Positions 1-56,711 of a stretch of DNA of 56,711 nucleotides are shown one piece after another (positions within the stretch are counted from its first letter, which is position 1; every line of letters begins with the position of its first letter). The stretch lies in the NCBI GenBank assembly GCA_012271185.1, contig JAAXGV010000096.1, positions 1 through 56,711 of the forward strand, in the 5' to 3' direction. The stretch comes from Rhodothermales bacterium. GTDB lineage: Bacteria; Bacteroidota; Rhodothermia; Rhodothermales; Bin80. The notes beneath the pieces were generated by a model. It did not search any database and was not told the DNA's origin. It saw only the letters and a program-made list of their open reading frames with translations. A program made the translations under genes and the position numbers.

Positions 1-30
1 ACTGAGATATTTATAACGTCATTATCAACC

Positions 31-198
31 ATGGCCGAGCAGAGAAGCAGCACTGCGTCAGCTCTCCGGCTTTTCCTCCAAGAAGATGAGTGCCTGAGCA
101 CGCGCAGGGTGTATGGAAACAACAGCCCCGAGGCAAGGCTCGCTTGCCGGGAAGCCAAACGGCTTGGGTCACAGCTGGAAGAGATCCTCGCCTACTGA
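31..198 (+). CDS. possible small ORF (55 aa), unknown function
   Basis: ATG at 31 and TGA at 196-198. It falls below the 60-aa cutoff of the ORF track. Third codon positions are G/C-enriched by eye, and an AT-rich stretch lies upstream. No recognisable motif. Confidence 0.2.
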   Translation: MAEQRSSTASALRLFLQEDECLSTRRVYGNNSPEARLACREAKRLGSQLEEILAY

Positions 199-394
199 GC
201 ATCCGGCCAGCTTGAAAAATGTCCTGCTCCGCTCCATTACGTCAGCAGATAGCTCGCCAGTTTGTAGCCTGCGCTGTGAGCTATTGCAAAAGGAAGGTCG
301 GTTGGACACATCCTTCATACTAATCGGGCATCCAGTTCCTGCCTGCGATGGGTCCTGGGGGCCCTTGCTGCGGACAATTTCGGCCACACCATGG

Positions 395-1952
395 TTAATT
401 CTCCAGCTGGCGGGTAACCTGGGCCCAGTTGTTATGCAGCTGGACTGCAACATCGTCCAATCCAGACGGGTACAGCCCTGACTCATCGATTTCAATTTGC
501 GTTACCCCCGAGCCTTCATCATGTCGTCCTGGCTCGAACAGCCATACCCCGACCTGATGCTTCTCCAGCGCAAGATCACTGCCGTCAATCCCAGCTCGAC
601 CCGACTCTGGTAGCGACGACAACCTGACAAGGTTTGCGAGTTCCTCCAGCACCCAGCCGCTGTGTGTCATTACAATCATATGAATGCCTGCCTTGATCAT
701 TGCTGCAAGTTGACGCATCAATTGGACCTGCATGGCGGGGTGCAGATGAGCTTCAGGCTCCTCGATGATCAAAACATCACCCGGATTCACCACGTGCCGA
801 AGGTGCAGCACCACCGGAGCAAGCTCCGACACCATTGAAGACGTATTCACAAGTGGCAACTTACTCTCCCAATCCTTCGGCCGATAAGCAAGACGCGGAT
901 ATTGATATTCGGGAGGATCGGCAGGGTCCATGAGTATGGAACCGCCCAATATTATCTCTTCAATCTGCGAGCAAATGGCAGCTATGGAGCGGTGCGTGCG
1001 GTGTGGAGACAGAAAACGTTCAGGATCGCCCAGTGTAATCAACTCTTGCAGAAAATCCACCACAATACCTTGGAATAGTGGTATAAGTGAAAGTGCTCCA
1101 GGCGACGCTTGGCTAAAAGCTCCGCCTGCTATCGCTCTGTATACATGCGCCAGCCCGATCAGCAGGGAGATAATAGGCAGGAGATGCAAAATAACTGTAA
1201 ACATTTGCCAGCATCTCCTCAGACAGGTCGTGCAAAAGAGAAAAACCCATCTCACGGGGAATACTATTCTGCTGCATTGGAGAAATCCTGTGGAAAGTCC
1301 TGCTCATTTCGTGAGCCCTGATCCATGCCTCCAGCCCTTTCAGCTTCATCGGTATCGTTTTTGCAGGCTTGAACTCTGCGCCCTTCGCCCCCAATTCCCA
1401 TTGGTGTTCAAGCGGCCTTGACAGACCAGCGCATGGCGTGCGTATAACAATGTCCGCACGCCCCGACGCATTTTTCCGAATCAAGGCTGCCGCTTCAAGG
1501 CCGAAACATCGAGTTATTTCATATCCAAAATCGTCTCCATCCACTTCATAAAGCGCTTGCTGGATAAGAGATGCCACTGCTGCCGGAAGAATGAGGTCAC
1601 TCGAGGGTTCCGCCTCAAACTCAGTATACACCTCGACCAGCTTGGTCATGCCCTCGCGGGCATCCTGCACAGCCTTGCTCTCGCTCTCCCCGTTCGCGAG
1701 CAAAGATCTGGCTCTGGCATGGATGCTTCGCGCCAGTCCTCCCCTGCCAAGGTACTGGTGCAGTGCGTAGATCAGTCTGGCTAAGCAAGACTTTCCGGTG
1801 TTGCTGGGACCGATAAACACTGACAGCGGACGCAGATCGAGCACTGCCTTCCCGATAGGCCCGAAGTCCGTCACTTCAAGCCGCAGCGGTGCCCTGCCGC
1901 GCTGCTCTGTTACGCCGGGCTTCTCATGTCCGGATTCCGTTATTCTACTCAC
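395..1952 (-). pseudogene. ABC-type (AAA_15/AAA_21-like) ATPase interrupted by a frameshift
   Basis: ORF 1113..1952 carries Walker A (FIGPSNTGKS) and ends just after YYLPADRAG. ORF 395..1255, in another frame, continues with AHVYRAIAGG, then Walker B/D-loop (VLIIEEPEAHLHP) and the H-loop (VMTHS). The two frames overlap at 1113-1255, and the shift is near 1145-1160. Confidence 0.7.
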
Positions 1953-1989
1953 GTGCAGACAGGCTGCGGCCCAGTTTTTATCTCCACTC

Positions 1990-2540
1990 TACGTGCTGGC
2001 TTATCGGTTTGCTCCGCCAGCCAGGTACCAGCTGTGTTGTGGCTGATCTTTTGCTGCGTGGGGACAGGAGGAGTTTCTGGTGGTCAGCGAGATTTGCGCG
2101 TCAGGCAACCGCTCTATCGGGCGTTAGGCTGCCTGCCGGAGAAGCGCGGGTCTGGCACCTTTGCGGAGGAGGCGTGCCGCGAGCTCTATGCGGAAAGCCG
2201 GGAGCATCCGGGGGGATGTATTCCCAGATGATGATGGTGGGGTGCCTGGAAGGAGTCGGCACACCGCGGGGGCCTGGCAGCGGCTCTCGCTGTGCTCGCA
2301 GGACATGCCCGCCTCACTGTGCTGAGCTTTTTCCGTCGCCCTTTGGGCTTTTTCTCCTGATCGTCAGCTTTCCAACCGCAGGATCCGTTCCGGACACAAA
2401 CGCATCCTCGTCCCGGCGCTGGTGCCTCTCTTTTTCCTGGCACGCTGGAAATCCATTTCTTTCACGGACTGCCAGAGACCGGTTAGCTCCAGGGAGGCGA
2501 AGTCTACGGCCATTATTCGCAGGCGGTGATATGTGACATA
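1990..2540 (+). repeat. decayed IS5-family-like fragments (members of a dispersed repeat family)
   Basis: 2070-2185 aligns by eye with 3415-3525 (TTCTGGTGG.CAGCGA.AT..GCGCGTCAGGCAA ... CACCTTTGC..AGGAG...TGCCGCG). 2340-2540 aligns with 27900-28045 and 49440-49560 (CGGCGCTGGTGCCTCT...CACGCTG.AAA.CC..TTTCTT.CACGGAC). Stop codons are present in every frame. Confidence 0.4.
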
Positions 2541-2662
2541 CAGACGGGGCTGGTATCGCACATACTTTTCCTGCTCCCAGAGACCTCCTTTCGTGGACAC
2601 TGTACACACCTTGCACCCTTTTGAGGTGCAATAAAGAGTTGCATCTGAAACTGTTCGAGGCG

Positions 2663-3127
2663 CTAACCCGCAGGCACTTCGAGGCTGGCCGAATGCGCGC
2701 CTACGCCCTGTTCTTCAGGTCGCGCTTCATCCCAAGGGCTCGGGCTCAGCCTCCCTTCGATCCTGGCGAGACGACTGTCGAGATTTGATAGGCCCGTAGC
2801 TACCTTGTCGATGCGGCCATTCACCTGGTCGATGCGGCCGCCCAGGTCAGAGGCCACACGGTCGATGCGGCCGCCCAGGTCAGAGGCCACACGGTCGATG
2901 CGGCCATTCACTTGGTCGATGCGGCCATTTACCTGATCGATGCGGCCGCCCAAGTCCTTACGCAAGTCCGTGGCCACCTGGTCAATGCGGTTACTCACAC
3001 GATCGATGCGCTTGGTCTGTCCAGCGTGCATGCGCCAGAGCATCGTACCGAGTAAAATCACCAACGTCAGGACACCGCCTGCGGTGGTGAGAAGGAGCTC
3101 AAGCAGCCCGATCGAGTCTGGATTCAT
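2663..3127 (-). CDS. N-terminally membrane-anchored coiled-coil protein with GRID(Q/R)V repeats
   Basis: 154 aa counted from the ATG at 3127. There is one N-terminal TM helix (LLELLLTTAGGVLTLVILLGTMLW), followed by 7- and 11-residue repeats (GRIDQVN / GRIDRVASDLG). No catalytic motif. Confidence 0.6.
   Translation of the reverse strand: MNPDSIGLLELLLTTAGGVLTLVILLGTMLWRMHAGQTKRIDRVSNRIDQVATDLRKDLGGRIDQVNGRIDQVNGRIDRVASDLGGRIDRVASDLGGRIDQVNGRIDKVATGLSNLDSRLARIEGRLSPSPWDEARPEEQGVGAHSASLEVPAG
2800..3012. repeat. in-frame tandem 21/33-nt repeats inside CDS 2663..3127
   Basis: GTCGATGCGGCC recurs at 2807, 2828, 2861, 2894 and 2915, with variants at 2936, 2980 and 3001. The spacings are 21 or 33 nt. 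One 33-mer is duplicated exactly at 2840-2872 and 2873-2905. Confidence 0.85.
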
Positions 3128-3282
3128 GACAGGCAAGATACGGTTTTTCCGATACGCACGCGCATCCCGCAGGGTTCAGGGTCGTGTACTTCTGAACATC
3201 ATTTCTGGTTCTCTCCATGCTTGTATGGAGAGACGGCGGCTTGTCTGGCAGCCCGCGGATAAAGCCGCTGGTGTAGCATGAC

Positions 3283-3755
3283 ATGTTCCGGAGCGGGGGC
3301 GATATGTTGCTTCGGGTTACATCAGCTCGTGAGGGCAATCATGGGGAAGAGAGCTCGACATTGGCGACGGTTTATCGGTTTATCACTGTGCGCATGCTGG
3401 GCCAAGGGACGGCAGTCGGCGCTGTTTCTGGTGGCCAGCGAAATCCGCGCGTCAGGCAATCCGTTTTTTCAGGCGCTGGCGAAGCACGAGTTTGACACCT
3501 TTGCAAAGGAGACATGCCGCGGGTTCCATTGCTTCCAGCCCTCCTTGCGGGGGAGCGCGTCCTACATTTATCAAGGTCCAGCGTTGTTTTGCTCACAGGG
3601 TCGCCGTCTGGGTTTGTGGGGTTTCCGTCATTCGCGACCTGCCTGCAGGCGGTGGCCTTCTCACCGGAACAGCAAGTCAGGACACAACCGCCTGCCAGGA
3701 CCTTGACGCAGGAAACATAGCGCGGGGCGCACTATTTTCACCACAGTTTACCTGA
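3283..3755 (+). pseudogene. IS5-family transposase remnant (internal part, multiple frameshifts)
   Basis: Scattered over shifted frames are GGDMLLRV...EES (compare E.MLRI...EEAL), RRFIGLSL (compare RRFAGL.L), ALAKHEF (compare LLEKHEL), and VIRD...AGNIARG (compare ivDAT...KGNqwyfG). There is no intact ORF. Confidence 0.4.
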
Positions 3756-3791
3756 AGCATCGCCTCTGCACTCTATAATCAGCCGGATGTC

Positions 3792-5888
3792 ATGCGTATC
3801 GCGCTTGTTTCGCTGCTGTTCTGCCTCGCAATCCCAGCCCGGGCTCAGGAGGCTGACACAGCCCGATCCTATGCCCTGGAGAGCATCATTGTCACCGCTG
3901 ACCGCTCAGAAAGCATGCTTTCCAGGTCCACGGGCGCTGTGTCTGTCCTTACGGCCGGCGAGCTCCGCCGGCTGCCTGGCGTCGCCAGGCTGGGGGATGC
4001 CCTGAGGCACATGCCGGGGTTCGCCATGCTCAATCTGGACGGACAGGGGTTTGACCCCCAAGCCACGGTACGGGGCTTCTACGGCGGTGGCGAGACCGAA
4101 TACGTCCTGGTTCTCCTGGATGGGCACCCTGTAAATAATATGGAGATGGGTCTGGTCAACTGGAGTCAGATTCCGCTATCAGCCATCGAGTCCATTGAGG
4201 TGGTCCGCGGCGGTGCTTCATCGCTGTACGGGGACGCGGCGGTGGGAGGCGTGCTGAACGTCGTCACCAACAGGCAGGCGGAAAAAGCCGCAGCACAGCT
4301 CTCGCTTTCAGCAGGTTCGTTCGGAACATACCTGGGCGAGGCATCCGCGCACGCTACGGTCAGGGACAGACCCTTCTCAGCGTTTGCCAGCCTGCTGCAG
4401 ACCGAAGGGTTCAGAGAGCATGCTGCGAGAAAGGCCGGCAGCATGGGCGCTTCGCTGGGAGTCCTGGAAGGCGAAACCTACAGGGTGACGCTTTCAGGGC
4501 TGGGACACTGGCGTCAGTACGACATTCCCGGCCCGCTGACACGTGACGAGGCTGGCATGTCACGCACACAGATGTCGCCATTCTTCCGGTTTGACAACGT
4601 GGATGAGCGCACCATGCTGCTGACCCTGGATGGTCGCGGCACGCTGTCTGAATCTTCAGTGCTGCGCGTCTCTGCAAGCAGCGAATGGCGAAGCAGCGAC
4701 ATCGTCCGCACCCTGCCGCTGGCTGCAGCCTTTGCCGACACGAAGGGGCGTGAGGTCAGCACGACACGCTTCTTCGTGTCGGCGCAACTGGCCATGCAAG
4801 GCCTTGCCATAGACACGGACAGACTGACCTTTGGCGCCGAAGGCAGGTTCGGGGCGCTTGATAACGTGTACTACAACATGCTTACCGGCTCGGCGGCTGA
4901 GTATGCGGCGTACGCTGGCGACTGGGGTGAAGTAAGCACATCCGGCCAAGGCGACCGGCAGACCATGGCAGGCTATGCACAGTACCGGCTTGACCCCCTC
5001 CCAAGGCTGCGCATCACGCTGGGTGGGCGCTACGATACCATAAATGACAGCTATACAGCTGCCGAAGGCCAGAAAGTCAGCGCATCGCATACCGCCTTCA
5101 GCCCGAAGGTGGGAGTGAACCTGGCGTTTATCCGCTCCGCCAGACACGTTGGACACGTGTACGCCAACTACCTGGGCATCTTCAAGGCTGCAACGCTGGA
5201 CCAGCTCTACGACCAGCGAATACTGCCGGTGCCATTTCCGCCCTACGGGATCACTATTTCCAACAGCGAGCTGAAGCCGCAGCGCGGCACCTCATACGAG
5301 ATGGGTCTGTACCACCGCGCCGTGATGTCCAGCATACTGGCCGGCGAGCTCACACTGTCTGTCTACCAGGTTGATATGACGGATGAGCTGGATTTCTCCT
5401 TTGAGACGTTCAGCTATGCCAACATCGCCGCCAGCAGGCACTCGGGCCTGGAAAGCGGCCTGCGCCTCTACATCGGTGACCGCGCTACTGCGCACACCAA
5501 CTATACGCTCCAGAACGTCACATACGAGGAGGGCGCCAACAAGGGCAACTTTGTAAAAGGAATCCCCAGAGACTATCTCAACCTGGGTATCAGCGCCAGC
5601 CTGACAAGGGATGTTGCTGTGGGCGTGGTGCTGCATTCCACGGCACGCATATACCTGGATGATGCCAACACGATGCCACTGGACGACTATGTCACACTGG
5701 ATGCGACGCTCTCGTACCGATGGCATCCGGCCCGGAGCGTGATCAAGCTCGAATCACTCAACCTGCTGAACGCATCCTATAGCTCAACAGGCTTTCCGGA
5801 TCCTGACAGCGAGTCCGGCTCCGGCGTCGTATTCCTGTACCCGGCAGCGGGGCGCTCCGTGCGCCTTGGTGTGACGGTAACACTATAG
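3792..5888 (+). CDS. TonB-dependent outer-membrane receptor
   Basis: 698 aa with a signal peptide (MRIALVSLLFCLAIPARAQ) and plug-domain motifs (IIVTADRSE, VVRGGASSLYG). A long beta-barrel region follows. Confidence 0.9.
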   Translation: MRIALVSLLFCLAIPARAQEADTARSYALESIIVTADRSESMLSRSTGAVSVLTAGELRRLPGVARLGDALRHMPGFAMLNLDGQGFDPQATVRGFYGGGETEYVLVLLDGHPVNNMEMGLVNWSQIPLSAIESIEVVRGGASSLYGDAAVGGVLNVVTNRQAEKAAAQLSLSAGSFGTYLGEASAHATVRDRPFSAFASLLQTEGFREHAARKAGSMGASLGVLEGETYRVTLSGLGHWRQYDIPGPLTRDEAGMSRTQMSPFFRFDNVDERTMLLTLDGRGTLSESSVLRVSASSEWRSSDIVRTLPLAAAFADTKGREVSTTRFFVSAQLAMQGLAIDTDRLTFGAEGRFGALDNVYYNMLTGSAAEYAAYAGDWGEVSTSGQGDRQTMAGYAQYRLDPLPRLRITLGGRYDTINDSYTAAEGQKVSASHTAFSPKVGVNLAFIRSARHVGHVYANYLGIFKAATLDQLYDQRILPVPFPPYGITISNSELKPQRGTSYEMGLYHRAVMSSILAGELTLSVYQVDMTDELDFSFETFSYANIAASRHSGLESGLRLYIGDRATAHTNYTLQNVTYEEGANKGNFVKGIPRDYLNLGISASLTRDVAVGVVLHSTARIYLDDANTMPLDDYVTLDATLSYRWHPARSVIKLESLNLLNASYSSTGFPDPDSESGSGVVFLYPAAGRSVRLGVTVTL

Positions 5889-5891
5889 ATC

Positions 5892-6251
5892 ATGGGTACG
5901 CAGGTCCTTGCAGTGCTGAACGGTGTGATGGCGGCAGCTTTTGCGGTGTTCGCCGTTTTGCAGCTCAATGACCCCGATCCCATGTACTGGACCACCTTCT
6001 ATGCGCTGGGATCACTGGCCTGCGTGTTGTTCCATCTGAAGCGGCTACCGTCCGCCGCAGCCGGAAGCTATGCCGCCTTTTGTGGCGTGCTGGCGCTGCT
6101 GTGGACCATCCTGGCGGCTATCGGCCAGACACTGCCCGGCGCAATCCAAGGCATGGCGTATGAGGAAGAAAAAGAGATATCCGGCTTCCTCCTCGTAGGT
6201 GTCTGGATGGCTGTGCTGTATGTTCGCGCCAGGCATTCAGAGAGGTCGTAG
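5892..6251 (+). CDS. small 4-TM membrane protein (TMEM220-like)
   Basis: 119 aa with four hydrophobic helices and a QLNDPDPMYW motif after TM1. It starts 4 nt after the receptor stop. Confidence 0.6.
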   Translation: MGTQVLAVLNGVMAAAFAVFAVLQLNDPDPMYWTTFYALGSLACVLFHLKRLPSAAAGSYAAFCGVLALLWTILAAIGQTLPGAIQGMAYEEEKEISGFLLVGVWMAVLYVRARHSERS

Positions 6252-6255
6252 CATC

Positions 6256-7983
6256 CTACGGAAGCTTCTCGTATAGCACATCGCCCCCAACGATCGTGTA
6301 GAGCACTTCGGCGTTCCGGATCTCCTCTTCGGGCACCGTCAGGATATCGCGGGAGAGCACCACAATGTCCGCAAGCTTGCCAGGCGTGAGCGAACCCTTC
6401 AGGTCCTCTTCAAAGGCGGCGTAGGCATTGTTGATGGTGTAGGATACCAGCGTCTGCTCCCTGGTCAACCGCTGATCCTCGTAGAAGATGGAGCCATCGC
6501 TGAGGCGGCGTGACACTGTGGCATAGAAGCTGGCGATCGGATCAACATCTTCTACCGGTGCATCGGTGCCGTTGGTGACGACTGCACCGGATTGCCAGAG
6601 CTTCTGCCAGACATATGCGCCTTCTTCAGCTCTTTCTTCGCCCAGCCGGCGATACACCCACGGCCCGTCTGATGTGGCGTGTACGCCCTGCATGGAGGCG
6701 ATCACACCCAAGGCGCCAAAACGGGGTATGTCATCGGCGCTAAGGTGCTGGGCATGCTCAATGCGCCAGCGCAGGTCCGAGCCTTCGTCCGTTGTGGCAT
6801 ACGCCCGCTCAAAGATGTCCAGCACCTCGCGGTTTGCTTTGTCACCAATGGCGTGGATGTTCACCTGAAATCCGTGTCGCAGAGCAACCACCGCCGTACG
6901 CGCAATCTCGTCAGAGTCCACGGTCTGCAGGCCGATGCTTTCGGGCTTGTCGCTGTAAGGAGCAAGGAGCCATGCGCCGTGCGATCCCAAGGCACCGTCA
7001 ATGGACCGCTTGACGCTGCGCACAGTAAGGAAGTTGTTGCCATATCCCACCATGCGGTGATCTGCCAGGTTTTCCGCCAGCCTCTCGGAGCTGGAACGGA
7101 TCATCACGTAAAGCCGCACGGGCAGCGCCCCCTCATCGGCGAGCATCCTGTAAAAGCGGACGGTTTCAAAGCCCACACCTGCGTCGTGAAACGACGTGAT
7201 TCCCTTCGACAGGCACTCTTCCGCTGCCAGCCGTGCCTGCTCGCGACGCTCGGCATCCCGTTCTTCCGGTGTCATGCGCGCCCGGCTTTGTGCCAGCGCC
7301 GCTTCAATCAGGCCTGCGGCAGTCTCTCGGAACAGGCCGGTAAGTTCGCCGCGGGCATCACGGATAATCTCGCCACCGCTGGGGTTCGGTGTTTCCGGGC
7401 TGACACCGGCTTCGCGCATCGCAGCCCGGTTGGCGAACGCTGCATGCCCGCTGGCGTGTCCCAGCAGCACAGGATTCTCCGGCGACGCGTCGCTGAGCTC
7501 GTGGTGGGTGGGGACGCCTTCCACAGACCCGACAGGCACGGACTCCCACTTTTCCTGATGCCAGCCGCGTCCGGTGACCCACTCACCAGGCTCAGCTTCT
7601 GCGGCAGCCTCCCGCACCATCTCCACAATCTCATCCCAGCTCTTGACCGCAGTCAGGTCCAGGATGCGCCTGGCTTCGCCCAGCCCCATGTAGTGGCCGT
7701 GGCCTTCGATGAAGCCAGGAACAGCCAGCCGCCCCTCAAGGTCAATGACGCGCGTTTCTGCGCCGATCATGGCGCTGACTTTTTCGGTTGAGCCAACAGC
7801 CACGATGGTGTCGCCAGCGACAGCCAGTGCCTCAGCTGCAGGCATCAGCGAGTCCGCTGTTACGATCTTGCCGTTGATAAGCACGAGCCGCACCTCGGGC
7901 TCCTGTGTGACGGTGCAGCCTGCAACAACGAGCAGGACAAGCACGGTGCTGATGAAGGCCGGCCGGACAGAGAGCATATGCAT
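6256..7983 (-). CDS. amidohydrolase-family metallohydrolase (lipoprotein)
   Basis: 575 aa with a lipobox-like signal (LVVAGCT). Metal-ligand motifs are EGHGHYMG, NIHAIGD and GTDAPVE. Confidence 0.85.
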   Translation of the reverse strand: MHMLSVRPAFISTVLVLLVVAGCTVTQEPEVRLVLINGKIVTADSLMPAAEALAVAGDTIVAVGSTEKVSAMIGAETRVIDLEGRLAVPGFIEGHGHYMGLGEARRILDLTAVKSWDEIVEMVREAAAEAEPGEWVTGRGWHQEKWESVPVGSVEGVPTHHELSDASPENPVLLGHASGHAAFANRAAMREAGVSPETPNPSGGEIIRDARGELTGLFRETAAGLIEAALAQSRARMTPEERDAERREQARLAAEECLSKGITSFHDAGVGFETVRFYRMLADEGALPVRLYVMIRSSSERLAENLADHRMVGYGNNFLTVRSVKRSIDGALGSHGAWLLAPYSDKPESIGLQTVDSDEIARTAVVALRHGFQVNIHAIGDKANREVLDIFERAYATTDEGSDLRWRIEHAQHLSADDIPRFGALGVIASMQGVHATSDGPWVYRRLGEERAEEGAYVWQKLWQSGAVVTNGTDAPVEDVDPIASFYATVSRRLSDGSIFYEDQRLTREQTLVSYTINNAYAAFEEDLKGSLTPGKLADIVVLSRDILTVPEEEIRNAEVLYTIVGGDVLYEKLP

Positions 7984-8087
7984 GGTGATGAAAGGATCTG
8001 GACAGGAATCATGTCAAAGTACGGCATGATCAGGAACAGGGTACAAAGGTTTGTATCTTGGCAGCATAAACGTTTAACGAAATTGCA

Positions 8088-8468
8088 ATGGCAACCTTTC
8101 CAACCGCAACGTTGCACCGCTGGGCAGACATACCCGTTGAGGAGCTCAAAGCAGGCCTGGGGCGACGCCTGATCACGGGCGAGCGCATGATGATAGCGCA
8201 CGTTTATCTGGACAAAGGCAGCGTCGTGCCGTGGCACAGCCATGACAACGAGCAGCTGACCTACCTGCTAAAGGGAGCGCTCCGATTCTTTCTGGGCAGC
8301 CAGGACGCCCCGCAGGAGGTAGTTGTGCATGAAGGCGAGGTTCTGGTGATACCGTCGAACCTGCCGCACAAGGCCGTAGCCGAGGAAGACACGCTGGATG
8401 TGGACATCTTCTGTCCGCCACGCACGGACTGGCTGGACGGCTCGGACGCCTACATCCGCGAGAGTTAA
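8088..8468 (+). CDS. cupin-domain protein
   Basis: 126 aa with cupin motifs (WHSHDNEQLTYLLKG and GEVLVIPSNLPH). Confidence 0.75.
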   Translation: MATFPTATLHRWADIPVEELKAGLGRRLITGERMMIAHVYLDKGSVVPWHSHDNEQLTYLLKGALRFFLGSQDAPQEVVVHEGEVLVIPSNLPHKAVAEEDTLDVDIFCPPRTDWLDGSDAYIRES

Positions 8469-8483
8469 AGCATATCCAGCGCC

Positions 8484-10325
8484 ATGAAGTACTGCTGCCT
8501 GCTAATACTGGCCTTGCCGTTCTGCGCCCAGGCCCAGGACACCGTTCCTGCCTGGTCCCATGACGCGATCTGGTACCAGATCTTTGTTGAGCGCTTCCGC
8601 AACGGGGATCCTGGCAATGATCCTGCGCTGCACGACATGGAAGGAGCCTGGCCTTTCCTCACGCCGGAAGGGTGGGCACCAACGCCATGGACGCAGGACT
8701 GGTACCGGCAGGAGGACTGGGCCAAGGCCAGCGGCGAACCCTTCTATCACACAGTGCAGATGCGGCGTTACGGGGGCGACCTGCAGGGTGTGCTCGACAA
8801 GCTGGACTACCTGGAAGACCTTGGTGTTACAGCGCTGTACTTCAACCCCATCAATGACTCGCCGTCCCTGCACAAGTATGATGCGCGAAGCTATCGGCAT
8901 GTGGACCGCAACTTCGGGCCTGATCCGCGGGGCGACGAAGCCATAGCGGCCGCAGAAACCGCCGCGGATCCGGCCACATGGCAATGGACCGCCGCGGACA
9001 GCCTGTTTCTGGTGCTCATCAAGGCCGTTCATGAGCGCGGAATGCGCATCATCATGGACTATTCGTGGAACCACACGGGCAGCACCTTCTGGGCCTGGAC
9101 AGATGTGCTGGACAAGCAGCAGGCGTCGCCATACGCCACCTGGTATGACATCGTCTCGTTTGACGATCCGGCCACGCCCGACACCAACGAGTTTTTTTAC
9201 CACGGCTGGGTCGGTGTCAAGACGCTGCCGGAAACACGCGAAGTTGGCACGGGCGGCAAGACGCGGGGCGTCTTTGAGGGCAATCTGGATCCATCTTTTG
9301 CCAGCCATGTCTATGCCGTGACGCGGCGGTGGATGGACCCCAATGGCGACGGAGACCCGTCGGATGGTGTTGACGGGTTCAGGCTTGATGTAGCTGAAAG
9401 TGTGCCCTTCGGGTTCTGGCGCGACTTCCGGCGCTTTGTGCGTGACATCAACCCCGAGGCCTACCTGGTGGGTGAAGTGTGGTGGACGGAGTTTCCACAC
9501 CACATGACGGACCCCGCGCCTTGGCTAGAGGGTGATGTCTTTGATGCGGTCATGAACTACCGCTGGTATATGCCTACGCGCAGCTTTTTTGCGAAGACCC
9601 CACCCCACCTGACTGCGACTGGCTACGTGGCCCATCTTGATTCGCTGCAGCGTGGCATCGGGCCGGACTTTATCAAGGCCATGATGAATCTCGGGGCAAG
9701 CCATGACACGCCGCGCCTAGGCACGTCACTCTACAATGGCGGGCTTTACAAGTACCGGCAAAGCCCCAGGGGCAACCCCGACCACAAGATCGATCGTCCG
9801 GATGCGCGAATCGATGAGATTCGCATCATGGTGCTCCTGCAGCAGTACACCTATCCAGGGGCTCCGCATATCTGGATGGGCGACGAGGTAGGCATGTGGG
9901 GCAGTGACGATCCAGATCCGCGCAAGCCCATACTGTGGGCAGACCTCGCCTACGAAGACGAAACCACTCATCCCATGGGGCGGGAGCGCCGTCATGACAA
10001 GGTGGCGCCAGACATGACGCTGCACAGCATATACAGGAAGCTGATAGCACTGCGCAAGCAGTACATGCGTTTGTTCGCTGACGGCGATCTGAACTACCTG
10101 GTGACCGATGATGCCAGGCGGCTCCTGGGCTATGAGAGGGTGCTGGGTACACAGCGGGCCATCGTCCTGTTCAATGCTTCCGATGCTGCGCATGAATTCA
10201 CAGTACCCGCTGCTAACGGAACGTACCAGCGCGTTTTTCCGGACTCCATGACACAGGTGGTACAACACGGCCAGTTGACAGTAGCAATGCAGCCACGTAC
10301 CGGATTGCTGTGGATCATGGAATAG
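8484..10325 (+). CDS. secreted GH13 alpha-amylase-family glycosidase
   Basis: 613 aa with a signal peptide. GH13 conserved regions are present: DYSWNHTG, GVDGFRLDVAES, YLVGEVW and LGASHDTPR. Confidence 0.9.
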   Translation: MKYCCLLILALPFCAQAQDTVPAWSHDAIWYQIFVERFRNGDPGNDPALHDMEGAWPFLTPEGWAPTPWTQDWYRQEDWAKASGEPFYHTVQMRRYGGDLQGVLDKLDYLEDLGVTALYFNPINDSPSLHKYDARSYRHVDRNFGPDPRGDEAIAAAETAADPATWQWTAADSLFLVLIKAVHERGMRIIMDYSWNHTGSTFWAWTDVLDKQQASPYATWYDIVSFDDPATPDTNEFFYHGWVGVKTLPETREVGTGGKTRGVFEGNLDPSFASHVYAVTRRWMDPNGDGDPSDGVDGFRLDVAESVPFGFWRDFRRFVRDINPEAYLVGEVWWTEFPHHMTDPAPWLEGDVFDAVMNYRWYMPTRSFFAKTPPHLTATGYVAHLDSLQRGIGPDFIKAMMNLGASHDTPRLGTSLYNGGLYKYRQSPRGNPDHKIDRPDARIDEIRIMVLLQQYTYPGAPHIWMGDEVGMWGSDDPDPRKPILWADLAYEDETTHPMGRERRHDKVAPDMTLHSIYRKLIALRKQYMRLFADGDLNYLVTDDARRLLGYERVLGTQRAIVLFNASDAAHEFTVPAANGTYQRVFPDSMTQVVQHGQLTVAMQPRTGLLWIME

Positions 10326-11086
10326 GAAAAGGGCTGCGGGCAGCACTCGCTGTCCTGGCGGCACTGGCCGCCTTGACGCCGCGCGCAACGCTGGCGCAGG
10401 AAGACGCGCTGGCGATCGTCCGTGCAATGGAGCGCCTTATGCGCGGCACCACCATGACAGGGAGCTACAGCCTCGTCATCATTCGTCCGGACTGGGAGCG
10501 AATAATAACATTTGACACCTGGGCCGAAGGCACGGAGCGCAGCTTCATACGCATCACGGAGCCTCCTAAAGAGCGCGGGGTGTCTTTCTTGAAGGTTGGC
10601 CGTGAAATGTGGCAGTACATTCCCCGCATCAGCCGGGTGATAAAGATTCCACCCTCGATGATGATGCAGTCCTGGATGGGAAGCGGATTTACCAACGATG
10701 ACCTGGTGCGTGAGTCCAGCCTGGTGACCGATTATGAGCATACACTCGTGGATACGCTCGATATGGGCGATGCTGAGATCTACCACCTTTCCCTTGCCAC
10801 GCGTCCGGAGGCACCAGTAGCGTGGGCGCGCATAGCGTTGTGGGTGCGCACAAAAGACTATGTGCCGCTTCGCGCGGAGTACTTTAATGAGCGGGGTGAT
10901 CGCGTACGTACCCTGACATATGGTGACATCCGTACAATTGGCGGGCGCACGATTCCCGGGAGGTTTGAGCTGGTAGAGGACCGGTGGCCAGACCGCAAGA
11001 CCATCCTGCTCATCAGAGAAGCCCGGTTCGATGTGAGCATCGGGAGCGACGTGTTCACACAGGCCAACCTCAGGCGCCACCGGTAG
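10310..11086 (+). CDS. outer-membrane lipoprotein-sorting (LolA-like) protein
   Basis: 258 aa with a signal peptide. Its pattern (FLKVGREMWQYIP...IPPSMMMQSWMGSGFTNDDL) is typical of the LolA-like proteins encoded next to FtsX-type permeases. Confidence 0.7.
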   Translation: MDHGIGKGLRAALAVLAALAALTPRATLAQEDALAIVRAMERLMRGTTMTGSYSLVIIRPDWERIITFDTWAEGTERSFIRITEPPKERGVSFLKVGREMWQYIPRISRVIKIPPSMMMQSWMGSGFTNDDLVRESSLVTDYEHTLVDTLDMGDAEIYHLSLATRPEAPVAWARIALWVRTKDYVPLRAEYFNERGDRVRTLTYGDIRTIGGRTIPGRFELVEDRWPDRKTILLIREARFDVSIGSDVFTQANLRRHR

Positions 11087-11091
11087 GCCCT

Positions 11092-12327
11092 ATGCGAAAA
11101 TTGTTCAAGCTCGCGTGGCGGGACATATGGCGCAACCGTCGCCGCAGCTTCCTGACGATGGGGGCGATCCTTTTTGCGGTGACGCTGATCTCAGTGTCTA
11201 TCTCAGCCAATGTGGGGACGTACGACGCGACAGAGCAGCTCATGGTGCGCCTGTCCACCAGTGAGCTGCAGGTTCAGCATCGCCGCTACCATGAGGAGCG
11301 TACGCTGGAGAACTCACTGGATGAGACGCTTATAGATGCAGCCGACCTGACTTCACAGCAAGCATGGATCACCGCCAGTGCGCGACGCCTGAGTGGTTTT
11401 GGCTTGGCAAGCAGCGATTCCTCCAGCGCCGGCATCCTGATCGTGGGCGTGGAGCCCGACAAAGAACCCGGTGTCAGCAATATGGTGCGTGTACGGACGG
11501 GCGATGCCACGCTTGGCCAGGAAGACCATGGCGCGGTGCTGCTCGGCTCTCTGCTGGCCAAGAACCTGAACCTGTCCCCTGGTGACTCCATAGTGGTTCT
11601 GACGCAAGGGTACCACAACGTCATGGGCGCAGAGATATATGTCGTTCGCGGGTTGGTGCGCGCCAGCATGCCTGAGCTCGACCGGGCGGTGATGGTCATG
11701 ACACTCCCGGCGGCGCAGCAGCTCTTCAGCATGCCAGGCCGCTTCACGGAGCTTGTGCTGCGCACGGACGCTCATAACAAGGCGAAGGCGTATGCTGCGC
11801 TGCTGCAGGCGTCTCTCAGCGAACCGGATTATGTTGCCCTGCCATGGCAGACTCTGATGCCGGAGCTGGACCAGTGGCGGCGCCTCGACGATGCATCGAA
11901 CTATATCTTTTACTCGTTTCTGCTGCTGATCATCGGGTTTGAGATTTTCAACACCACCACCATGAGTATGATGGAGCGTGTGCGCGAGTTCGGTGTGATG
12001 ATGGCTATGGGGCTCAAACCCCACCAGGTTGGGGGGATGGTCGCGCTGGAACTCGCCATGAAGGTGCTGATGGGTACTGTCGCGGGCTTTGTGGTGGCCG
12101 TGGTCGTGGTGTATTTCCTGGGGCAGGAGCCTATCCCGCTGACAGCAGGCATGAAGGAGATGTACGACGATATCGGTTTTGTGACCGACGGGATATACTT
12201 CTCTTCAAAGCTGTCCATCTACGTTTTTCCTGTCATAAGCGTCGCGCTGATGGCGCTGGCATCCATGCTGTTTCCTGTGATCCGGATGCGCAGCTTTTCA
12301 CCGGTAAAGGCGCTTCGCGCCCTATAG
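11092..12327 (+). CDS. ABC transporter permease, FtsX/MacB type
   Basis: The start is moved to the ATG at 11092 (MRKLFKLAWRDIWRNRRRSF), just after the upstream stop. There is an N-terminal TM helix, a large periplasmic loop and a C-terminal FtsX 3-TM bundle. Confidence 0.85.
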   Translation: MRKLFKLAWRDIWRNRRRSFLTMGAILFAVTLISVSISANVGTYDATEQLMVRLSTSELQVQHRRYHEERTLENSLDETLIDAADLTSQQAWITASARRLSGFGLASSDSSSAGILIVGVEPDKEPGVSNMVRVRTGDATLGQEDHGAVLLGSLLAKNLNLSPGDSIVVLTQGYHNVMGAEIYVVRGLVRASMPELDRAVMVMTLPAAQQLFSMPGRFTELVLRTDAHNKAKAYAALLQASLSEPDYVALPWQTLMPELDQWRRLDDASNYIFYSFLLLIIGFEIFNTTTMSMMERVREFGVMMAMGLKPHQVGGMVALELAMKVLMGTVAGFVVAVVVVYFLGQEPIPLTAGMKEMYDDIGFVTDGIYFSSKLSIYVFPVISVALMALASMLFPVIRMRSFSPVKALRAL

Positions 12328-12334
12328 TGTCTGG

Positions 12335-13561
12335 ATGATCCTGGCCAAGATCGCATGGCGCAGTATCTGGCGCAATCCACGCAGGTCGTGGGTGCTCATT
12401 TCCGCTGTTGCCATAGGTGTTTTTACGTTCGTAGGCGTGGTGGCGTATATCGACGGGCTCTCCGTGCAGCTGATACGGACAGCTATTGAGCTGCGGGGCG
12501 GACATATTCAGATCTCAGGCACCGGCTACTTCGAAAATCCGGCTCTACGGACCCGGATCACCGGAATGACCGAGGTGGCACAGATACTGGATAACTTTGA
12601 CGGTCTGCGCTTTGCAGCGCAGCAGCGCGCTTCCGGCATGATCAGCAGTGCAGAGCAGTCTGCCGGGATCACTGTGGTGGGCGTAGATCCTGCTCAGGAA
12701 GAGTATGTCTCACCCATTCCGACACTAATGGTCGAAGGGGAATGGCTGAGCGGCGATGCCGAGGCAGGCGAGGTCATCATGGGTACTGCCTTGGCAGAAC
12801 GCCTGGGCGTGCTGCTTGGCGAGCGCGTGGTGCTGATGGTGAGCGATCTCGCAGGCGACGTGAGTGCAGGTGCCTACCGTATCAGGGGGCTTTTCACGTC
12901 CAACAGCACGGAATATGACAAGCGTCACGTGCTCATGCACGAGAGCGCCATGGACGCGCTTACCGGGTTTCCCCCCAATGCGGCTTCAACTTTCGCGATT
13001 ATCCTTGACGCTGATCAGGACATACGCCAGGTCAGCGCGGCGCTGCGCGGCGCACTCTCCGAAAAAAATGTTGAAGTGCTGACATGGCTGGACCGGTCTC
13101 CCATGCTGGTGATGATGGACGAGATGATGAACCTTACCAACGTGATCCTGGTGGTGATACTGTTTACGGCTATCGGCTTCACGCTTATCAACTCGTTCAT
13201 CATGGTGATCTTCGAGCGTATCCGCGAGATTGGTATCATGGCCGCGGGCGGCGTGCGTCCCGGTCAGGTGCGCCTGCTACTTTTTCTGGAGGCCTCCTTC
13301 GTTGTGCTGCTGGGCGCTGGTGTGGGCATCGTGCTTTCTGCCGGTGTACTCGGATGGTGGAGCGCTGTCGGGCTGGACCTCAGTGCGTTTGCCGAGGGAC
13401 TGTCAAGGTTCGGTGCGGGCACAGTGATCCGTCCGTACGTGAACATTGGGCGCATGGCGTCCGGCTTTGCGCTGATCTTTGTCATGGCTTTTCTAGCGGT
13501 GCTGTATCCGGCGATCAAGGCCAGCCGCTTCAAGATTGTAGATGCGATGAATCATGCCTGA
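12335..13561 (+). CDS. ABC transporter permease, FtsX/MacB type (second copy)
   Basis: 408 aa (MILAKIAWRSIWRNPRRSW) with the same architecture as the preceding gene. Confidence 0.85.
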   Translation: MILAKIAWRSIWRNPRRSWVLISAVAIGVFTFVGVVAYIDGLSVQLIRTAIELRGGHIQISGTGYFENPALRTRITGMTEVAQILDNFDGLRFAAQQRASGMISSAEQSAGITVVGVDPAQEEYVSPIPTLMVEGEWLSGDAEAGEVIMGTALAERLGVLLGERVVLMVSDLAGDVSAGAYRIRGLFTSNSTEYDKRHVLMHESAMDALTGFPPNAASTFAIILDADQDIRQVSAALRGALSEKNVEVLTWLDRSPMLVMMDEMMNLTNVILVVILFTAIGFTLINSFIMVIFERIREIGIMAAGGVRPGQVRLLLFLEASFVVLLGAGVGIVLSAGVLGWWSAVGLDLSAFAEGLSRFGAGTVIRPYVNIGRMASGFALIFVMAFLAVLYPAIKASRFKIVDAMNHA

Positions 13562-14255
13562 CCCGTTTCTTGTGGAGGCTGAAGGCCTTGTAAAGGTTTA
13601 CCGTGACCGCAGCCACGTTCCGGTGCGGGCGCTGGATGGCATCAGCTTTGCCGTAGCGCCAGGGGAGTTCACGGCAATCGCCGGGCCCAGCGGGAGCGGC
13701 AAGACCACGCTGCTTAACCTTATCGGATCACTGGACTCAGCCACGGCAGGAACGATAGTGGTTGCGGGACAGGATCTGAGTCTGCTCAGCCGCAGGGCAC
13801 GGGCTGAGTTCAGGCTGCGCAACCTGGGGTTCATCTTTCAGTCACACAACCTGATTCCGGTCCTTTCGGCTGCTGAAAATGCGGAGTTCAGCTTGCTTCT
13901 TCAGGGCATGCCGGCCAGGGAGCGCCGCCGCCGTGTCCTTGCAGAGTTCAAAGACCTGGGCATTGAGGAGGAGCTCACGCGCCGCCGCCCTGCCAAGCTC
14001 AGTGGCGGGCAGCAACAGCGGGTTGCGGTTGCCCGGGCACTGGTAAGCCGCCCGAAGCTTATCCTGGCCGATGAGCCAACGGCCAGCCTGGACTCCAAGA
14101 CTGGCGCGCGCCTGCTGGACAAGATGCGTGACCTGAACATGCGCACAAGGATCACCTTCTTGTTTTCCACCCATGACCCCATGGTGATCGACCGCGCCCG
14201 CCGCCTTGTCACGTTACGTGACGGCCAGATCGCCAGCGATGAGACGCATGCATGA
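13554..14255 (+). CDS. ABC transporter ATP-binding protein (LolD/MacB-like)
   Basis: Walker A is GPSGSGKTT, the signature motif is LSGGQQQRVAVARAL, and Walker B is LILADEPT. It overlaps the upstream permease by 8 nt. Confidence 0.95.
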   Translation: MPDPFLVEAEGLVKVYRDRSHVPVRALDGISFAVAPGEFTAIAGPSGSGKTTLLNLIGSLDSATAGTIVVAGQDLSLLSRRARAEFRLRNLGFIFQSHNLIPVLSAAENAEFSLLLQGMPARERRRRVLAEFKDLGIEEELTRRRPAKLSGGQQQRVAVARALVSRPKLILADEPTASLDSKTGARLLDKMRDLNMRTRITFLFSTHDPMVIDRARRLVTLRDGQIASDETHA

Positions 14256-15385
14256 TCCGCACTCTCTGGTGTGTTGCCCTTGCCTTGGCGTACACTGTGG
14301 CAGCCTGCGCTCAGCGCCCGTCACTGGAGGTCTTGGGCTATGCCAAAAACCTTGGCATCCGGCTGACCTCTTCTCTGACAGAGAAGGCACATTTCCTTGA
14401 CATCGGCCGGTTCAGGGCCAGAGGCGTGCTGTCTGCTGGCGGACACGTTCGGGCTGAGGTATGGCTGGATACTGAGCTTCTTACCGGCAGCTACCTGCAG
14501 TCTGCGGATTACGCCTATGCGCAGACGTACGGGCGCCCGCGTCCGCTGCACCTCGAATGGACGCTGGGCACCGGCAAAAGCCATGAGGTGCGGCAGCGGC
14601 TGTTCCGGGCCTTTGTGGCCACGGAGTCAGCCAGGGCAACGCTCACGGTAGGGCGGCAGCGCATAGCCTGGGGCTCCGGCTTCGCCTGGAACCCTACGGA
14701 CGTACTGAATCCGTTCAACCCGGGCGCCATCGAGCTAGGCGAGCGGGCCGGTGCGGACGCCGCTCACCTCAGTGTGCCGCTTGGGCCGCTTTCCCGGCTG
14801 GAGCTGGTTGCGGCATATATGGAAGCAGGAGCTCCGAGCAGCTATGCCGTTCGCGCCGGTACAAACTACCGTGCCTATGATGTGACCGCCCTTGCGGGAC
14901 GCTTCAGGCGTGACTGGATGGTTGGCGGCGATTTTGCCGGATACCTGCAGGGCGCGGGTATACGCGGGGAGGCTGCTTACGTGTGGCGGGATGCCGCACT
15001 GAACTTCCTGAGGGCGGTGCTCAACACAGACTACACGTTTGCACGCGGCATCTATGGGCTTGCCGAGCTCTATTACAATGGTCGGGGAAGTGCCCGGAAG
15101 GCTGAGTATGACTTCGCGGATCTTCTGACGGGTGACACCTTCAACCTGGCACAGTGGTATGTAGCCGTCTCCGTGGCTGTGAGCATAACCCCGCTGGTGG
15201 GTGCAGGCCTCTACCAGCTGGCCAACCTGAACGATGGGAGCATGCTGGTGGGCCCATCCATTACATACTCGCTTTCACAGAGCCTGGAAGCCGCTGCTGC
15301 AGCCTATTTCTTTACTGGCACCTCTGGCAGCGAGTATGCCGCGCAGCAGCACGTGTACTTCGTGACGCTCCAGTGGTACTACTAG
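14252..15385 (+). CDS. putative outer-membrane beta-barrel protein
   Basis: 377 aa with a signal peptide, alternating beta-strand pattern and a C-terminal aromatic end (LQWYY). There is a 4-nt overlap with the ATPase gene. Confidence 0.6.
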   Translation: MIRTLWCVALALAYTVAACAQRPSLEVLGYAKNLGIRLTSSLTEKAHFLDIGRFRARGVLSAGGHVRAEVWLDTELLTGSYLQSADYAYAQTYGRPRPLHLEWTLGTGKSHEVRQRLFRAFVATESARATLTVGRQRIAWGSGFAWNPTDVLNPFNPGAIELGERAGADAAHLSVPLGPLSRLELVAAYMEAGAPSSYAVRAGTNYRAYDVTALAGRFRRDWMVGGDFAGYLQGAGIRGEAAYVWRDAALNFLRAVLNTDYTFARGIYGLAELYYNGRGSARKAEYDFADLLTGDTFNLAQWYVAVSVAVSITPLVGAGLYQLANLNDGSMLVGPSITYSLSQSLEAAAAAYFFTGTSGSEYAAQQHVYFVTLQWYY

Positions 15386-15813
15386 TCCGTCAGCGTCGCG
15401 TCCACGCTGATCACTGTACCAGCATACAGCTTGGATATGGGACATCCGGTGCGGACCTCCTTCACCGCGGACTGGAACGCGGTGTCGTCAAGCCCCGGCA
15501 CGCTGGCTGTAACCGTCAGGTCAATGGAACCGATATGAAAACCGCCCGCGGGATCCGGACCCAAATTGACCACCGCGTCAGCGTGCACGTGACTCGGCAC
15601 GTGCCCACCCGAGGACAGCACATGGGACAGCGCCATCGCAAAGCAGCCGGCATGTGCAGCAGCAACCAGGTCTTCCGGGCTGATGCTCACTGCCTCCTCG
15701 AAGCGGGATGCGAAGGTGAAGGGTGATTCAAAGCCTCCCCGCCCTGTCTTCATGGTCCCGTTACCGGACTTGAGGTCGCCGTGCCAAGTGGCTTCCGCAG
15801 TTCTTACTGTCAT
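15382..15813 (-). CDS. OsmC-family peroxiredoxin
   Basis: 143 aa with the OsmC pattern and two conserved Cys contexts (AHAGCFAMAL, RTGCPISK). Confidence 0.85.
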   Translation of the reverse strand: MTVRTAEATWHGDLKSGNGTMKTGRGGFESPFTFASRFEEAVSISPEDLVAAAHAGCFAMALSHVLSSGGHVPSHVHADAVVNLGPDPAGGFHIGSIDLTVTASVPGLDDTAFQSAVKEVRTGCPISKLYAGTVISVDATLTD

Positions 15814-15824
15814 GAGTCTGTGGT

Positions 15825-16250
15825 TTAGAGCGTATAGTGTGTGCCGTTGACGCTGTAGGAGACGGTGATAGAAGCCGTTTTTCCTACGATTTTGGCAACG
15901 GAGCAGTACTTGTTGATGCTCAGGTCTACGGCACGTCGCACCTTGTCCGGGTGCAGGCCACCGGTCAATGTGTAGTGCACGTGAATTTGCGTGAACAGCG
16001 CAGGTGTGCCTTCACGCTCGTATTCGATAGTACAATCGAACCGCTGCAGGTTCTGGCGGCTCTTGCGGAGGATGTCGACGATGTCTATGCCGCTGCAGCC
16101 CCCGATCGCCATTGCGACCGCCTGCATGGGCCCCACACCCTGTCCGCTGCCGCTGGGCGGGTCTGTGTCGAAGTGAAGCTCGTTCCCGGCCTCGTTGGTG
16201 CCAAGGAAGTGATTCTTGTCGTCCAGACGTTTCAGGGTAACCTTTGCCAT
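15825..16250 (-). CDS. OsmC/Ohr-family protein (second paralog)
   Basis: 141 aa with conserved Cys contexts (IGGCSGIDIV, KYCSVAKI). Confidence 0.8.
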   Translation of the reverse strand: MAKVTLKRLDDKNHFLGTNEAGNELHFDTDPPSGSGQGVGPMQAVAMAIGGCSGIDIVDILRKSRQNLQRFDCTIEYEREGTPALFTQIHVHYTLTGGLHPDKVRRAVDLSINKYCSVAKIVGKTASITVSYSVNGTHYTL

Positions 16251-16766
16251 GATCCTGTTATTGCATGATCAGTTTTTAACCCGCGACAGCCCGGAGGGGT
16301 CCTGCTTCGGGCAGCCGCGGATACGTGCGGCTGCCAACCACACCCGCACAGGACGATGTTCTGGCATGGAGCTGTGCACAGTTGAGGAGGACTGCATCAA
16401 CGGCAACACGCAGCCACCGGAAAACCCTGCATCGCGTCCCAAGGCACACAACCTGCGGCCCGATGGCAACTGCTGCAGGTGTAACCTCACTCCGACGTGT
16501 GCTTGGGCAGCATCATATAACCCTTTTTCAGGCTATAATTCCCACGCTGAGGCATCCCTGCGCGAGGGATTTCAGGTCCGCCCGGCTACACCATCAGCGG
16601 CTGTCCGCACCATCACGCACCGCTGCAGTAGCGGGATTTTGTGTCGCAGGGATTGCTGTTGGGAGGAGCAGGACCGCTCTTGTGCCGGCCGTGGCATGAA
16701 GCCCGTTTCCATTCGCCAAAGATGACCAGTGCATCAGGCTGGTTCAGCCGCAAGGGGTGCCAAGCC

Positions 16767-17258
16767 TCAGTTGTTTTTACGGATCTCTATGGCTTTTTCC
16801 ACGATACCCGCAAGGTACTTGGAAATCCAGGCATAGCGCTCCTGGCTGCTACGCCCACCGGGGTTATAGCACTTCACGATACTCCAGAACCGCTGCCCCC
16901 TGAGGGAGAAATGCTTGAACGGATCGTAGCCTTTGGGAGCGATACGTCCGCTGGAGTCCTTTAATCCGTGGATTCGGATACCGGCGACACCCATACCCCT
17001 TTCCCACGACTGACAGATCTCATAGTTGATCCATTTGCGGCCAGCGGTGTTCTTACCAACAAGGACGATTGTGCAGGAGCGTTCTGCGAACTGGCTGTCG
17101 GTCCACCTCCTGATTGCACCACCTCCGCCCTTCGTTATCGCTTCCCAATCGTTGTCTTTTGCCGGCTTGTTTCCTTCAACGGCTCCAATGCTGCGAACCT
17201 GAGCAGCGCGCCAGCTATCCGGTTCGTAGTGGAAGCTGTAGAATACTTTCCGCGCCAG
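16767..17258 (-). CDS. ThsB-like TIR-domain protein (DUF1863-type), non-ATG start
   Basis: Hand translation of the minus strand gives (L)ARKVFYSFHYEPDSWRAAQVRSIG...CTIVLVGKNTAGRKWINYEICQSWERGMGVAGIRIHGLKDSSGRIAPKGYDPF. This matches the ThsB/DUF1863 pattern (KxVFxSFHY, RxWxxYEI, G(I/V)xIHxLKDxxG...KGxNPF). The frame is open from the TGA at 17277-17279 down to the stop at 16767. The ORF track shows only the C-terminal 75 aa. A CTG at 17256-17258 sits exactly where family members have their Met, and AAGGAGG lies 11 nt upstream. Confidence 0.75.
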   Translation of the reverse strand: MARKVFYSFHYEPDSWRAAQVRSIGAVEGNKPAKDNDWEAITKGGGGAIRRWTDSQFAERSCTIVLVGKNTAGRKWINYEICQSWERGMGVAGIRIHGLKDSSGRIAPKGYDPFKHFSLRGQRFWSIVKCYNPGGRSSQERYAWISKYLAGIVEKAIEIRKNN

Positions 17259-17276
17259 TCTTGTTATGTCCTCCTT

Positions 17277-17669
17277 TCAATTGAAGATGATGGCAATGCC
17301 GACCACGATAAGCATCGCACCGTAGAAGCCTGTAAGTGTTACGGAAAACATTGCACTGGGCCAGGTGCGATCCCGGCGAAACCTGCTTACATCCATGGAG
17401 AAGTCGATCTCATCCTTTTCCAGCACACGAACATGGTCGTAAAGCGTACGGAACAGACGCTCCTGCCACAGAAAGTAGCCGTCTAGACCCCAGAAGATCA
17501 GCACGGGAACCAACGTCACAAGTTCGAACCCAGGATTCCCACCTCTTGTCAGCAGAACAAACAGCGCGGCAGCCAAAGCCATGCTCCAGCTCTTCATGCG
17601 GAATGAATCAGCTCCAAGCCGGTTGACCACTCCTTGGATAAATTCGAGATGCTTGAGCTTTGCCTCCAT
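17277..17669 (-). CDS. small three-helix membrane protein, co-oriented partner of the TIR gene
   Basis: 130 aa from the ATG at 17669 (MEAKLKHLEFIQGVVNRLGADSF...); alternative upstream starts are at 17723 and 17843. Hydrophobic helices are WSMALAAALFVLL, LVTLVPVLIFWGLDGYFLW and FYGAMLIVVGIAIIF. The stop lies 18 nt before the TIR start. Confidence 0.6.
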   Translation of the reverse strand: MEAKLKHLEFIQGVVNRLGADSFRMKSWSMALAAALFVLLTRGGNPGFELVTLVPVLIFWGLDGYFLWQERLFRTLYDHVRVLEKDEIDFSMDVSRFRRDRTWPSAMFSVTLTGFYGAMLIVVGIAIIFN

Positions 17670-18371
17670 TTTGCGTATCGGTCTGGTCCATTCTGCCCGT
17701 AAAGCCAGCGCCCAGTCTCTCATGGAACGCGGTGCCATGCCCACGCAAACACAGCTGGCGGACATGCCACGCATGTGTGTCAACATGCAGAGCAGAAGCG
17801 GGGTTCCTGTCGCGCGACAGCCTGTCCGCTGCGCCGCGCACAACTTACGGGATAAGGGACTGACAACAGGCCGCAGGGTCGCTCAATGCTAATGGTGTTG
17901 AGACGTGCGCGCTCCTGTCACAGTCCTGTGAGCGCAGGTACGAGTGCTACGTGCCAGACCACCACCGCTCCTGATCATGAGCAAGCACGTTTCCATAAAG
18001 TTCGGCGCTATTCTGCTCGCCGGCTTGTGTCCGTGAAATCGGGTTCCTTGGCAAACGGTGGCCCTTGCTCATCGTGTTCGCTGTTTAAAGCCACGATCTC
18101 CGTCTCCCGCCCGATCCAGTGTTCGCCAGTAAAGCAGTTTCGAGCGCTTCAATCCCACAGCAATGGATCCGCTACTGCCGGACAGCGTCAGACGCCTTTC
18201 AACGGGCATGCAATGCGCCGGACCAGCCTGACACATCTGCGGATTCACACGAAGCAGGTGCGCGGGCCCTGCGCCTGTAAAGCGCCAGGACAAATGATTC
18301 GCACCACGCCCTGCGCGAACGCAACCCTATCGGTGTGTCTTTCGTAGAGAGTATGCACTCATAGTCAGTAA

Positions 18372-19274
18372 ATGGCTGGACCAATGCACAGTGTGTTCTC
18401 CCTCCTGATCGTCACCTTCACGGCGCTGGCGGCCGGATCCTTCGCACCGACCGAACGTGACGTGATAAAGAAAGAGTATGCGGTGAGCCCCGGCGGCACA
18501 CTGCACCTGGACCTGGATCGCGGCAACATTGAGGTCGAAGTGACAGAAAAGGCTCGCGTCTTCATTGAAATGGAACGCATAGCCAAGGCCAAAGAAAAGG
18601 AAGAGGCCAAAAGTATCCTGGAACACCATGAGTACGCCTTCGAAAGACGCCACAACGACGTGTATGTGCGCTCGCGCTATGACGCCGACCGCTTCGCATG
18701 GAACCTTCGCAAGCGTCCCAGCCTGAAGATTAACGTGGTCGTGCGCGTCCCTTCCGAATACAACGTTGTGTTCAGCAACGGCGCTGGCAACGTGGAAGTG
18801 TTTGACGTGGTCGGTGATGTCCGGGGCACTACCGGGGCGGGCAACGTAACTTTGGAAAATATTGAAGGCAGGGTGGAGGTTTCGTCAGGGGCTGGCAACC
18901 TTGAGGTGTCTGGAGCAATTGGAGCAGCCGAAGTCAACACTGGCGCCGGCAACATAGCACTCTACGATCTGCAAGGCACGGTGCAAGCCGGTACAGGCGC
19001 CGGCAACATTGATGCAGTGATCGTCCATCAGCCCGAAGGGCATTCAAGGTTCGGCTCCGGCGCCGGCAACGTTACTGTCGCCCTCTCAGACGACATCGGC
19101 GTGTTTGTCCGCGCCACGGCCAACATAGGCTCGGCAAAGTGTGAATTTCCGCTGACGGTATCGAAAAAACTCCTGTCCAAGTCATTCTCCGGCGAGATCA
19201 ACGGCGGTGGCGCCGAGCTGGAGCTGCATGCCGCCGTCGGCAACGTGGTACTGAAACGCCACCGAACAAGGTAA
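18372..19274 (+). CDS. DUF4097-type beta-strand repeat protein
   Basis: 300 aa with an N-terminal hydrophobic anchor. GAGN(V/I/L) repeats recur every 20 aa or so. Confidence 0.75.
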   Translation: MAGPMHSVFSLLIVTFTALAAGSFAPTERDVIKKEYAVSPGGTLHLDLDRGNIEVEVTEKARVFIEMERIAKAKEKEEAKSILEHHEYAFERRHNDVYVRSRYDADRFAWNLRKRPSLKINVVVRVPSEYNVVFSNGAGNVEVFDVVGDVRGTTGAGNVTLENIEGRVEVSSGAGNLEVSGAIGAAEVNTGAGNIALYDLQGTVQAGTGAGNIDAVIVHQPEGHSRFGSGAGNVTVALSDDIGVFVRATANIGSAKCEFPLTVSKKLLSKSFSGEINGGGAELELHAAVGNVVLKRHRTR

Positions 19275-19408
19275 AACAGGATAAGACTGTCCTTGTAAGA
19301 AGGGCAGCCCGCAGGGTCGCACCTGGTTTGGTTACCGGGCGCGACTTTGTATTATTATAGACGGATCAGGGTGAGGTGGCGGGCGGCGCTGGCCACAAAC
19401 AATAACTC

Positions 19409-21757
19409 TTGCACATGGGTGTACATCACAAGCCGCTGCGTAGCGCAGCTGTACTCGGGGCAGGAACGATGGGTGCGCAGATCGCTGCGCACCTGGCCAA
19501 CGCAGGGCTGCAGGTCCACCTCCTAGATATGCCGGCCTCGGAAGGCCCGCGCAACGCTCTCGTGGATCGCAACCTGAAGGCGGCCACCAAAGCCAAGCCG
19601 AGCACATTCTTCACAGCAGGGACTGTGGCACAGATCAGGACGGGCAACTTTGAGGATGACTTTGCGCGCATCGCGGACGCGGACTGGGTGATCGAAGCCG
19701 TTGTCGAGCGGCTCGATATCAAGCAGCAGCTGATGGCACGCATCGAAAAGGTCGCCCGGGAGGACACCATCGTATCCACGAACACCAGCGGAATCCTCAT
19801 CCGCGACATCGTGGCCGGACGGAGCAACCTGTTCAAGTCGCGCGTGCTGGGTACGCACTTCTTTAATCCTCCGCGCTACCTGGAGCTTCTCGAGCTGATA
19901 CCGACGGATGCAACCGATCCCGACATCACCGAAAAGCTCGCCTGGTTCGGACGAGTTCACCTCGGCAAAGGCATCATCATAGCCAAAGACGTGCCGTACT
20001 TCGTGGGCAACCGCATCGGCGTGTATTCGATGCTGGGGGCTATGGAATACTTTACCAGCGGCACGTACACGATCGAAGAAATCGATACGCTGACCGGCCC
20101 TCTGGTAGGAAGACCAAAGTCGGGCACCTTCCGCACGGCTGACCTGGTTGGGTTGGATGTCATGAAAGACATAGGAGCACTGCTTTACGACGCGCTGCCA
20201 AAGGACGAAAGCCGGGAACGCTTCAGGGTACCTGAGGTCATCAACTCTCTGGTGGCCCGCGGCGCACTGGGTGCCAAGTCAGGAGCGGGATTTTATCGCA
20301 AAGTGGGACGGGAGATACGCTCGCTTAACCTGCAGAAGGGCAGCTATGAAGCGGCCAGGCCGCTGAAGCTGGGCAGCATCAGGTCCATCCGCAAAGCCGG
20401 CAGCGTGGCACATCGCCTGAGGGAGCTCTACGGAGACAAAGGCAGGGCAGGCCAGTTTTTTCGCAAGACCACGCAGGACACGCTCGGCTATGCAGCCCGG
20501 CGACTGGGAGAGATCACTGACAGTCCAGCCAATATTGACAAGGCCATGCGCTGGGGCTTTGGATGGGAGCTCGGTCCGTTTCAGATCTGGGATGTGCTCG
20601 GGTTTCGCCAGGTGCGAAACGACATGGAGGCTGCCGATGTGCAGCTGCCTGCCTGGATTGAATCCATGCCCGCAGGGGCCTCGTTTTACGAAGGTCAGCG
20701 TGTCTGGACCCCGTCCTCCGGTGCGATGGAGAAGGTTCACGTGCCGGCTGATGAGACTCCCCTCGCAGCCGTCAAGGCGCGGCCCGCTGCGGAGCTGTGG
20801 TCCAACAACGAGGTGGGCCTGCTTGATATAGGCAATGGCGTGGCGCTCCTGGAGTTCAGATCAAAAGCCAATGCCATGGGGAAGGAGGTCATTGGCGGAA
20901 TCATGTCAGCTGTTGAACGTGTGGAGAACGATTCCCGCCTCCGTGGCCTGGTGATAGGCAACGAAGGTAGGCACTTCTCCGTCGGCGCAAATCTCAAGGA
21001 GATGGCTGGGGCGTTCATGCTGCGCCGCTTTAGCGTGATAGATTCCTTCATTGACCAGTTTCAGCAGGCGATGCAGCGCATTCATTACGCGGCCAAGCCG
21101 GTTGTGGTGGCTGTGCACCAGCGTGCGCTGGGGGGCGGCTGCGAACTCGTAATGGCAAGCCCGAACCCGGTTGCAGCCGCCGAGAGCTACATGGGCCTTG
21201 TAGAGGCAGGTATCGGGCTTATCCCGGCAGGAACGGGCTGCATGCGGCTTGCGGCCAGGGTGTCCGCTTCGGGCGCGCGGCACGACAACGACCTGCTGGC
21301 AGCGTTGATGCCTCGCTTTGAGCAGATCGCCAAGGCCGAGGTCGCTACCAGCGCAGAGCAAGCCAAGGAGATGGGGTTTCTGCCGCGCCATGCTAAGGTA
21401 GTGATGCGGGGCAGACGGCGCTTTCACGTGGCCAAGTGGGCGGTGGTCGGCCTCTCTGAGCAGGGATACATGCCACCGGCACCGGCACCTGTTCGTGTGC
21501 TGGGGCAGCCAGGCTATGCCGCACTCAAGATCGGGATACACCAGATGTACAAAGGGGGCTTTGCCACAGACTATGACCGCCACATTGCCGAACGGGTTGC
21601 CTACGTGATGACAGGGGGTGACCTTAGTGGTGCCCAGGATGTGTCGGAGCAGTATCTGCTGGACCTGGAAAGAACAGTTTTCCTTGAACTGCTGAAGAAC
21701 ACCAAGACGCAGAAGCGAATCGCCGGGATGCTGGCAGGCAAGCCTGTGCGCAATTGA
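19409..21757 (+). CDS. bifunctional 3-hydroxyacyl-CoA dehydrogenase / enoyl-CoA hydratase family protein
   Basis: 782 aa. The N-terminus has a Rossmann motif (VLGAGTMGAQIA) and an HCDH core. The C-terminal half is crotonase-like (FSVGANLKE...GGGCEL). Confidence 0.9.
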   Translation: MHMGVHHKPLRSAAVLGAGTMGAQIAAHLANAGLQVHLLDMPASEGPRNALVDRNLKAATKAKPSTFFTAGTVAQIRTGNFEDDFARIADADWVIEAVVERLDIKQQLMARIEKVAREDTIVSTNTSGILIRDIVAGRSNLFKSRVLGTHFFNPPRYLELLELIPTDATDPDITEKLAWFGRVHLGKGIIIAKDVPYFVGNRIGVYSMLGAMEYFTSGTYTIEEIDTLTGPLVGRPKSGTFRTADLVGLDVMKDIGALLYDALPKDESRERFRVPEVINSLVARGALGAKSGAGFYRKVGREIRSLNLQKGSYEAARPLKLGSIRSIRKAGSVAHRLRELYGDKGRAGQFFRKTTQDTLGYAARRLGEITDSPANIDKAMRWGFGWELGPFQIWDVLGFRQVRNDMEAADVQLPAWIESMPAGASFYEGQRVWTPSSGAMEKVHVPADETPLAAVKARPAAELWSNNEVGLLDIGNGVALLEFRSKANAMGKEVIGGIMSAVERVENDSRLRGLVIGNEGRHFSVGANLKEMAGAFMLRRFSVIDSFIDQFQQAMQRIHYAAKPVVVAVHQRALGGGCELVMASPNPVAAAESYMGLVEAGIGLIPAGTGCMRLAARVSASGARHDNDLLAALMPRFEQIAKAEVATSAEQAKEMGFLPRHAKVVMRGRRRFHVAKWAVVGLSEQGYMPPAPAPVRVLGQPGYAALKIGIHQMYKGGFATDYDRHIAERVAYVMTGGDLSGAQDVSEQYLLDLERTVFLELLKNTKTQKRIAGMLAGKPVRN

Positions 21758-21770
21758 TACCGCCAAGCTC

Positions 21771-22958
21771 ATGAAAGCAAACGAGTGCTTTATCGTCAGC
21801 AGCTTCCGCACCGCTGTTGGCAAGGCAAAAAAAGGTACGCTGCGCTATATGCGTCCGGAGCAGATGGGAGCCGCGGCAGTGCGTGAAGCCGTCAGGCATG
21901 TCCCGGGGCTGGAGACCAAAGACATTGACGATGTGCTGATCGGCTGTGCCTTTCCTGAGGGCCCACAGGGAATGAACATGGGGCGCATCATCGCGGGTGA
22001 GGCAGGCCTGCCAATCACGGTGCCGGGCGCCACCGTGAACCGGTTCTGTGCCTCGGGACTGCAGACCATTGCCATGGCCTGCCAGTCCATAGCCAACGAC
22101 AGCGCCGACATCGTGGTGGCAGGTGGCACAGAGTCCATGAGCATGGTGCCAATGTCGGGATTCTATTTTCAGCCGGACCCGGACATTGCGCGGAGGCAGC
22201 CGGACACCTATATCTCGATGGGGCTGACTGCGGAGAACCTAGCGGAGAAGTACAAGATCTCGCGAGAGGAACAGGACCGGTTTGCGCAGCAGTCCCATGA
22301 CCGCGCGTTGCGCGCGCAGGTAGCGGGACGCTTCAGTGATGAGGTGATTCCGTTAAAGGTCACCATATCCAGCTTCAACGGTACCGGTGTTGATACTGTT
22401 ACGACAACGTTTGCAGCGGATGAGGGACCACGCAGTGACTCCTCCCGGGAGGCGCTTGCCAGGCTGAAACCGGTATTCAGGCGTGATGGCACAGTGACAG
22501 CGGGCAATTCATCGCAGATGTCCGATGGGGCGGCGGCCGCAGTGGTGATGAGCAAACAGACGATGCAGATGCTTGATGTAGAACCGATGGCGCGCATGGT
22601 TGGATATGCGGTGCACGGCGTGGCACCGGAAATCATGGGTATCGGCCCGGTCGGGGCGATACGGAAGGTGCTTCGGCGCAGCGGCCTCACGCTTGACCAC
22701 ATGGAGCTGATAGAGCTCAACGAGGCGTTTGCTTCCCAGGCGCTGGCGGTTGTGCAGCAGGCGCGGCTGGATGAGGAGATCGTGAACGTCAACGGCGGGG
22801 CGATCGCGCTGGGACACCCTTTGGGCTGCACCGGAGCCAAGCTGACGGCAACACTGCTGCATGAGATGAAGCGTCGTGGCGCCCGCTACGGGCTCTGTAC
22901 GATGTGTATCGGCGGCGGCATGGGGGCCGCGGCCATCTTTGAAAACCTCCAACGGTAG
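21771..22958 (+). CDS. acetyl-CoA C-acyltransferase (thiolase)
   Basis: 395 aa. The active-site Cys context is VNRFCASGLQ, and the C-terminal motifs are NGGAIALGHPLGCTGA and CIGGGMG. Confidence 0.95.
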   Translation: MKANECFIVSSFRTAVGKAKKGTLRYMRPEQMGAAAVREAVRHVPGLETKDIDDVLIGCAFPEGPQGMNMGRIIAGEAGLPITVPGATVNRFCASGLQTIAMACQSIANDSADIVVAGGTESMSMVPMSGFYFQPDPDIARRQPDTYISMGLTAENLAEKYKISREEQDRFAQQSHDRALRAQVAGRFSDEVIPLKVTISSFNGTGVDTVTTTFAADEGPRSDSSREALARLKPVFRRDGTVTAGNSSQMSDGAAAAVVMSKQTMQMLDVEPMARMVGYAVHGVAPEIMGIGPVGAIRKVLRRSGLTLDHMELIELNEAFASQALAVVQQARLDEEIVNVNGGAIALGHPLGCTGAKLTATLLHEMKRRGARYGLCTMCIGGGMGAAAIFENLQR

Positions 22959-22971
22959 ACGCGATCTTGCT

Positions 22972-25488
22972 ATGGAGACATGGCTGTTCTATGGTGTGCT
23001 GTCAGAAACGCCCTGGTGGGCGGTCACACTGGGTTCGCTGCTGATATTTGGACTGCTGGGGTTCACAGGCAGCCCCCTCTGGATATGGAGCGTGGCGATA
23101 ATCGCGCTGTTGTACGCCTTGGGCGCCCCCCTGTGGCTGGCCACTGCAGCAGTCATACTGGTGACCCTGCTGCTGCTCAAGCCTCTGCGTCGCGCCCTGC
23201 TGTCCCGGCCAATGATGCGTATGCTAGATGCTCTGGGTGTTCTGCCTCGAATCTCTGCAACGGAGAAGTTTGCGATTGAGGCAGGAACGGTATGGGTTGA
23301 GGGGGAGCTGTTTTCGGGTCGCCCCAACTTCAGACGCATCCTCGCAGAACCTTATCCGACGCTTACGGAAAAGGAGCAGGCGTTTGTTGACGGCCCCGTA
23401 GAGGCGCTGTGCAGCTCCGTGACAGACTGGGAGATCCGTACCGCTCGTGAGTTCCCTCCAGAGGTCTGGGACATTATCCGGCACGAAAGGCTCTTTGGCC
23501 TCATCGTGCCCAGAAAGTATGGAGGGCATCGCTTCTCTGCCGCGGCCAACAGCGCGACGGTATCCAAGTTGAATTCCCACAGCTATCCGCTGGGTATCAC
23601 GGTGATGGTGCCCAACTCGCTTGGACCGGCAGAGCTCCTGATTCACTATGGCACCAGGGAGCAGCAGGAGTACTTTTTGCCGAGGCTGGCCGATGCTACG
23701 CTTACGCCGGCTTTTGCCCTGACCGAGCTGGAAGCCGGATCGGATGCAGGAGCCATTCGTGCCACCGGTGAGGTGTTCCGGGACCAGAACGGGGAGGTCA
23801 AGATCTGCCTTAACTGGCGCAAGCGGTATATCACGCTGGCTGCGATCGCGGATCTTCTGGGGCTGGCTTTCAAGCTAAAAGATCCTGAAAACCTTCTGGG
23901 CCAGGGCACGAACCCGGGCATCACATGTGCCCTTGTTCATACCGACACCCCTGGCGTGGTGGTCGGCGACCGCCACGATCCGCTCGGCGTGCCTTTTGTG
24001 AATGCACCAACGGAGGGGCACAACGTGATCGTGACCCCTGATGCCATCATTGGCGGTGCCGAAGGAGCAGGACGGGGCTGGCAGATGCTGATGGAGTGCC
24101 TGGCCGCCGGTCGTGGAATCTCCCTTCCCGCCTCATCGGTAGGAACAGCAAAGAGCGTGTTCCTGATCGCGTCAGCGCATGCCGTCGTGCGCAGGCAGTT
24201 TGGGCTGCCGCTCGGCAAGTTTGAGGGTGTCCAGGAGGCGCTTGCCCGCATTGGCGGTTTCGCGTACCTGATGGACGCCGCCCGCATCTATACCGTCGGC
24301 GCCATTGACCAGGGTGCTGCACCGGCCGTGGTGACGGCCATCGTCAAGTACAACCTCACGGAACTGGGCCGCAAGGTGGTGATAGCCGGAATGGACATTA
24401 CCGCAGGCAACGGGATTTCGCTTGGGCCTCGCAACTCGATTGCACACAACTACATAAGCATTCCCATCGCTATAACCGTAGAGGGAGCAAACATACTCAC
24501 CCGGACGCTGATGATCTTCGGTCAGGGTGCTATACGGTGCCACCCGTGGGCATACAAAGAGATCACCGCGCTGGAGCGGCATGACGTTACCGCTTTCGAT
24601 TATGCCATCTGGGGTCATCTGGGTCATATTGTCCGAAACGGATTCAGGGCGGTGCTGCTCGGACTTTCACGTGGGCGTCTGGCGGGTGCCGCAGGTGTGC
24701 GCGGGCCCGCTGCACGGTATGTGCGCCGCCTGAAGTGGGCTTCAGCATCGTTTGCGTTCCTGGCTGATATCGCGATGGTCAGTCTAGGTGGACAACTCAA
24801 GCGCAAAGAGATGATCACAGGCCGATTCGCCGACATCTTTTCATGGATGTACTTGGCGACGGCTACCATCCGGCGTTTTGAGGCGGAGGGTCGTCGCAGC
24901 GAGGATCGGCCATACTTCCGCTGGGCAATGGACTATGCGTTGGCGCGTATCCAGGAAGCCTTTGACGGGTTGTATGCCAACGTCCGGGTACCGGGGCTGA
25001 CCTGGCTTCTGCGCGGGCCTGTTGCGCTGTATTCCCGCTTCAACAGCCTGGGGCGGGATCCCAGCGACAGGCTCAGCCACAAGGTGGCGCAGCTGATGCA
25101 GACGCCGGGTGAACAGCGGTCACGGCTGACAGCAGGGTGCTACAAGCCGGCGGCGGACCAGCCAGGTTTAGGCAAGCTGGAGGCTGCCTTCACCTTGGCC
25201 TGCGAGGCGGACCAGATCATGAGTCGGGTCTCAGCGGCGGTCCGCAAGCGTGTGCTCAGCAGGCGGCCGAAGAGAACCCTTGCAGAACGTGCTGCCGATG
25301 CCGGCATTATAACGGCAGCGGAGCTGGAGCTTGTCAGGCGGTCGGATGCCGCCCGGCTGGAAGCGATCCAGGTAGACTCTTTTGATCCGGAAACCTACCG
25401 GCGACACCACCAGGTCAATACAATCTCCATCAAGGTCGGAGAGGACATGGCCCTGGCGACACAGGCAGACAGCATCGCCGGCACCTGA
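22972..25488 (+). CDS. large FadE-type acyl-CoA dehydrogenase
   Basis: The start is moved to the ATG at 22972 (METWLFYG), after the thiolase stop. N-terminal TM segments are followed by an ACAD core (TELEAGSDAG) and a long C-terminal domain. Confidence 0.9.
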   Translation: METWLFYGVLSETPWWAVTLGSLLIFGLLGFTGSPLWIWSVAIIALLYALGAPLWLATAAVILVTLLLLKPLRRALLSRPMMRMLDALGVLPRISATEKFAIEAGTVWVEGELFSGRPNFRRILAEPYPTLTEKEQAFVDGPVEALCSSVTDWEIRTAREFPPEVWDIIRHERLFGLIVPRKYGGHRFSAAANSATVSKLNSHSYPLGITVMVPNSLGPAELLIHYGTREQQEYFLPRLADATLTPAFALTELEAGSDAGAIRATGEVFRDQNGEVKICLNWRKRYITLAAIADLLGLAFKLKDPENLLGQGTNPGITCALVHTDTPGVVVGDRHDPLGVPFVNAPTEGHNVIVTPDAIIGGAEGAGRGWQMLMECLAAGRGISLPASSVGTAKSVFLIASAHAVVRRQFGLPLGKFEGVQEALARIGGFAYLMDAARIYTVGAIDQGAAPAVVTAIVKYNLTELGRKVVIAGMDITAGNGISLGPRNSIAHNYISIPIAITVEGANILTRTLMIFGQGAIRCHPWAYKEITALERHDVTAFDYAIWGHLGHIVRNGFRAVLLGLSRGRLAGAAGVRGPAARYVRRLKWASASFAFLADIAMVSLGGQLKRKEMITGRFADIFSWMYLATATIRRFEAEGRRSEDRPYFRWAMDYALARIQEAFDGLYANVRVPGLTWLLRGPVALYSRFNSLGRDPSDRLSHKVAQLMQTPGEQRSRLTAGCYKPAADQPGLGKLEAAFTLACEADQIMSRVSAAVRKRVLSRRPKRTLAERAADAGIITAAELELVRRSDAARLEAIQVDSFDPETYRRHHQVNTISIKVGEDMALATQADSIAGT

Positions 25489-25501
25489 ATGGGAGTACGC
25501 T

Positions 25502-25957
25502 ATGAGCTTTTTGAAACTGGTGTTCTTGCTGTTGCACGTGATCACGGCAGCAGCGTGGTTCGGGCTGGCACTGCGCCTTAGCGGAATGGCGCGGCAGATT
25601 GGGGGCCTTAGAGGCGAGGCCGCAAAGGCTTTGGCCGACTGCGGCGCTAGGGACGTGCGGCTGCTGACGCTGTCACTGCTGCTGACTTTCGCCTTTGCGA
25701 TGGGTCTGCTGGCGCTTGGGCGGGGCTATCCGGGCCAGATGGAGTACCACATTGCCTCGGCACTGATAGTCGTCCTGGTTGGCGTCCACTTCTTCTTGAT
25801 CCGGCCTGCCTGGAAGGGCCTGAGTGCTGCAGCAGCGTCACAGGAGGGTACGCACGTTTTCCAGAAGCGCATCGCGGGTGCCACCGGGCTGGGCCACCTG
25901 ATCTGGCTGACGCTGCTGATCCTGATGTTCTGGAGAAGATTCGAAGCGGTGCTGTAG
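25502..25957 (+). CDS. 4-TM membrane protein, unknown function
   Basis: 151 aa from the ATG at 25502 (MSFLKLVFLLLHVITAAAWFG). Its 3' end is part of the left direct repeat of islet 1. Confidence 0.65.
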   Translation: MSFLKLVFLLLHVITAAAWFGLALRLSGMARQIGGLRGEAAKALADCGARDVRLLTLSLLLTFAFAMGLLALGRGYPGQMEYHIASALIVVLVGVHFFLIRPAWKGLSAAAASQEGTHVFQKRIAGATGLGHLIWLTLLILMFWRRFEAVL

Positions 25958-26030
25958 AAGCAGTCGCCCAGCGTGCGCCCCGCTATGGCTGCGGTGCGAA
26001 TGAACGAGCACTGGAGCCAGATTAAAAGGA
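25843..26030. repeat. left copy of the imperfect direct repeat bracketing islet 1
   Basis: GGAGGGTACGCACGTTTTCCAGAAGCGCATCGCGGGTGCCACCGGGCTG ... CTATGGCTGCGGTGCGAATGAACGAGCACTGGAGCCAG aligns with 29972-30135. Confidence 0.8.
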
Positions 26031-26068
26031 TCCGGATCGAAGGTCAGCCTATGACAGAGTGGGTATAG
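25985..26068 (+). pseudogene. truncated csbD-like start (27 codons)
   Basis: MAAVRMNEHWSQIKRIRIEGQPMTEWV* parallels MATPRMNESWSQVRSQIEEIW of the intact copy at 30090 but diverges and stops early. Confidence 0.55.
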
Positions 26069-26164
26069 ATGCCGAGGGAACCGTCGTCAGGCGAAACCTG
26101 TCTTCCTGCTCATGTGGGGTGACCAGATCTACGCCACCATAGTGCACGAAGCTAAGGGTATATC

Positions 26165-27631
26165 ATGACCGTTCCAAGCTACTGTTGGCAACCGATAGAA
26201 GACGTGGAGCCACACGCAGCACTGGGACTAGGGGAACCCGGGCTTGGTGCCTTGGCGCAGGTCTGGCGTGAGCAGCGCGAGCGTCTGAGCACCCAGGAAG
26301 CGTATCGCCAGTTTGAGGAGCGATTGCAGCGCGAGTGGGCCATCGAGACAGGACTGATCGAGCGCCTATACACATTCGACCGTGGAATCACGCAGCAGCT
26401 CATCGAGCACGGAATCCAGGCTGCGCTAATTCCACGACAGCACGGTATGAATGCTGAAGCGGTCGCGGCAATGATCAATGACCACAAGGCGGCGGTAGAA
26501 AATGTGTTCGACTTTGTAAAGGACAGGAGACACTTATCCACCAGCTACATCAAGGAGATGCATGCCCTGATGACGCGGCAGCAGAAAACCGTGGAGGGCC
26601 TTGACGCTTTGGGCAGGTCAGCATCGATTCCACTGATTCGCGGCGATTACAAGCGCTTGCCGAATAACCCGTGTCGACCAGACGGCACCATCCATGAGTA
26701 CTGTCCGCCGCACCATGTTGCTTCGGAAATGGACCGGCTGATCGTTATGCATCACAAGCATCAAGATTATGCGCCTGAGGTCGAAGCCGCATGGTTACAT
26801 CACCGGTTCACGCAAATCCACCCGTTTCAAGACGGTAATGGCCGGATCGCTCGTGCCTTGGCAACTCTGGTTTTCATCAAAGCCGGCTGGTTCCCCATAG
26901 TGATCCCGGAGCAGGAGCGGGCACAGTATATCAGCGTTCTGGAGGACGCGGACAGCGGCGACCTTGAGCCCTTGGTCCGCTACTTTGCTCGTCTGCAGCG
27001 CACGCAATTCCTTCGCGCGTTGAGTATCACAGAGCATGTCCGGAAGAGCCGTCGTGTGGCAGACCAGATCAGGTCCATTCGGCAGCAGCTTAAAAAGCGC
27101 AAGGATTCCATCGTTGCCGAACTGGAGGCCGCAGAATCCATCGCCGCATCGCTACTGGAACAAGCTAAGCAGCGGCTGGATACAGTTGCAGCTGATTTGA
27201 GCAACGAATTGAGCGACATATTGGAGCACGTCACATACTACGCCGACAGTGCAGCAAATGATAGTGATCGCAGCCATTGGCACTGCAATCAGATTGTTCG
27301 CACTGCGGAGAAGCTGGGCTATTTTGCCAACTTCCGTCTCTACCGGGCTTGGACGCGGCTGGTGATGCACAATGCCAACAAGACTCAATTGCTAATCTCA
27401 GTTCATGGGATAGGACGACAGTTTCAGGGCGTGCTGGCTTGTTCCGCATCGTGGTTCCAGCGGGTAGAGGTAGAGGGCAGCGAGGAGTCGGGTTCCGTTG
27501 TTCCGGCAACCGACGAAGTCTTTCTGATCAACTACAAGGAGCCCGTTGAGGAAGCCGCGGCGCGATTCTCATTCTGGCTCGAAGACGCAATCGTACATAG
27601 CCTTCGGTTATGGCAAGAGGCCGAGTGGTAG
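26165..27631 (+). CDS. Fic-family protein with an uncharacterised C-terminal region of about 200 aa
   Basis: 488 aa with the canonical Fic motif HPFQDGNGRIARAL at nt 26819-26860. The C-terminal part has no motif I recognise. Confidence 0.9.
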   Translation: MTVPSYCWQPIEDVEPHAALGLGEPGLGALAQVWREQRERLSTQEAYRQFEERLQREWAIETGLIERLYTFDRGITQQLIEHGIQAALIPRQHGMNAEAVAAMINDHKAAVENVFDFVKDRRHLSTSYIKEMHALMTRQQKTVEGLDALGRSASIPLIRGDYKRLPNNPCRPDGTIHEYCPPHHVASEMDRLIVMHHKHQDYAPEVEAAWLHHRFTQIHPFQDGNGRIARALATLVFIKAGWFPIVIPEQERAQYISVLEDADSGDLEPLVRYFARLQRTQFLRALSITEHVRKSRRVADQIRSIRQQLKKRKDSIVAELEAAESIAASLLEQAKQRLDTVAADLSNELSDILEHVTYYADSAANDSDRSHWHCNQIVRTAEKLGYFANFRLYRAWTRLVMHNANKTQLLISVHGIGRQFQGVLACSASWFQRVEVEGSEESGSVVPATDEVFLINYKEPVEEAAARFSFWLEDAIVHSLRLWQEAEW

Positions 27632-27782
27632 CGTTGGCGCCCTGGAGAAAGAGCAGGCTGGTTCTTGCTGCCCGGCTTTTCTATGCCACGCCTGGGGCGC
27701 ACGTGCGCTAGCCAACCTTAGGAACTCCTGATTAAGTTGGAACCCGAGACTGATGTTGGCATAACCTATAAGAAACACCTTC

Positions 27783-28045
27783 ATGCAGCTTAGTTTCACA
27801 GACCTCGAATACGGAAACAGGAAAACGAAGGGAGTTACACGCCAAACAGATACGAATAAATCTGGCACTGCAACTGAAGGATAGCAGGACTCAGCTAGCG
27901 CACAAGTTTGGGCCGATCCTCGGCTTTCCAAGCCGCAAGGTCGTCTTGGGCCCAAATTCTTCCCTATCTCGGCGCTGGTGCCTCTTTTTCACCCAGCACG
28001 CTGAAACCCCCGTTTCTTCCACGGACCCCTACGGTCTCAGGCACT
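27783..28045 (+). pseudogene. IS5-family transposase 5' remnant
   Basis: The ATG at 27783 opens MQLSFTDLEYGNRKTK (compare the IS5-group N-terminus M.QLSF.D.EY..KRK), with a stop after 33 codons. The downstream 27900-28045 belongs to the dispersed repeat family. A locally low-GC patch spans 27700-27900. Confidence 0.5.
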
Positions 28046-28137
28046 CCAGGCGGAGCCATTGGGCTGGTACCTTGGCTTCCGTTCGGTCCACTCCTGGCCC
28101 TGTTTCCACACCGCGGGCAGAACTGTAGCCTCCTGAC

Positions 28138-29174
28138 TCACTGGGCCGGCCCCGTCCTGCGCCCAAGCGGCGCACTTACGTCGATTACAATGACTTTGGT
28201 CTTGAGCCGATGTTGCGGGACCAGCTCGGCCTTCAACCGATTCCGAAGTTGGCCAGGAGATTCTGGACGGCGACCGCTCGGTGGCGGATTCTTGAGGTGG
28301 TCGGCGCCAAACCACAACACCAGGTAGATGCCGTAGCTGTCGGATCTGGGGTCGCGACAGTATCGCCCATGCAGCTGGTCGCTTGCAGTGGTCCAGAGAT
28401 CCCGGCGTCGGTCTTTTTGATCTCGATGGGAACGGCGTGCGGGAAGCAGTGCACCATGATGTCGGGATGCTTTTCCTCGGCGACCTGCTCGTCCTGGCTG
28501 GTTGTAACGTCATACAGATCAAGCAGGGGCTCCAGATCGGACACCAGCACCTTCCGGCAAGCGTTTTCAGGCTTTGGCGCAATGACCCCCCTGCCCTTCG
28601 GATCCTCTGGATCCGTGTGCCAGTACTGAATCCAGGCATCGGTGCTTCCATTTCGGACTCGCTTTCCCAGTTGGCTCAGCCTCTCGGCGACAAGCGCCAC
28701 CAGATCCGCCGCACTACCAGGTGGCCCGCCCCGCAGCGCTTCGCACACCTCGTTCACGGTCGGCGTTCTGCGGGTTATGGCCCGGCGCTGCTCGTCGCGA
28801 GCTCGCCGGAGTTTCGCGCTCCACTTTGTCAAGGCGGGGTCGTCTGCCAGGCCGACGAGTGCGGCACTAGTCTCGTTGTCCGCTCTGCGTGCCAGGGTTT
28901 TAATCCAGCCGTTTACAAGGGACACCGCCCGGACTCCGGTGGCGAAGCTGTCGCCATCCATGCAAGGATGGGTCGAGTCGGGAACATCGTCCCATGGTGA
29001 ATGCAACCTGGACCCAACGGCCCGAATAAGGTCGGCCAGGTGTCCGGTCGGCCATTCCTGATTCGGCAAGGGGTTCCTGTCCGGCACCAGAAAGCTGACC
29101 ACATGGTGCACCCGTACTTCCCCGCCACCCAACAAGAAGTTGATCAAACGGGGTAAATGCTTGTTCGGTGCCAC
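28138..29174 (-). pseudogene. N-terminally truncated, frameshifted PD-(D/E)xK nuclease module
   Basis: ORF 28233..29174 ends with EEKHPDIMVH...AVPIEIKKTD. In a second frame the sequence continues RRDLWTTASDQLHGRYCRDPRSDSYGIYLVLWFG...IVIDVS down to the stop at 28138. The switch coincides with the A5 run (T5 on the plus strand, 28414-28418). Confidence 0.6.
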
Positions 29175-29292
29175 GAGACTGGTCTGCCGCCAGCCAATAG
29201 GCCTGCTGAACCAGGTCCAGCCCGCTCCGCTCCTAACACAGATCGTGGGACCAAGCGAAGAGACTCGTGAGGTAGGTCGGGCGAAAAAGGAG

Positions 29293-29733
29293 ATGGCGGA
29301 GCGCGAGCGGTTGCGCTACCGGTTCTTTGAAGGACTGCTCGAGCACGCCAAGACGAGAACTTCCCTGCACGCGAACATCAGCCCCTCAAAGCGCAGCTGG
29401 GTCGGGGTGGGATCCGGGATCGCCGGAGTTGCTTTCAACTACGTGGTTCGGCAGCACGACGCTCGCGTCGAGTTGTATATTGACACGAGGGACAGTGACA
29501 AGAATCAGCGCATCTCCGGGGCGCTCGCCGACAATAAGGACAGTATCGAGCGCACGTTTGGCCACTCGTTGAAGTGGGGTGCCTTGAAAGGGCGGCAGGC
29601 TTGCCGGATTTCGAAGGCATACGGAAACAGGGGATACCTAGATGAAGACAAGTGGGAGGCCGTGTACGAGGCATTGGTAGATGCGATGGCAAAGTTCGGA
29701 TCGGCCCTCAAGCCACATCTCAAGGGGCTGTAG
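29293..29733 (+). CDS. stand-alone DUF4268-domain protein
   Basis: 146 aa from the ATG at 29293, with AAAAAGGAG upstream. YRFFEGLLEHAKTRTSLHANISPSKRSWVGVGSGIAGVAFNYVVRQHDARVELYID matches my recollection of the DUF4268 pattern. Confidence 0.65.
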   Translation: MAERERLRYRFFEGLLEHAKTRTSLHANISPSKRSWVGVGSGIAGVAFNYVVRQHDARVELYIDTRDSDKNQRISGALADNKDSIERTFGHSLKWGALKGRQACRISKAYGNRGYLDEDKWEAVYEALVDAMAKFGSALKPHLKGL

Positions 29734-29971
29734 CATCGCGTTGGTCTTTGCGACTCACACCGCAAGGGACTCGGAATACATGGTGCCGTTTGGCACCTCG
29801 GAAGATCGGAACCCGCCCGGTTCGGGTGCCCGCTAGGTAACTGGCTCGGCCAAGCCGTGGCGGAGGGATGAAGGCCAGCGGTTGAGGATGCGTTTTCAGT
29901 GCTTGGCGAGGGAACGAGTCCAGCCGGAGATCCTGGTGAAGTTGGGGGTAGCGGCGGGTCTGGCAACCCGT

Positions 29972-30135
29972 GGAGGGTGCGCATCCCAGAAGCGCGTCGC
30001 GGGTGCCACCGGGCTGATCTGGCTGGTGCTTCGGAACAGGCGCGAAGCAAGGCTGTAAAAATAGTACGTGAAACAACGCGAATCCCGTTATGGCCACCCC
30101 GCGAATGAACGAGAGCTGGAGTCAGGTGAGGAGTC
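29972..30135. repeat. right copy of the imperfect direct repeat bracketing islet 1
   Basis: GGAGGGTGCGCATCCCAGAAGCGCGTCGCGGGTGCCACCGGGCTG ... TTATGGCCACCCCGCGAATGAACGAGAGCTGGAGTCAG. It contains a decayed copy of the 3' end of gene 25502..25957 (with deletions), followed by the intact csbD-like start. Confidence 0.8.
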
Positions 30136-30284
30136 AGATTGAAGAGATCTGGAGCGAAACCGAGTTTACTGACAGGGAGATGAAAAAGGCGCGCGGCAAT
30201 ATGCGCAAGATGGTCGCACTCATCCACGAGAAGACCAACGAGCCAAAGCACGAGATCTTCGCAAAGATCAGCGCGATCATCTAG
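30090..30284 (+). CDS. CsbD-like small stress-protein homolog
   Basis: 64 aa, with an alternative ATG at 30105. The W..V...I.E.W...FTD.E......G....L pattern resembles the CsbD family. Confidence 0.5.
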   Translation: MATPRMNESWSQVRSQIEEIWSETEFTDREMKKARGNMRKMVALIHEKTNEPKHEIFAKISAII

Positions 30285-30694
30285 TGCCCACGTTCAGCGA
30301 GATTCGTGCGTTCACGGGCTCACTGGGTATACTGTCTACCTCAGAGCGGCAGTACCTGGCTGCGCTCGTGGAACACGCCGACATAGTGGATGACCTCTCC
30401 GAGGCGGAATGCAAAGACTTTCTGCTGTCCCTTGAGCACGTTAGAAAGGATATCTCCACAGCGCTGCTGTGGGCTTTTTTCCTGGGGGGTGTAGGCGCTC
30501 ACCACTACTACCTCAAGCGCACAGCCACGGGTATTCTCTATACGGTCATGACCTGCACGTTGGTCCTGTACCCGGTCAGCTATGTGCTCAACATCGTGGA
30601 CCTCTTTCGGATGAAGAAGTTGGTTGTGCAGACCAATCGTAAACGGGCCTTGGAGCTCAAGAGCATGATCCTGGCCTCCCGCGCACGCACCTGA
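30284..30694 (+). CDS. TM2-domain membrane protein
   Basis: 136 aa with a GTG start overlapping the upstream stop. The TM2 signature is FFLGGVGAHHYYLKRTATGILY. Confidence 0.75.
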   Translation: MPTFSEIRAFTGSLGILSTSERQYLAALVEHADIVDDLSEAECKDFLLSLEHVRKDISTALLWAFFLGGVGAHHYYLKRTATGILYTVMTCTLVLYPVSYVLNIVDLFRMKKLVVQTNRKRALELKSMILASRART

Positions 30695-30874
30695 TGCACG
30701 TTCTGGTGACGTGCGAACAGTCACCACACGAGCCGGTCCAGCTGCCTGCTTCTTGAAAGGATACCGCTTCCCATCGCGGAAATGCAGTCCGGATGCGTTG
30801 AGAGGTCCACACCCGGTTCAGTGAGGGTGCCTCGACTTTGACACGGAAGCTGTCTGCCAAGTGGCAGGCACTCC

Positions 30875-31174
30875 TTGCTCAACAGCCACAGCAAGGCGAT
30901 CCAGGCGGCGTTCACGGAGATTGCCGAAGCCTGCGGCGCGAAGACGGTCAATCCGATGGAGAAGGGCCTGTACGCAGCAACGGCCTGCCCTGGAAATACC
31001 GGCGCCGGCTGCGCAATACGAGCATGGTGCAGCGCCTGCGGCGCCGGGAGCACTGATCCCATCTTTCCGGACAAAGCATTCGTGGAGACGGGCGCCGTGC
31101 TGGTGGAATGGCTCGAGACACGGATAGTGGGTCAGCACTACTTCACGATAGCGGCATACCATGGCGAACTTTAA
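30875..31174 (+). CDS. Cys-rich hypothetical protein
   Basis: 99 aa with a TTG start. This frame has clearly higher third-position G/C than the overlapping minus-strand ORFs. It contains CPGNTGAGCAIRAWCSACG. Confidence 0.45.
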   Translation: MLNSHSKAIQAAFTEIAEACGAKTVNPMEKGLYAATACPGNTGAGCAIRAWCSACGAGSTDPIFPDKAFVETGAVLVEWLETRIVGQHYFTIAAYHGEL

Positions 31175-31285
31175 GCCTGCCCCGCAACAGCAAAAGCCCG
31201 TTTACGGCACAGCTGGGACTTAACTGCACAAACCGCCTTGAACAGTAAACGAGTTGGGTTTTGATGCGTAAAGACACACAGCTCC

Positions 31286-33307
31286 ATGGTATGGATATTA
31301 GGCATAGCCGCTTCGCTGATAACAGGTCCTGCAATGCAGGTTGCAGACTTGGAGAAAGCCCGAGAAGCCATGGAAGCCCGGGAGTGGCGCCGCGCCGTAG
31401 CGCTCCTGTCAGAGCACCTCAAGCATGGTCCGGGCGATCTTGAAGGGTACTACCTGCGTGGTATCTGTTACGGCGAGATCGGCAAAAACCCTAACCTGAG
31501 AAACCGGATTGAGCGGTCGCTGCAGAAGGGGGTGGCAGATTTTGAAACAGTCCTGGCACAGGATTCACTGTACCGTGATGTGGTGTTTCAGCTTGCGCTG
31601 ATCCGGCGCTATCAGAACAACTTCCAGAAGGCCATCCAGCTTGGCGAAGTACAACGCCATCTCCGGCCTGAGCTTCCGCATGTCCACATCGGACTGCTGA
31701 ACTTTTACTGGCGATACGTGATTACTACGCCGCCCACGGACGCACGCCTTTGGCTGAGGACACAGCCTGGATTGTATGCGCAGCTCTTTGTAGGCAAGGC
31801 CTTTGAGCAGCAGAACCTGTTTGACTCCGCCGAAAAGATCTATTCAGAGCTGGGCGATCGGGAGGAGCATGCCGTTCCGGTTCTACTGGCACAGGCACGC
31901 CTGAGCTTTTCCCGGCAACTGCCCATAAGGGGTACACGATACATCAAGGAGGCCATTGCCGCCGTCAGGACAGATCTGGACGCATTGCTTTTGTTTGATG
32001 AGATCCGAACCATTGTGACGCCTGGTGAACAGGCTGCATTTGACCGGCTCGCCTCGCCTGCTGAGGTTCAGCGCTTTTTTACGGAGTTCTGGGCCAAGCG
32101 CGATCCGATGCCGGCTGCTCCCTATAATGCCAGGCTGGCAGAACACTACCGGCGGCTGCACGTGGCTGAGGTACACTACGTGTTTAACGGATTCCGAAAC
32201 TGGTTCCGGAGTTCGTATACACACGATGAAAGATACTTTCCGCCAACATATGCGCTGAGTCACGACTTTGATGACCGCGGTGTTATGTTTATCCGGCACG
32301 GCGAACCGGATGATTTCAGCATAAGCGAAACGCCAACCTGGTTTTACGAGTCTTCCGAGGATCAGAAGGACTCGTTGCTCGTGTTTCATTTTGCACCCAC
32401 CTGCCACAACGGGGTGTGCGGTGTGACCAAGCACTTTGTGCCTGTGCCCCGAGGCGAAAGTTTCCTGCCTCCAAAGCTGACGGGACTGGACCTGCCCGAT
32501 GCTGAGAGAAAGACCCAGGCGTACATCACGCAGGGGCTGTCAACTGACCGTCACCGCTGGCCTTCAGGCACCAAGCTGCTGGATGTACCATTCTTGTTGG
32601 CATCCTTTCGGGGGTTTGACAACCGTACGCTGGTTGAGGCATATTTCGATGTGCCGCTGGAGGAGCTGGTCCCGGAGCACGATACGCTGACCTTCGAAGC
32701 AGGCCTCATGGTGCACGATGATCGGTGGCAGCAGCGTTCGTTCAGCCGCAGTATCATACGCCTCCCGGTGGAAAGAGCCACAAGCTCCTATACCGGGCTG
32801 TTCCAGACCGATCTTCGTCCACAAGAGTACCATGTGGCGCTGCACGTGCGCTCTTTGGATATGCCGGCACTGCGCGCGCACAAGCTGTCATACGAGCCGC
32901 TGAGCTTCGCAGCGCCGGGACTGAAGATCAGTGATATTCTGCTTGCGGACAGCGTGGTGGCCTTGGACAATGTTGTGAATCGCGAGGACGTGTATACAGA
33001 TGTAAATCCATCCGGCTACTTCCGGCCTGGAGCGGCACCGGCCGTGTACTTTGAGATCTACGACCTAGCACTTGATGAAGAAGGGCAGACACGCTACTCC
33101 ATCTCTTATACGCTGGCCAACCAGCAGGGTGATGTGACCTCCCTGGCTCTCGGTGAGCAGGAAGGCACGCTTGCCAGTCCGATTGAGTTTGTCGTCGTGG
33201 ATGTCACCGATGTATCACACGGAGCGTACGAATTCACGGTCACGGTGACAGATCACCTCTCCGGAGCTTCTGTTTCGCGATCGAGACAGCTAGTTCTGGG
33301 CCGGTAG
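31286..33307 (+). CDS. GWxTD-domain protein with an N-terminal TPR-like region
   Basis: 673 aa. FFTEFWAKRDPMPAAPYNARLAEHYRRLHVAE...DDRGVMFIRHGEPDD matches the GWxTD-domain pattern. Confidence 0.75.
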   Translation: MVWILGIAASLITGPAMQVADLEKAREAMEAREWRRAVALLSEHLKHGPGDLEGYYLRGICYGEIGKNPNLRNRIERSLQKGVADFETVLAQDSLYRDVVFQLALIRRYQNNFQKAIQLGEVQRHLRPELPHVHIGLLNFYWRYVITTPPTDARLWLRTQPGLYAQLFVGKAFEQQNLFDSAEKIYSELGDREEHAVPVLLAQARLSFSRQLPIRGTRYIKEAIAAVRTDLDALLLFDEIRTIVTPGEQAAFDRLASPAEVQRFFTEFWAKRDPMPAAPYNARLAEHYRRLHVAEVHYVFNGFRNWFRSSYTHDERYFPPTYALSHDFDDRGVMFIRHGEPDDFSISETPTWFYESSEDQKDSLLVFHFAPTCHNGVCGVTKHFVPVPRGESFLPPKLTGLDLPDAERKTQAYITQGLSTDRHRWPSGTKLLDVPFLLASFRGFDNRTLVEAYFDVPLEELVPEHDTLTFEAGLMVHDDRWQQRSFSRSIIRLPVERATSSYTGLFQTDLRPQEYHVALHVRSLDMPALRAHKLSYEPLSFAAPGLKISDILLADSVVALDNVVNREDVYTDVNPSGYFRPGAAPAVYFEIYDLALDEEGQTRYSISYTLANQQGDVTSLALGEQEGTLASPIEFVVVDVTDVSHGAYEFTVTVTDHLSGASVSRSRQLVLGR

Positions 33308-33709
33308 CAGACACCAAGCCGGTGTACCGTATCTGCTGGCAAGCCTTAGCCTCATTGTGGCGGAGCACCTTGGAAGTCGCCATTTTTGCCTGTCTACGCC
33401 AGCTCTCATTGTGCTGCAGCTGGCGTGGGAGACGGCAGGAGCGCTGCTCGTTTCCGAAGTGCGACGGCTTGAATCCCGTCATGGCATGCATCCATCACGA
33501 GGCAGTACCTGCCAGTCATCCGCCTGCACAGCGGCTGCCCCCAGTTCTGGACAAGTCACGACTTCTTTGTCACACGCCTTGGATGCCCGTGAAGCCGAGT
33601 GCGGCGCAGTGTGACCGGCAGAAACCCGAGGTGTGCATATATTGGTATACGCTGCCTCAGGCGATGCCCTTGCGGCCTTCCCCTTCCATTCCGTGTACGC
33701 AGTACGATA

Positions 33710-34672
33710 ATGCCTGGCTATGACAGAGCGCAGCGTGCACTGGCTGCCCGTGCTGTTAAGCAGGAAGCACGGCGGCTGGGGTTTGATGCATGTGGACTGT
33801 CTCGCGCAGTCAGGCTGGATAAGGAGGCCCGCCGGTTAGAGGAGTGGTTAAGCCAGGGACGCCATGCATCGATGGCCTACATGGAGCGCCATTTTGAGAA
33901 GCGGGTGGATCCTGCAAGGCTTGTGGATGGGGCCCAGTCCGTCATCAGTGTGCTCAGGAATTATTACCAGCCGGTGGCACAGCCCACAGATGCTTCCGTC
34001 GGCAAGGTCAGCCGGTACGCGTGGGGCGACGACTACCACCAGGTGCTAAAGGAGGGTCTGTATGCGTTGTATCACTGGATAGACGAGTCATACGGACCCA
34101 TCAGCGGGCGCGCGTTTGTTGACTCGGCCCCGGTGCTGGACAAAGTCTGGGCACAGCGCAGCGGGCTCGGCTGGATCGGCAAACACACCAACCTGATCAG
34201 CCGTGATATTGGCTCCTTCTTCTTCATCGGGGAGCTCATCATTGACTTGCCCCTGGCGTATGACAACCCCACCCCGGATTACTGCGGCAGCTGCACGCGC
34301 TGCATAGATGCATGCCCGACAGACGCGATCTATCAGCCGTATGCGGTGGACGCCAACCGCTGCATATCCTACTGGACAATCGAGCATCGTAGCAATGACA
34401 TTCCCAAGGACCTCGAGCACGGGTTTGACAACTGGATTTTCGGATGTGATATCTGCCAGGAGGTTTGTCCGTGGAACAAGTTCAAATCTCCCACGGACGA
34501 GCAGCGATTCATGCCGCGCTCAGGCATTGCGGATACCCGTATCAGCGAGTGGGCGGAACTGGATCTTGCGGAGTATCGCAAACAGTTCAAGGGCAGCGCT
34601 GTGAGACGGGCACGCTACGACGGACTGAAGCGCAATGTGCAGGTCGCTGCCAGGAACCGCGACCGCCGCTAA
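33710..34672 (+). CDS. queG: tRNA epoxyqueuosine(34) reductase
   Basis: The start is moved to the ATG at 33710 (MPGYDRAQ). 4Fe-4S motifs are CGSCTRCIDACP and CDICQEVCPWN, and the overall layout is QueG-like. Confidence 0.9.
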   Translation: MPGYDRAQRALAARAVKQEARRLGFDACGLSRAVRLDKEARRLEEWLSQGRHASMAYMERHFEKRVDPARLVDGAQSVISVLRNYYQPVAQPTDASVGKVSRYAWGDDYHQVLKEGLYALYHWIDESYGPISGRAFVDSAPVLDKVWAQRSGLGWIGKHTNLISRDIGSFFFIGELIIDLPLAYDNPTPDYCGSCTRCIDACPTDAIYQPYAVDANRCISYWTIEHRSNDIPKDLEHGFDNWIFGCDICQEVCPWNKFKSPTDEQRFMPRSGIADTRISEWAELDLAEYRKQFKGSAVRRARYDGLKRNVQVAARNRDRR

Positions 34673-36180
34673 GAACCTTCAGGCCGAAGCAGCGGGAAGA
34701 GTATCACGTCGCGTATGGACGCCCGACCGGTCAGCAGCATAGCCAGCCGGTCCACGCCGACTCCCAGTCCCGCCGCAGGGGGCATGCCATACTCCAGCGC
34801 ACGCAGGTAGTCTTCATCGATCTGCATGGCCTCCATGTCCCCTTTCGCCCGCAGACGGACCTGATCTTCAAAGCGTGCACGCTGGTCTTCCGGGTCGTTG
34901 AGCTCGCTAAAAGCATTACACAGCTCCTTGCCATTGCATATGACTTCGAAGCGCTCCACCAGCCCCTCCTTGTACCGGTGCCGCTTGGCAAGCGGGCTGA
35001 GCTCAACCGGATAGTCGGTAACAAAGGTGGGCTGGATAATGTGCGGTTCAACAAACGTGCCAAAGATCCCATCAATGAGCTTGCCGCTATCCATAGACGC
35101 ATCCACCTGCAATCCCAGTGATGCCGCTGTCTGTGCCAGCTCTCCCCGGCTGGCCTGGTACAAGTCATGCCCGGTACGTTCCGCTATGACCTCGAAAATC
35201 GGCTTTCGGGGCCAGGGTCTGGCAAAGGAGAGGGTCTGTTCCTGCGCCACGATCGTCGTAGTGCCATGCAGCGCCAGCACCACGAACTCGATCATCTCCT
35301 CAACCAGGTCCATCATCCACAGGTAGTCCTTATAGGCCACATAGAGCTCCAGCATGGTGAACTCAGGGTTGTGGAAACGGCTGAGGCCTTCGTTGCGGAA
35401 ATCTTTGGCGATTTCGTAGACGCCATCGAAGCCGCCGGCGATCAGACGCTTCAGGTAGAGCTCATCCGCAATGCGGAGAAACAGCGGCATGTCCAGCGCA
35501 TTGTGGTACGTCACAAAGGGGCGCGCAGCAGCACCGCCGTAGAGCGGCTGGAGGGCGGGGGTCTCCACCTCGATATAGCCGCGTACATCCAAAAACTGGC
35601 GCAGCGCAGACACCATGCGCGCCCGCTGTTCAAAAACCTTGCGCGACTCCGGATTCACCACAAGATCAACGTATCGCTGCCTGTACCTGAACTCCTTGTC
35701 GGTGACCTCGTCGTACACAGTACCACCCTGCTCTTTTACTATTGGCAGCGGGCGCAAGCTTTTCGAGAGCAGGGTCAGCGTGTGTGCGTGGATGGTGATT
35801 TCGCCGCGCCCCGTGCGGAAGACATGGCCCTGTACACCCAGGATGTCACCTATGTGCAGCAGGCGCTTGAAGACTCCGTTGTAAAAGCCATCGGGCAGGT
35901 CATCGCGACGCACGTACACCTGCATGCGTCCGGTGGCGTCCTGAAGGTCAAAGAAGCTGGCCTTGCCCATGATGCGCCGTGTCATCATACGTCCGGCAAG
36001 GGACACTTTAAACGAATGAGACTCTTGGTGCCGGGCGTCATCAAACGTGGACCGTACGTGCTCTACCGTGGCGTCCACGTCCCACGCGTGCGGGTACGGA
36101 TCAACACCTTGTGCATCAAGCCTGCGGCGGGCCTCCAGACGCACCTGCTCCTGATCAGTAAGTGCTCGTGGTGCAGTCAT
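34669..36180 (-). CDS. lysS: lysine--tRNA ligase (class II)
   Basis: About 503 aa from the ATG at 36180. There is an OB-fold N-terminus, class II motifs (FRNEGLSRFHNPEFTMLE, GLGVGVDRLAMLLTG) and a KGDMEAMQIDEDY region. Confidence 0.95.
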   Translation of the reverse strand: MTAPRALTDQEQVRLEARRRLDAQGVDPYPHAWDVDATVEHVRSTFDDARHQESHSFKVSLAGRMMTRRIMGKASFFDLQDATGRMQVYVRRDDLPDGFYNGVFKRLLHIGDILGVQGHVFRTGRGEITIHAHTLTLLSKSLRPLPIVKEQGGTVYDEVTDKEFRYRQRYVDLVVNPESRKVFEQRARMVSALRQFLDVRGYIEVETPALQPLYGGAAARPFVTYHNALDMPLFLRIADELYLKRLIAGGFDGVYEIAKDFRNEGLSRFHNPEFTMLELYVAYKDYLWMMDLVEEMIEFVVLALHGTTTIVAQEQTLSFARPWPRKPIFEVIAERTGHDLYQASRGELAQTAASLGLQVDASMDSGKLIDGIFGTFVEPHIIQPTFVTDYPVELSPLAKRHRYKEGLVERFEVICNGKELCNAFSELNDPEDQRARFEDQVRLRAKGDMEAMQIDEDYLRALEYGMPPAAGLGVGVDRLAMLLTGRASIRDVILFPLLRPEGS

Positions 36181-36438
36181 GCCGAAACAGTCAAAAGCGG
36201 CGTGGTACGGATCCTGGGAATAGCCACACGCCACCGGCCCGGGACAGGCTTCACTGTCCGAGCTTCAGCGCAAGATAAGCCACGCCCTCGCGCATGATAT
36301 CAGTGGAAGAGAATCAACACGTCACGCTGTCCCATGGCCGGCGGTCCATGTTCGCCAAAGGTGCACCAGTGTTGCCGCAAGCCGGGCTAAGCGTCTGCCG
36401 TCAGAAAGGTTCGTTCAGGCACGTGATGGCGGGGCAGG

Positions 36439-36702
36439 CTACCCGCTGCAAAGTACGGGCTGCGGCTTGGCCAGAAACTCGTCTGCAAACAGCCTGGCGA
36501 CCTGCAGAGCCTGTATGCTGCGGTCCACCAGAAAGTCGTTCATAAAGGCAATCAGCGCCATCCGCTCCTGTGGCTGCTCCTCGGTAGCCTCCAGCACGGA
36601 CACGAATCGTTTCCACAGCGACTCCTCTATCTCCCCCTTCACATACCGCGCAAAGAGCGAGGGCAAAAGGGCCGAGCGCCTGGGATAAAAAGTCTGGTTC
36701 AT
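36439..36702 (-). CDS. small hypothetical protein
   Basis: 87 aa from the ATG at 36702 (MNQTFYP). No motif is recognised. It lies between lysS and rpoN on the same strand. Confidence 0.4.
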   Translation of the reverse strand: MNQTFYPRRSALLPSLFARYVKGEIEESLWKRFVSVLEATEEQPQERMALIAFMNDFLVDRSIQALQVARLFADEFLAKPQPVLCSG

Positions 36703-36940
36703 AAGCTTCGGCTCATTTTGGTGAGACACTTTAAGAAAAGAAGCCGCAAAAACCGGGCCAACTGTCAGGCGGTCTTACACGTACCTGCAGGTAGTACACG
36801 TGACCGCACGTCTCCATGCAAGGCGGCGCCTCTGCACAGCCGCAGCCTGACATGGCAGGTAAAATTGCTCATACGAGCTTTTAAAAGTAACGGAAGCGAT
36901 ACCGGCTTGCTGTTAAGCTCCTGTGAAAAGTGTGCTACGA

Positions 36941-38353
36941 TTACGGCAAGACGATCTCGCGCCGCATGCGTGCAACCGGTATGCCGAGCTGCTTGCGGTA
37001 CTTGGAAATCGTTCGCCTCGCAATCTGGAAGCCGCGTGCATCAAGAATCTCAGCCAGTGCGCGGTCTGAGAGGGGCCTGGACTTGTCCTCCTGCCTGATA
37101 ACATCATCGATGATGGCCTTGACCTCTCTGCTGGACACTTTGTCCCCGCTGTGCGTGGCTACGCCCTCCGAAAAAAAGTACTTCAGCTCGTAGACACCAA
37201 AGTCACAGTGAACATACTTGCCGCCAACCACGCGGCTTATCGTGGAGATGTCCATCCCGACTGCGTCGGCGATATCCGCCAGTATGAGCGGTCTCAGATG
37301 GCCCGGTCCCAAGGTGAAGAAGTCGTGCTGCTTCGTTACGATGGCATGCATAACCAATAGCAGCGTCTTGCGCCGCTGGTTGATGGCGTCAATGAACCAG
37401 CGGGCTGACTTAAACTTGTGTTGAAGAAACTGGCGCGCCTCAGCGCCGGCGCCATCCTTGCTGTTGGAGGATGTCAGCTGATCAAACAGTGCACGGTACT
37501 CCCGTGAAATCCCTATACGGGGCCCAGGTCTATCGTCAAGGGAGATCTCAAAGCCATCATTTGTGGCATGAACCACGAAATCGGGTGTGATATAGTTCTC
37601 CTGTGCGGTGATCGTGCCTTCGCCGGGCTTGGGATTCAGGCGCTGAACAACGTCAAAAGCCACTTTAAGCGCGCGCTCATCCACATCCAGCTTCTGGCGG
37701 ATCCGGCCAAAGCGCTTCATCGTGAAGTCCTCGAAACACTCCGACAAGACGCGCTGTGCGGTATCCCGGCCAGGCATGCTGCCCGGCAGCGCCTCAACCT
37801 GCACCAGAAGACACTCCTGCAGGCTGCGTGCGCCAATGCCGATCGGATCCAGCCTTTGCAGCTGGCGCAGCACGCGCTCCACATCATCCTCGGTAAGGCT
37901 CTTCCCATAGGTGAACATGATATCGTCGACGATGGAGAAGAGCTCGCGGCGCAGGTAGCCGTCCTCATCGATGGACCCGATAATCTGTTCACCGATGAGC
38001 AGGTCCAAGGAAGAGGGGCTGAGCAAGGCATGCTGAGAGCGCAGGTGCTCCGCCAGCGAAACCTCAGCGACCACCGGGCGTGGCACACGATCTTCCTGGT
38101 CTACCCGGGCCTTGTAGCCATAAGAGTCGTCGTCACCGGCTGGCAGCTCCCAGTCAAAATCATCCTCCGTGCCGGCATCGTCCTGTGAGGCCTCTTCCAA
38201 CACGACAACCTCTTCCAGCACGGGGTTTTCTGCAAGCTCTGCCTGCACGCGCTGTTCCAGCGCGAGGTTGCTCAGCTGCAGCAGCTTGATATACTGTATC
38301 TTTTGCGGCGACAGCTTCAGCTGGTGCTTGAGCTGCTGTTGAAGGTTCAGCAT
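36941..38353 (-). CDS. rpoN: RNA polymerase sigma-54 factor
   Basis: 470 aa with an N-terminal Gln/Leu-rich region. The RpoN box (ARRTISKYR) is near the C-terminus. Confidence 0.95.
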   Translation of the reverse strand: MLNLQQQLKHQLKLSPQKIQYIKLLQLSNLALEQRVQAELAENPVLEEVVVLEEASQDDAGTEDDFDWELPAGDDDSYGYKARVDQEDRVPRPVVAEVSLAEHLRSQHALLSPSSLDLLIGEQIIGSIDEDGYLRRELFSIVDDIMFTYGKSLTEDDVERVLRQLQRLDPIGIGARSLQECLLVQVEALPGSMPGRDTAQRVLSECFEDFTMKRFGRIRQKLDVDERALKVAFDVVQRLNPKPGEGTITAQENYITPDFVVHATNDGFEISLDDRPGPRIGISREYRALFDQLTSSNSKDGAGAEARQFLQHKFKSARWFIDAINQRRKTLLLVMHAIVTKQHDFFTLGPGHLRPLILADIADAVGMDISTISRVVGGKYVHCDFGVYELKYFFSEGVATHSGDKVSSREVKAIIDDVIRQEDKSRPLSDRALAEILDARGFQIARRTISKYRKQLGIPVARMRREIVLP

Positions 38354-38482
38354 CGGTCACATCCGCGCACGTATCGCTGTCGCCGGCACGCCACGGGCTA
38401 CGCTTAACTTGCGGCTTCGAACGGAGTGGCTACCTTTTAGTTTGTACTGGATAGCCGCGGACAAAAGCCCTCTTGTAACACG

Positions 38483-39499
38483 ATGGGTCTACGACACAGC
38501 CCAGTCTCTCCCTATGTGCGTGAAGAAGACCTGGAAAGGAGGCTCCGGCCAGGCCGGCTGGACGAATTCATCGGACAGCAGCGAATCAAGGACAACCTGC
38601 GTGTTTTCATTACCGCGGCGCTGGGGCGCGGCGAGTCACTGGACCATGTACTGCTGTCGGGCCCGCCTGGTCTGGGCAAGACCACGCTTGGCCACATCAT
38701 TGCTGCGGAGATGGGCGCGCATATCACAACAACCAGCGGACCTGTCCTGGACAAGCCCCACGCGGTAGCCGGCATCCTGACCAAGCTCAACGAGGGCGAT
38801 GTGCTCTTCATCGACGAGATTCACCGGCTGGGACCGATAGTGGAAGAGTACCTCTACTCGGCGATGGAAGACTACTTCATCGACATCGTCATTGACTCGG
38901 GCCCCAATGCACGCAGCGTAAAGATCATGCTGCCCTCCTTCACGCTGGTGGGCGCAACCACGCGCAAAGGGTTGCTTACGGCGCCCCTCCGGGCGCGGTT
39001 CGGTATTGACTTCCGCTATGACTACTACACGGCACCGTTGCTGGAGCAGATACTGCTCCGATCGGCAGGAATCCTGAACGTGGAAATTGACCCTCAGGGT
39101 GCCAGAGAAATCGCGCGGCGCAGCCGCGGCACGCCCCGCATTGCTAATCGCCTCTTGCGGCGGGCCCGGGACTTTGCGGATGTGCACGGCGATGGGCGTA
39201 TCACGCTTGAGATAGCAGACAAAGCGCTGACAGCACTGGATGTGGACAGTGAAGGCCTGGATGATATGGATGCGCGTATCCTCACCACGCTCATAGAGAA
39301 GTTTGACGGCGGCCCGGCAGGCCTGGTCAACCTGGCCGTATCCGTAGGAGAGGAGCCTGGCACCATAGAGGAGGTCTACGAGCCCTACCTGATTCAGGAA
39401 GGCTACATGCAGCGTACGCCGCGCGGCCGCGTGGCGACGCGACGGTCCTACAAACACTTCAACCTCAAGAAGGCACCCGACCTTTTTAACCTACCGTAG
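38483..39499 (+). CDS. ruvB: Holliday junction branch-migration helicase RuvB
   Basis: 338 aa. Walker A is [11 protein letters not shown], Walker B is LFIDEIHRL, and the sensor motif is [13 protein letters not shown]. Confidence 0.95.
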
Positions 39500-39500
39500 A

Positions 39501-40775
39501 ATGATGAAAACAGTATGTCTGGCGACATTGCTGCTGCTTACGCTTGGCGCCTGCCAGGATGATGTGGCTGTAAGCACCATGCTGTGTTCTCAGCATGGCA
39601 ACAACGACGGGCTGACGCTGCAAGACGGCTTCTGCGCGATCGTGGTGGCCGACTCGCTCGGACGTGCCCGCCACCTGACCGTGCGCGATAACGGGGATAT
39701 CTTCGTTGCACTGCGCCAGCAAAACGACCACGGTGCCATCGCCGCCCTGCGAGACACCGACGGCGACGGGCGCGCAGACACCATGGCCTTCTTTGGTGAC
39801 ATCGGCGGCACAGGAATCCACCTGCGCGGGGACTACCTGTACTTTGCTGCCGACACGTTTATCGTCCGCTATCCCATGGGCCTGGGCCTGGTGCCAATCG
39901 ACGAGGCGGAACCCATTGTCACCGGCTTTGTCCGCCAGCGCAGCCACGCTGTCAAGCCCTTCGAGTTCGACAATGCAGGCAATCTCTACGTCAACATTGG
40001 TGCGCCATCCAACGCCTGCATGGAGCAGACCCGTACGCCTGAAAGTCCAGGTCAGGACCCGTGTCCGCTCCTGGAGGGGACTGGTGGCGTGTGGCGCTTT
40101 GCTGCCGATCAGACAGGACAGACTTTGGAAGATGGCATACGCTATGCCACAGGTATCCGCAATGGTGTGGCCAATGCGTGGAACACTGCCATGGACAAGC
40201 TCTATGTGGTGCAGCATGGCAGGGACGATCTGCACCGCTTCTGGCCCGACCGCTATACGGAAGAGCAGAACAACGACCTGCCGTCGGAAGAATTCTTTGA
40301 GGTTGAAGAGGGAGATGATTTCGGCTGGCCATACTGCTATCACGATCACCTGCAGGGTTTGAAGCTGCTTAACCCCGAGTACGGTGGCGATGGTGCTCTG
40401 GTGGGCCGCTGTGCGGACATGAAGGGACCTATTCACGGGTTTCCCGGGCACTGGGCGCCCAACGACCTGCTGTTCTATCAGGGGACGATGTTTCCGGAGC
40501 GTTTCCATGGGGGTGTCTTCGTGGCGTTTCACGGCTCATGGAACAGGTCTCCGGTGCAGCAGGGCTTCCAGATCACGTTTCTGCCTTTTGCGGACGGGGC
40601 CGTAACGGGCGATCCCGAGATGTTTGCCGACGGATTTGCGGGCGCGAACACGGTGGCTGTGTCCAACGCCGCACGGGCGCGCCCGACGGGGCTTGCCACG
40701 GGTCCGGACGGATCGTTGTACATCTCTGATTCCGTCAAGGGCCGCATCTGGCGGATCGTTTACGTGGAAATCTGA
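39501..40775 (+). CDS. PQQ-dependent sugar (glucose/sorbosone) dehydrogenase-like beta-propeller protein
   Basis: 424 aa with a lipoprotein-like signal (LLLTLGAC). It has propeller repeats and a C-terminal GLATGPDGSLYISDSVKGRIWRI. Confidence 0.75.
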   Translation: MMKTVCLATLLLLTLGACQDDVAVSTMLCSQHGNNDGLTLQDGFCAIVVADSLGRARHLTVRDNGDIFVALRQQNDHGAIAALRDTDGDGRADTMAFFGDIGGTGIHLRGDYLYFAADTFIVRYPMGLGLVPIDEAEPIVTGFVRQRSHAVKPFEFDNAGNLYVNIGAPSNACMEQTRTPESPGQDPCPLLEGTGGVWRFAADQTGQTLEDGIRYATGIRNGVANAWNTAMDKLYVVQHGRDDLHRFWPDRYTEEQNNDLPSEEFFEVEEGDDFGWPYCYHDHLQGLKLLNPEYGGDGALVGRCADMKGPIHGFPGHWAPNDLLFYQGTMFPERFHGGVFVAFHGSWNRSPVQQGFQITFLPFADGAVTGDPEMFADGFAGANTVAVSNAARARPTGLATGPDGSLYISDSVKGRIWRIVYVEI

Positions 40776-40785
40776 CAGACCGGGC

Positions 40786-43710
40786 ATGGCGTTGCGTGCG
40801 CTGCCGGATTTTCTGGCCGCCTTGCGGTCCCAGTGCGAGGGGGAGGTCCGCACGGACGACTACAGCCGTATCCTGTACAGCACTGATGCGAGCATCTACC
40901 AGGTGATGCCGCACGGTGTGATGTTTCCGCGTTCCGCTGCGGATGTCCAGGCGGTCATCACACTGGCTGCGCAGCATGGCATCGCGCTCGTGCCCCGCAC
41001 AGGTGGCAGCAGCCTCGCCGGGCAGGCCATCGGGGAGGCACTGGTGATGGATTTCACGGCGCACCTGAACGGGATCCTGGAATACTCCCGGGAAGAGCAG
41101 TGGGTGCGTGTGGAGCCCGGCATCGTGCTGGACCAGCTGAACCTGGAGCTGGCATCCTCGGGGCTTCAGTTCGGACCGGACCCGGCCAGCGCCAACCGTG
41201 CTGCGATGGGTGGCATCGTGTCCAACAACTCCACAGGCAGCCACTCCATCTGCTACGGCATGACAGCGGACCATGTCTTGGCTATGAACGTGGTGCTCAG
41301 CGATGGATCCCGCACGCATCTGGGACCGGTGGAGGGTAATGCACTGGAGCAGTTTTCCAGGCGCAGCGGGCTGGAAGGTGCACTCTATCGGGGTCTTCAG
41401 GACCTGGTTGGCGCGCCTGCCAACAGGGAGACGATCCTGGAAGGCACACCGCGCCACTGGCGTCGCTGTGGTGGCTACAACCTTGACCGCTTTGTGGGTG
41501 CAGGTCCGTCTTTCCGATGGCCGCAGGATGAGCGCTTCAACCTGGCCAAGCTGGTTTGTGGCGCTGAGGGAACGCTGGCTGTTATTGAAGACGTGAAGCT
41601 GAACCTTGTCCCTGTGCCGCCGGCCAAGGGACTGGGCGTAGTGCACTTTGAGAGCATCCATGAGGCGCTCAGTGCTGTGCCCGCGATTCTGGAGGTGTCG
41701 CCCAGCGCCGTTGAGCTGCTGGACAGCCTGGGCCTGTCGCTGTGTCGCGGCGTGCCCGAGTATGCCCGGCTGCTCACCCGCTTTATCGAAGGCAGGCCTG
41801 ACTGCATACTGATCACCGAGTTCTGCGGATCAGACCAGGGCGAGGTGGCTGAGAAGGTGGACGCCCTTCGCAGGCACCTCCGGAGCCATGCATCAGGCAG
41901 CGTGGTCGCGGTCTTGGACCCGAAGCATCAGCAGGACGTGTGGAAAGTGCGCAAGGTGGGGCTGGGGCTGCTGATGAGCATCAAGGGCGACCACAAGCCG
42001 ATCCCGTTTATTGAAGACGCTGCTGTGCCTACGGAGCACCTTGCGCAGTACGTTCAGGAGATTGACCGCTTCTGCCAGGAGCGTGGTACGCGCGTAGCAT
42101 ACTATGCGCATGCCAGCGCCGGCTGCGTGCATATCCGGCCGCTGATCAACACGAAGGCCGCTGCTGAGCTTGAGAAGATCCCGGAGATCACCGCTTTCGC
42201 TGTCGGGCTTTTGCGCGGCTGCGGCGGCGCCCTCTCCAGTGAGCACGGCGATGGCCGCGCGCGCAGCTGGATGAACGAACGCTTCTTCGGACCGGCCCTT
42301 TACGGGCTGTACAAGGAGGTGAAGAAGCTCTTCGATCCGCACAATATCCTGAACCCGGGCAATGTGGTTGATGGCCCTCCGGTTACGGACAACCTGCGCT
42401 ACGGAGCAGACTATGGTGTGATTCCGCTGCCACTGAAGCTTGACTGGCATCAGGACATGGGCTTTGACCGTGCAGTGGAGATGTGCAACGGCGCCGGCAT
42501 CTGCCGCAAGGCGACGGCGGGTACAATGTGCCCGAGCTTTATGGCCACGCGGGAAGAGGAGCACTCCACGCGGGGTCGCGCCAATGCCCTTCGTGCCGCC
42601 CTGTCAGGAAGGCTGCCGCACAGCGAGCTCACCAGCCGCAGGATGTACGAGGTGATGGACCTGTGTGTGGAGTGCAAGGCATGCAAAGCCGAGTGTCCTT
42701 CCTCGGTGGACATGGCCAAGATCAAGTTCGAGTTTCTGGCCCAGTATCATGCCAGGCACGGCATACCGGTCCGGAGCCGTCTTTTCGGCCATGCCTGGCA
42801 GCTGGGACGCCTGGGCAGTGGCCCGCATGCGGGGCTTATCAACCGCATGCTGGGAAGCCGGGCGGTGCGTCACGGCCTGGAAGCGATGCTGGGCCTGAGC
42901 CGCCAGCGCACACTGCCTGCGTACGCCCGGGAGCCGTTTACACGATGGTTCCGGCGGCGGCGCCAAGGCGCTCAGAACGGCCGTCCGCAGGTCGTGCTGC
43001 TGAACGACACCTTTACGACCTGCCACGAGCCGGAGATTGCCATCAGCACTACGAAGGTTCTGGAGGCTGCAGGCTTTGAGGTTGTGCTTCCGGGTCACCG
43101 CTGCTGCGGACGGCCGATGATTTCCAAGGGCCTGGTTGATGCGGCCCGGCGTGCCGCACGCCATACTGTGGACCGGCTTGCGCCGTTTGCCAGGCGCGGC
43201 ATCCCGATCATCGGCTTGGAGCCCAGCTGCCTGCTGTCTTTGCGCGATGAGTATCTGTACCTCCTGCCGGACGATCATGCAGCGCAGCAGGTGGCCGCGC
43301 ATGCTGTGCTGTTTGAGGAGTTTCTGGCCCGTCTGGCTGATGAAGGGCAGCTTGCGCTGGCGTTTACGCGCACGGAACGCCGCGTGCTGCTGCACAGCCA
43401 CTGCCATCAGAAGGCACTGGTAGGGTCAGCCCCCGGCATGCGTGTGCTGTCGCTGCCCGAAGGCTATGATGTGCACGAGGTGGACTCAGGCTGCTGCGGC
43501 ATGGCCGGCTCGTTTGGATACGAGAAGGAGCACTACGATATTTCGGTGAAGATGGCTGAGCGCCGCCTTTTACCTGCCGTGCGCGAGGAGGAAGAAGACA
43601 CCATCCTGGTGGCTGCGGGGGTCAGCTGCCGCCACCAGATCAGGCATGGCTCGGGCCGCACAGCGTTGCATCCGGCACAGGTTGTCCATGGCGCGCTCCT
43701 TGCACCCTGA
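40786..43710 (+). CDS. FAD-binding oxidase fused to an Fe-S/CCG domain (GlcD-GlpC-like)
   Basis: The start is moved to the ATG at 40786 (MALRALPDF). It has an FAD PCMH domain (RTGGSSLAGQA), a ferredoxin-type cluster (CVECKACKAECP) and CCG motifs (HRCCGRP, SGCCGMAGSFG). Confidence 0.9.
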   Translation: MALRALPDFLAALRSQCEGEVRTDDYSRILYSTDASIYQVMPHGVMFPRSAADVQAVITLAAQHGIALVPRTGGSSLAGQAIGEALVMDFTAHLNGILEYSREEQWVRVEPGIVLDQLNLELASSGLQFGPDPASANRAAMGGIVSNNSTGSHSICYGMTADHVLAMNVVLSDGSRTHLGPVEGNALEQFSRRSGLEGALYRGLQDLVGAPANRETILEGTPRHWRRCGGYNLDRFVGAGPSFRWPQDERFNLAKLVCGAEGTLAVIEDVKLNLVPVPPAKGLGVVHFESIHEALSAVPAILEVSPSAVELLDSLGLSLCRGVPEYARLLTRFIEGRPDCILITEFCGSDQGEVAEKVDALRRHLRSHASGSVVAVLDPKHQQDVWKVRKVGLGLLMSIKGDHKPIPFIEDAAVPTEHLAQYVQEIDRFCQERGTRVAYYAHASAGCVHIRPLINTKAAAELEKIPEITAFAVGLLRGCGGALSSEHGDGRARSWMNERFFGPALYGLYKEVKKLFDPHNILNPGNVVDGPPVTDNLRYGADYGVIPLPLKLDWHQDMGFDRAVEMCNGAGICRKATAGTMCPSFMATREEEHSTRGRANALRAALSGRLPHSELTSRRMYEVMDLCVECKACKAECPSSVDMAKIKFEFLAQYHARHGIPVRSRLFGHAWQLGRLGSGPHAGLINRMLGSRAVRHGLEAMLGLSRQRTLPAYAREPFTRWFRRRRQGAQNGRPQVVLLNDTFTTCHEPEIAISTTKVLEAAGFEVVLPGHRCCGRPMISKGLVDAARRAARHTVDRLAPFARRGIPIIGLEPSCLLSLRDEYLYLLPDDHAAQQVAAHAVLFEEFLARLADEGQLALAFTRTERRVLLHSHCHQKALVGSAPGMRVLSLPEGYDVHEVDSGCCGMAGSFGYEKEHYDISVKMAERRLLPAVREEEEDTILVAAGVSCRHQIRHGSGRTALHPAQVVHGALLAP

Positions 43711-43756
43711 AAGTTCGTGAAAGAAGGGAGCTCCTGAAAGGCCCGTCCTGGGCTCA

Positions 43757-44206
43757 CACTCGCCTCGGCGCTGCTGCCTCTCGCTCACCCGGCGTTCTGA
43801 AATCCGCTGCTTCCGCGAGCTGCTAGCCCAGGAGAGTGTTGAGGGTAACCACCGCGCTGATTACGATAACGCTCATGCTGATAACCCACAGCAGGATCCG
43901 CATCTTACTGTCTATTACAGCATTCTGCATGTCCAGCTTGTTGTTCTGCGCTTCCAGTCGGGCATTTACGGCATCCAGCTTGGGTTCCATGGCGCCTTGG
44001 AATTGAGCGATAAGATTGGCACTGGCCATGGTTTGAAGTTCTTGAACGAAGGAGTAGGCCTCCTCCTCTTTCAGGCCCAGCTTCAGAAGCAGCAGAAACA
44101 GGTGCTTATCGTCCGGAGAAGGCCGCATCTCGGCCATTGTGAAGATACGTGGCGAAGGCTGCTGGTACCACCGCTCGGGTGCAAGGGTCGCAGGCGCTTC
44201 CCTGCG
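43757..44206. repeat. left copy of the roughly 450-bp direct repeat bracketing islet 2
   Basis: It aligns by eye with 49503-49947. The alignment covers a repeat-family segment, the whole 104-aa gene, and about 70 nt upstream including the hairpin CGCAGG-CGCTTC-CCTGCG. Confidence 0.85.
43823..44137 (-). CDS. tail-anchored coiled-coil membrane protein, copy 1
   Basis: 104 aa from the ATG at 44137 (MAEMRPSPDDKHLF...). The start is chosen because the paralog begins at the equivalent Met. The C-terminal TM helix is ILLWVISMSVIVISAVVTL. Architecture resembles DUF1640/XhlA-type proteins (architecture only). Confidence 0.7.
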   Translation of the reverse strand: MAEMRPSPDDKHLFLLLLKLGLKEEEAYSFVQELQTMASANLIAQFQGAMEPKLDAVNARLEAQNNKLDMQNAVIDSKMRILLWVISMSVIVISAVVTLNTLLG

Positions 44207-45136
44207 CCCTGACAGTCCGCGAAAGAAACGGGGTTTCTGAAAGACCCGTCCTGGGCTCAAACTCACACCCGCCTCGGCGCTGCATTTGGCAGGGTTGGCT
44301 ACCGATGAGCAGTTCGCCTATCCGAACTTCGTGAACCGTTGCAGAGTCCTCTCCGACGATAAGGGCACGGCCTGCCCGAACTTTGTGAACGAACTCACAA
44401 GTCGTATCAGTGCACTGAAGATGATCCCCTACCATCGAGGAGCCGCGAAAGGTGGCACTGACAGAGCGGTCGGCACCCCGCTGCTCCACTTCCACCCCGA
44501 TAGATCCTTTTAGTAACATCTACCATCTCCTTCGCATTAGCCCTTCCGGGAATATGTCTATTGTATGGAAACACTGAGAAACAATTCGAGATCACGAGTG
44601 GGCGGTTTTTTTCGGTCGCCGTGTGTAGGGCCAACGACATTCGTCTGGGTGATGATCGATCGGATCCCTTGCATCAGCTTCGTCTTGCCCCCGGGGGGCG
44701 GGCGACCAGTTCTCGGCTTCCTGCAGGGAGGGTCACAGTTCACTCTGGATCGGCCTGCTACCGGGGTCCCTACTTGAGGCAGGGTGACCCGCCAACTGGC
44801 TGGCCAATCCACTGCACAGCAGCTGGCAAACAATGCGTCTCTTGGGGGCGTGCTTCCCTGGCTGGCGGACTTCTATGCCGGACTTGGGTATAAAAATGAC
44901 GTGGGAGTCGGGTGCGGAATTTGGCCCTCCTGCGATTCACAGGGGATTGTCCGCTTATTCGCAGGCGCGGTCGTATCTTGCGCTTCCTTGGGTGCCACCT
45001 GTGCAGGAAGGAAACCCGGCCCGAATACTCGGTGGAAACTGGAAGGCCCACGCCCTTGCCTTGGTCCTGCCCTATATTGGGGTCCATCGTTCAATGCAAA
45101 CTGTACTGACAAGGCTACGGCTAAAAAGCCAACGAA

Positions 45137-47143
45137 ATGAAAATTGAGATCATCCTGGCAAACGTGGAGGCAGGCAAGATTGCTCTGCCGGAGTTTCAGC
45201 GTGGGTATGTGTGGAAACGGAGGCAGGTACGGGAGTTCTTCGACTCGCTCTATCGAAGGCACCCGGTTGGGGGGCTGCTTACTTGGCTTACTACGCGCGA
45301 CGATGGCACCGCTACAGAACTCCTGCTGGACGGCCAGCAACGGGTGACCTCGCTGTACGGTGTAATCAAGGGCCGATCGCCGAATTTCTTCAGCGGAGAC
45401 GACACGGCGTTCAGCAATCTGTACTTCCACGCTATGCGCGAGAGATTCGAGTTCCTACAGCCAATCAAGATGAAGGATGATCCGCTCTGGTTCGATGTGA
45501 CGAGGGTAATGCAAGCGGGCGCAGGCGGGGTTGCAAGCCTAATAAACAGGCAGCTTGCGGGGGTAAGCGAACTCCATGACTTCGAGTTTCAGATGCAGAT
45601 CATGAATCGCCTCCTTTGGCTTCTGGGAGTGACCGAGGTGAACCTTCACGTCGAGCAGATCACGGATAATAACCAGACTGTCGACACGGTCGTGAACATC
45701 TTCAACCGACTCAACAGTGCAGGTACCAAGTTGTCGCGCGGTGATCTGGCGCTTGCGAGAATCGCTGCGAAGTGGCCCAGGGTCCGCGATAAGATGGGGC
45801 GGCACACCGAGGAGTGGCAGAAACACGGGTTCCACTTCACTCTGGACTGGCTGCTGAGATGCGTGAATGCTGTCGTGAATGGGGAAGCAGCGTTTCAGTA
45901 CCTGCACGACACCCCGGGTCACGAGGTGAAGGATGGCCTGCAACGCACCGTCAAACATGTCGATGCCGTGCTGAATAAGATTTCGGATCGGCTGGGGCTG
46001 GACCATAATCGCGTTCTTTTCGGGCGCTTCTCAATTCCTGTCCTAGTTCGCCATTTGGCGTTACGCCCTCCCGGATTGATGAGTATTGATGAGTGGAATC
46101 AGCTGCTCTACTGGTTCTTGCAGGCGGGAATGCAGGGCCGCTTCTCCGGGACGATGGAGACCACGATCAAGCAGGATTTGGTGTCAGTGGACGGGACACT
46201 AAACGGAATAGAGCGGTTGATCGCGGACATAGGGACAAAGTGGGGGCGGCGGCACGTGGCTGCCTCCGACTTCGATACCTGGTCCCGCGGAGCCCGGTTC
46301 TACCCGGCACTCTACTGGATGACTCGCGTGGGCGGGGCAAGAAATTTCTGCGACGGCATGGAGCTCAAGTCTGGCCTGCTGGGCAAGGGCGCCCAGCTGC
46401 AGGTACACCACATCTTCCCCAAAGCAGTGCTCTATAAGGCTGGATACGAGAGAGCGCAGGTCAACGCACTCGGCAACTTCTGCTTCCTCACTGCCGATTG
46501 CAACTTTTGGATCGGAGCAGCCTGTCCCGCAGAGGAATCTCCCCATAAGAAGGGCAAGCGCGGCTCTGACCTTCGCCGCGTCTGCCTCGCGGGCTACTTC
46601 GCCTTTGTGCAGCAAAAGACCCCCGGAGTTCTGGAGTCCCAGTGGATTCCGATGGACGAGGAGCTATGGAAAGTCGAAAACTATCCGGCATTCCTTGAAG
46701 CCCGACGTAATCTCCTGGCCGACGCCGCTAACCAGCATCTGACCGCCCTGTATCCGGGGCATGCCGAGGCGCTGGATACGGCTGACGGGCCACTTCGGGC
46801 CGCAGTTCCGCCCGCGTCACGGCCACATATCTCCAGTGCGGACGAGGAGAAAGTGCTCAATGAGCTTCAAGACTGGATGTCCAGGCAGTGGCTGCCCTCT
46901 GGCGAGTTTGGCTACGAGCTTCGCGGCATTACCACCGATCGGGCCAAGGCAATAATTGATCTGGCTTGGCCGAGCGGCCTCCTGGAGGGCCGGGGACGTC
47001 CTGTCGCACTTCTCCTGAACGAATCTGCGGAGACGTACCGGACAGTCAGCCAATCCGGATTCGACTGCTACACGAGCGTGGAGGCGTTCAAACAGTACGT
47101 GATCAACGAGATCACCGGAGAAACCACCGCTGCAACCGCCTGA
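45137..47143 (+). CDS. DUF262-DUF1524 (GmrSD-like) nuclease with a C-terminal extension
   Basis: 668 aa. DUF262 motifs are IALPEFQRGYVW and LLDGQQRVTSLY. The His-Me/DUF1524 region is LQVHHIFPKAVL...NALGNFCFLTADCN. A further 190 aa or so are unassigned. Confidence 0.85.
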   Translation: MKIEIILANVEAGKIALPEFQRGYVWKRRQVREFFDSLYRRHPVGGLLTWLTTRDDGTATELLLDGQQRVTSLYGVIKGRSPNFFSGDDTAFSNLYFHAMRERFEFLQPIKMKDDPLWFDVTRVMQAGAGGVASLINRQLAGVSELHDFEFQMQIMNRLLWLLGVTEVNLHVEQITDNNQTVDTVVNIFNRLNSAGTKLSRGDLALARIAAKWPRVRDKMGRHTEEWQKHGFHFTLDWLLRCVNAVVNGEAAFQYLHDTPGHEVKDGLQRTVKHVDAVLNKISDRLGLDHNRVLFGRFSIPVLVRHLALRPPGLMSIDEWNQLLYWFLQAGMQGRFSGTMETTIKQDLVSVDGTLNGIERLIADIGTKWGRRHVAASDFDTWSRGARFYPALYWMTRVGGARNFCDGMELKSGLLGKGAQLQVHHIFPKAVLYKAGYERAQVNALGNFCFLTADCNFWIGAACPAEESPHKKGKRGSDLRRVCLAGYFAFVQQKTPGVLESQWIPMDEELWKVENYPAFLEARRNLLADAANQHLTALYPGHAEALDTADGPLRAAVPPASRPHISSADEEKVLNELQDWMSRQWLPSGEFGYELRGITTDRAKAIIDLAWPSGLLEGRGRPVALLLNESAETYRTVSQSGFDCYTSVEAFKQYVINEITGETTAATA

Positions 47144-47379
47144 TGAATTCCCCATCGAGCCTCATACCTTCGTGGGAATCAGCACCACACCGCCTGACGA
47201 GTTGAATTCCTTGCCGATTCCGACATCTCGGATCACCCTATGTGGGCACGCCGCCGGCCCAAGAGGAGGCCCCGATGGCCGAGAGCGACAGACACAGCTG
47301 CGTGTTGGGGATTGTTTTGAGATATCCCCGATGATCTGCCCTGTAACAACTATTCCTTAGGATAAGTTTAGAGAGGCTG

Positions 47380-47560
47380 ACGCGAGGAATCCAAGCGATG
47401 TCTACTACACACCCGTCGTGATCGTGCACCACCTCGCGAAGAGCATCCTGCGTACCAACGCCATTTGGCCGAGATCGCAAAGACGGATCCCGGAAGAGCG
47501 ACCCAGCACTTTCTTTCCTTTGCCGTGGCCAGCCCGGCGTGTGGGGGCGCCCTCCTCTTC
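47380..47560 (+). pseudogene. possible remnant of an N6-adenine DNA methyltransferase (weak)
   Basis: DVYYTPVVIVHHLAKSIL (compare the G.YYTP..IV motif) lies at 47397 onward. In a shifted frame, DPGRATQHFLSFAV (compare motif I, DPACGSGHFL) starts at 47486. No intact ORF. Confidence 0.25.
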
Positions 47561-48073
47561 CCTTAGGTAGCGGAGATCCTAGCTGAGCGAGTTGTGCTCT
47601 TCCTCGCTAATCATTGCCGAGGCGCTCGATCGGATCGAAGTGGCACCACCGCGGGACGAAATCAGCGATCGTACCCGGGAGAAGGTGATGGACAGCCTCC
47701 AGTCGGGTACTAACGGTTGCCTGAGTCGCTGCGCGAAGATACCCGGTTACTGTCGGGTGGGTAGCGTGACACATGTCGTCATGGGCGCTCCGTCCACACG
47801 GGTTGTGAATACCGCACATCGCTTCAAGGTGCGCGTACCACATAAGATCAATTGCGGTCGCCTGACCATGCTTTCCAATGCAACGCCGTGCACATATCAC
47901 CCCGCCCCGGAACATTGCCATGCTACACCAGCCCGTGGAAGAAACGCCCGACAATCCGGGCGGACAAGTAACCCCCGATCTATGGGCAAATAGGCGGGAA
48001 CCGAGGCTTTTCCCTGCTGCTACAACGATAATCCCTGCTGATTAAATTATTATTACAGCAAGGGAAGAAATTT

Positions 48074-48466
48074 ATGTTTCACCACATTATTCTGGTGGCC
48101 ACTCTGTCAGTCACCACTGCCACATCGGTCAGCGAGCAAGAAGTCTGCAAGCCCGCCCACGAAAAGGAAGCCCGTCAGCGGGTTGCTGTTCTGAACTCCA
48201 ATGGGGAGACGTTGGTCAGGTTCACCGAGTTCTATGTGTTTCTGGAACCGGTGCTCTGGCACACCATCGACTACGAGCGCAAGCGGGTCCTAACGATAGC
48301 ACTCGCGGTCTATCATAACTGCGTCTGGCGACCCGCCAACGTTAAGGATCGGAGGGGCCGCCCGGAAAAAAAAAAAAAGCGCGACAACTGGCTGGTCACG
48401 GTCAAAGACGGCCGGACAGGAAAAAAGCTGGGCTCCATTGGACTGCTCGGGTTCAAGGTTCACTGA
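48074..48466 (+). CDS. small secreted hypothetical protein with a Lys-rich insert
   Basis: 130 aa with a signal-like N-terminus (MFHHIILVATLSVTTATSVS). The upstream region is low in GC. An A13 tract at 48366-48378 encodes EKKKK. Confidence 0.5.
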   Translation: MFHHIILVATLSVTTATSVSEQEVCKPAHEKEARQRVAVLNSNGETLVRFTEFYVFLEPVLWHTIDYERKRVLTIALAVYHNCVWRPANVKDRRGRPEKKKKRDNWLVTVKDGRTGKKLGSIGLLGFKVH

Positions 48467-48611
48467 GTAACCTTTAGGTCCAGCCACGCCTGAAGCATCA
48501 CCTCGCCATACTCCGAACTCGTCGTCGCTGATAGCCGCTGAGTGCTCCTCCGCGGACTAGTCAAGGTATGCCCGAGCCGCCCTCCTCGTTCGGCGTGTGA
48601 TCAGGCGAGTG

Positions 48612-49185
48612 CGGATTTTGGCACCCTTGGGGTTGTGATGGCGTGCGCGAACTGATCTGGTGCGGGGAAAATCAGAACCAACTGAAGGGCCTCGTTGCGA
48701 GTCGCCACAGTATGCGGACGCTGGGCAGAGCAAAGGAGTCGGCTCATGCGCAACGACGAGTGCGACCCTGATTATCCAGAGGAGCACAACCCGCGTGCAC
48801 GGGCCTATGTTGATCCGGGTGCCAAGTAGCTCGGGTTTTCGCGTCAGATTGATTCGATTGCCCGTCCTGCCCCAAATTGCGCGTGAACCGCGCAGGCCGG
48901 ATCAGTCAAGTCCCAATCGTGCTGCAAATTGGTTTTTGCTGGTGTGAGGAGGCAGCCACGGAGCCGGCGCCGCTGGACGAGGTGGAGCAGTAGCTGATGG
49001 AGGTTGGGGTCGAGGCACAAGCGGTGGTAACCGACAATGACTACCCCTCGAATCAGACTATGATGGGCATGCAGGCGCGGAAGCTGCGGAGCTACCTGAG
49101 CAAGCCCCACCAAGGCACCGGAAGTGGAATCGTAATGTGCACCAGCCGGCCTATGTCCACCTGGCAGTGGACCCGGGGCAGGTGA
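48612..49185 (+). pseudogene. IS5-family (IS427/IS1031-like) transposase remnant
   Basis: Across shifted frames are TVCGRWAEQ (compare W.TVY.RF.RW), LIIQRSTTRVHG (compare fIDsT.vRaHq), PSSSGFRVRLI (compare RSRGG..TKIH), and AVVTDNDYPSNQ...ARKLRSYLSKPH (compare vvaDkGYDs..lr..l...gi...ip). An in-frame TAG interrupts it. Confidence 0.5.
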
Positions 49186-49259
49186 TTTGCTGCATCAGCG
49201 CAGCGAACAGATGAAGCGGAATTCGCATACCGGCTCGTGACCGGAGGCTGCGCCGAGTT

Positions 49260-49560
49260 CATGTCTCTGACAGGAATGATGTGCGAAAACGGCTATTTAT
49301 CCAAACCGCCACCTTCAACCTTGGTTTTACGACGCGCAAGCGGTGCGGAGCCGGACCTCACACAGGGTCGCGGCGGCGTGCGCTTGCAAGGCATGTCAGT
49401 CCGCTTATATTGCGTGTTCTTCGCCGCTCTGTGGACTTTTTGGCTCGCTCCTCGGCTTTTCAAGTCGCGGAACACGCCTTGGACCCACGTTCTTCCCTAT
49501 CCCGGCACTGGCGCCTCTTTTCACCCGGCACCCTGAACCCCCATTTCACTCTCCACAGAT
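49260..49560 (+). repeat. dispersed-repeat-family copy (IS5-like 5' segment), truncated at the stop of gene copy 2
   Basis: 49440-49560 aligns by eye with 27900-28025 (..CTCCTCGGCTTTTCAAG.CGC...CTTGG.CCC...TTCTTCCCTATC.CGGC.CTGG.GCCTCTTTTCACCC.GCAC.CTGAA.CCCC). Confidence 0.5.
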
Positions 49561-49947
49561 TGCTAGCCCAAGAGAGTGTTGAGAGTGAACACTGCGCTGA
49601 TTACGATAACGCTCATGCTGATAACCCACAACTGGATCCGCATCTTGCTTTCTATTGCGGCGCTCTGCGTGTCCAGCTTGTTGTTCTGCGCTTCCAGTCG
49701 GGCATTTACGGCATCCAACTTGGACTCCATGGAGCCTTGGAATTGAGCGATAAGATTGGCACTGGCCATGGTTTGGAGTTCTTGAACGAAGGAGTAGGCC
49801 TCCTCCTCTTTCAGGCCCAGCTTCAGAAGCAAAAGAAACAGACGCTTATCGTCCGGAGAAGGCAGCGTCTCGGCCATAGGTGAAGATACGTGGCATAGAC
49901 TGCTGATACCACCGGAAGAGCGCAAGGGTTGCAGGCGCTCCCCTGCA
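49503..49947. repeat. right copy of the roughly 450-bp direct repeat bracketing islet 2
   Basis: See the entry for 43757-44206. The coding part is about nine-tenths identical by eye. Confidence 0.85.
49563..49877 (-). CDS. tail-anchored coiled-coil membrane protein, copy 2
   Basis: 104 aa from the ATG at 49877 (MAETLPSPDDKRLF...). 93 of 104 residues are identical to copy 1, counted from the translations. Confidence 0.7.
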   Translation of the reverse strand: MAETLPSPDDKRLFLLLLKLGLKEEEAYSFVQELQTMASANLIAQFQGSMESKLDAVNARLEAQNNKLDTQSAAIESKMRIQLWVISMSVIVISAVFTLNTLLG

Positions 49948-49971
49948 ACACGGCATGAACATTGCTTTGCA

Positions 49972-50014
49972 GAAAGTCTGAACCAGCGCAGGAATAGGCG
50001 CTAGTTCAGACTTC
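49972..50014 (-). terminator. long stem-loop beginning at the MFS stop codon
   Basis: GAAAGTCTGAACCAGCGC (49972-49989) pairs with GCGCTAGTTCAGACTTC (49998-50014). That gives about 17 bp with one mismatch and one bulge, and an 8-nt loop. There is no U-tract, so it is not a canonical intrinsic terminator. Confidence 0.3.
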
Positions 50015-51606
50015 TAAGCGCCACTGTCGGCGTCCTTGGCCTGCAGCTTAACGGGCCTGTATCCGCCTGCCATGCGGTCCCGGACAAACATGATGCCAAA
50101 GACCAGGACAAGGATCAGCCCGTATGGAGCAAGGGTGCGAAATGACTGCCTTCCGCCATAGTTGTCCGCAGGATTAAGCAGCGCCTGGGCTTCCTGCACC
50201 AGCGGATCATCAAGCCCAGTACCGGCGATTTCGCGCAGCAGCTCCCCTGTTCTGCCAGGCGGCAGCATAGCCCGGTCTTCGAGCATGAACCCCACCTCCC
50301 TCAGCGCCTCCACCTTCATCTCGTAGTTCTCCGGTCTCAGGGCGACATCCATGGTATCCAGCGTATACCAGATCTCCCACAGCGCTTCTTCGTATGCATC
50401 GTCCCTGTTGATGGGGTCAACGACGGCCTTGATCGCCTCAACAGTCGCCATGATGTCTTCCGTCTGCGGTCCTGAGGCCAAGGCGGGAAGCTCCTCTACA
50501 GCCCGGTCAAGAACCTCCCTGGTGGCAGTCTCCGGCAACTCACTGTGCCCCTCGATGTCCGCGACGCTTCCCAGCCACGGTGTAACCAGGAAGGATGCAA
50601 GCATGCCGACAGCACCCATGACGCCAAGGCCCAGCGCACCGCTTTTCGGGTTGCGTTCTGACACAAGCCCCAGCATCGTAGGCCAGAAGTAGGCAATGCC
50701 GATGGCCCAGACGGCGGCTGTGACAAGCGCCATGGTTAGAGTTTCCGCCTTGCTGAACAGATATAGCCCCACAACAGCCAGTATGGACCCGAAAAAGAGG
50801 ATACCGGTCGGTGTCAGCAGGCGTACCACGGGCGGCGCCAGAAGGCGCAGCGTCCCCATGATGCCGAAGATGAACCCAAACACCAGAAGTCCGTGCAGCC
50901 CCCCGGCTTCCAGCACAGGCGGGACCCATGTAACGGGCGGGAGCTCCATGGAAGCCGTCAGCAGCATCATGGGCAGCATGACGATCATAATGGGTGCAAA
51001 GAGTGCTTTGAAGGACTGGCCCACAGAGATGCCGGCGCTGACACCTTCCGTCTGCGGGAAGGGTTCCATCAGCATCATGATGCCGTACCCCAGTGCAGGC
51101 ACCAGAATCAGAAGCAGCTGGCCCCGCCAGCCAACACCAAGATTGGCAAAGAAGAGTGCCAGGATGATGGCGGCCAGGAGGTTGCCATACGGAAACCACA
51201 TATGGAAGTGGTTGAGCTTTGACGTCTTGTTATCGGGGTAGAGTGCCGCCACCAGCGGGTTGCATCCGGCTTCCACCAGCCCTGCTCCTAGGCCGCAGCA
51301 CAGAGAACCCGCTACGGCCATCACATAGCCCTGCGATGTCATGATCAGGATCGCGCCCGCAACATGGCCTGCGAAGGCGCCACGCACGATCCATCGCATG
51401 CCTATGGTGTCGCACAGCGGCGAAAAGATGGCCTGGCTGATAGTAAAGCCAATGAAGAACACCCCCGTGAAGACGCCAAGTTCGGCATTGGTGAGCGCGA
51501 ACTCCTGCTTCACCGAGAAGGCGATGCCGGCAAGCACCGTGAAGGCGAAAGCCGTAGTAAGCAGCGCCGCACAACTGCCCCAAAAAAGCTTTTCTCTGTT
51601 GATCAT
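50014..51606 (-). CDS. MFS transporter with a C-terminal soluble insert plus an extra TM helix
   Basis: 530 aa. Twelve TM helices of MFS type are followed by an acidic segment of about 150 aa and a final helix (LAPYGLILVLVFGIMFV). Confidence 0.85.
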   Translation of the reverse strand: MINREKLFWGSCAALLTTAFAFTVLAGIAFSVKQEFALTNAELGVFTGVFFIGFTISQAIFSPLCDTIGMRWIVRGAFAGHVAGAILIMTSQGYVMAVAGSLCCGLGAGLVEAGCNPLVAALYPDNKTSKLNHFHMWFPYGNLLAAIILALFFANLGVGWRGQLLLILVPALGYGIMMLMEPFPQTEGVSAGISVGQSFKALFAPIMIVMLPMMLLTASMELPPVTWVPPVLEAGGLHGLLVFGFIFGIMGTLRLLAPPVVRLLTPTGILFFGSILAVVGLYLFSKAETLTMALVTAAVWAIGIAYFWPTMLGLVSERNPKSGALGLGVMGAVGMLASFLVTPWLGSVADIEGHSELPETATREVLDRAVEELPALASGPQTEDIMATVEAIKAVVDPINRDDAYEEALWEIWYTLDTMDVALRPENYEMKVEALREVGFMLEDRAMLPPGRTGELLREIAGTGLDDPLVQEAQALLNPADNYGGRQSFRTLAPYGLILVLVFGIMFVRDRMAGGYRPVKLQAKDADSGA

Positions 51607-51842
51607 CAGACTCCCTGGTTATGCGCCTCTACGGGCGCGTGGACATCTACGATTAGAACCGCTCAAGGATAAAGCACAAGGACCTGACAATGCAAGTCGT
51701 TTCAGGCTGAAGGCGGCAGCTGCTACTGAGGCATGCTGCTGCATCCTGTGGGTTGGGGTGTGCCGAATGCGGTGGCGAACAAGAACAGAAGCGTGCACGA
51801 GGCATACAACCTCACTCCTGCAACTTAGCCCTGGTAGATACT

Positions 51843-52457
51843 ATGCGCACGACAGCAACAGCAGCAGCACTTCTTGCGATCCTCCTCCTTGGTGCGGAGC
51901 TGGCCCACGCCCAACGTCCGGCCTCGCCTCTCGGCATGGCCGCTATTCCGGCCTCGCCTCGCGGCATGGCCGCTACGCAGATTGGCAAAGCATGGATCAC
52001 GGTAGACTACGGCCGTCCGATTCTCCGTGGCCGCACGGAGATATTTGGGTCAGGAGACTCCTACGGGGACCGTGTTATCGGAAATGCGTCGGTCTGGCGT
52101 GTGGGAGCCAACAAGTCCACCCGCCTGAATACGGAGACGGACCTGCAGTTTGGCAGCGAGACCCTTGCTGCCGGCGAGTACAGCGTATTCGCGGCGCTGG
52201 CAGAAGGCGAATGGACGCTGATATTCTCCAGTCACGAGGCGAAAAGCTCTGGTCGTGATGATAGCCCGGGTATCTGGGGAGCTTACGGATACTCGGAGGA
52301 TCAGGACGTGCTGCGGGTGCCGATGCAACTGCACAAGAGTGACGCATCGGTTGACCAGTTCACCATAGGCTTCCTGAACGTGACCAGCGAGGGTGGTACG
52401 CTGGCGCTAATGTGGGAGCACACGAAGGCCACAGCAGACTTCCGCGTCGCCGAGTAG
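51843..52457 (+). CDS. DUF2911-domain secreted protein
   Basis: The start is moved to the ATG at 51843 (MRTTATAAALLAILLLGAELAHA). WITVDYGRPILRGRTEIFG...VWRVGANKSTRL...AGEYSVF matches the DUF2911 pattern. Confidence 0.75.
   Translation: MRTTATAAALLAILLLGAELAHAQRPASPLGMAAIPASPRGMAATQIGKAWITVDYGRPILRGRTEIFGSGDSYGDRVIGNASVWRVGANKSTRLNTETDLQFGSETLAAGEYSVFAALAEGEWTLIFSSHEAKSSGRDDSPGIWGAYGYSEDQDVLRVPMQLHKSDASVDQFTIGFLNVTSEGGTLALMWEHTKATADFRVAE
51918..51977. repeat. in-frame 30-bp tandem duplication
   Basis: CCGGCCTCGCCTCTCGGCATGGCCGCTATT is followed directly by CCGGCCTCGCCTCGCGGCATGGCCGCTACG. These encode PASPLGMAAI and PASPRGMAAT. Confidence 0.9.
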
Positions 52458-52801
52458 CGGCACGCGGACGTTGTGAGCGGGAGCCACAGGCAACGGGGAA
52501 CGAAGCCAAGCTCCTACCGCCACGCAAAGGGCCACATGCCCCTTTAATGAACCCGTGTGCGGTGCTGGCCGGCAATATCCGCGCTGAGCCACGGCAGCAT
52601 GGCCGAAGCGCAGGAAACGCCCGGCCGTCTCTGCCAGAAGGCCGGGCGGGTGGCCGCAAACGCCTCACCCCAGGCGACCGTCCCAGTCCGCGCACCTGGA
52701 GAGAAGCACGGGTACGCACCCGCCCGGAGCAGGTGTTGTGTGGAAAGCTCTCACGGTACGCATGGGCGCCTTCCGGATCGGGTTGTGCGAGAGGCCAGCT
52801 C

Positions 52802-53647
52802 CTATTCGTTCACCCGCAGATTGAAGGGCTCTACACGGCCGCCCTCAGGCATGACCAGGCGGCCTTCGTCAAAGGGTGCCCGGAACGAGATATCCGACGC
52901 AGTCGCCGTAGCACGCAACGTAGTATCCTGTTCACCCCCGGCAAAGGAGTAGCTCTCAAAGCGCGTAGGCACTGTCAGGCCATCAAACGTCTGGTATTCG
53001 AGGAAGCGCATGAGTGTCTCCCGTCCCTGCGTGTCGGGGCGCCCACGCCCGTATGTTGACCGGTAGCGGATCGCACTCACACGTCCGGTCTCAGGATGGA
53101 CGTACAAGGTATACGTGTCGCCATACGAATCGCCCACATCATCGTCATAAGAGACCTTCACCATCTGGTGCGAAACGCCGTCCAGAGACTCGTCTGGAAG
53201 CACCTCGTAACGTGTGCCGGCATCAGCCAGGACAAAAGGTATGGACTGAAAGTAATACGCTGTCGAAGCCCAGAAACGAGGGTTGATCTGCACAGTGTCC
53301 GGATATACCCAGGCGTCCGCTCCATCCCAGGCCATCTGCGCATCCAGCGCTATCGGTTCACGCCGGCTTCCCATGGCGAGCAGATCATGGTAGATCTGTC
53401 GCGTGCGGTTGTTGGCTACCAAGTGGGACCGGACCAGGAAGTTGTCGCTGCCAAAATCCCACGTGTACGAGCTGGTCGGCGCATCAAGCCAGGCGCGGAT
53501 GCCACCGGCCGCATTGATGGCGCGAAGTATCAGCCGGCCTCCATCCGTGGCCTCAAGCCGCTCACGGATGACCTCATCCTCGGGTGGTGCTTCAGTCTGG
53601 CAGCCCAGGAGCAGCACCACAAGGGCTGCGATGGAAAGTTGTCGCAT
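52802..53647 (-). CDS. hypothetical lipoprotein
   Basis: 281 aa with a lipobox (VVLLLGCQ). No catalytic motif is recognised. Confidence 0.6.
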   Translation of the reverse strand: MRQLSIAALVVLLLGCQTEAPPEDEVIRERLEATDGGRLILRAINAAGGIRAWLDAPTSSYTWDFGSDNFLVRSHLVANNRTRQIYHDLLAMGSRREPIALDAQMAWDGADAWVYPDTVQINPRFWASTAYYFQSIPFVLADAGTRYEVLPDESLDGVSHQMVKVSYDDDVGDSYGDTYTLYVHPETGRVSAIRYRSTYGRGRPDTQGRETLMRFLEYQTFDGLTVPTRFESYSFAGGEQDTTLRATATASDISFRAPFDEGRLVMPEGGRVEPFNLRVNE

Positions 53648-53730
53648 GGTGATGGTTGAACGGGTTGGAAATATCGCACCCTGTCAAACCAACGCAAGCG
53701 CAATACGTTGCCTGCAACCCTGAAACGTTC

Positions 53731-54552
53731 ATGAACACAATACGCATCGCGGCGCTCCAGATGTGTTCGCGGCAGAACCGCGACGACAACCTCCGGCAGG
53801 CGCGAACGCTCATGGAAGAGGCACTCAGCAAGGGAGCTCAGCTTATCGCGCTGCCGGAGAACTTCTCCTTCCTGAACCGCGAAGGTGACAAGCTCTCCGT
53901 CGTCGAAGACTTGCAGCATGGTCCCAGCGTCCAGATGCTTGGTGCGTTCGCACGGACGCATGGCGTAATCATTGTGGGTGGCAGCGTTCCGCTGCGCGCC
54001 GGAGGCAAGGTCACCAACACTTGCCTGGTATTCAGCGCTGCCGGGGAAATCATCGCCCGCTACGACAAGATCCACCTCTTTGACATCTCCCTGGATGAGG
54101 CGCATGCCTTTCAGGAATCCAGGCACATCGCACCGGGGTCTGCACTGGTGACCTTTGAGGGGTACGGGCACAAGATGGGCCTTAGCATCTGCTACGACCT
54201 GCGCTTTCCGGAGCTGTTTCGCCGGCTGGCTGTGCAAGGAGCCAGGGTGCTCTTCGTGCCATCGGCATTTACATGGCGCACCGGATCATACCACTGGGAG
54301 GTGCTGCTACGTGCTCGGGCGATAGAGAACCTGTGCTATGTTGTTGCGCCGGCACAGCAGGGCCGGCACAATAATCGCCGGGAAAGCTTCGGACATACCA
54401 TGATCATTGACCCTTGGGGGCAGATCCTCACTCAGGCACCAGACCGTCCGGGCGTGGTTGTAGCAGAGCTGGACTTCAGCTACCAGCAGCAGACGCGCCA
54501 GAGACTGCCATGCCTGGATCATGTCCGGGTGCTGCATGACCGCCAGACATGA
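53731..54552 (+). CDS. carbon-nitrogen hydrolase (nitrilase superfamily)
   Basis: The start is moved to the ATG at 53731 (MNTIRIAALQM). The contexts of the Glu-Lys-Cys triad are LPENF, YDKIHLF and SICYDLRFPE. Confidence 0.9.
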   Translation: MNTIRIAALQMCSRQNRDDNLRQARTLMEEALSKGAQLIALPENFSFLNREGDKLSVVEDLQHGPSVQMLGAFARTHGVIIVGGSVPLRAGGKVTNTCLVFSAAGEIIARYDKIHLFDISLDEAHAFQESRHIAPGSALVTFEGYGHKMGLSICYDLRFPELFRRLAVQGARVLFVPSAFTWRTGSYHWEVLLRARAIENLCYVVAPAQQGRHNNRRESFGHTMIIDPWGQILTQAPDRPGVVVAELDFSYQQQTRQRLPCLDHVRVLHDRQT

Positions 54553-54673
54553 CAGTGCAGCCTGACAGGGAAAGATTGGTACTCTGCCGGAAAAGCCCTA
54601 TGATCCAGAGCGACTTCGAGATGAAGCTGCACACGGAGCACAAGTATGGAAAAGTACATCGGGGCGAATCTGG

Positions 54674-55184
54674 ATGACGGTGGTGGCCATTGGTCTGGCG
54701 GTCGACGTCTTCGTCCAAAGTGATTCCCTAACGCCGATCGAGTTACCGGAAGGAGGAGCACCGTTTCGGACGGCCCTCATCCAGTTGGGAATCCTCTACA
54801 TCGTTGCCCTGTTCGTCGAACGCACGCTTGAAGTTCTTATCCGGGCGTGGCGTCAGAGTAGGAAGACTCATCTCGGAGAGAAAGTGCGATCAGCGGAAGA
54901 AAGTGGCAAGGCGGCGGCCGAGAAGAAACTCCAAGAATACAAGGTGGGCACTTCTCATCGGTTTGACACTGGGGATTTTGGTATCGGTGTCCGGGGTCCG
55001 CTTGCTTGGCCCGATCTTCGAGTTCGGTGGCGCAGGGGCGTCGTTTCAACGGGTTGTGCTTCAGTTCACGGACATCATCCTTGCAGCCGGACTGATTGGT
55101 GGCGGATCGGCAACAATCCACGAGTTGATGGCACTAGTCGCTGATTTCCTGAAGACCAGTCGAAAGCGCGCGAAGCAATCTTGA
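54674..55184 (+). pseudogene. frameshifted membrane protein, unknown family
   Basis: ORF 54674..55144 is protein-like up to ...AAEKKLQEYK. ORF 54804..55184, in another frame, becomes protein-like from ALLIGLTLGILVSVSG... to the end. The junction is near 54935-54965. Confidence 0.55.
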
Positions 55185-55432
55185 AGTCGGCAAGACAGCA
55201 CCATTGCCGGAACGGGCAGCCAAGTCCCAGCGCCCTGTTATTCTGCCCACGTATCCGCCCAATACTGTTCCTCTCAGGGGTTCTGGGCTATAACGCGTTG
55301 TCTGGGTTCACACTGACACGCGCTAAGCTGCCAAACCCGAACGCCAACCCTGCTTACAGTGCCAGATTCCGTGTTAGGGAAGGGACATGAAATCCCATTG
55401 AGCAGGTAGATGCCATCTGCCTGCCACTGAGG

Positions 55433-56261
55433 CTACTGCTTCCTGCCAAGCCTTTCGAACAAATGATCCAGAGAGATGGATTTCCCCGGGCCGGGGTATC
55501 CGAAGTCGTCGCTTAAGGCCTGCCGCAGGTATTTTTGATCCGCGGCGCTTTCGCTGCCGGTTTTCTTTTTATACGCCTCTGTGTCTGCGGCAAAGTGCTC
55601 CACCCACCCCAACAGCTCCGGATCATCGAGCACCATGGCCAGACGGGCGGCATGAAACAGCACGATGAATCGTCTGACATCGTGAAAGTCTTCCCATATC
55701 GGGGGTGTGTTTGGCGTCAGGTACAAGGCGGCAGTCGCTTTTATTGCAGCCCGCTCCTGTTCGGTGAAGTACTCCAGCCCCCACTCCTGCACCATCAGGC
55801 GCAACGCTGTTAGACAATGGTCTATGTCATAGTGGTCTGCATCACCTTCTCCATGGGCCGTGCGAATCAGCTCCGGAAGCGCCTGACGCCCGAACTTCGC
55901 CAACGCCAATGCCGTGTCCCAGTGAAGGGATCGCAGCAGGGTCCTGCATGACAATCGCATACTCCGCCAGAAAGGCTGTCGTCCCATCGTCTTTAAACCG
56001 GTGCACCCCCAAGCGCATGGCCTCCCGGTCCCGCTGTATCTCGCTCGCGAGCGCGTAAAGTATCGCGCTGCGCAACGCGGGCGTCCAGTCCTGATACGGA
56101 ATGTGGTCGACGTAGAGCATTCCCCGGGAAAGTGTGTCGAGGTTATCACTCCTGAGATCCGCGGCAATCGCCTCCTGGCTGGGAAGCGTCCAGCTCCGCT
56201 GGGCGGCCGCCTCAGAAAACGCGCCTGCCAGCAGCAGCAGGCAGAAAACGAAGCTCCTCAT
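55433..56261 (-). pseudogene. frameshifted secreted helical-repeat protein
   Basis: ORF 55842..56261 has a signal peptide (MRSFVFCLLLLAGAFSEAAAQ) and reads sensibly to ...VMQDPAAIPSL. ORF 55433..56167 continues sensibly from DTALALAKFGRQALPELI.... The junction is near 55911-55940. Confidence 0.55.
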
Positions 56262-56343
56262 AACGCGCTGATCTTATAGTTGCAGGTGCAGATGATGATC
56301 GTCGTAGTAGGAAAACTGGAAGAGCACTTTAAAACCTGCTATC

Positions 56344-56711
56344 TCAGCCAGATCCGCAAGTATGTCGTACTCTCCTCTCCCACTCTGCATCCCCCAGGTG
56401 CCCCCACAGCTTCCTGGTGCTTATATCGATCCCCGTACCGCGCATGTGCTGACTCCTGGCATGGCCGTCAACTGCTTCGTTTCCCACGGGACACCGGTAG
56501 CCGCTCGTTAGCGGAAGACCACCTATGTCCAGATCGGTATCCGCAACGGCCAAAGCGCGCAGATCCTCCAGCATTCCCGGAATATCCGACCTGATGTACC
56601 CGAAAGGACGGTGCGTTTTCTCATTACCCCCCGCCCAGTACCCGTTCAGCTCATCCCAAGGGAAATGCGCCGACCCCCCGGATGTCGCGAACTGGTCACA
56701 GCTTGGCCCAT
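56344..56711 (-). CDS. peptidase M15A-like (YcbK/DUF882-type) protein, partial (N-terminus beyond the window)
   Basis: The frame is open to the window edge (..SAHFPWDELNGYW..). The motif is LTSGYRCPVGNEAVDGHARSQHMRGTGIDI. Confidence 0.65.
   Translation of the reverse strand, partial: GPSCDQFATSGGSAHFPWDELNGYWAGGNEKTHRPFGYIRSDIPGMLEDLRALAVADTDLDIGGLPLTSGYRCPVGNEAVDGHARSQHMRGTGIDISTRKLWGHLGDAEWERRVRHTCGSG

Follow-up and report, generated by a model that had tools for sequence, protein, structure and literature searches.

Type V Thoeris is an anti-phage system composed of the TIR protein ThsB and ThsF, an effector with three transmembrane (TM) helices (Yirmiya et al., bioRxiv 10.64898/2025.12.03.692087, a preprint of December 2025). 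It has been validated in Bacillus thuringiensis DAR 81934 and Bacillus sp. 1NLA3E, with defence in B. subtilis, infection-dependent synthesis of 3'cADPR and toxicity triggered by 3'cADPR. Infection leads ThsB on its own to produce 3'cADPR; once added to cells, this molecule is toxic only where the system is present, and Tad1, a 3'cADPR sponge, weakens the defence. The synthesis and the signal-dependent toxicity are known from the B. thuringiensis system alone, and one of the two validated systems is unresponsive to added 3'cADPR (all in bioRxiv 10.64898/2025.12.03.692087). PADLOC-DB v2.0.0 also holds a pair named PDC-M50, an untested bioinformatic candidate (PDC candidates are from Payne et al., bioRxiv 10.1101/2024.01.29.577857); a search of the full-text literature for 'PDC-M50' returned nothing.

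Here we analyse a pair of genes in a 56,711-nucleotide stretch of a Rhodothermales contig, JAAXGV010000096.1 (hereafter referred to as the window). We conclude, with a probability of about 0.85, that the two genes form a type V Thoeris operon against phage, of the order thsF-thsB, in which the sensor is most likely under-expressed or very recently inactivated. As in type V Thoeris, a stand-alone TIR protein and a three-TM effector of about 130-140 residues form a two-gene operon, and, as in PDC-M50, the two proteins match the models PDC-M50A and PDC-M50B along their whole length. However, the effector comes first in the window, whereas thsB comes first in the type V operons of Bacillus, Terribacillus and Klebsiella; the window thsB starts with CTG, and its host is a high-GC bacterium from the environment. 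The window pair is a divergent new example of a known system. The novelty implied in the original prediction is not justified, since the pair is in PADLOC-DB v2 as PDC-M50 and is now a named and validated Thoeris type; its proposal, a pared-down Thoeris-like pair whose TIR makes an NAD-derived signal for a small membrane effector, agrees with the experiments on type V homologues.

Other Thoeris types share parts of this architecture. With type I (ThsB plus the SIR2-SLOG protein ThsA, B. cereus MSX-D12) the window pair has in common the ThsB-type TIR fold and the same catalytic Glu, and the best PADLOC match of the window TIR is a ThsB1 model; however, the window has no SIR2-SLOG ThsA, and a small membrane protein takes the place of the NADase as effector. 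Type II also couples a TIR to a membrane-anchored effector (TM-Macro) that acts by abortive infection, but its signal is His-ADPR, and the window effector has no Macro domain and is too short for one. Type VII, in which ThsB acts with the SLATT effector ThsH, and CBASS SLATT systems likewise have a signal, made by the TIR in Thoeris, that activates a small effector with several TM helices, presumed to form oligomers and breach the membrane. By contrast, neither the window protein nor 82 relatives match a SLATT family in Pfam, and the type VII signal is canonical cADPR.

Identity of the two genes

Both genes lie on the minus strand (Table 1). The coding part of thsF (17669-17280; MEAKLKHLEF...IIFN) is followed after an 18-nt gap by the TIR frame, open from 17258 to 16770, which carries the motifs RKVFYSFHY, CTIVLVG, GRKWINYEI and GIRIHGLKDSSGRIAPKGYDPF. 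The two ORFs share one reading frame, with the TGA of thsF between them. Re-reading the sequence bore out the earlier description of the layout, the motifs, the gap and the AAGGAGG site. The GC content of the pair (0.53-0.55) is below that of its surroundings (0.58-0.62), which fits the expectation for an acquired cassette.

Table 1 Coordinates of the thsF-thsB locus within the window
Feature	Position	Strand	Description
thsF	17277..17669	-	130-aa membrane effector, type V Thoeris (PADLOC PDC-M50A); ATG at 17669, stop TGA 17279-17277
thsB	16767..17258	-	163-codon ThsB-type TIR ORF without canonical start; stop 16769-16767
Shine-Dalgarno AAGGAGG for thsB	17270..17276	-	Directly after the thsF stop, 11 nt before CTG; from reading of the sequence
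CTG at the thsB start position (ATG to CTG)	17256..17258	-	From alignment with 56 related thsB genes
Catalytic Glu codon GAG	17019..17021	-	Residue 80 counted from CTG, corresponding to E85 of B. cereus ThsB; HMMER alignment
ThsF residues 63-81, LDGYFLWQERLFRTLYDHVR	17427..17483	-	Most conserved ThsF stretch; cytoplasmic continuation of the TM2 helix

Judged by profile searches, the assignment of the window TIR to the ThsB type is far above chance. It matches Pfam PF08937 (3.7e-22), the PADLOC models ThsB1 (1.2e-59) and PDC-M50B (6.9e-54), and the PDB entries 8wcf (1e-29) and 6LHY/9B7D, B. cereus ThsB (6e-16). The Glu of its NYEI motif aligns with the Glu of RYEI in 6LHY/9B7D, which by count is E85; the correspondence given in the original prediction was therefore correct, and this Glu is conserved in 25/25 aligned relatives. 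At columns of at least 90% conservation the window TIR agrees with the family in 54 of 62 cases, and its 8 deviations, the third highest number among the 25 relatives, are compatible with some relaxed constraint. Four TIR domains that Table S1 of Yirmiya et al. lists as 'DUF2270 - Type V' share 57-63% identity with the window TIR, and they reach up to 82% identity with TIRs adjoining thsF in the loci collected here. The nearest relative of the window TIR among 5.8 billion proteins searched is 66% identical, and no sister allele, that is, a near-identical thsB with an intact ATG, was found among them.

The membrane protein matches PADLOC PDC-M50A (8.4e-42), so that both genes of the pair are recognized by PADLOC models. 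A direct comparison with a validated effector was possible through locus L088, which encodes at positions 2229-2987 a protein identical in 251/251 residues to the validated ThsB of B. thuringiensis DAR 81934. The 141-aa protein encoded 13 nt downstream (P0122) aligns with the profile of the window family with a probability of 100% and an E-value of 4.4e-48 in hhalign, with 44% identity to the window ThsF. On this profile evidence, the window ThsF is directly homologous to an experimentally validated effector. P0122 also matches the same PDC-M50A models (1.8e-48), by which PDC-M50 and type V Thoeris are one system.

The AlphaFold2 model of ThsF (pLDDT 89.8) has helices at residues 2-43, 48-81 and 110-129: an amphipathic N-terminal helix runs into TM1, TM2 continues into the conserved cytoplasmic helix, and TM3 follows. 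It shows three membrane helices in all. The N-terminus MEAKLKHLE is kept across 32 homologues, which identifies the start of the 130-aa protein as the true one, and a 188-aa version of the ORF starting at TTG was rejected because this start is conserved in all homologues. Invariant columns of the family alignment are W60, L62, D63, Y65, F66, L67, Q69, E70, R71, R74 and Y77, and the window protein conserves every one. Residues 63-81 are a candidate ligand-binding or oligomer-interface segment, a pocket role that would follow from the AF3 description in the preprint.

ThsF belongs to a very large family (more than 7,400 clusters at 90% identity, in many phyla including archaea and sponge-symbiont lineages) that lacks a Pfam annotation, and a Pfam domain search of the 130-aa protein found no domain. 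The SLATT-like architecture first suggested for it gained no support: Pfam SLATT_1-6 and SLATT_fungal gave no match at E<=10 for the window protein, 32 relatives or 50 relatives (three Pfam searches, 82 family members in all), and SLATT membership was rejected. Membership in Pfam DUF2270 (PF10028), the label used in the preprint, was not reproducible at threshold for either the window protein (no match at E<=10) or the validated ThsF P0122 (no match at E<=0.1); sub-threshold matches occurred in 3/50 family members (best E 0.0088), and weak matches to PF24838 8xMP were also met in the family scan. We treat this mismatch as a matter of labelling and not of homology to ThsF. By sequence profile no relative of ThsF with a solved structure was found, and a Foldseek search of the confident model against the PDB gave nothing significant (best E 0.94).

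Gene neighbourhood and TIR partners

The pairing is conserved. A TIR ORF lies within 2.5 kb of thsF in 62/80 loci that carry a ThsF homologue, in almost every case right behind thsF on the same strand, mostly at a distance of 0-60 nt, so that the pair is adjacent in other genomes as well. Plasmid copies in Terribacillus and Klebsiella have the order thsB-thsF, and 16/78 loci have thsF without a nearby TIR. Members of the thsF family pair with at least four different TIR subfamilies.

Around the window pair, the neighbours are OsmC genes, a gene for a 300-aa repeat protein, FadB, thiolase, ACAD and a MacB-type ABC transporter. This neighbourhood, with its genes of fatty-acid oxidation, is of a housekeeping kind and does not resemble a defence island; just one neighbour looks defence-like, a Fic/SoFic-like gene at a distance of 9 kb. 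As originally predicted, the pair has no SIR2, SLOG, Macro or nuclease partner: a scan of the ten flanking ORFs found none of these, nor ThsA. The window contains neither another TIR nor another ThsF copy. About 500 nt of apparently non-coding DNA lie on each side of the pair. In these flanks (16251-16766 and 17670-18371) we found neither an Rfam match (tRNA models included) nor meaningful repeats, and no convincing direct or inverted repeats flank the pair; nor are the flanks similar to the genes next to which the pair lies in other loci. Signatures of a mobile element were rejected. On the gene strand around the pair we found no sigma-70-like promoter and no convincing terminator.

The thsB start codon and competing readings

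The start codon is the peculiarity of the window copy: the Shine-Dalgarno site, the 163-codon frame and the catalytic Glu are all intact, and CTG stands exactly where relatives place the thsB ATG. In 56 related thsB genes the aligned start codon is ATG (46), GTG (7) or an ATG one codon upstream (3), and CTG is unique to the window among the 57 aligned start positions. Relatives carry AAGGAG at the equivalent place, 6-9 nt before ATG. An ATA at 17267 was rejected as an alternative start, lying only 2 nt from the Shine-Dalgarno site. The TIR frame has no ATG, GTG or TTG before Met-89, and the ORF list consequently shows only the 75-aa tail (16994-16767), as the original prediction had remarked. 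The public gene call on the identical ENA contig (ERZ27298220 k141_95363) likewise reports only the 75-aa fragment, and PADLOC, if applied to called genes, would probably overlook the window locus, as thsB is called only as this fragment.

In E. coli, CTG initiates translation at about 0.1-1% of the level of ATG. The expression level that we infer for the CTG start would leave the window thsB possibly attenuated, or the gene may be recently inactivated, in which case ThsB might not be produced at all. Because the Shine-Dalgarno site, the full frame and the catalytic Glu have been kept despite the change from ATG to CTG, the likeliest state is a sensor that is strongly under-expressed or very recently inactivated, and not a long-dead remnant. 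The closest DNA relative, a locus in a Terriglobia MAG (L012), has only a 297-nt thsF fragment in common with the window (86% identity) and nothing else, and is therefore of no help in dating the change.

It is possible, though we lean against it, that the decay has gone further, that is, that thsB is a pseudogene, that only thsF or neither gene functions, and that the cassette is being lost among housekeeping genes. Besides the lost start codon, the deviations at conserved TIR columns and the apparently non-coding DNA on both sides would fit such a process, as would the thsF loci without a nearby TIR and the decayed thsB copies that are common beside intact thsF in related MAGs. However, the window thsB carries a single lesion in 492 nt, with no stop or frameshift, and thsF has changed at none of its invariant positions.

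The opposite reading, that of a fully functional operon, we regard as rather unlikely. CTG, the strong AAGGAGG and a coupling of translation to the stop of thsF, 18 nt before the CTG, would together yield enough ThsB for normal defence, and the non-canonical start would keep a potentially toxic NAD-consuming enzyme low. The preserved frame, catalytic Glu and Shine-Dalgarno site speak for this, given that clearly dead copies elsewhere (L035, L036, L072 and L062) show stops, frameshifts or insertions. Against it stand the weakness of CTG initiation, a spacer of 11 nt that is longer than in relatives, and the fact that 0/56 relatives have a start other than ATG or GTG at this position, so that CTG is not a conserved regulatory feature.

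A further question is which signal the window TIR would make. It was placed in TIR cluster 2661146773, unlike the two validated type V ThsB proteins, which belong to other clusters; type XI TIRs of cluster 2661146773 gave none of the known signals (bioRxiv 10.64898/2025.12.03.692087). For these two reasons 3'cADPR is not established for the subfamily of the window TIR. This ThsB subfamily may make an NAD-derived molecule outside those so far identified, sensed by the divergent ThsF; alternatively or in addition, CTG may serve to hold expression of the sensor at a low but working level and be no lesion. Taken together, we give these two ideas only a small chance.

Little credence attaches to an assembly or sequencing error, with ATG in the real genome. 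The difference is a single base and the source is a metagenome assembly, but the ENA contig matches at all of 9,439 bases, the CTG among them, an agreement that may come from the same reads. Very improbable, too, are reversed roles, with the TIR as an NAD+-depleting effector and the membrane protein as its sensor or anchor. For configurations that are unverified, the authors of the preprint caution that the effector might be the TIR (bioRxiv 10.64898/2025.12.03.692087), and the window TIR subfamily has no defined signal; however, the direction has been tested for type V by the 3'cADPR and Tad1 experiments described above, and the pairing of ThsF with several TIR subfamilies is what one shared effector with interchangeable sensors would show. 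Read-through or recoding of the TGA, to give one ThsF-ThsB fusion protein, is hardly credible: the TIR frame continues in phase from the thsF TGA and lacks a start codon of its own, but the relative frame varies freely among relatives (0, 1 or 2), many of which overlap by 4 nt or more, three TM helices with a cytoplasmic N-terminus would put a fused TIR outside the cell, away from NAD+, and the other scanned window genes give full-length Pfam matches with TGA as stop.

Mechanism and significance

For a type V Thoeris operon with a weakened or newly silenced sensor, the mechanism would be that of its homologues. By homology to the validated systems, phage infection would switch on ThsB, a small stand-alone TIR enzyme, which would turn NAD+ into a signal of the cyclic ADP-ribose type, 3'cADPR in the one type V system where it is defined. 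The signal would bind ThsF, a three-helix protein of the inner membrane that is predicted to assemble into a homo-oligomeric ring in which positively charged pockets lie between the protomers; ligand-bound ThsF would then breach the membrane, and infection would be aborted. For the window pair, we infer the signal made by its TIR subfamily, the oligomerisation of ThsF and its pore action from these relatives.

For biology at large the locus carries little weight, the system being catalogued (PDC-M50) and validated (type V Thoeris). It has three minor uses. It shows that DefenseFinder or PADLOC, applied after ordinary gene calling, will miss Thoeris loci in which the thsB start is non-canonical or mutated, and counts of Thoeris in metagenomes are therefore underestimates. 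The ThsF family, with its several TIR partners and its frequent position beside decayed TIR genes, offers material for studying how effectors and sensors are exchanged or lost. Within ThsF, the strictly conserved segment FWGLDGYFLWQERLFRxLYDxVR is a target for mutagenesis of a putative ligand pocket or gating region.

Gene layout and surroundings

The minus-strand gene pair seen in the original prediction was confirmed, and every motif it had cited was found in the window sequence. The frames of thsF, encoding the membrane protein, and thsB, encoding the TIR protein, are read from the sequence as in phase, with TGA alone between them. The first ATG, GTG or TTG of the TIR frame is Met-89, and the ORF list therefore gives the 75-aa tail of thsB alone. 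The public gene call on ENA contig ERZ27298220 k141_95363 (100% identical to the window over 9,439 bases) likewise reduces thsB to a 75-aa fragment because no canonical start precedes that residue.

Features of the thsF–thsB pair and its surroundings in the window
Feature	Position	Strand	Remarks
377-aa ORF	14252-15385		No annotation
OsmC-family tandem paralogues	15382-15813, 15825-16250	minus	Immediately downstream of pair; Pfam annotation on identical ENA contig
thsB TIR frame	CTG 17258-17256 to stop 16769-16767	minus	163 codons without interruption
Shine-Dalgarno AAGGAGG	17276-17270	minus	Directly after thsF TGA; 11-nt spacer to CTG
thsF	17669-17277	minus	ATG at 17669; 130 codons (MEAKLKHLEF...IIFN); TGA at 17279-17277
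300-aa ORF	18372-19274	plus	Hydrophobic signal-like N-terminus; about seven GAGN[VIL] repeats
Fic-domain protein, 488 aa	26165-27631	plus	Pfam Fic 1e-16; PADLOC SoFic 7.8e-26 and PDC-S04 models

The pair is bordered on one side by the tandem OsmC paralogues together with a MacB-type ABC transporter, and on the other by the 300-aa repeat protein (no Pfam or PADLOC match at 1e-5) and fatty-acid oxidation genes. The sole other defence-like gene nearby is the Fic/SoFic-like gene, 9 kb away. GC content is 0.53-0.55 across 16800-17800, which covers both genes, compared with 0.58-0.62 in the surrounding 10 kb, compatible with horizontal acquisition as a small cassette. The flanks of approximately 500 nt, previously described as non-coding or decayed, contained no repeats, gene remnants or Rfam match (tRNA models included).

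Homology to type V Thoeris

Judged by its sequence, the ORF downstream of thsF is a ThsB-type TIR. It matches Pfam PF08937 (3.7e-22), the PADLOC models ThsB1 (1.2e-59) and PDC-M50B (6.9e-54), and the PDB entries 8wcf (1e-29) and 6LHY/9B7D (B. cereus ThsB; 6e-16). In the 6LHY/9B7D alignment, the Glu of 'NYEI' pairs with that of 'RYEI', which is E85 counting along the B. cereus sequence; the equivalence proposed in the original prediction is thereby upheld, and the catalytic residue (codon 17021-17019) is kept. Measured against 25 relatives, 54 of the 62 strongly conserved columns match the family and 8 deviate, the third highest count in that set. The closest protein is 66% identical, leaving no near-identical allele for comparison.

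Relatives of the membrane protein were sought in one genome per species, which yielded 264, and 80 loci were fetched. Conservation of the N-terminus in their alignment fixes the 130-aa start; a FWGLDGYFLWQERLFRxLYDxVR segment is nearly invariant. The AlphaFold2 model is confident (pLDDT 89.8), with helices at residues 2-43 (amphipathic, leading into TM1), 48-81 (TM2 into a conserved cytoplasmic helix) and 110-129 (TM3). The protein has no match in Pfam or NCBIfam; its model gave nothing significant against PDB structures, the family profile matched no PDB sequence, and a profile search of a 5.8-billion-protein collection returned more than 7,400 clusters, all without annotation. The SLATT-like architecture proposed at first did not hold up: even at E<=10, SLATT profiles matched neither the window protein nor a single one of 82 relatives, and SLATT effectors mark type VII Thoeris. 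Four PADLOC PDC-M50A models match over the full length (best 8.4e-42). PF24838 ('8xMP, octameric membrane protein family') gives weak matches in 3 of 50 relatives (best 8e-4).

Type V Thoeris comprises ThsB and a three-TM protein, ThsF, labelled DUF2270, and it protected B. subtilis against phages (Yirmiya et al., bioRxiv 10.64898/2025.12.03.692087). In that work, infection led to 3'cADPR synthesis, added 3'cADPR was toxic to system-bearing cells, defence was weaker with the Tad1 sponge, and AlphaFold3 predicted a heptameric ThsF ring with positively charged inter-protomer pockets. The window TIR is 57-63% identical to TIR domains listed as 'DUF2270 - Type V' in its Table S1. Using a Bacillota membrane-protein relative as query, we fetched the contigs encoding a B. 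cereus-group match. At one such locus, L088, a 252-aa gene (2229-2987) is identical at 251/251 positions to the validated ThsB of B. thuringiensis DAR 81934. Encoded 13 nt downstream is a 141-aa protein, P0122, that is 44% identical to the window protein, aligns with the window family profile (hhalign probability 100%, E 4.4e-48) and matches the same PDC-M50A models (1.8e-48). From these sequence relationships, P0122 must be the validated ThsF. The Pfam DUF2270 (PF10028) label could not be reproduced at threshold: the profile matches neither the window ThsF nor, at E<=0.1, P0122, and gives weak matches in 3 of 50 relatives (best 0.0088); we treat the failed label as an annotation detail, not as evidence against ThsF homology.

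Because it is homologous to the validated ThsB/ThsF locus, we assign the window pair to type V Thoeris, and the guess of a minimal Thoeris-like module with a TIR and a membrane effector was essentially right. PDC-M50, one of the 'phage defence candidate' systems published by Payne et al., is type V Thoeris under an earlier name; given the full-length model matches, the window pair had already been catalogued as this untested candidate. Directly beside the validated B. thuringiensis system lies a Gabija-like pair (OLD-TOPRIM ATPase and UvrD helicase; L088 3495-6426), with a DAC-domain protein near by.

TIR partners and the putative signal

The pairing recurs in other genomes: with the window TIR as tblastn query, a TIR lies directly downstream of the thsF homologue in 55/80 loci, and with a broader query set, within 2.5 kb in 62/80. 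It is also found on plasmids of Terribacillus and Klebsiella. Some partners are TIR_2-type proteins; with TIRs of differing types beside it, ThsF behaves as a common effector served by interchangeable TIR sensors. At L068 (approximately 5600-6850), thsF sits between two TIRs, one of 1NLA3E type whose end is 4 nt upstream, the other lying 46 nt downstream. Sixteen of the 80 loci (for example, L003, L004, L006, L024 and L080) have thsF without a recognizable TIR within 2.5 kb, its neighbours including a 5-hmdU DNA kinase-like protein, a ParA-like ATPase and helicases; such copies may be orphan effectors, or their TIRs may be encoded elsewhere. The pair is frequently encountered on conjugative plasmids of enterobacteria: besides L083, there are 40 Klebsiella and 18 Escherichia plasmid records. 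In L083 (Klebsiella plasmid NZ_AP022022.1) it adjoins DNA methylase and DUF1380 genes, in what looks like the plasmid leading region.

By homology, ThsB would sense infection and make a cADPR-type signal from NAD+; ThsF would bind it, probably between ring protomers, and then breach the membrane. The signalling direction and the 3'cADPR ligand were shown for the B. thuringiensis system only; added 3'cADPR did not trigger a second validated type V system, and type XI members of cluster 2661146773, to which the window TIR is assigned, produced none of the known molecules (bioRxiv 10.64898/2025.12.03.692087). A cADPR-type signal for the window pair is therefore inferred, with a new molecule for this TIR subfamily as a residual possibility.

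The start codon of thsB

In close relatives the junction reads AAGGAG, 6-9 nt, then ATG-GCN-CGN-AGA-GTN-TTC-TAC-AGC-TTC-CAC-TA; in the window it reads AAGGAGG, 11 nt, then CTG-GCG-CGG-AAA-GTA-TTC-TAC-AGC-TTC-CAC-TA. The aligned codon in 56 related thsB genes is ATG (46) or GTG (7), with ATG one codon upstream in 3; CTG occurs in the window alone. Beyond the start codon, thsB is undamaged. Elsewhere, stops, frameshifts or insertions mark the copies that are clearly dead. Several related MAG loci combine an intact thsF with a decayed thsB (approximately 6400-8250 in each): an in-frame stop and truncation (L035), a disrupted C-terminal half (L036), multiple stops and frameshifts (L072), or an insertion of about 1.3 kb between the genes (L062).

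The most economical reading of the junction is that one A-to-C substitution, either recent or tolerated, sharply reduces or abolishes ThsB synthesis. Purposeful initiation at CTG is a residual possibility. Read-through of the TGA into a single ThsF–ThsB fusion, for which the shared phase and sole TGA might speak, is unlikely: the relative frame varies among relatives, and a C-terminal TIR on a three-TM protein would end up outside the cell. The system itself is not new: it has been catalogued as a candidate and also validated as a type. The window pair is a new, divergent type V member, possibly a crippled one.

What the first reader, a model, noticed from the sequence alone, without database searches (positions are those of the whole stretch)
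25843..30135. A 4-kb islet bracketed by direct repeats duplicating a gene end plus the next gene's start
The segment 25843-26030 holds the last 115 nt or so of membrane gene 25502..25957, the spacer, and MAAVRMNEHWSQ. It recurs at 29972-30135. In the left copy the membrane-gene end is intact and the csbD-like start is degenerate, stopping after 27 codons. In the right copy the membrane-gene end is degenerate, with deletions, and the csbD-like gene is intact. That reciprocal pattern is what Campbell-type or site-specific integration of a circular element at this junction would leave behind. The cargo is a Fic protein, an IS5 5' remnant, a truncated PD-(D/E)xK module and a DUF4268 protein. No integrase is visible, so the element appears immobilised.
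Basis: seen in the sequence. Interest (0 to 1): 0.65.

Follow-up and report, generated by a model that had tools for sequence, protein, structure and literature searches.

The report
Decayed defence islet flanked by duplicated junction
A 3.9-kb stretch of mostly broken anti-phage defence genes was inserted between two neighbouring chromosomal genes of a Rhodothermales bacterium, duplicating about 200 bp of the junction; this is a clear but ordinary scar of horizontal gene transfer.

Summary
Window 25843-26043 and 29972-30160 are imperfect direct repeats (79% identity over aligned bases, four main indels, E = 9e-15, z = 18.9) with sharp ends. They duplicate the last ~115 nt of a membrane gene, the spacer and the first ~20 codons of a 64-aa gene.

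In all 39 related loci that carry both genes (34 species-representative Rhodothermales genomes), the genes lie 36-216 bp apart with no duplication, so the site is empty there. The filled site occurs only in the window's own population.

Decay is reciprocal: the right copy lost invariant residues of the membrane protein's last helix, and the left copy lost 12 nt of the 64-aa gene and stops after 27 codons.

The cargo is a defence-gene graveyard:
- one intact Fic protein (SoFic/PDC-S04-like);
- a 5'-truncated, frameshifted NACHT (EruA-like) pseudogene;
- a 5'-truncated DUF4268/PDC-S11-like gene abutting it head to head;
- a multi-copy IS-like scrap;
- a 110-nt dispersed repeat.

The window holds no integrase, tRNA or compositional anomaly. 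A second islet (43.7-49.9 kb) has the same topology with unrelated repeats. This favours homology-driven, single-crossover insertion of circular DNA over a dedicated integrase, but neither is proven. It is a new member of a known kind, of modest interest.

The parts
22876..25488 (+). Acyl-CoA dehydrogenase (FadE-type) gene; conserved upstream anchor of the locus
   Evidence: Pfam ACDH_C 5e-94 plus three Acyl-CoA_dh domains; present upstream in 35 of 39 related loci
25502..25957 (+). Intact 151-aa membrane protein gene of a Rhodothermales-specific family with no Pfam family
   Evidence: 45 homologs, full-length alignment, all invariant residues kept including the C-terminal helix
25843..26043 (.). 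Left copy of the direct repeat (membrane-gene end, 27-nt spacer, decayed start of the 64-aa gene)
25861..25891 (.). Best-conserved 31-nt block of the repeat, left copy (30/31 identical to 29986-30016); possible crossover or gene-conversion tract
   Evidence: identity ~90% around it against ~73% in the rest, Fisher p = 0.008
25985..26068 (+). Decayed 5' copy of the 64-aa gene: MAAVRMNEHWSQIKRIRIEGQPMTEWV*, with a 12-nt deletion relative to the intact gene and to orthologs
26044..29971 (.). Unique DNA of the islet (3,928 bp), absent from all related loci
26165..27631 (+). Intact 488-aa Fic-domain protein with the HPFQDGNGRIAR motif; the only apparently functional cargo gene
   Evidence: Pfam Fic 1e-16; PADLOC SoFic 8e-26 and PDC-S04 9e-23; thousands of ~484-aa full-length homologs, best non-self 70% identity
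27782..27829 (+). Short stretch that is multi-copy in the source metagenomes; start of a 33-aa ORF (27783-27884) that by eye resembles an IS5/InsH N-terminus
   Evidence: 18x depth against ~4x, and loose ends on both sides; no profile or database hit
27907..28026 (+). Copy of a ~110-nt dispersed repeat (other copies at 49438-49547 and 2359-2469)
   Evidence: no Rfam family; no covariation support
28144..29232 (-). Pseudogene: C-terminal ~390 codons of a ~1,400-aa NACHT antiphage protein (EruA-like) with a PD-(D/E)xK-type effector end. One frame change right after PVEIKK (~28410), another near 29180; ~1,050 N-terminal codons missing; weak homology up to 29313
   Evidence: NCBIfam NF058535 1e-33, model positions 1050-1237 of 1318; full-length relatives P0168, P0170, P0175
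29224..29733 (+). 5'-truncated or orphaned DUF4268 / PDC-S11-like gene (possible residual ORF 29311-29733, 140 aa); abuts the NACHT remnant head to head, so one deletion can explain both truncations
   Evidence: Pfam DUF4268 5e-31; PADLOC PDC-S11 4e-38, model positions 169-310 of 314; alignment with 146-239-aa relatives
29972..30160 (.). Right copy of the direct repeat (decayed membrane-gene end, 31-nt spacer, start of the intact 64-aa gene)
29986..30058 (+). Dead remnant of the membrane-gene end (QKRVAGATGLIWLVLRNRREARL*), with 9-nt and 15-nt deletions that remove invariant H132, L141 and M142
30090..30284 (+). Intact 64-aa gene, strongly conserved (59-87% identity across Rhodothermales; 84-87% with the closest relatives), no detectable family
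30284..30694 (+). TM2-domain membrane protein gene, downstream neighbour
   Evidence: Pfam TM2 4e-10; also present in L003-L006

Best explanation
A circular DNA molecule carrying accessory (defence) genes and a ~200-bp homologous copy of the membrane-gene/64-aa-gene junction recombined once with the chromosome inside that segment. This is Campbell-type topology, most likely made by the host's homologous recombination rather than by a dedicated integrase. The 3.9-kb insert therefore sits between two direct copies of the junction. Only one copy of each gene part was then needed. The membrane-gene end survived in the left copy and rotted in the right one. The start of the 64-aa gene survived in the right copy and rotted in the left one. 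The cargo has since been eroded by an internal deletion that fused two truncated defence genes head to head, by frameshifts and by an IS-like scrap, leaving only a Fic-domain protein intact. The islet is now a fixed, immobile part of this lineage's chromosome. Shown: the repeat, the empty site in relatives, the reciprocal decay, the identity and state of the cargo, and the absence of any recombinase. Inferred: the circular intermediate, the single crossover, and the choice of homologous over site-specific recombination.
For: The repeat is significant and sharp-ended. The site is empty in all 39 related loci that carry both genes, with no duplication there. Orthologs show that the right membrane end and the left 64-aa start are the derived halves. 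No integrase or recombinase was found in the islet or among the 19 largest window ORFs scanned, and no tRNA anywhere in the 57-kb window. Homology covers the whole 200 bp on both sides of the best block, not just a short core. This junction is not used in any of 34 other species, unlike a typical integrase target. A second islet in the same window (43690-49946, GmrSD-like cargo) has the same topology but unrelated repeats: 386 bp at 90% identity, plus a ~90-nt copy of the FAD-oxidase gene end. It has a permuted R-end|r-start junction and again no recombinase. That fits a sequence-independent, homology-driven route. The cargo genes have separate affinities and are found elsewhere in defence or IS-rich contexts.
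Against: No donor, circular form or excision product was found. Read evidence is only 3-5x Logan contigs, and the raw-read runs had no reads. The copies are now only 79% identical, and the only stretch long enough for efficient RecA pairing is the 31-nt block. Identity is uneven (about 90% around that block against about 73% elsewhere, p = 0.008), and the block lies at the far left of the repeat. Both features also fit an att core with an element-borne surrogate gene end. Proven internal deletions could have removed an integrase gene. The nearest empty-site relatives are distant (64% membrane-protein identity), so the event cannot be dated and native cannot be told from imported sequence. No relatives were available for the second islet, so its empty site is unverified.
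Confidence: 0.45

Rival explanations
1. Remnant of a classical integrase-borne genomic island. A tyrosine-recombinase element targeted a core inside the 3' end of the membrane gene (the 31-nt block) and brought its own surrogate gene end plus downstream sequence, so the left copy right of the core is element DNA. The displaced native gene end decayed at the right border, and the integrase gene was later lost in the internal deletions.
For: A near-identical 31-nt block sits at the left edge of the repeat, with weaker similarity running ~150 nt to its right only, as in islands that restore the 3' end of their target. The target gene is kept intact. Large internal deletions are demonstrated. The site is empty in relatives.
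Against: No recombinase gene or fragment was recognised in the islet; the called ORFs and the larger unassigned ORFs were scanned, and six-frame translations of the unassigned DNA were read by eye only. Only 120 nt separate the left repeat from the Fic gene. The site is unoccupied in 34 other species and no related element was found elsewhere. There is no compositional anomaly. The second islet in the window has the same topology with a quite different, much longer repeat and no shared core.
Confidence: 0.25
2. No circular intermediate. A linear fragment from a related donor, in which the islet already sat next to a dead membrane-gene end, was integrated by homology on the right (in the 64-aa or TM2 genes) and by an illegitimate join on the left inside the resident 64-aa gene (homology-facilitated illegitimate recombination). 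Alternatively, repair of a staggered break duplicated the 200 bp at the time of insertion.
For: Both repeat ends are sharp and flanked by unrelated DNA. The right copy's membrane remnant is heavily damaged while the adjacent 64-aa gene is perfect. No mobility gene is present.
Against: It needs a donor in which the conserved membrane gene was disrupted, and none of 80 surveyed loci shows that. It does not explain the near-identical 31-nt block. The second islet's permuted junction points to circularisation or tandem duplication rather than linear replacement.
Confidence: 0.15
3. Two separate events: an older local tandem duplication of the ~200-bp junction, followed by later insertion or insertions of foreign DNA between the two copies.
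For: The copies have diverged substantially (79% identity, several indels), and the cargo looks like several unrelated pieces.
Against: No relative has the duplication without an insert (0 of 39). It needs two independent events at the same nucleotide positions, which is less parsimonious.
Confidence: 0.1
4. Chance similarity, or an assembly artefact that joined two strains.
For: The source is a metagenome-type assembly at low coverage.
Against: E = 9e-15 and z = 18.9. The same structure, with 1 mismatch in 9,551 nt, was assembled independently from two samples, and Logan contigs from four runs of two studies tile it, several of them spanning the repeat copies.
Confidence: 0.02

Closest known systems
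Genomic islands inserted at the 3' end of a gene and flanked by attL/attR direct repeats (tyrosine-integrase islands such as tRNA-, guaA- or fda-targeting elements; from general knowledge)
   Same: An accessory insert bracketed by direct repeats that duplicate the target gene's 3' end; the target gene is kept intact; the site is empty in relatives; the cargo is defence genes.
   Different: No integrase or excisionase. The repeat is long (200 bp), covers the next gene's start as well, and is only 79% identical. The site is used in one lineage only. There is no compositional signature.
Campbell-type insertion-duplication (single crossover of a circular molecule carrying a homologous segment, as in suicide-plasmid integration; from general knowledge)
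   Same: The topology matches exactly: the homologous segment ends up as a direct repeat on both sides of the insert, and each copy is a potential hybrid. One copy of each interrupted function stays intact.
   Different: Here it is a natural event with no vector or replicon remains. The copies have diverged and the source of the circle is unknown.
Defence islands and islets at chromosomal hotspots
   Same: The cargo consists of known or candidate anti-phage genes (a Fic protein hitting the SoFic/PDC-S04 models, a NACHT EruA-like gene, a PDC-S11/DUF4268 gene) mixed with an IS-like scrap. The neighbouring interval is variable in relatives: Gabija-like genes in L007 and transposase-like ORFs (by eye) in L008 and L011.
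   Different: This junction is not a recurrent hotspot (0 of 39 relatives occupied), and most of the cargo is pseudogenised.
SoFic single-gene abortive-infection system (PMC12249575)
   Same: A Fic domain with an intact HxFx(D/E)GNGRxxR motif; a stand-alone gene; it hits the PADLOC SoFic model at 8e-26.
   Different: The NCBIfam SoFic equivalog scores 32 bits against a cut-off of 550. The protein belongs to a distinct, widespread ~484-aa Fic family with a ~200-residue C-terminal extension beyond the Fic domain. No AS1-like downstream gene was recognised. Function is untested.

Membership tests
Integrase-mediated genomic island (attL/attR) | Direct repeats at both borders that include the target gene's end | tested here: met
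   25843-26043 against 29972-30160, E = 9e-15, z = 18.9
Integrase-mediated genomic island (attL/attR) | Site-specific recombinase gene inside the element, usually next to one border | tested here: not met
   Pfam, PADLOC, NCBIfam and PHROGs scans of the islet ORFs gave no recombinase, and six-frame translations of the unassigned DNA read by eye showed none; none among the 19 largest window ORFs scanned
Integrase-mediated genomic island (attL/attR) | Empty target site in related genomes | tested here: met
   39 of 39 related loci have the two genes 36-216 bp apart
Integrase-mediated genomic island (attL/attR) | The same target is used repeatedly, or related elements exist elsewhere | tested here: not met
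   No other occupied site in 34 species. The islet flanks were found only in the same population, and the Fic searches of metagenome and viral contigs gave no related junction
Integrase-mediated genomic island (attL/attR) | Excision to a circle and an empty site | tested here: inconclusive
   No joints in Logan contigs at 3-5x depth, and zero reads in the three raw-read runs
Campbell-type homologous insertion-duplication | The insert is flanked by direct copies of one contiguous chromosomal segment, homologous over its whole length | tested here: met
   Collinear homology over 200 bp with sharp ends
Campbell-type homologous insertion-duplication | A stretch of near-identity long enough for RecA pairing | tested here: met
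   31-nt block, 30/31 identical
Campbell-type homologous insertion-duplication | A circular donor molecule carrying the homologous segment | not testable with these tools
   No donor was found. The second islet's permuted junction (44205|44190) is indirect support for circularised fragments in this genome
Defence island hotspot | Cargo made of known or candidate defence genes | tested here: met
   PADLOC SoFic/PDC-S04 and PDC-S11; NCBIfam antiphage_EruA
Defence island hotspot | Different cargos at the same position in related genomes | tested here: not met
   0 of 39 at this junction; variation is in the next interval, after the 64-aa gene
SoFic (NCBIfam NF046030 equivalog) | Score above the curated cut-off over the full length | tested here: not met
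   32.4 bits against a cut-off of 550; only the Fic core matches
NACHT antiphage protein EruA (NF058535) | Full-length protein with a NACHT NTPase module | tested here: not met
   116.7 bits against a cut-off of 1000. Only model positions 1050-1237 are matched; tblastn shows residues ~1015-1401 of ~1408 with frameshifts
CsbD family (PF05532), for the 64-aa gene | Match to the Pfam model | tested here: not met
   No CsbD hit at E <= 10. The best PDB sequence hit is 1yww (PA4738) at E = 0.92, which from memory is CsbD/YjbJ-like, so this is a lead only
IS5 family insertion sequence (remnant) | Match to the transposase or to terminal repeats | tested here: inconclusive
   No Pfam or NCBIfam hit and no plasmid tblastn hit. 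27782-27829 is multi-copy in the metagenomes, and relatives read ...LSFTDLEYGNRKTKKTRKQQLLE, which resembles InsH-type N-termini from memory

The most novel reading that the evidence does not exclude
Integrase-free insertion-duplication may be a regular route by which defence genes enter Rhodothermales chromosomes. In this route, circularised fragments from related strains recombine once through a few hundred bp of flanking core sequence. Two islets in one 57-kb window have this topology with unrelated repeats, and both contain the same 110-nt dispersed element, which could be part of the vehicle.
Probability: 0.15. Interest if true: 0.55.

Novelty: new member of a known kind. Interest (0 to 1): 0.3.

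Why it matters
This is a clean natural example of how an accessory islet enters a conserved operon without destroying either neighbour. The junction is duplicated, and each redundant half then decays. It also records the life cycle of defence genes: one intact Fic gene surrounded by the wreckage of a NACHT gene and a PDC-S11-like gene. For annotation, it explains a spurious 27-codon ORF and a spurious 58-aa ORF, shows that the 313-aa ORF is a pseudogene fragment, and flags the 140-aa DUF4268 ORF as a possibly orphaned fragment. If the second islet and the shared 110-nt element reflect a common mechanism, that would bear on how defence islands without mobility genes move. That link is not established here.

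Tried and rejected
1. Phylogenetic affinity of the membrane-gene tail after the 31-nt block, against the rest of the gene, to detect an imported surrogate end. The 60-nt segment is saturated (60-76% identity to all 74 orthologs, Spearman rho 0.06), so it is uninformative.

2. Extension of the repeat to the left, as suggested by a tblastn hit to 29951, and to the right. Neither is better than shuffles. The protein-level hit crosses a 4-nt indel, so it is spurious upstream of 29972.

3. GC, GC3 and codon usage. The islet is 58.2% GC against 59.0% for the window, and Fic is at the low edge of the core range, so there is no foreign signal.

4. Reads for excision or an empty allele. Only low-depth contigs without joints were available; the three raw-read runs had no reads and no RNA run holds the locus.

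5. Close relatives of the Fic gene, to find the vehicle. Metagenome and viral scans gave nothing related at a junction. The 70%-identical copies in other lineages sit alone, with no bracketing repeats and no conserved upstream DNA.

6. The IS5 identity of 27783-27884. There was no hit in Pfam, NCBIfam or plasmids, even with the longer N-terminus read from metagenome contigs.

7. The 110-nt repeat as a structured RNA. It has no Rfam family, and the consensus fold is weak with a slightly unfavourable covariation term.

8. A sigma-70 promoter and terminator scan across the islet found only background numbers.

9. A shared att core between islets 1 and 2. There is none; the only shared sequence is the 110-nt element.

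10. An alternative allele or empty site for islet 2. Exact-protein look-ups returned only the same arrangement, and no fetched locus covers the region in a relative.

Full report
**1. Observation**

The repeat finder returned three collinear direct-repeat pieces with offsets of 4105-4125 nt. MAFFT and gapped blastn align the two regions at E = 9e-15, and the right copy is the only other significant match to the left segment in the 56.7-kb window.

- The firm limits are 25843-26043 and 29972-30160: 137 matches, 36 mismatches, 44 gap columns, 79% identity over aligned bases.
- The score is z = 18.9 against dinucleotide-preserving shuffles. Extensions of 55-120 nt on either side score no better than shuffles, so the ends are sharp.
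- Identity is uneven. A 31-nt block (25861-25891 / 29986-30016) is 30/31 identical. The stretch 25843-25916 is about 90% identical and the remainder about 73% (Fisher p = 0.008).

**2. What the repeat contains**

The left copy carries three things: the intact end of the 151-aa membrane-protein gene (25502-25957), a 27-nt spacer, and a 27-codon ORF that starts like the 64-aa gene (MAAVRMNEHWSQ...) but lacks 12 nt and soon reaches a stop.

The right copy carries a membrane-gene end with 9-nt and 15-nt deletions, a 31-nt spacer, and the intact 64-aa gene at 30090-30284.

An alignment of 22 family members shows that the C-terminal helix is the most conserved part of the membrane protein. G129, H132, W135, L141 and M142 are invariant. 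The right copy has lost H132, L141 and M142, so it is a dead remnant even though it stays in frame to a stop codon.

**3. Empty sites**

The membrane protein has homologs only in Rhodothermales/Rhodothermaceae-type Bacteroidota.

- In the closest lineages with context (L003-L007, 63-64% protein identity), the order is 3-hydroxyacyl-CoA dehydrogenase, thiolase, acyl-CoA dehydrogenase, membrane gene, about 40 bp, then the 64-aa gene.
- A scan of one genome per species returned 80 loci.
- Both genes are present in 39 loci: 34 species representatives plus 5 metagenome contigs. In all 39 they are adjacent, 36-216 bp apart. In 35 the acyl-CoA dehydrogenase gene is upstream, and none has a second copy of either segment.
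- The filled site was found only in two metagenome contigs (L001, L002). Each differs from the window by 1 base over its length (9,551 and 3,213 nt), so they come from the same population.

Aligned to the empty sites, the left copy has the ancestral full-length membrane end and the right copy has the ancestral 64-aa start. The other two halves are the derived ones.

**4. Cargo (26044-29971)**

- **Fic gene, 26165-27631.** It encodes an intact 488-aa Fic protein (Pfam 1e-16) with the canonical HPFQDGNGRIAR motif. It hits PADLOC SoFic (8e-26) and PDC-S04, but it is far below the NCBIfam SoFic equivalog cut-off. It belongs to a large family of ~484-aa proteins. The best non-self identity is 70%, and those copies sit alone in unrelated contexts.
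- **IS-like scrap, 27782-27829.** This stretch is multi-copy in the source metagenomes, at 18x depth against about 4x. By eye it resembles the start of an IS5/InsH-type transposase, but no profile or database confirmed that.
- **Dispersed repeat, 27907-28026.** This is one of three copies of a ~110-nt repeat.
- **NACHT pseudogene, 28144-29232, minus strand.** The '313-aa ORF' is part of a pseudogene. It matches only positions 1050-1237 of the 1318-position NCBIfam model antiphage_EruA (1e-33). tblastn with ~1,400-aa relatives shows homology from residue ~1015/1055 to ~1401, with a frame change right after the PVEIKK nuclease motif (~28410) and another near 29180. The 3' end is complete and about 1,050 N-terminal codons, including the NACHT module, are gone.
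- **DUF4268 ORF.** It matches only the C-terminal half of the PADLOC PDC-S11 models. Homology to longer relatives, which begin with a nuclease-like IENQLE..DHDHLGKLLTY segment, starts only at ~29224.

The two truncated genes therefore abut head to head at about 29224-29232. One internal deletion explains both truncations. The islet is a decayed defence islet with one apparently live gene.

**5. What is absent**

No integrase, recombinase or transposase domain was found in the islet or among the 19 largest ORFs of the window that were scanned. The window has no tRNA and no Rfam family. Composition is unremarkable: the islet is 58.2% GC against 59.0% for the window, and Fic's GC3 and codon fit are at the low edge of the core range. 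Available reads show no excision, but they are too sparse to exclude it.

**6. A second islet with the same topology**

A second accessory region lies between the FAD-oxidase gene (ending at 43710) and the MFS gene (ending at 50014). It carries a GmrSD-like gene at 45137-47143 (Pfam GmrSD_N, 3e-27).

- It is bracketed by 386-bp direct repeats at 90% identity (43821-44205 and 49561-49946). Each copy holds an intact 104-aa coiled-coil/TM gene.
- A ~90-nt copy of the FAD-oxidase gene end plus downstream DNA (r2, 44190-44283; original r1, 43690-43774) starts exactly where the left big repeat ends.
- The order is therefore r1-R1|r2-cargo-R2. The R|r join is a permuted junction, as expected if a fragment r-cargo-R was circularised and then recombined once within R, or from a tandem duplication.
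- There is no recombinase and no sequence in common with islet 1 except the 110-nt element, which lies just inside the right repeat.
- I could not obtain relatives for this region.

**7. Mechanism**

The topology has three parts: one contiguous chromosomal segment present as a direct repeat on both sides of an insert, an empty and unduplicated site in relatives, and reciprocal decay. This is what a single reciprocal crossover between the chromosome and a circular molecule carrying that segment produces.

Which enzyme made the crossover is not shown. I favour homologous recombination (0.45), for these reasons:
- No recombinase is present.
- Homology spans the whole 200 bp.
- The site is used in one lineage only.
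- A second islet shows the same topology with a different, longer repeat.

A lost-integrase island (0.25) remains a serious rival. The near-identical 31-nt block sits at the left edge with weaker similarity only to its right, as in elements that bring a surrogate 3' end. Demonstrated internal deletions could also have removed an int gene.

The other alternatives are linear-fragment or break-repair routes (0.15), a two-step duplication then insertion (0.10), and artefact (0.02). An attempt to tell native from imported sequence by phylogeny failed because the segment is short and saturated.

**8. Comparison with known systems, and novelty**

The structure works like a Campbell-type insertion-duplication. 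It resembles an att-flanked genomic island, but it fails the defining integrase test, so I do not file it as one. The cargo fits the defence-island picture, yet this junction is not a recurrent hotspot. The variable interval in relatives is the next one, after the 64-aa gene, which holds Gabija-like genes in L007 and transposase-like ORFs (by eye) in L008 and L011.

The 'csbD-like' label for the 64-aa gene is unproven.

Overall this is a new member of a known kind: well documented and internally consistent, of modest interest. There is a low-probability, more interesting reading that integrase-free insertion-duplication is a regular entry route for defence genes in this group.

Noticed in passing
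window 43690-49946: A second accessory islet lies between the FAD-oxidase and MFS genes. It has a GmrSD-like gene (45137-47143) plus ~2.4 kb of ORF-poor DNA. It is bracketed by 386-bp direct repeats at 90% identity (43821-44205 / 49561-49946), each holding an intact 104-aa coiled-coil/TM gene (89.5% aa identity; 11 synonymous and 11 non-synonymous codon differences). A nested ~90-nt duplicate of the FAD-oxidase gene end (43690-43774 / 44190-44283) gives a permuted R|r junction. No recombinase is present.
   Followed up: partly
window 27907-28026, 49438-49547, 2359-2469: A ~110-nt dispersed repeat has three same-strand copies (74-80% identical). One lies inside each islet, and all three lie downstream of a minus-strand gene end. 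It has no Rfam family and no covariation support. It may be MITE- or REP-like, and the copy in islet 2 lies 13 nt from the right repeat.
   Followed up: partly
L007 9317-13139; L008 8700-13100; L011 8700-13800: In relatives, the variable interval is the one after the 64-aa gene. L007 has a Gabija-like pair there (a split AAA_15/OLD-TOPRIM gene plus a UvrD helicase). L008 has an IS110-like transposase ORF and L011 an IS256-like one (both by eye, not profile-tested). In most other species the 64-aa gene is followed directly by the TPR/GWxTD-like gene, and the TM2 gene is present only in the window and in L003-L006.
   Followed up: partly
window 30090-30284: The 64-aa protein is much more conserved than its neighbours: 84-87% identity to relatives whose membrane protein is 64% identical. 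It has no detectable family. The best PDB hit is 1yww (PA4738) at E = 0.92.
   Followed up: partly
window 395-1952 (minus strand) and 2663-3136 (minus strand): At the start of the window, two overlapping ORFs (279 aa with a GPSNTGKS Walker A motif, and 286 aa with ...LIIEEPEAHLHP...) look by eye like one frameshifted AAA/OLD-type ATPase gene. Next to them is a 157-aa TM plus RIDQVNG-repeat coiled-coil ORF, a copy of the 110-nt repeat, and a 42-nt inverted match to islet 2 (3267-3307 against 47892-47932). This may be a third decayed accessory region. It was not profile-tested.
   Followed up: no
window 28324-28356 and 29876-29912: These short stretches are shared with other, unrelated contigs in all four metagenome runs (loose ends on both sides). 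They suggest further small repeated sequences in the community. The second stretch lies just left of the right repeat copy.
   Followed up: no
L091 5595-6441; L092 5676-6594: Close DUF4268 relatives occur as a ~120-aa ORF followed by, or overlapping, a 146-197-aa DUF4268 ORF, in RM/Abi/IS-rich contexts. The PDC-S11-like gene may therefore often be split or pseudogenised, or may naturally be two genes.
   Followed up: no

What the first reader, a model, noticed from the sequence alone, without database searches (positions are those of the whole stretch)
43757..49947. A 5.3-kb islet bracketed by 450-bp direct repeats, each carrying a complete copy of a small gene
The segments 43757-44206 and 49503-49947 align along their whole length. 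Each contains the same repeat-family segment cut at the same nucleotide (...|TGCTAGCCCA), a full 104-aa ORF (93 of 104 residues identical), and about 70 nt of 5' sequence with a conserved hairpin. Between them lie a DUF262-DUF1524 nuclease, degenerate methylase-like and P-loop-like debris, a small A13-containing gene and an IS5-family pseudogene. Long direct repeats around defence-type cargo suggest one of two histories. A circular element carrying its own copy of the small gene may have integrated by single crossover, or a duplication was followed by insertion. Either way, recombination between the repeats would excise the islet precisely.
Basis: seen in the sequence. Interest (0 to 1): 0.7.

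Follow-up and report, generated by a model that had tools for sequence, protein, structure and literature searches.

The report
Old gene duplicates bracketing a defence islet
A 6.3-kb stretch found only in this Rhodothermales lineage carries a BrxU/GmrSD-type anti-phage nuclease gene between two old, still-intact copies of a small membrane-protein gene; it is a real but fairly ordinary eroded defence islet, not a demonstrably excisable element.

Summary
The direct repeat is real. It spans 43821-44205 and 49561-49946 (386 bp, 90.2% identity, BLAST E 3e-144), not 450 bp. The extra 64 nt on the left are two differently typed copies of a dispersed ~105-nt intergenic repeat, only ~59% alike.

Each repeat holds an intact 104-aa ORF on the minus strand. 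dN/dS is 0.21 and dS is 0.23, so the copies are old and both are under purifying selection.

In about 20 Rhodothermales relatives, the FAD/Fe-S oxidase and MFS genes abut tail to tail with no small gene between them. The whole 43711-49974 block is therefore lineage-specific.

The cargo is one intact BrxU/HEC-05-like GmrSD nuclease gene, an orphan ORF with an A13 tract, and about 2.8 kb without detectable genes. The claimed IS5, methylase and P-loop remnants got no support. There is no integrase, transposase or tRNA.

The 5' end of copy L joins a second copy of the oxidase's last codons plus the first half of the downstream repeat, at a 12-nt microhomology (44194-44283). That favours a local 501-bp tandem duplication followed by cargo insertion over integration of a foreign circle.

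Independent assemblies confirm the structure. No deletion hybrid of the small protein was found in public data. One mosaic allele hints at gene conversion.

Interest is low to moderate.

The parts
40795..43710 (+). Left core flank: FAD-linked oxidase / Fe-S / CCG-domain gene. Its last codons (GCG CTC CTT GCA CCC TGA, 43693-43710) are re-used at the duplication junction.
   Evidence: Pfam FAD_binding_4, FAD-oxidase_C, Fer4, CCG. It is syntenic in about 20 Rhodothermales. The C-terminal ...GAL(L/V)..* is conserved in relatives.
43712..43821 (+). Dispersed intergenic repeat, 'a-type' copy. It lies between the oxidase stop and the stop of small gene L.
   Evidence: nhmmer E 3.9e-18 with a profile of the family. 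Other copies are at 2366-2471, 27922-28025 and 49454-49559, with a partial copy at 44237-44282. There is no Rfam match and only weak consensus structure.
43821..44205 (-). Repeat copy L: small-gene module. The CDS is 43826-44137 (104 aa; stop 43823-43825). The 68-nt leader carries an inverted repeat at 44189-44206.
   Evidence: dN/dS against copy R is 0.21. The protein was called identically in ENA assemblies (P0001).
44194..44283 (+). Junction segment A': a second, 82%-identical copy of 43693-43774. That source segment is the oxidase's last codons, its stop, and the 5' half of the a-type repeat. A' is joined to the 5' end of module L through the microhomology GCGCTYCCYTGC.
   Evidence: Local alignment. 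The 19-nt part overlapping the oxidase end was matched by 0 of 20,000 random window 19-mers. See also blastn and nhmmer.
44284..45136 (.). A 68-nt piece (44920-44986) is 82% identical to sequence upstream of a GmrSD orthologue in L174.
   Evidence: No Pfam, NCBIfam or PADLOC hit. blastn to L174.
45137..47143 (+). Intact 668-aa BrxU/HEC-05-like GmrSD-family gene: DUF262 with FFDS and DGQQR motifs, plus a C-terminal HHIFPK...N...N motif.
   Evidence: Pfam GmrSD_N 3e-27. PADLOC HEC-05 1.2e-34. PDB 7P9K at 4e-10, and 2.6e-27 with a profile. Full-length homologues number in the thousands.
47144..48073 (.). Cargo stretch without a detectable gene.
   Evidence: Stop-to-stop pieces gave no Pfam hit at E<=1, and the two longest gave no PADLOC hit at E<=0.1.
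48074..48466 (+). Orphan 130-aa ORF with a hydrophobic N-terminus and an A13 run (48366-48378) encoding KKKK.
   Evidence: Only itself was found among 5.8 billion clusters. The tract length is the same in L001, L002 and L185.
48467..49449 (.). Cargo stretch claimed to be an IS5 pseudogene; not supported.
   Evidence: Pfam and NCBIfam found nothing, including on a frameshift-stitched translation at E<=10. tblastn against plasmids found no transposase.
49454..49559 (+). Dispersed intergenic repeat, complete 'b-type' copy, abutting the stop of small gene R.
   Evidence: nhmmer E 2.7e-22. It is 81% identical to 27918-28016. Its tail is 80% like that copy but only 59% like the tail next to gene L.
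49561..49946 (-). Repeat copy R: small-gene module. The CDS is 49566-49877 (104 aa). The inverted repeat is at 49929-49948. Homology to the paralogous module in L004 runs on to about 49962, so R keeps the native 5' flank.
   Evidence: The protein occurs in ENA assemblies as P0254.
49975..50012 (.). Stem-loop of about 15 bp directly after the MFS stop codon. It is the presumed native terminator and marks the right edge of the lineage-specific block.
   Evidence: Read from the sequence. Relatives have 13-60 nt between the two genes, and L024 has a hairpin there.
50014..51606 (-). Right core flank: MFS transporter gene.
   Evidence: Pfam MFS_1 1.4e-19. It is adjacent to the oxidase in relatives.

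Best explanation
This is an eroded, integrase-free defence islet in the terminator gap between two convergent core genes. Its bracketing 'direct repeats' are two old paralogous copies of a small gene, not attachment sites.

Proposed history:
1. A ~400-bp module had settled downstream of the oxidase, next to a dispersed intergenic repeat. The module is a small tail-anchored coiled-coil protein gene with its ~75-nt leader.
2. A 501-bp unit was duplicated head to tail by illegitimate recombination at a 12-nt microhomology. The unit comprised the last codons of the oxidase, the repeat element and the small gene. The novel joint survives at 44194-44212.
3. About 5.2 kb of foreign DNA landed inside the second unit, between the half repeat (ending at 44283) and gene copy R. 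It carried a BrxU-like type IV restriction gene that travels as a single-gene cassette between defence islands and mobilisable elements, and it perhaps ended in its own repeat element.
4. The rest of the cargo has decayed or is orphan sequence.

Both small-gene copies stay under purifying selection. Today the nuclease presumably restricts modified phage DNA.

Recombination between the copies is possible: the identical runs are 55, 48, 42 and 37 nt long. It is hindered by 10% divergence and would leave one hybrid gene.

Shown: the repeat, the insertion relative to relatives, gene identities, selection on the copies, and the junction sequence. Inferred: the order of events, the mechanism of cargo entry, and defence activity.
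For: - Repeat and ORFs.
- Selection on the copies: dN/dS 0.21, dS 0.23. 14 of 25 substitutions are synonymous, against 23% expected (P 3e-4).
- Oxidase and MFS are adjacent, with no small gene, in about 20 relatives.
- Segment A' (44194-44283) aligns at 82% to 43693-43774. The alignment starts inside the oxidase ORF, whose A-L-(L/V) residues there are conserved in relatives.
- A/A' divergence (18%) equals the neutral divergence of the gene copies (leader 19%, pS 0.20), as one event would predict.
- Copy R, not copy L, retains about 16 nt of 5' flank shared with the paralogue in L004.
- The nuclease is BrxU/HEC-05-like (bioRxiv 10.1101/2024.01.29.577857).
- Its orthologues (74-78% aa, ~80% nt) sit beside relaxase/TraG genes, type I R-M systems, integrase and transposases. 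Nucleotide homology is confined to 45133-47174.
- No tRNA gene, integrase or transposase was found.
- Independent assemblies confirm the layout.
Against: - The repeat element next to copy R is a complete b-type copy (80% like the one at 27922). It is not the a-type tail that a simple tandem duplication predicts (59% to the tail next to L). An extra replacement or repeat-to-repeat conversion must be assumed.
- The a-type repeat may naturally begin with ...GCNCCCTGA. In that case A' would be just another copy, not a copy of the oxidase end. Only two a-type copies are available, so this cannot be excluded.
- No relative shows the intermediate states (single gene, or tandem pair without cargo).
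- The nuclease's C-terminal DUF1524 domain is not recognised by Pfam.
- Defence activity is untested.
Confidence: 0.5

Rival explanations
1. Single-crossover integration. The chromosome had one small gene between the oxidase and MFS. A circular element carrying its own diverged copy plus the nuclease cargo recombined with it, leaving hybrid copies on both sides.
For: - The copies are in direct orientation, and the cargo lies exactly between them.
- The 10% divergence could be pre-existing divergence between donor and recipient.
- The small-gene module occurs at 80-88% nt identity in other contexts in the same metagenomes, so diverged donor copies exist.
- The nuclease's orthologues ride on mobilisable elements.
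- This model explains without further assumptions why a different (b-type) repeat element sits next to copy R.
Against: - The supposed circle would have to carry, next to its gene copy, a sequence 82% identical to the chromosome's oxidase end plus the first half of the downstream repeat.
- No replication, transfer or recombinase gene, or recognisable remnant of one, lies in the cargo.
- No copy of the cargo was found at another site in the collections that could be searched. The same-sample ENA assemblies could not be searched by DNA.
- No single-copy ancestor has been seen.
Confidence: 0.2
2. Two independent arrivals. The ~400-bp small-gene module (with the tip of a repeat element at its 3' end) is itself a copy-and-paste unit that lands in intergenic gaps. 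Two copies and the nuclease accumulated separately in a local insertion hotspot.
For: - The module has sharp ends, about 12 nt past the stop and 75-95 nt upstream of the start. It occurs in at least four contexts at 80-90% nt identity.
- Family members elsewhere lie between convergent genes (L090), beside IS630 fragments (L088), and in the variable gap next to the same MFS gene in L014.
- Many homologues sit on very short contigs.
- The neighbourhood is variable in relatives.
Against: - L and R are each other's closest relatives (90%, against 80-88% to the other copies).
- No terminal inverted repeats, target duplications or associated transposase are seen.
- A' is not explained.
- No relative was found in IMG/VR viral contigs by a single-protein search, which reaches close relatives only.
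Confidence: 0.12
3. An active excisable cassette. The two gene copies serve as long recombination sites that let the population gain and lose the defence cargo reversibly by RecA-mediated crossover.
For: - The identical runs of 55, 48, 42 and 37 nt exceed the usual minimal pairing length (established knowledge of RecA recombination).
- One allele in public data (P0253) is R-type at both ends and L-type at residues 49 and 52. This is the pattern of a conversion patch between the copies.
Against: - All four independent assemblies that cover the region carry the islet.
- The two 90% protein clusters contain no simple crossover hybrid, and ten modelled deletion hybrids are absent from about 15 billion proteins.
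- 10% divergence and dS 0.23 show long coexistence without homogenisation or loss.
- P0253 lies on a 582-nt contig and could be an assembler chimera.
Confidence: 0.06

Closest known systems
BrxU / HEC-05 subgroup of GmrSD-family type IV restriction enzymes (PDB 7P9K; Picton et al. 2021, as cited in bioRxiv 10.1101/2024.01.29.577857)
   Same: - Single polypeptide with an N-terminal DUF262 domain carrying FFDS-like and DGQQR motifs.
- A long linker and a C-terminal His-Me/HNH-like motif.
- Best PADLOC model is HEC-05 (1.2e-34). The profile hit to 7P9K is 2.6e-27.
- Found in defence islands and on mobile elements.
   Different: - Only the N-terminal ~240 residues align to BrxU.
- Pfam does not recognise DUF1524.
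- The protein is 668 aa against 587 aa, with a further conserved C-terminal ~170 residues of unknown role.
- It is not embedded in a BREX or Hma system here.
- Activity is untested.
Defence islets in variable hotspots between conserved core genes
   Same: - Lineage-specific block between two syntenic core genes.
- Slightly lower G+C (57.4% against 59.2%).
- A defence gene shared at ~80% nt identity with unrelated contexts.
- Neighbouring gaps are also variable in relatives.
   Different: - Very small: one working defence gene.
- No integrase or tRNA anchor.
- Bracketed by paralogous gene copies rather than by short att repeats.
Integrative genomic islands / ICEs with att direct repeats
   Same: Direct repeats at both ends of foreign cargo.
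   Different: - The repeats are 386 bp and only 90% identical, and they are expressed genes under selection.
- No integrase, excisionase or tRNA target is present.
- No empty-site or circle junction has been found.
Microhomology-mediated tandem duplication followed by insertion
   Same: - Head-to-tail copy of a 501-bp unit, with a joint at a 12-nt microhomology.
- Equal divergence of both duplicated parts.
   Different: The second unit no longer has the expected repeat tail, because the cargo and a complete repeat of another subtype replace it.
REP/BIME- or MITE-like dispersed intergenic repeats
   Same: - About 105 nt long with several diverged copies.
- Two copies lie in gaps between convergent genes (27922-28025 and the oxidase-MFS gap).
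- Short internal hairpin.
   Different: - No Rfam family matches.
- All five copies are in one orientation.
- No terminal inverted repeats or target duplications are seen.
- Consensus structure is weak (-7.8 kcal/mol, one covarying pair).

Membership tests
GmrSD family (BrxU/HEC-05 subgroup) | N-terminal DUF262 (GmrS) domain | tested here: met
   Pfam PF03235 at 3e-27, residues 6-209. Profile hit to BrxU 7P9K at 2.6e-27.
GmrSD family (BrxU/HEC-05 subgroup) | DGQQR hydrolysis motif and (R)LFDS-type nucleotide-binding motif in DUF262 | tested here: met
   LLLDGQQRVTS and REFFDSLYRRHP are present in the translation. D65, G66, Q67, Q68, R69, F35 and S37 are invariant in 23 homologues. The motifs are named in bioRxiv 10.1101/2024.01.29.577857.
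GmrSD family (BrxU/HEC-05 subgroup) | C-terminal DUF1524 (GmrD) His-Me/HNH nuclease domain | tested here: inconclusive
   Pfam gives no PF07510 hit even at E<=10 on residues 301-668. The motif VHHIFPKA...NALGNFCFLT...N is invariant or nearly so across homologues (H424, I426, F427, N443, N447, N456).
GmrSD family (BrxU/HEC-05 subgroup) | Restricts modified phage DNA | not testable with these tools
   This needs plaque assays.
Integrative element (genomic island / ICE / prophage) with att repeats | Integrase or other site-specific recombinase within or beside the element | tested here: not met
   No recombinase-family hit was found among the islet's ORFs and stop-to-stop pieces scanned with Pfam, NCBIfam and PADLOC. 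The two flanking genes are an oxidase and an MFS transporter.
Integrative element (genomic island / ICE / prophage) with att repeats | Empty site or excised circle detectable in relatives or the population | tested here: not met
   Relatives have an 'empty' site but also lack both repeats. There are no hybrid proteins of deletion or circle type. Read-level data are not available.
Composite transposon / IS5-family element | Transposase gene or recognisable remnant | tested here: not met
   No Pfam or NCBIfam hit at E<=1-10, including on a stitched translation. tblastn against plasmids gave only an unrelated LuxR hit at E 0.2.
Small-protein family of the repeats (uncharacterised; no Pfam, PHROG or PDB entry) | PDDKRLF..LL...GL..E.AY.FVQE...MA..NLIA+FESKLDA head, KLDAQN-type coiled-coil repeats, C-terminal W + transmembrane helix | tested here: met
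   Profile search found 128 clusters at E<=1e-3; alignment A6. AF2 predicts helix 8-19 plus one long helix 24-103, pLDDT 76. No Pfam, PHROG or PDB match was found.

The most novel reading that the evidence does not exclude
The ~400-bp small-gene module may act as portable homology. Copies scattered in intergenic gaps would let the population capture, exchange and shed defence genes by ordinary homologous recombination, without any integrase. The module is a gene for an uncharacterised tail-anchored coiled-coil protein, with its leader and the tip of a dispersed repeat. The mosaic allele P0253 would be a trace of that traffic.
Probability: 0.08. Interest if true: 0.6.

Novelty: new member of a known kind. 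Interest (0 to 1): 0.3.

Why it matters
It gives a clean, small example of how a defence gene can sit in a bacterial chromosome without any mobility gene. The cargo lies in a terminator gap between convergent core genes, inside a local duplication whose junction is still legible.

It also flags two uncharacterised items that may merit follow-up in Rhodothermales:
- a widespread family of small tail-anchored coiled-coil proteins that turns up in variable regions and at contig breaks;
- a ~105-nt dispersed intergenic repeat.

None of this overturns current views. The nuclease belongs to a known family, and the flanking repeats are not a new kind of recombination site on present evidence.

Tried and rejected
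- **Assembly artefact:** rejected. Overlapping independent contigs L001, L002 and L185 match at 99.97-100%.
- **IS5 pseudogene at 48.5-49.3 kb:** motif-by-eye stitching looked suggestive. Pfam at E<=10 and tblastn against 72,556 plasmids found nothing.
- **Methylase and P-loop remnants at 44.2-45.1 kb:** no hit in Pfam, NCBIfam or PADLOC.
- **Structured RNA or riboswitch in the conserved leader:** no Rfam hit at E<=1, and folding is no better than shuffles.
- **Nucleotide-level constraint or gene conversion in the central part of the gene:** third-position differences are 1/34 against 10/70 (Fisher P 0.10). Third positions vary normally once L004 and L007 are included. Not claimed.
- **Small protein as DUF1640, XhlA or holin-like:** my recollection only. 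No Pfam, PHROG, PDB-sequence or Foldseek support.
- **Phage origin:** The nuclease has only 41-56% relatives there.
- **Closer relatives or empty sites:** the JGI metagenome scan returned nothing nearer than 78%.
- **Right junction in other assemblies:** exact look-ups of the MFS protein and of P0002 failed.
- **Compositional anomaly:** weak. G+C is 57.4% against 59.2%, tied with another region.
- **Repeat-family consensus structure:** weak.

Full report
**Observation**

- The repeat finder, MAFFT and blastn agree on one long direct repeat: 43821-44205 against 49561-49946. It is 386 bp at 90.2% identity (E 3e-144) and has no third copy in the 56.7-kb window.
- Each copy holds an intact 104-codon ORF on the minus strand (43826-44137 and 49566-49877). 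93 of 104 residues are identical.
- The 68-nt leader is 81% identical. The five bases around the stop are identical. Similarity then collapses on both sides.
They are two copies of a dispersed ~105-nt intergenic repeat.
- nhmmer finds that repeat at 2366-2471, 27922-28025, 43712-43821 and 49454-49559, plus a half copy at 44237-44282. All are on the plus strand.
- The two copies beside the genes differ in subtype. The tail next to copy R is 80% identical to the copy at 27922 but only 59% identical to the tail next to copy L.
- The 'conserved hairpin' exists as an inverted repeat at the outer edge of the leader: CGCAGG-N6-CCTGCG at 44189-44206 and TTGCAGG-N6-CCTGCAA at 49929-49948. It has one compensatory change.
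- The leader as a whole does not fold better than shuffled sequence, and Rfam finds nothing.
- Independent ENA assemblies reproduce window 42872-48443 (L001, L002; 100%) and 46154-49831 (L185; one mismatch in 3678 nt). Only 49831-50013 lacks direct independent confirmation. The copy-R protein is nevertheless present in ENA assemblies as P0254.

**Setting**

- The oxidase gene retrieves Rhodothermales MAGs; the closest is 78% identical in protein.
- In about 20 of these genomes, and in the nearest metagenome contig, the oxidase and MFS genes are convergent neighbours. The gaps run from roughly 0 to about 90 bp, for example 13 nt in L043 and about 60 nt with a hairpin in L024. L008 is the exception at about 500 bp.
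- A profile of the small-protein family finds no member between the two genes in any relative.
- In the window, a ~15-bp stem-loop (49975-50012) follows the MFS stop directly. The lineage-specific block is therefore 43711 to about 49974 and includes both small-gene copies.
- G+C is slightly low: 57.4% against 59.2%.
- The window has no tRNA gene.

**The cargo**

- The only sizeable gene is 45137-47143 (668 aa). Evidence for its family:
  - Pfam finds GmrSD_N (DUF262, 3e-27).
  - PADLOC's best model is HEC-05 (1.2e-34).
  - The only solved relative is BrxU 7P9K (4e-10; 2.6e-27 with a family profile).
  - The preprint that defined HEC-05 states that it is essentially BrxU, a GmrSD-like type IV restriction enzyme.
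- The FFDS and DGQQR motifs are present and invariant among homologues. Pfam does not detect DUF1524, but VHHIFPKA...NALGNFCFLT...N is invariant.
- Thousands of full-length homologues exist across phyla.
- The closest (74-78% aa, ~80% nt) lie next to relaxase/MobC/TraG genes, type I R-M systems, an integrase and transposases. One identical protein occurs in three different contexts.
- Nucleotide homology to those loci is confined to 45133-47174. The gene therefore moves essentially as a single-gene cassette.
- The 130-aa ORF with the A13 run (48366-48378) is an orphan.
- The remaining ~2.8 kb yields nothing. The 'methylase-like', 'P-loop-like' and 'IS5' readings got no support from Pfam, NCBIfam or PADLOC. 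For the IS5 stretch, a frameshift-stitched translation also drew nothing from Pfam at E<=10 or from tblastn against all PLSDB plasmids.

**The repeated gene**

- The 104-aa protein has no Pfam, NCBIfam, PADLOC, PHROG or PDB match.
- A profile search of 1.84 billion representatives finds 128 clusters of 60-200-aa proteins. They share three features:
  - a head PDDKRLF..LL...GL..E.AY.FVQE...MA..NLIA+FESKLDA;
  - a variable number of KLDAQN-type coiled-coil repeats;
  - a C-terminal W plus transmembrane helix.
- AlphaFold predicts a short helix and one long helix (pLDDT 76). Foldseek finds nothing.
- At the DNA level, the gene with its ~75-95-nt leader and ~12 nt past the stop forms a sharply bounded module. 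It recurs at 80-88% identity in other contexts in the same metagenomes:
  - L004-L006;
  - L007, beside mfd, where it is frameshifted, and the frameshift recurs in three contigs.
- More distant members occur in three kinds of place:
  - between convergent genes (L090);
  - next to IS630 fragments (L088);
  - in L014, in the variable gap on the other side of the same MFS gene, near what looks by eye like a TnpB/IS605 OrfB-type fragment.
- Between copies L and R, dS is 0.23 and dN/dS is 0.21. 14 of 25 changes are synonymous against 23% expected (P 3e-4). Both copies have been kept functional for a long time.

**How the structure arose**

- The most informative feature is the sequence just beyond the 5' end of copy L.
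- 44194-44283 aligns at 82% to 43693-43774. That source segment is the last six codons and stop of the oxidase (GCG CTC CTT GCA CCC TGA) followed by the first half of the a-type repeat.
- The A-L-(L/V) residues encoded there are conserved in relatives. At least the start of this stretch is therefore native oxidase sequence.
- At the joint, the sequence follows copy R up to GGCGCTYCCCTGC and then switches to the oxidase end. The switch lies in a 12-nt microhomology shared by both parents.
- Copy R keeps about 16 further nucleotides of 5' flank that are shared with the paralogue in L004. Copy L does not.
- The divergence of the A/A' pair (18%) equals the neutral divergence of the gene copies (leader 19%, pS 0.20).
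- Together these are the expected marks of a head-to-tail duplication of a 501-bp unit (oxidase end + repeat + gene). The cargo would then have entered the second unit between 44283 and copy R.
- What does not fit is the repeat element beside copy R. It is a complete b-type copy rather than the a-type tail.
- Two explanations are possible. The cargo may have brought its own repeat and replaced the tail, for instance by recombination anchored in the repeat on one side and illegitimate joining on the other. Alternatively, the tail was later converted. I cannot decide between them.
- I also cannot exclude that a-type repeats naturally begin with ...CCCTGA, which would weaken the junction argument.
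- Integration of a circle carrying its own gene copy remains possible. It needs that circle to carry a look-alike of this locus's oxidase end, and it has no mobility gene to show for itself.

**Excision**

- The longest identical runs (55, 48, 42 and 37 nt) are long enough for RecA-type recombination. The 10% divergence should suppress it strongly (established knowledge).
- The product would be oxidase-repeat-hybrid gene-MFS, not the ancestral junction.
- The two 90% clusters around the copies contain only five sequences. None is a simple crossover hybrid. Ten modelled deletion hybrids are absent from the 15-billion-protein collection.
- One member, P0253, lies on a 582-nt contig. It is R-type at residues 4, 5, 12 and 70-97, but L-type at residues 49 and 52, and it has one private change.
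- Because the outgroups have S52, this looks like a short conversion patch from L into R in a co-occurring strain. An assembler chimera cannot be excluded.
- All four assemblies that cover the region carry the islet.

**Comparison and verdict**

- The nuclease is a new member of the BrxU/GmrSD kind. The N-terminal features are met; the C-terminal domain is seen only as a motif.
- The locus is a small defence islet in a variable neighbourhood. Five of thirteen relatives in which both genes were found have 2-6 kb inserted on the other side of the MFS gene.
- It fails the tests for an integrative element and for a transposon.
- The bracketing repeats are paralogous genes of an uncharacterised family. 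They most likely descend from a local duplication.
- This is real and tidy but not surprising. The uncharacterised small-protein module is the only part with some discovery potential.

Noticed in passing
window 2366-2471, 27922-28025, 43712-43821, 44237-44282, 49454-49559: A dispersed ~105-nt intergenic repeat family. All copies are on the plus strand. The copy at 27922-28025 and the copy directly after the oxidase stop lie in gaps between convergent genes. There are two subtypes. No Rfam family matches, and the family is absent from the relatives' loci.
   Followed up: partly
L004 1205-1592; L007 4235-4622: The small-gene module recurs at 80-88% nt identity in other contexts in the same metagenomes. 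The L007 copy, beside mfd, has extra coiled-coil repeats and a frameshift that removes the transmembrane helix. The same frameshifted protein type (P0255) is found on three contigs.
   Followed up: partly
protein P0253 (ENA, 582-nt contig; DNA not fetched): Mosaic allele of the small protein: R-type at both ends, L-type at residues 49 and 52, plus a private V89A change. It is either a gene-conversion patch between the two copies in a co-occurring strain or an assembler chimera.
   Followed up: partly
relatives L008, L010, L014, L028, L043 (between the MFS gene and the homologue of window 51753-52457): The gap on the other side of the MFS gene is 147 bp in the window and 0.2-0.5 kb in eight relatives, but 2.3-6.3 kb in five others. 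The neighbourhood is therefore a recurrent insertion hotspot. L024 carries a distant DUF262 gene there (16641-17678).
   Followed up: partly
L014 18271-18615 (minus strand): A distant member of the small-protein family (114 aa, profile E 9e-17) lies in that variable gap of a Rhodothermaceae MAG. About 0.8 kb away is an ORF (16834-17439) whose N-terminus looks TnpB/IS605 OrfB-like by eye.
   Followed up: no
window 48366-48378: An A13 homopolymer lies inside an orphan 130-aa ORF with a signal-peptide-like start. The tract length is identical in four assemblies, so no phase variation is seen. Two independent contigs (L001, L002) both end 65 nt downstream, at 48443.
   Followed up: partly
L172, L173, L174: One identical GmrSD-like protein (P0132, 78% to the window's) sits in three different contexts: a chromosomal island with ParE and transposase fragments, a relaxase/MobC/TraG element, and beside a type I R-M system. 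This indicates recent horizontal spread of the single gene.
   Followed up: partly
window 51917-51975: A perfect-register 30-nt tandem duplication (97% identical) lies inside the N-terminal region of ORF 51753-52457. It repeats the peptide PASP(L/R)GMAA.
   Followed up: no
window 2802-3022: A run of degenerate 21/33-nt repeats (GGTCGATGCGGCC...) overlaps an ORF on the minus strand (2663-3136).
   Followed up: no
window 44920-44986: A 68-nt stretch upstream of the nuclease gene is 82% identical to sequence upstream of the orthologue in L174 (7571-7637). It may be a conserved promoter or leader travelling with the gene.
   Followed up: no
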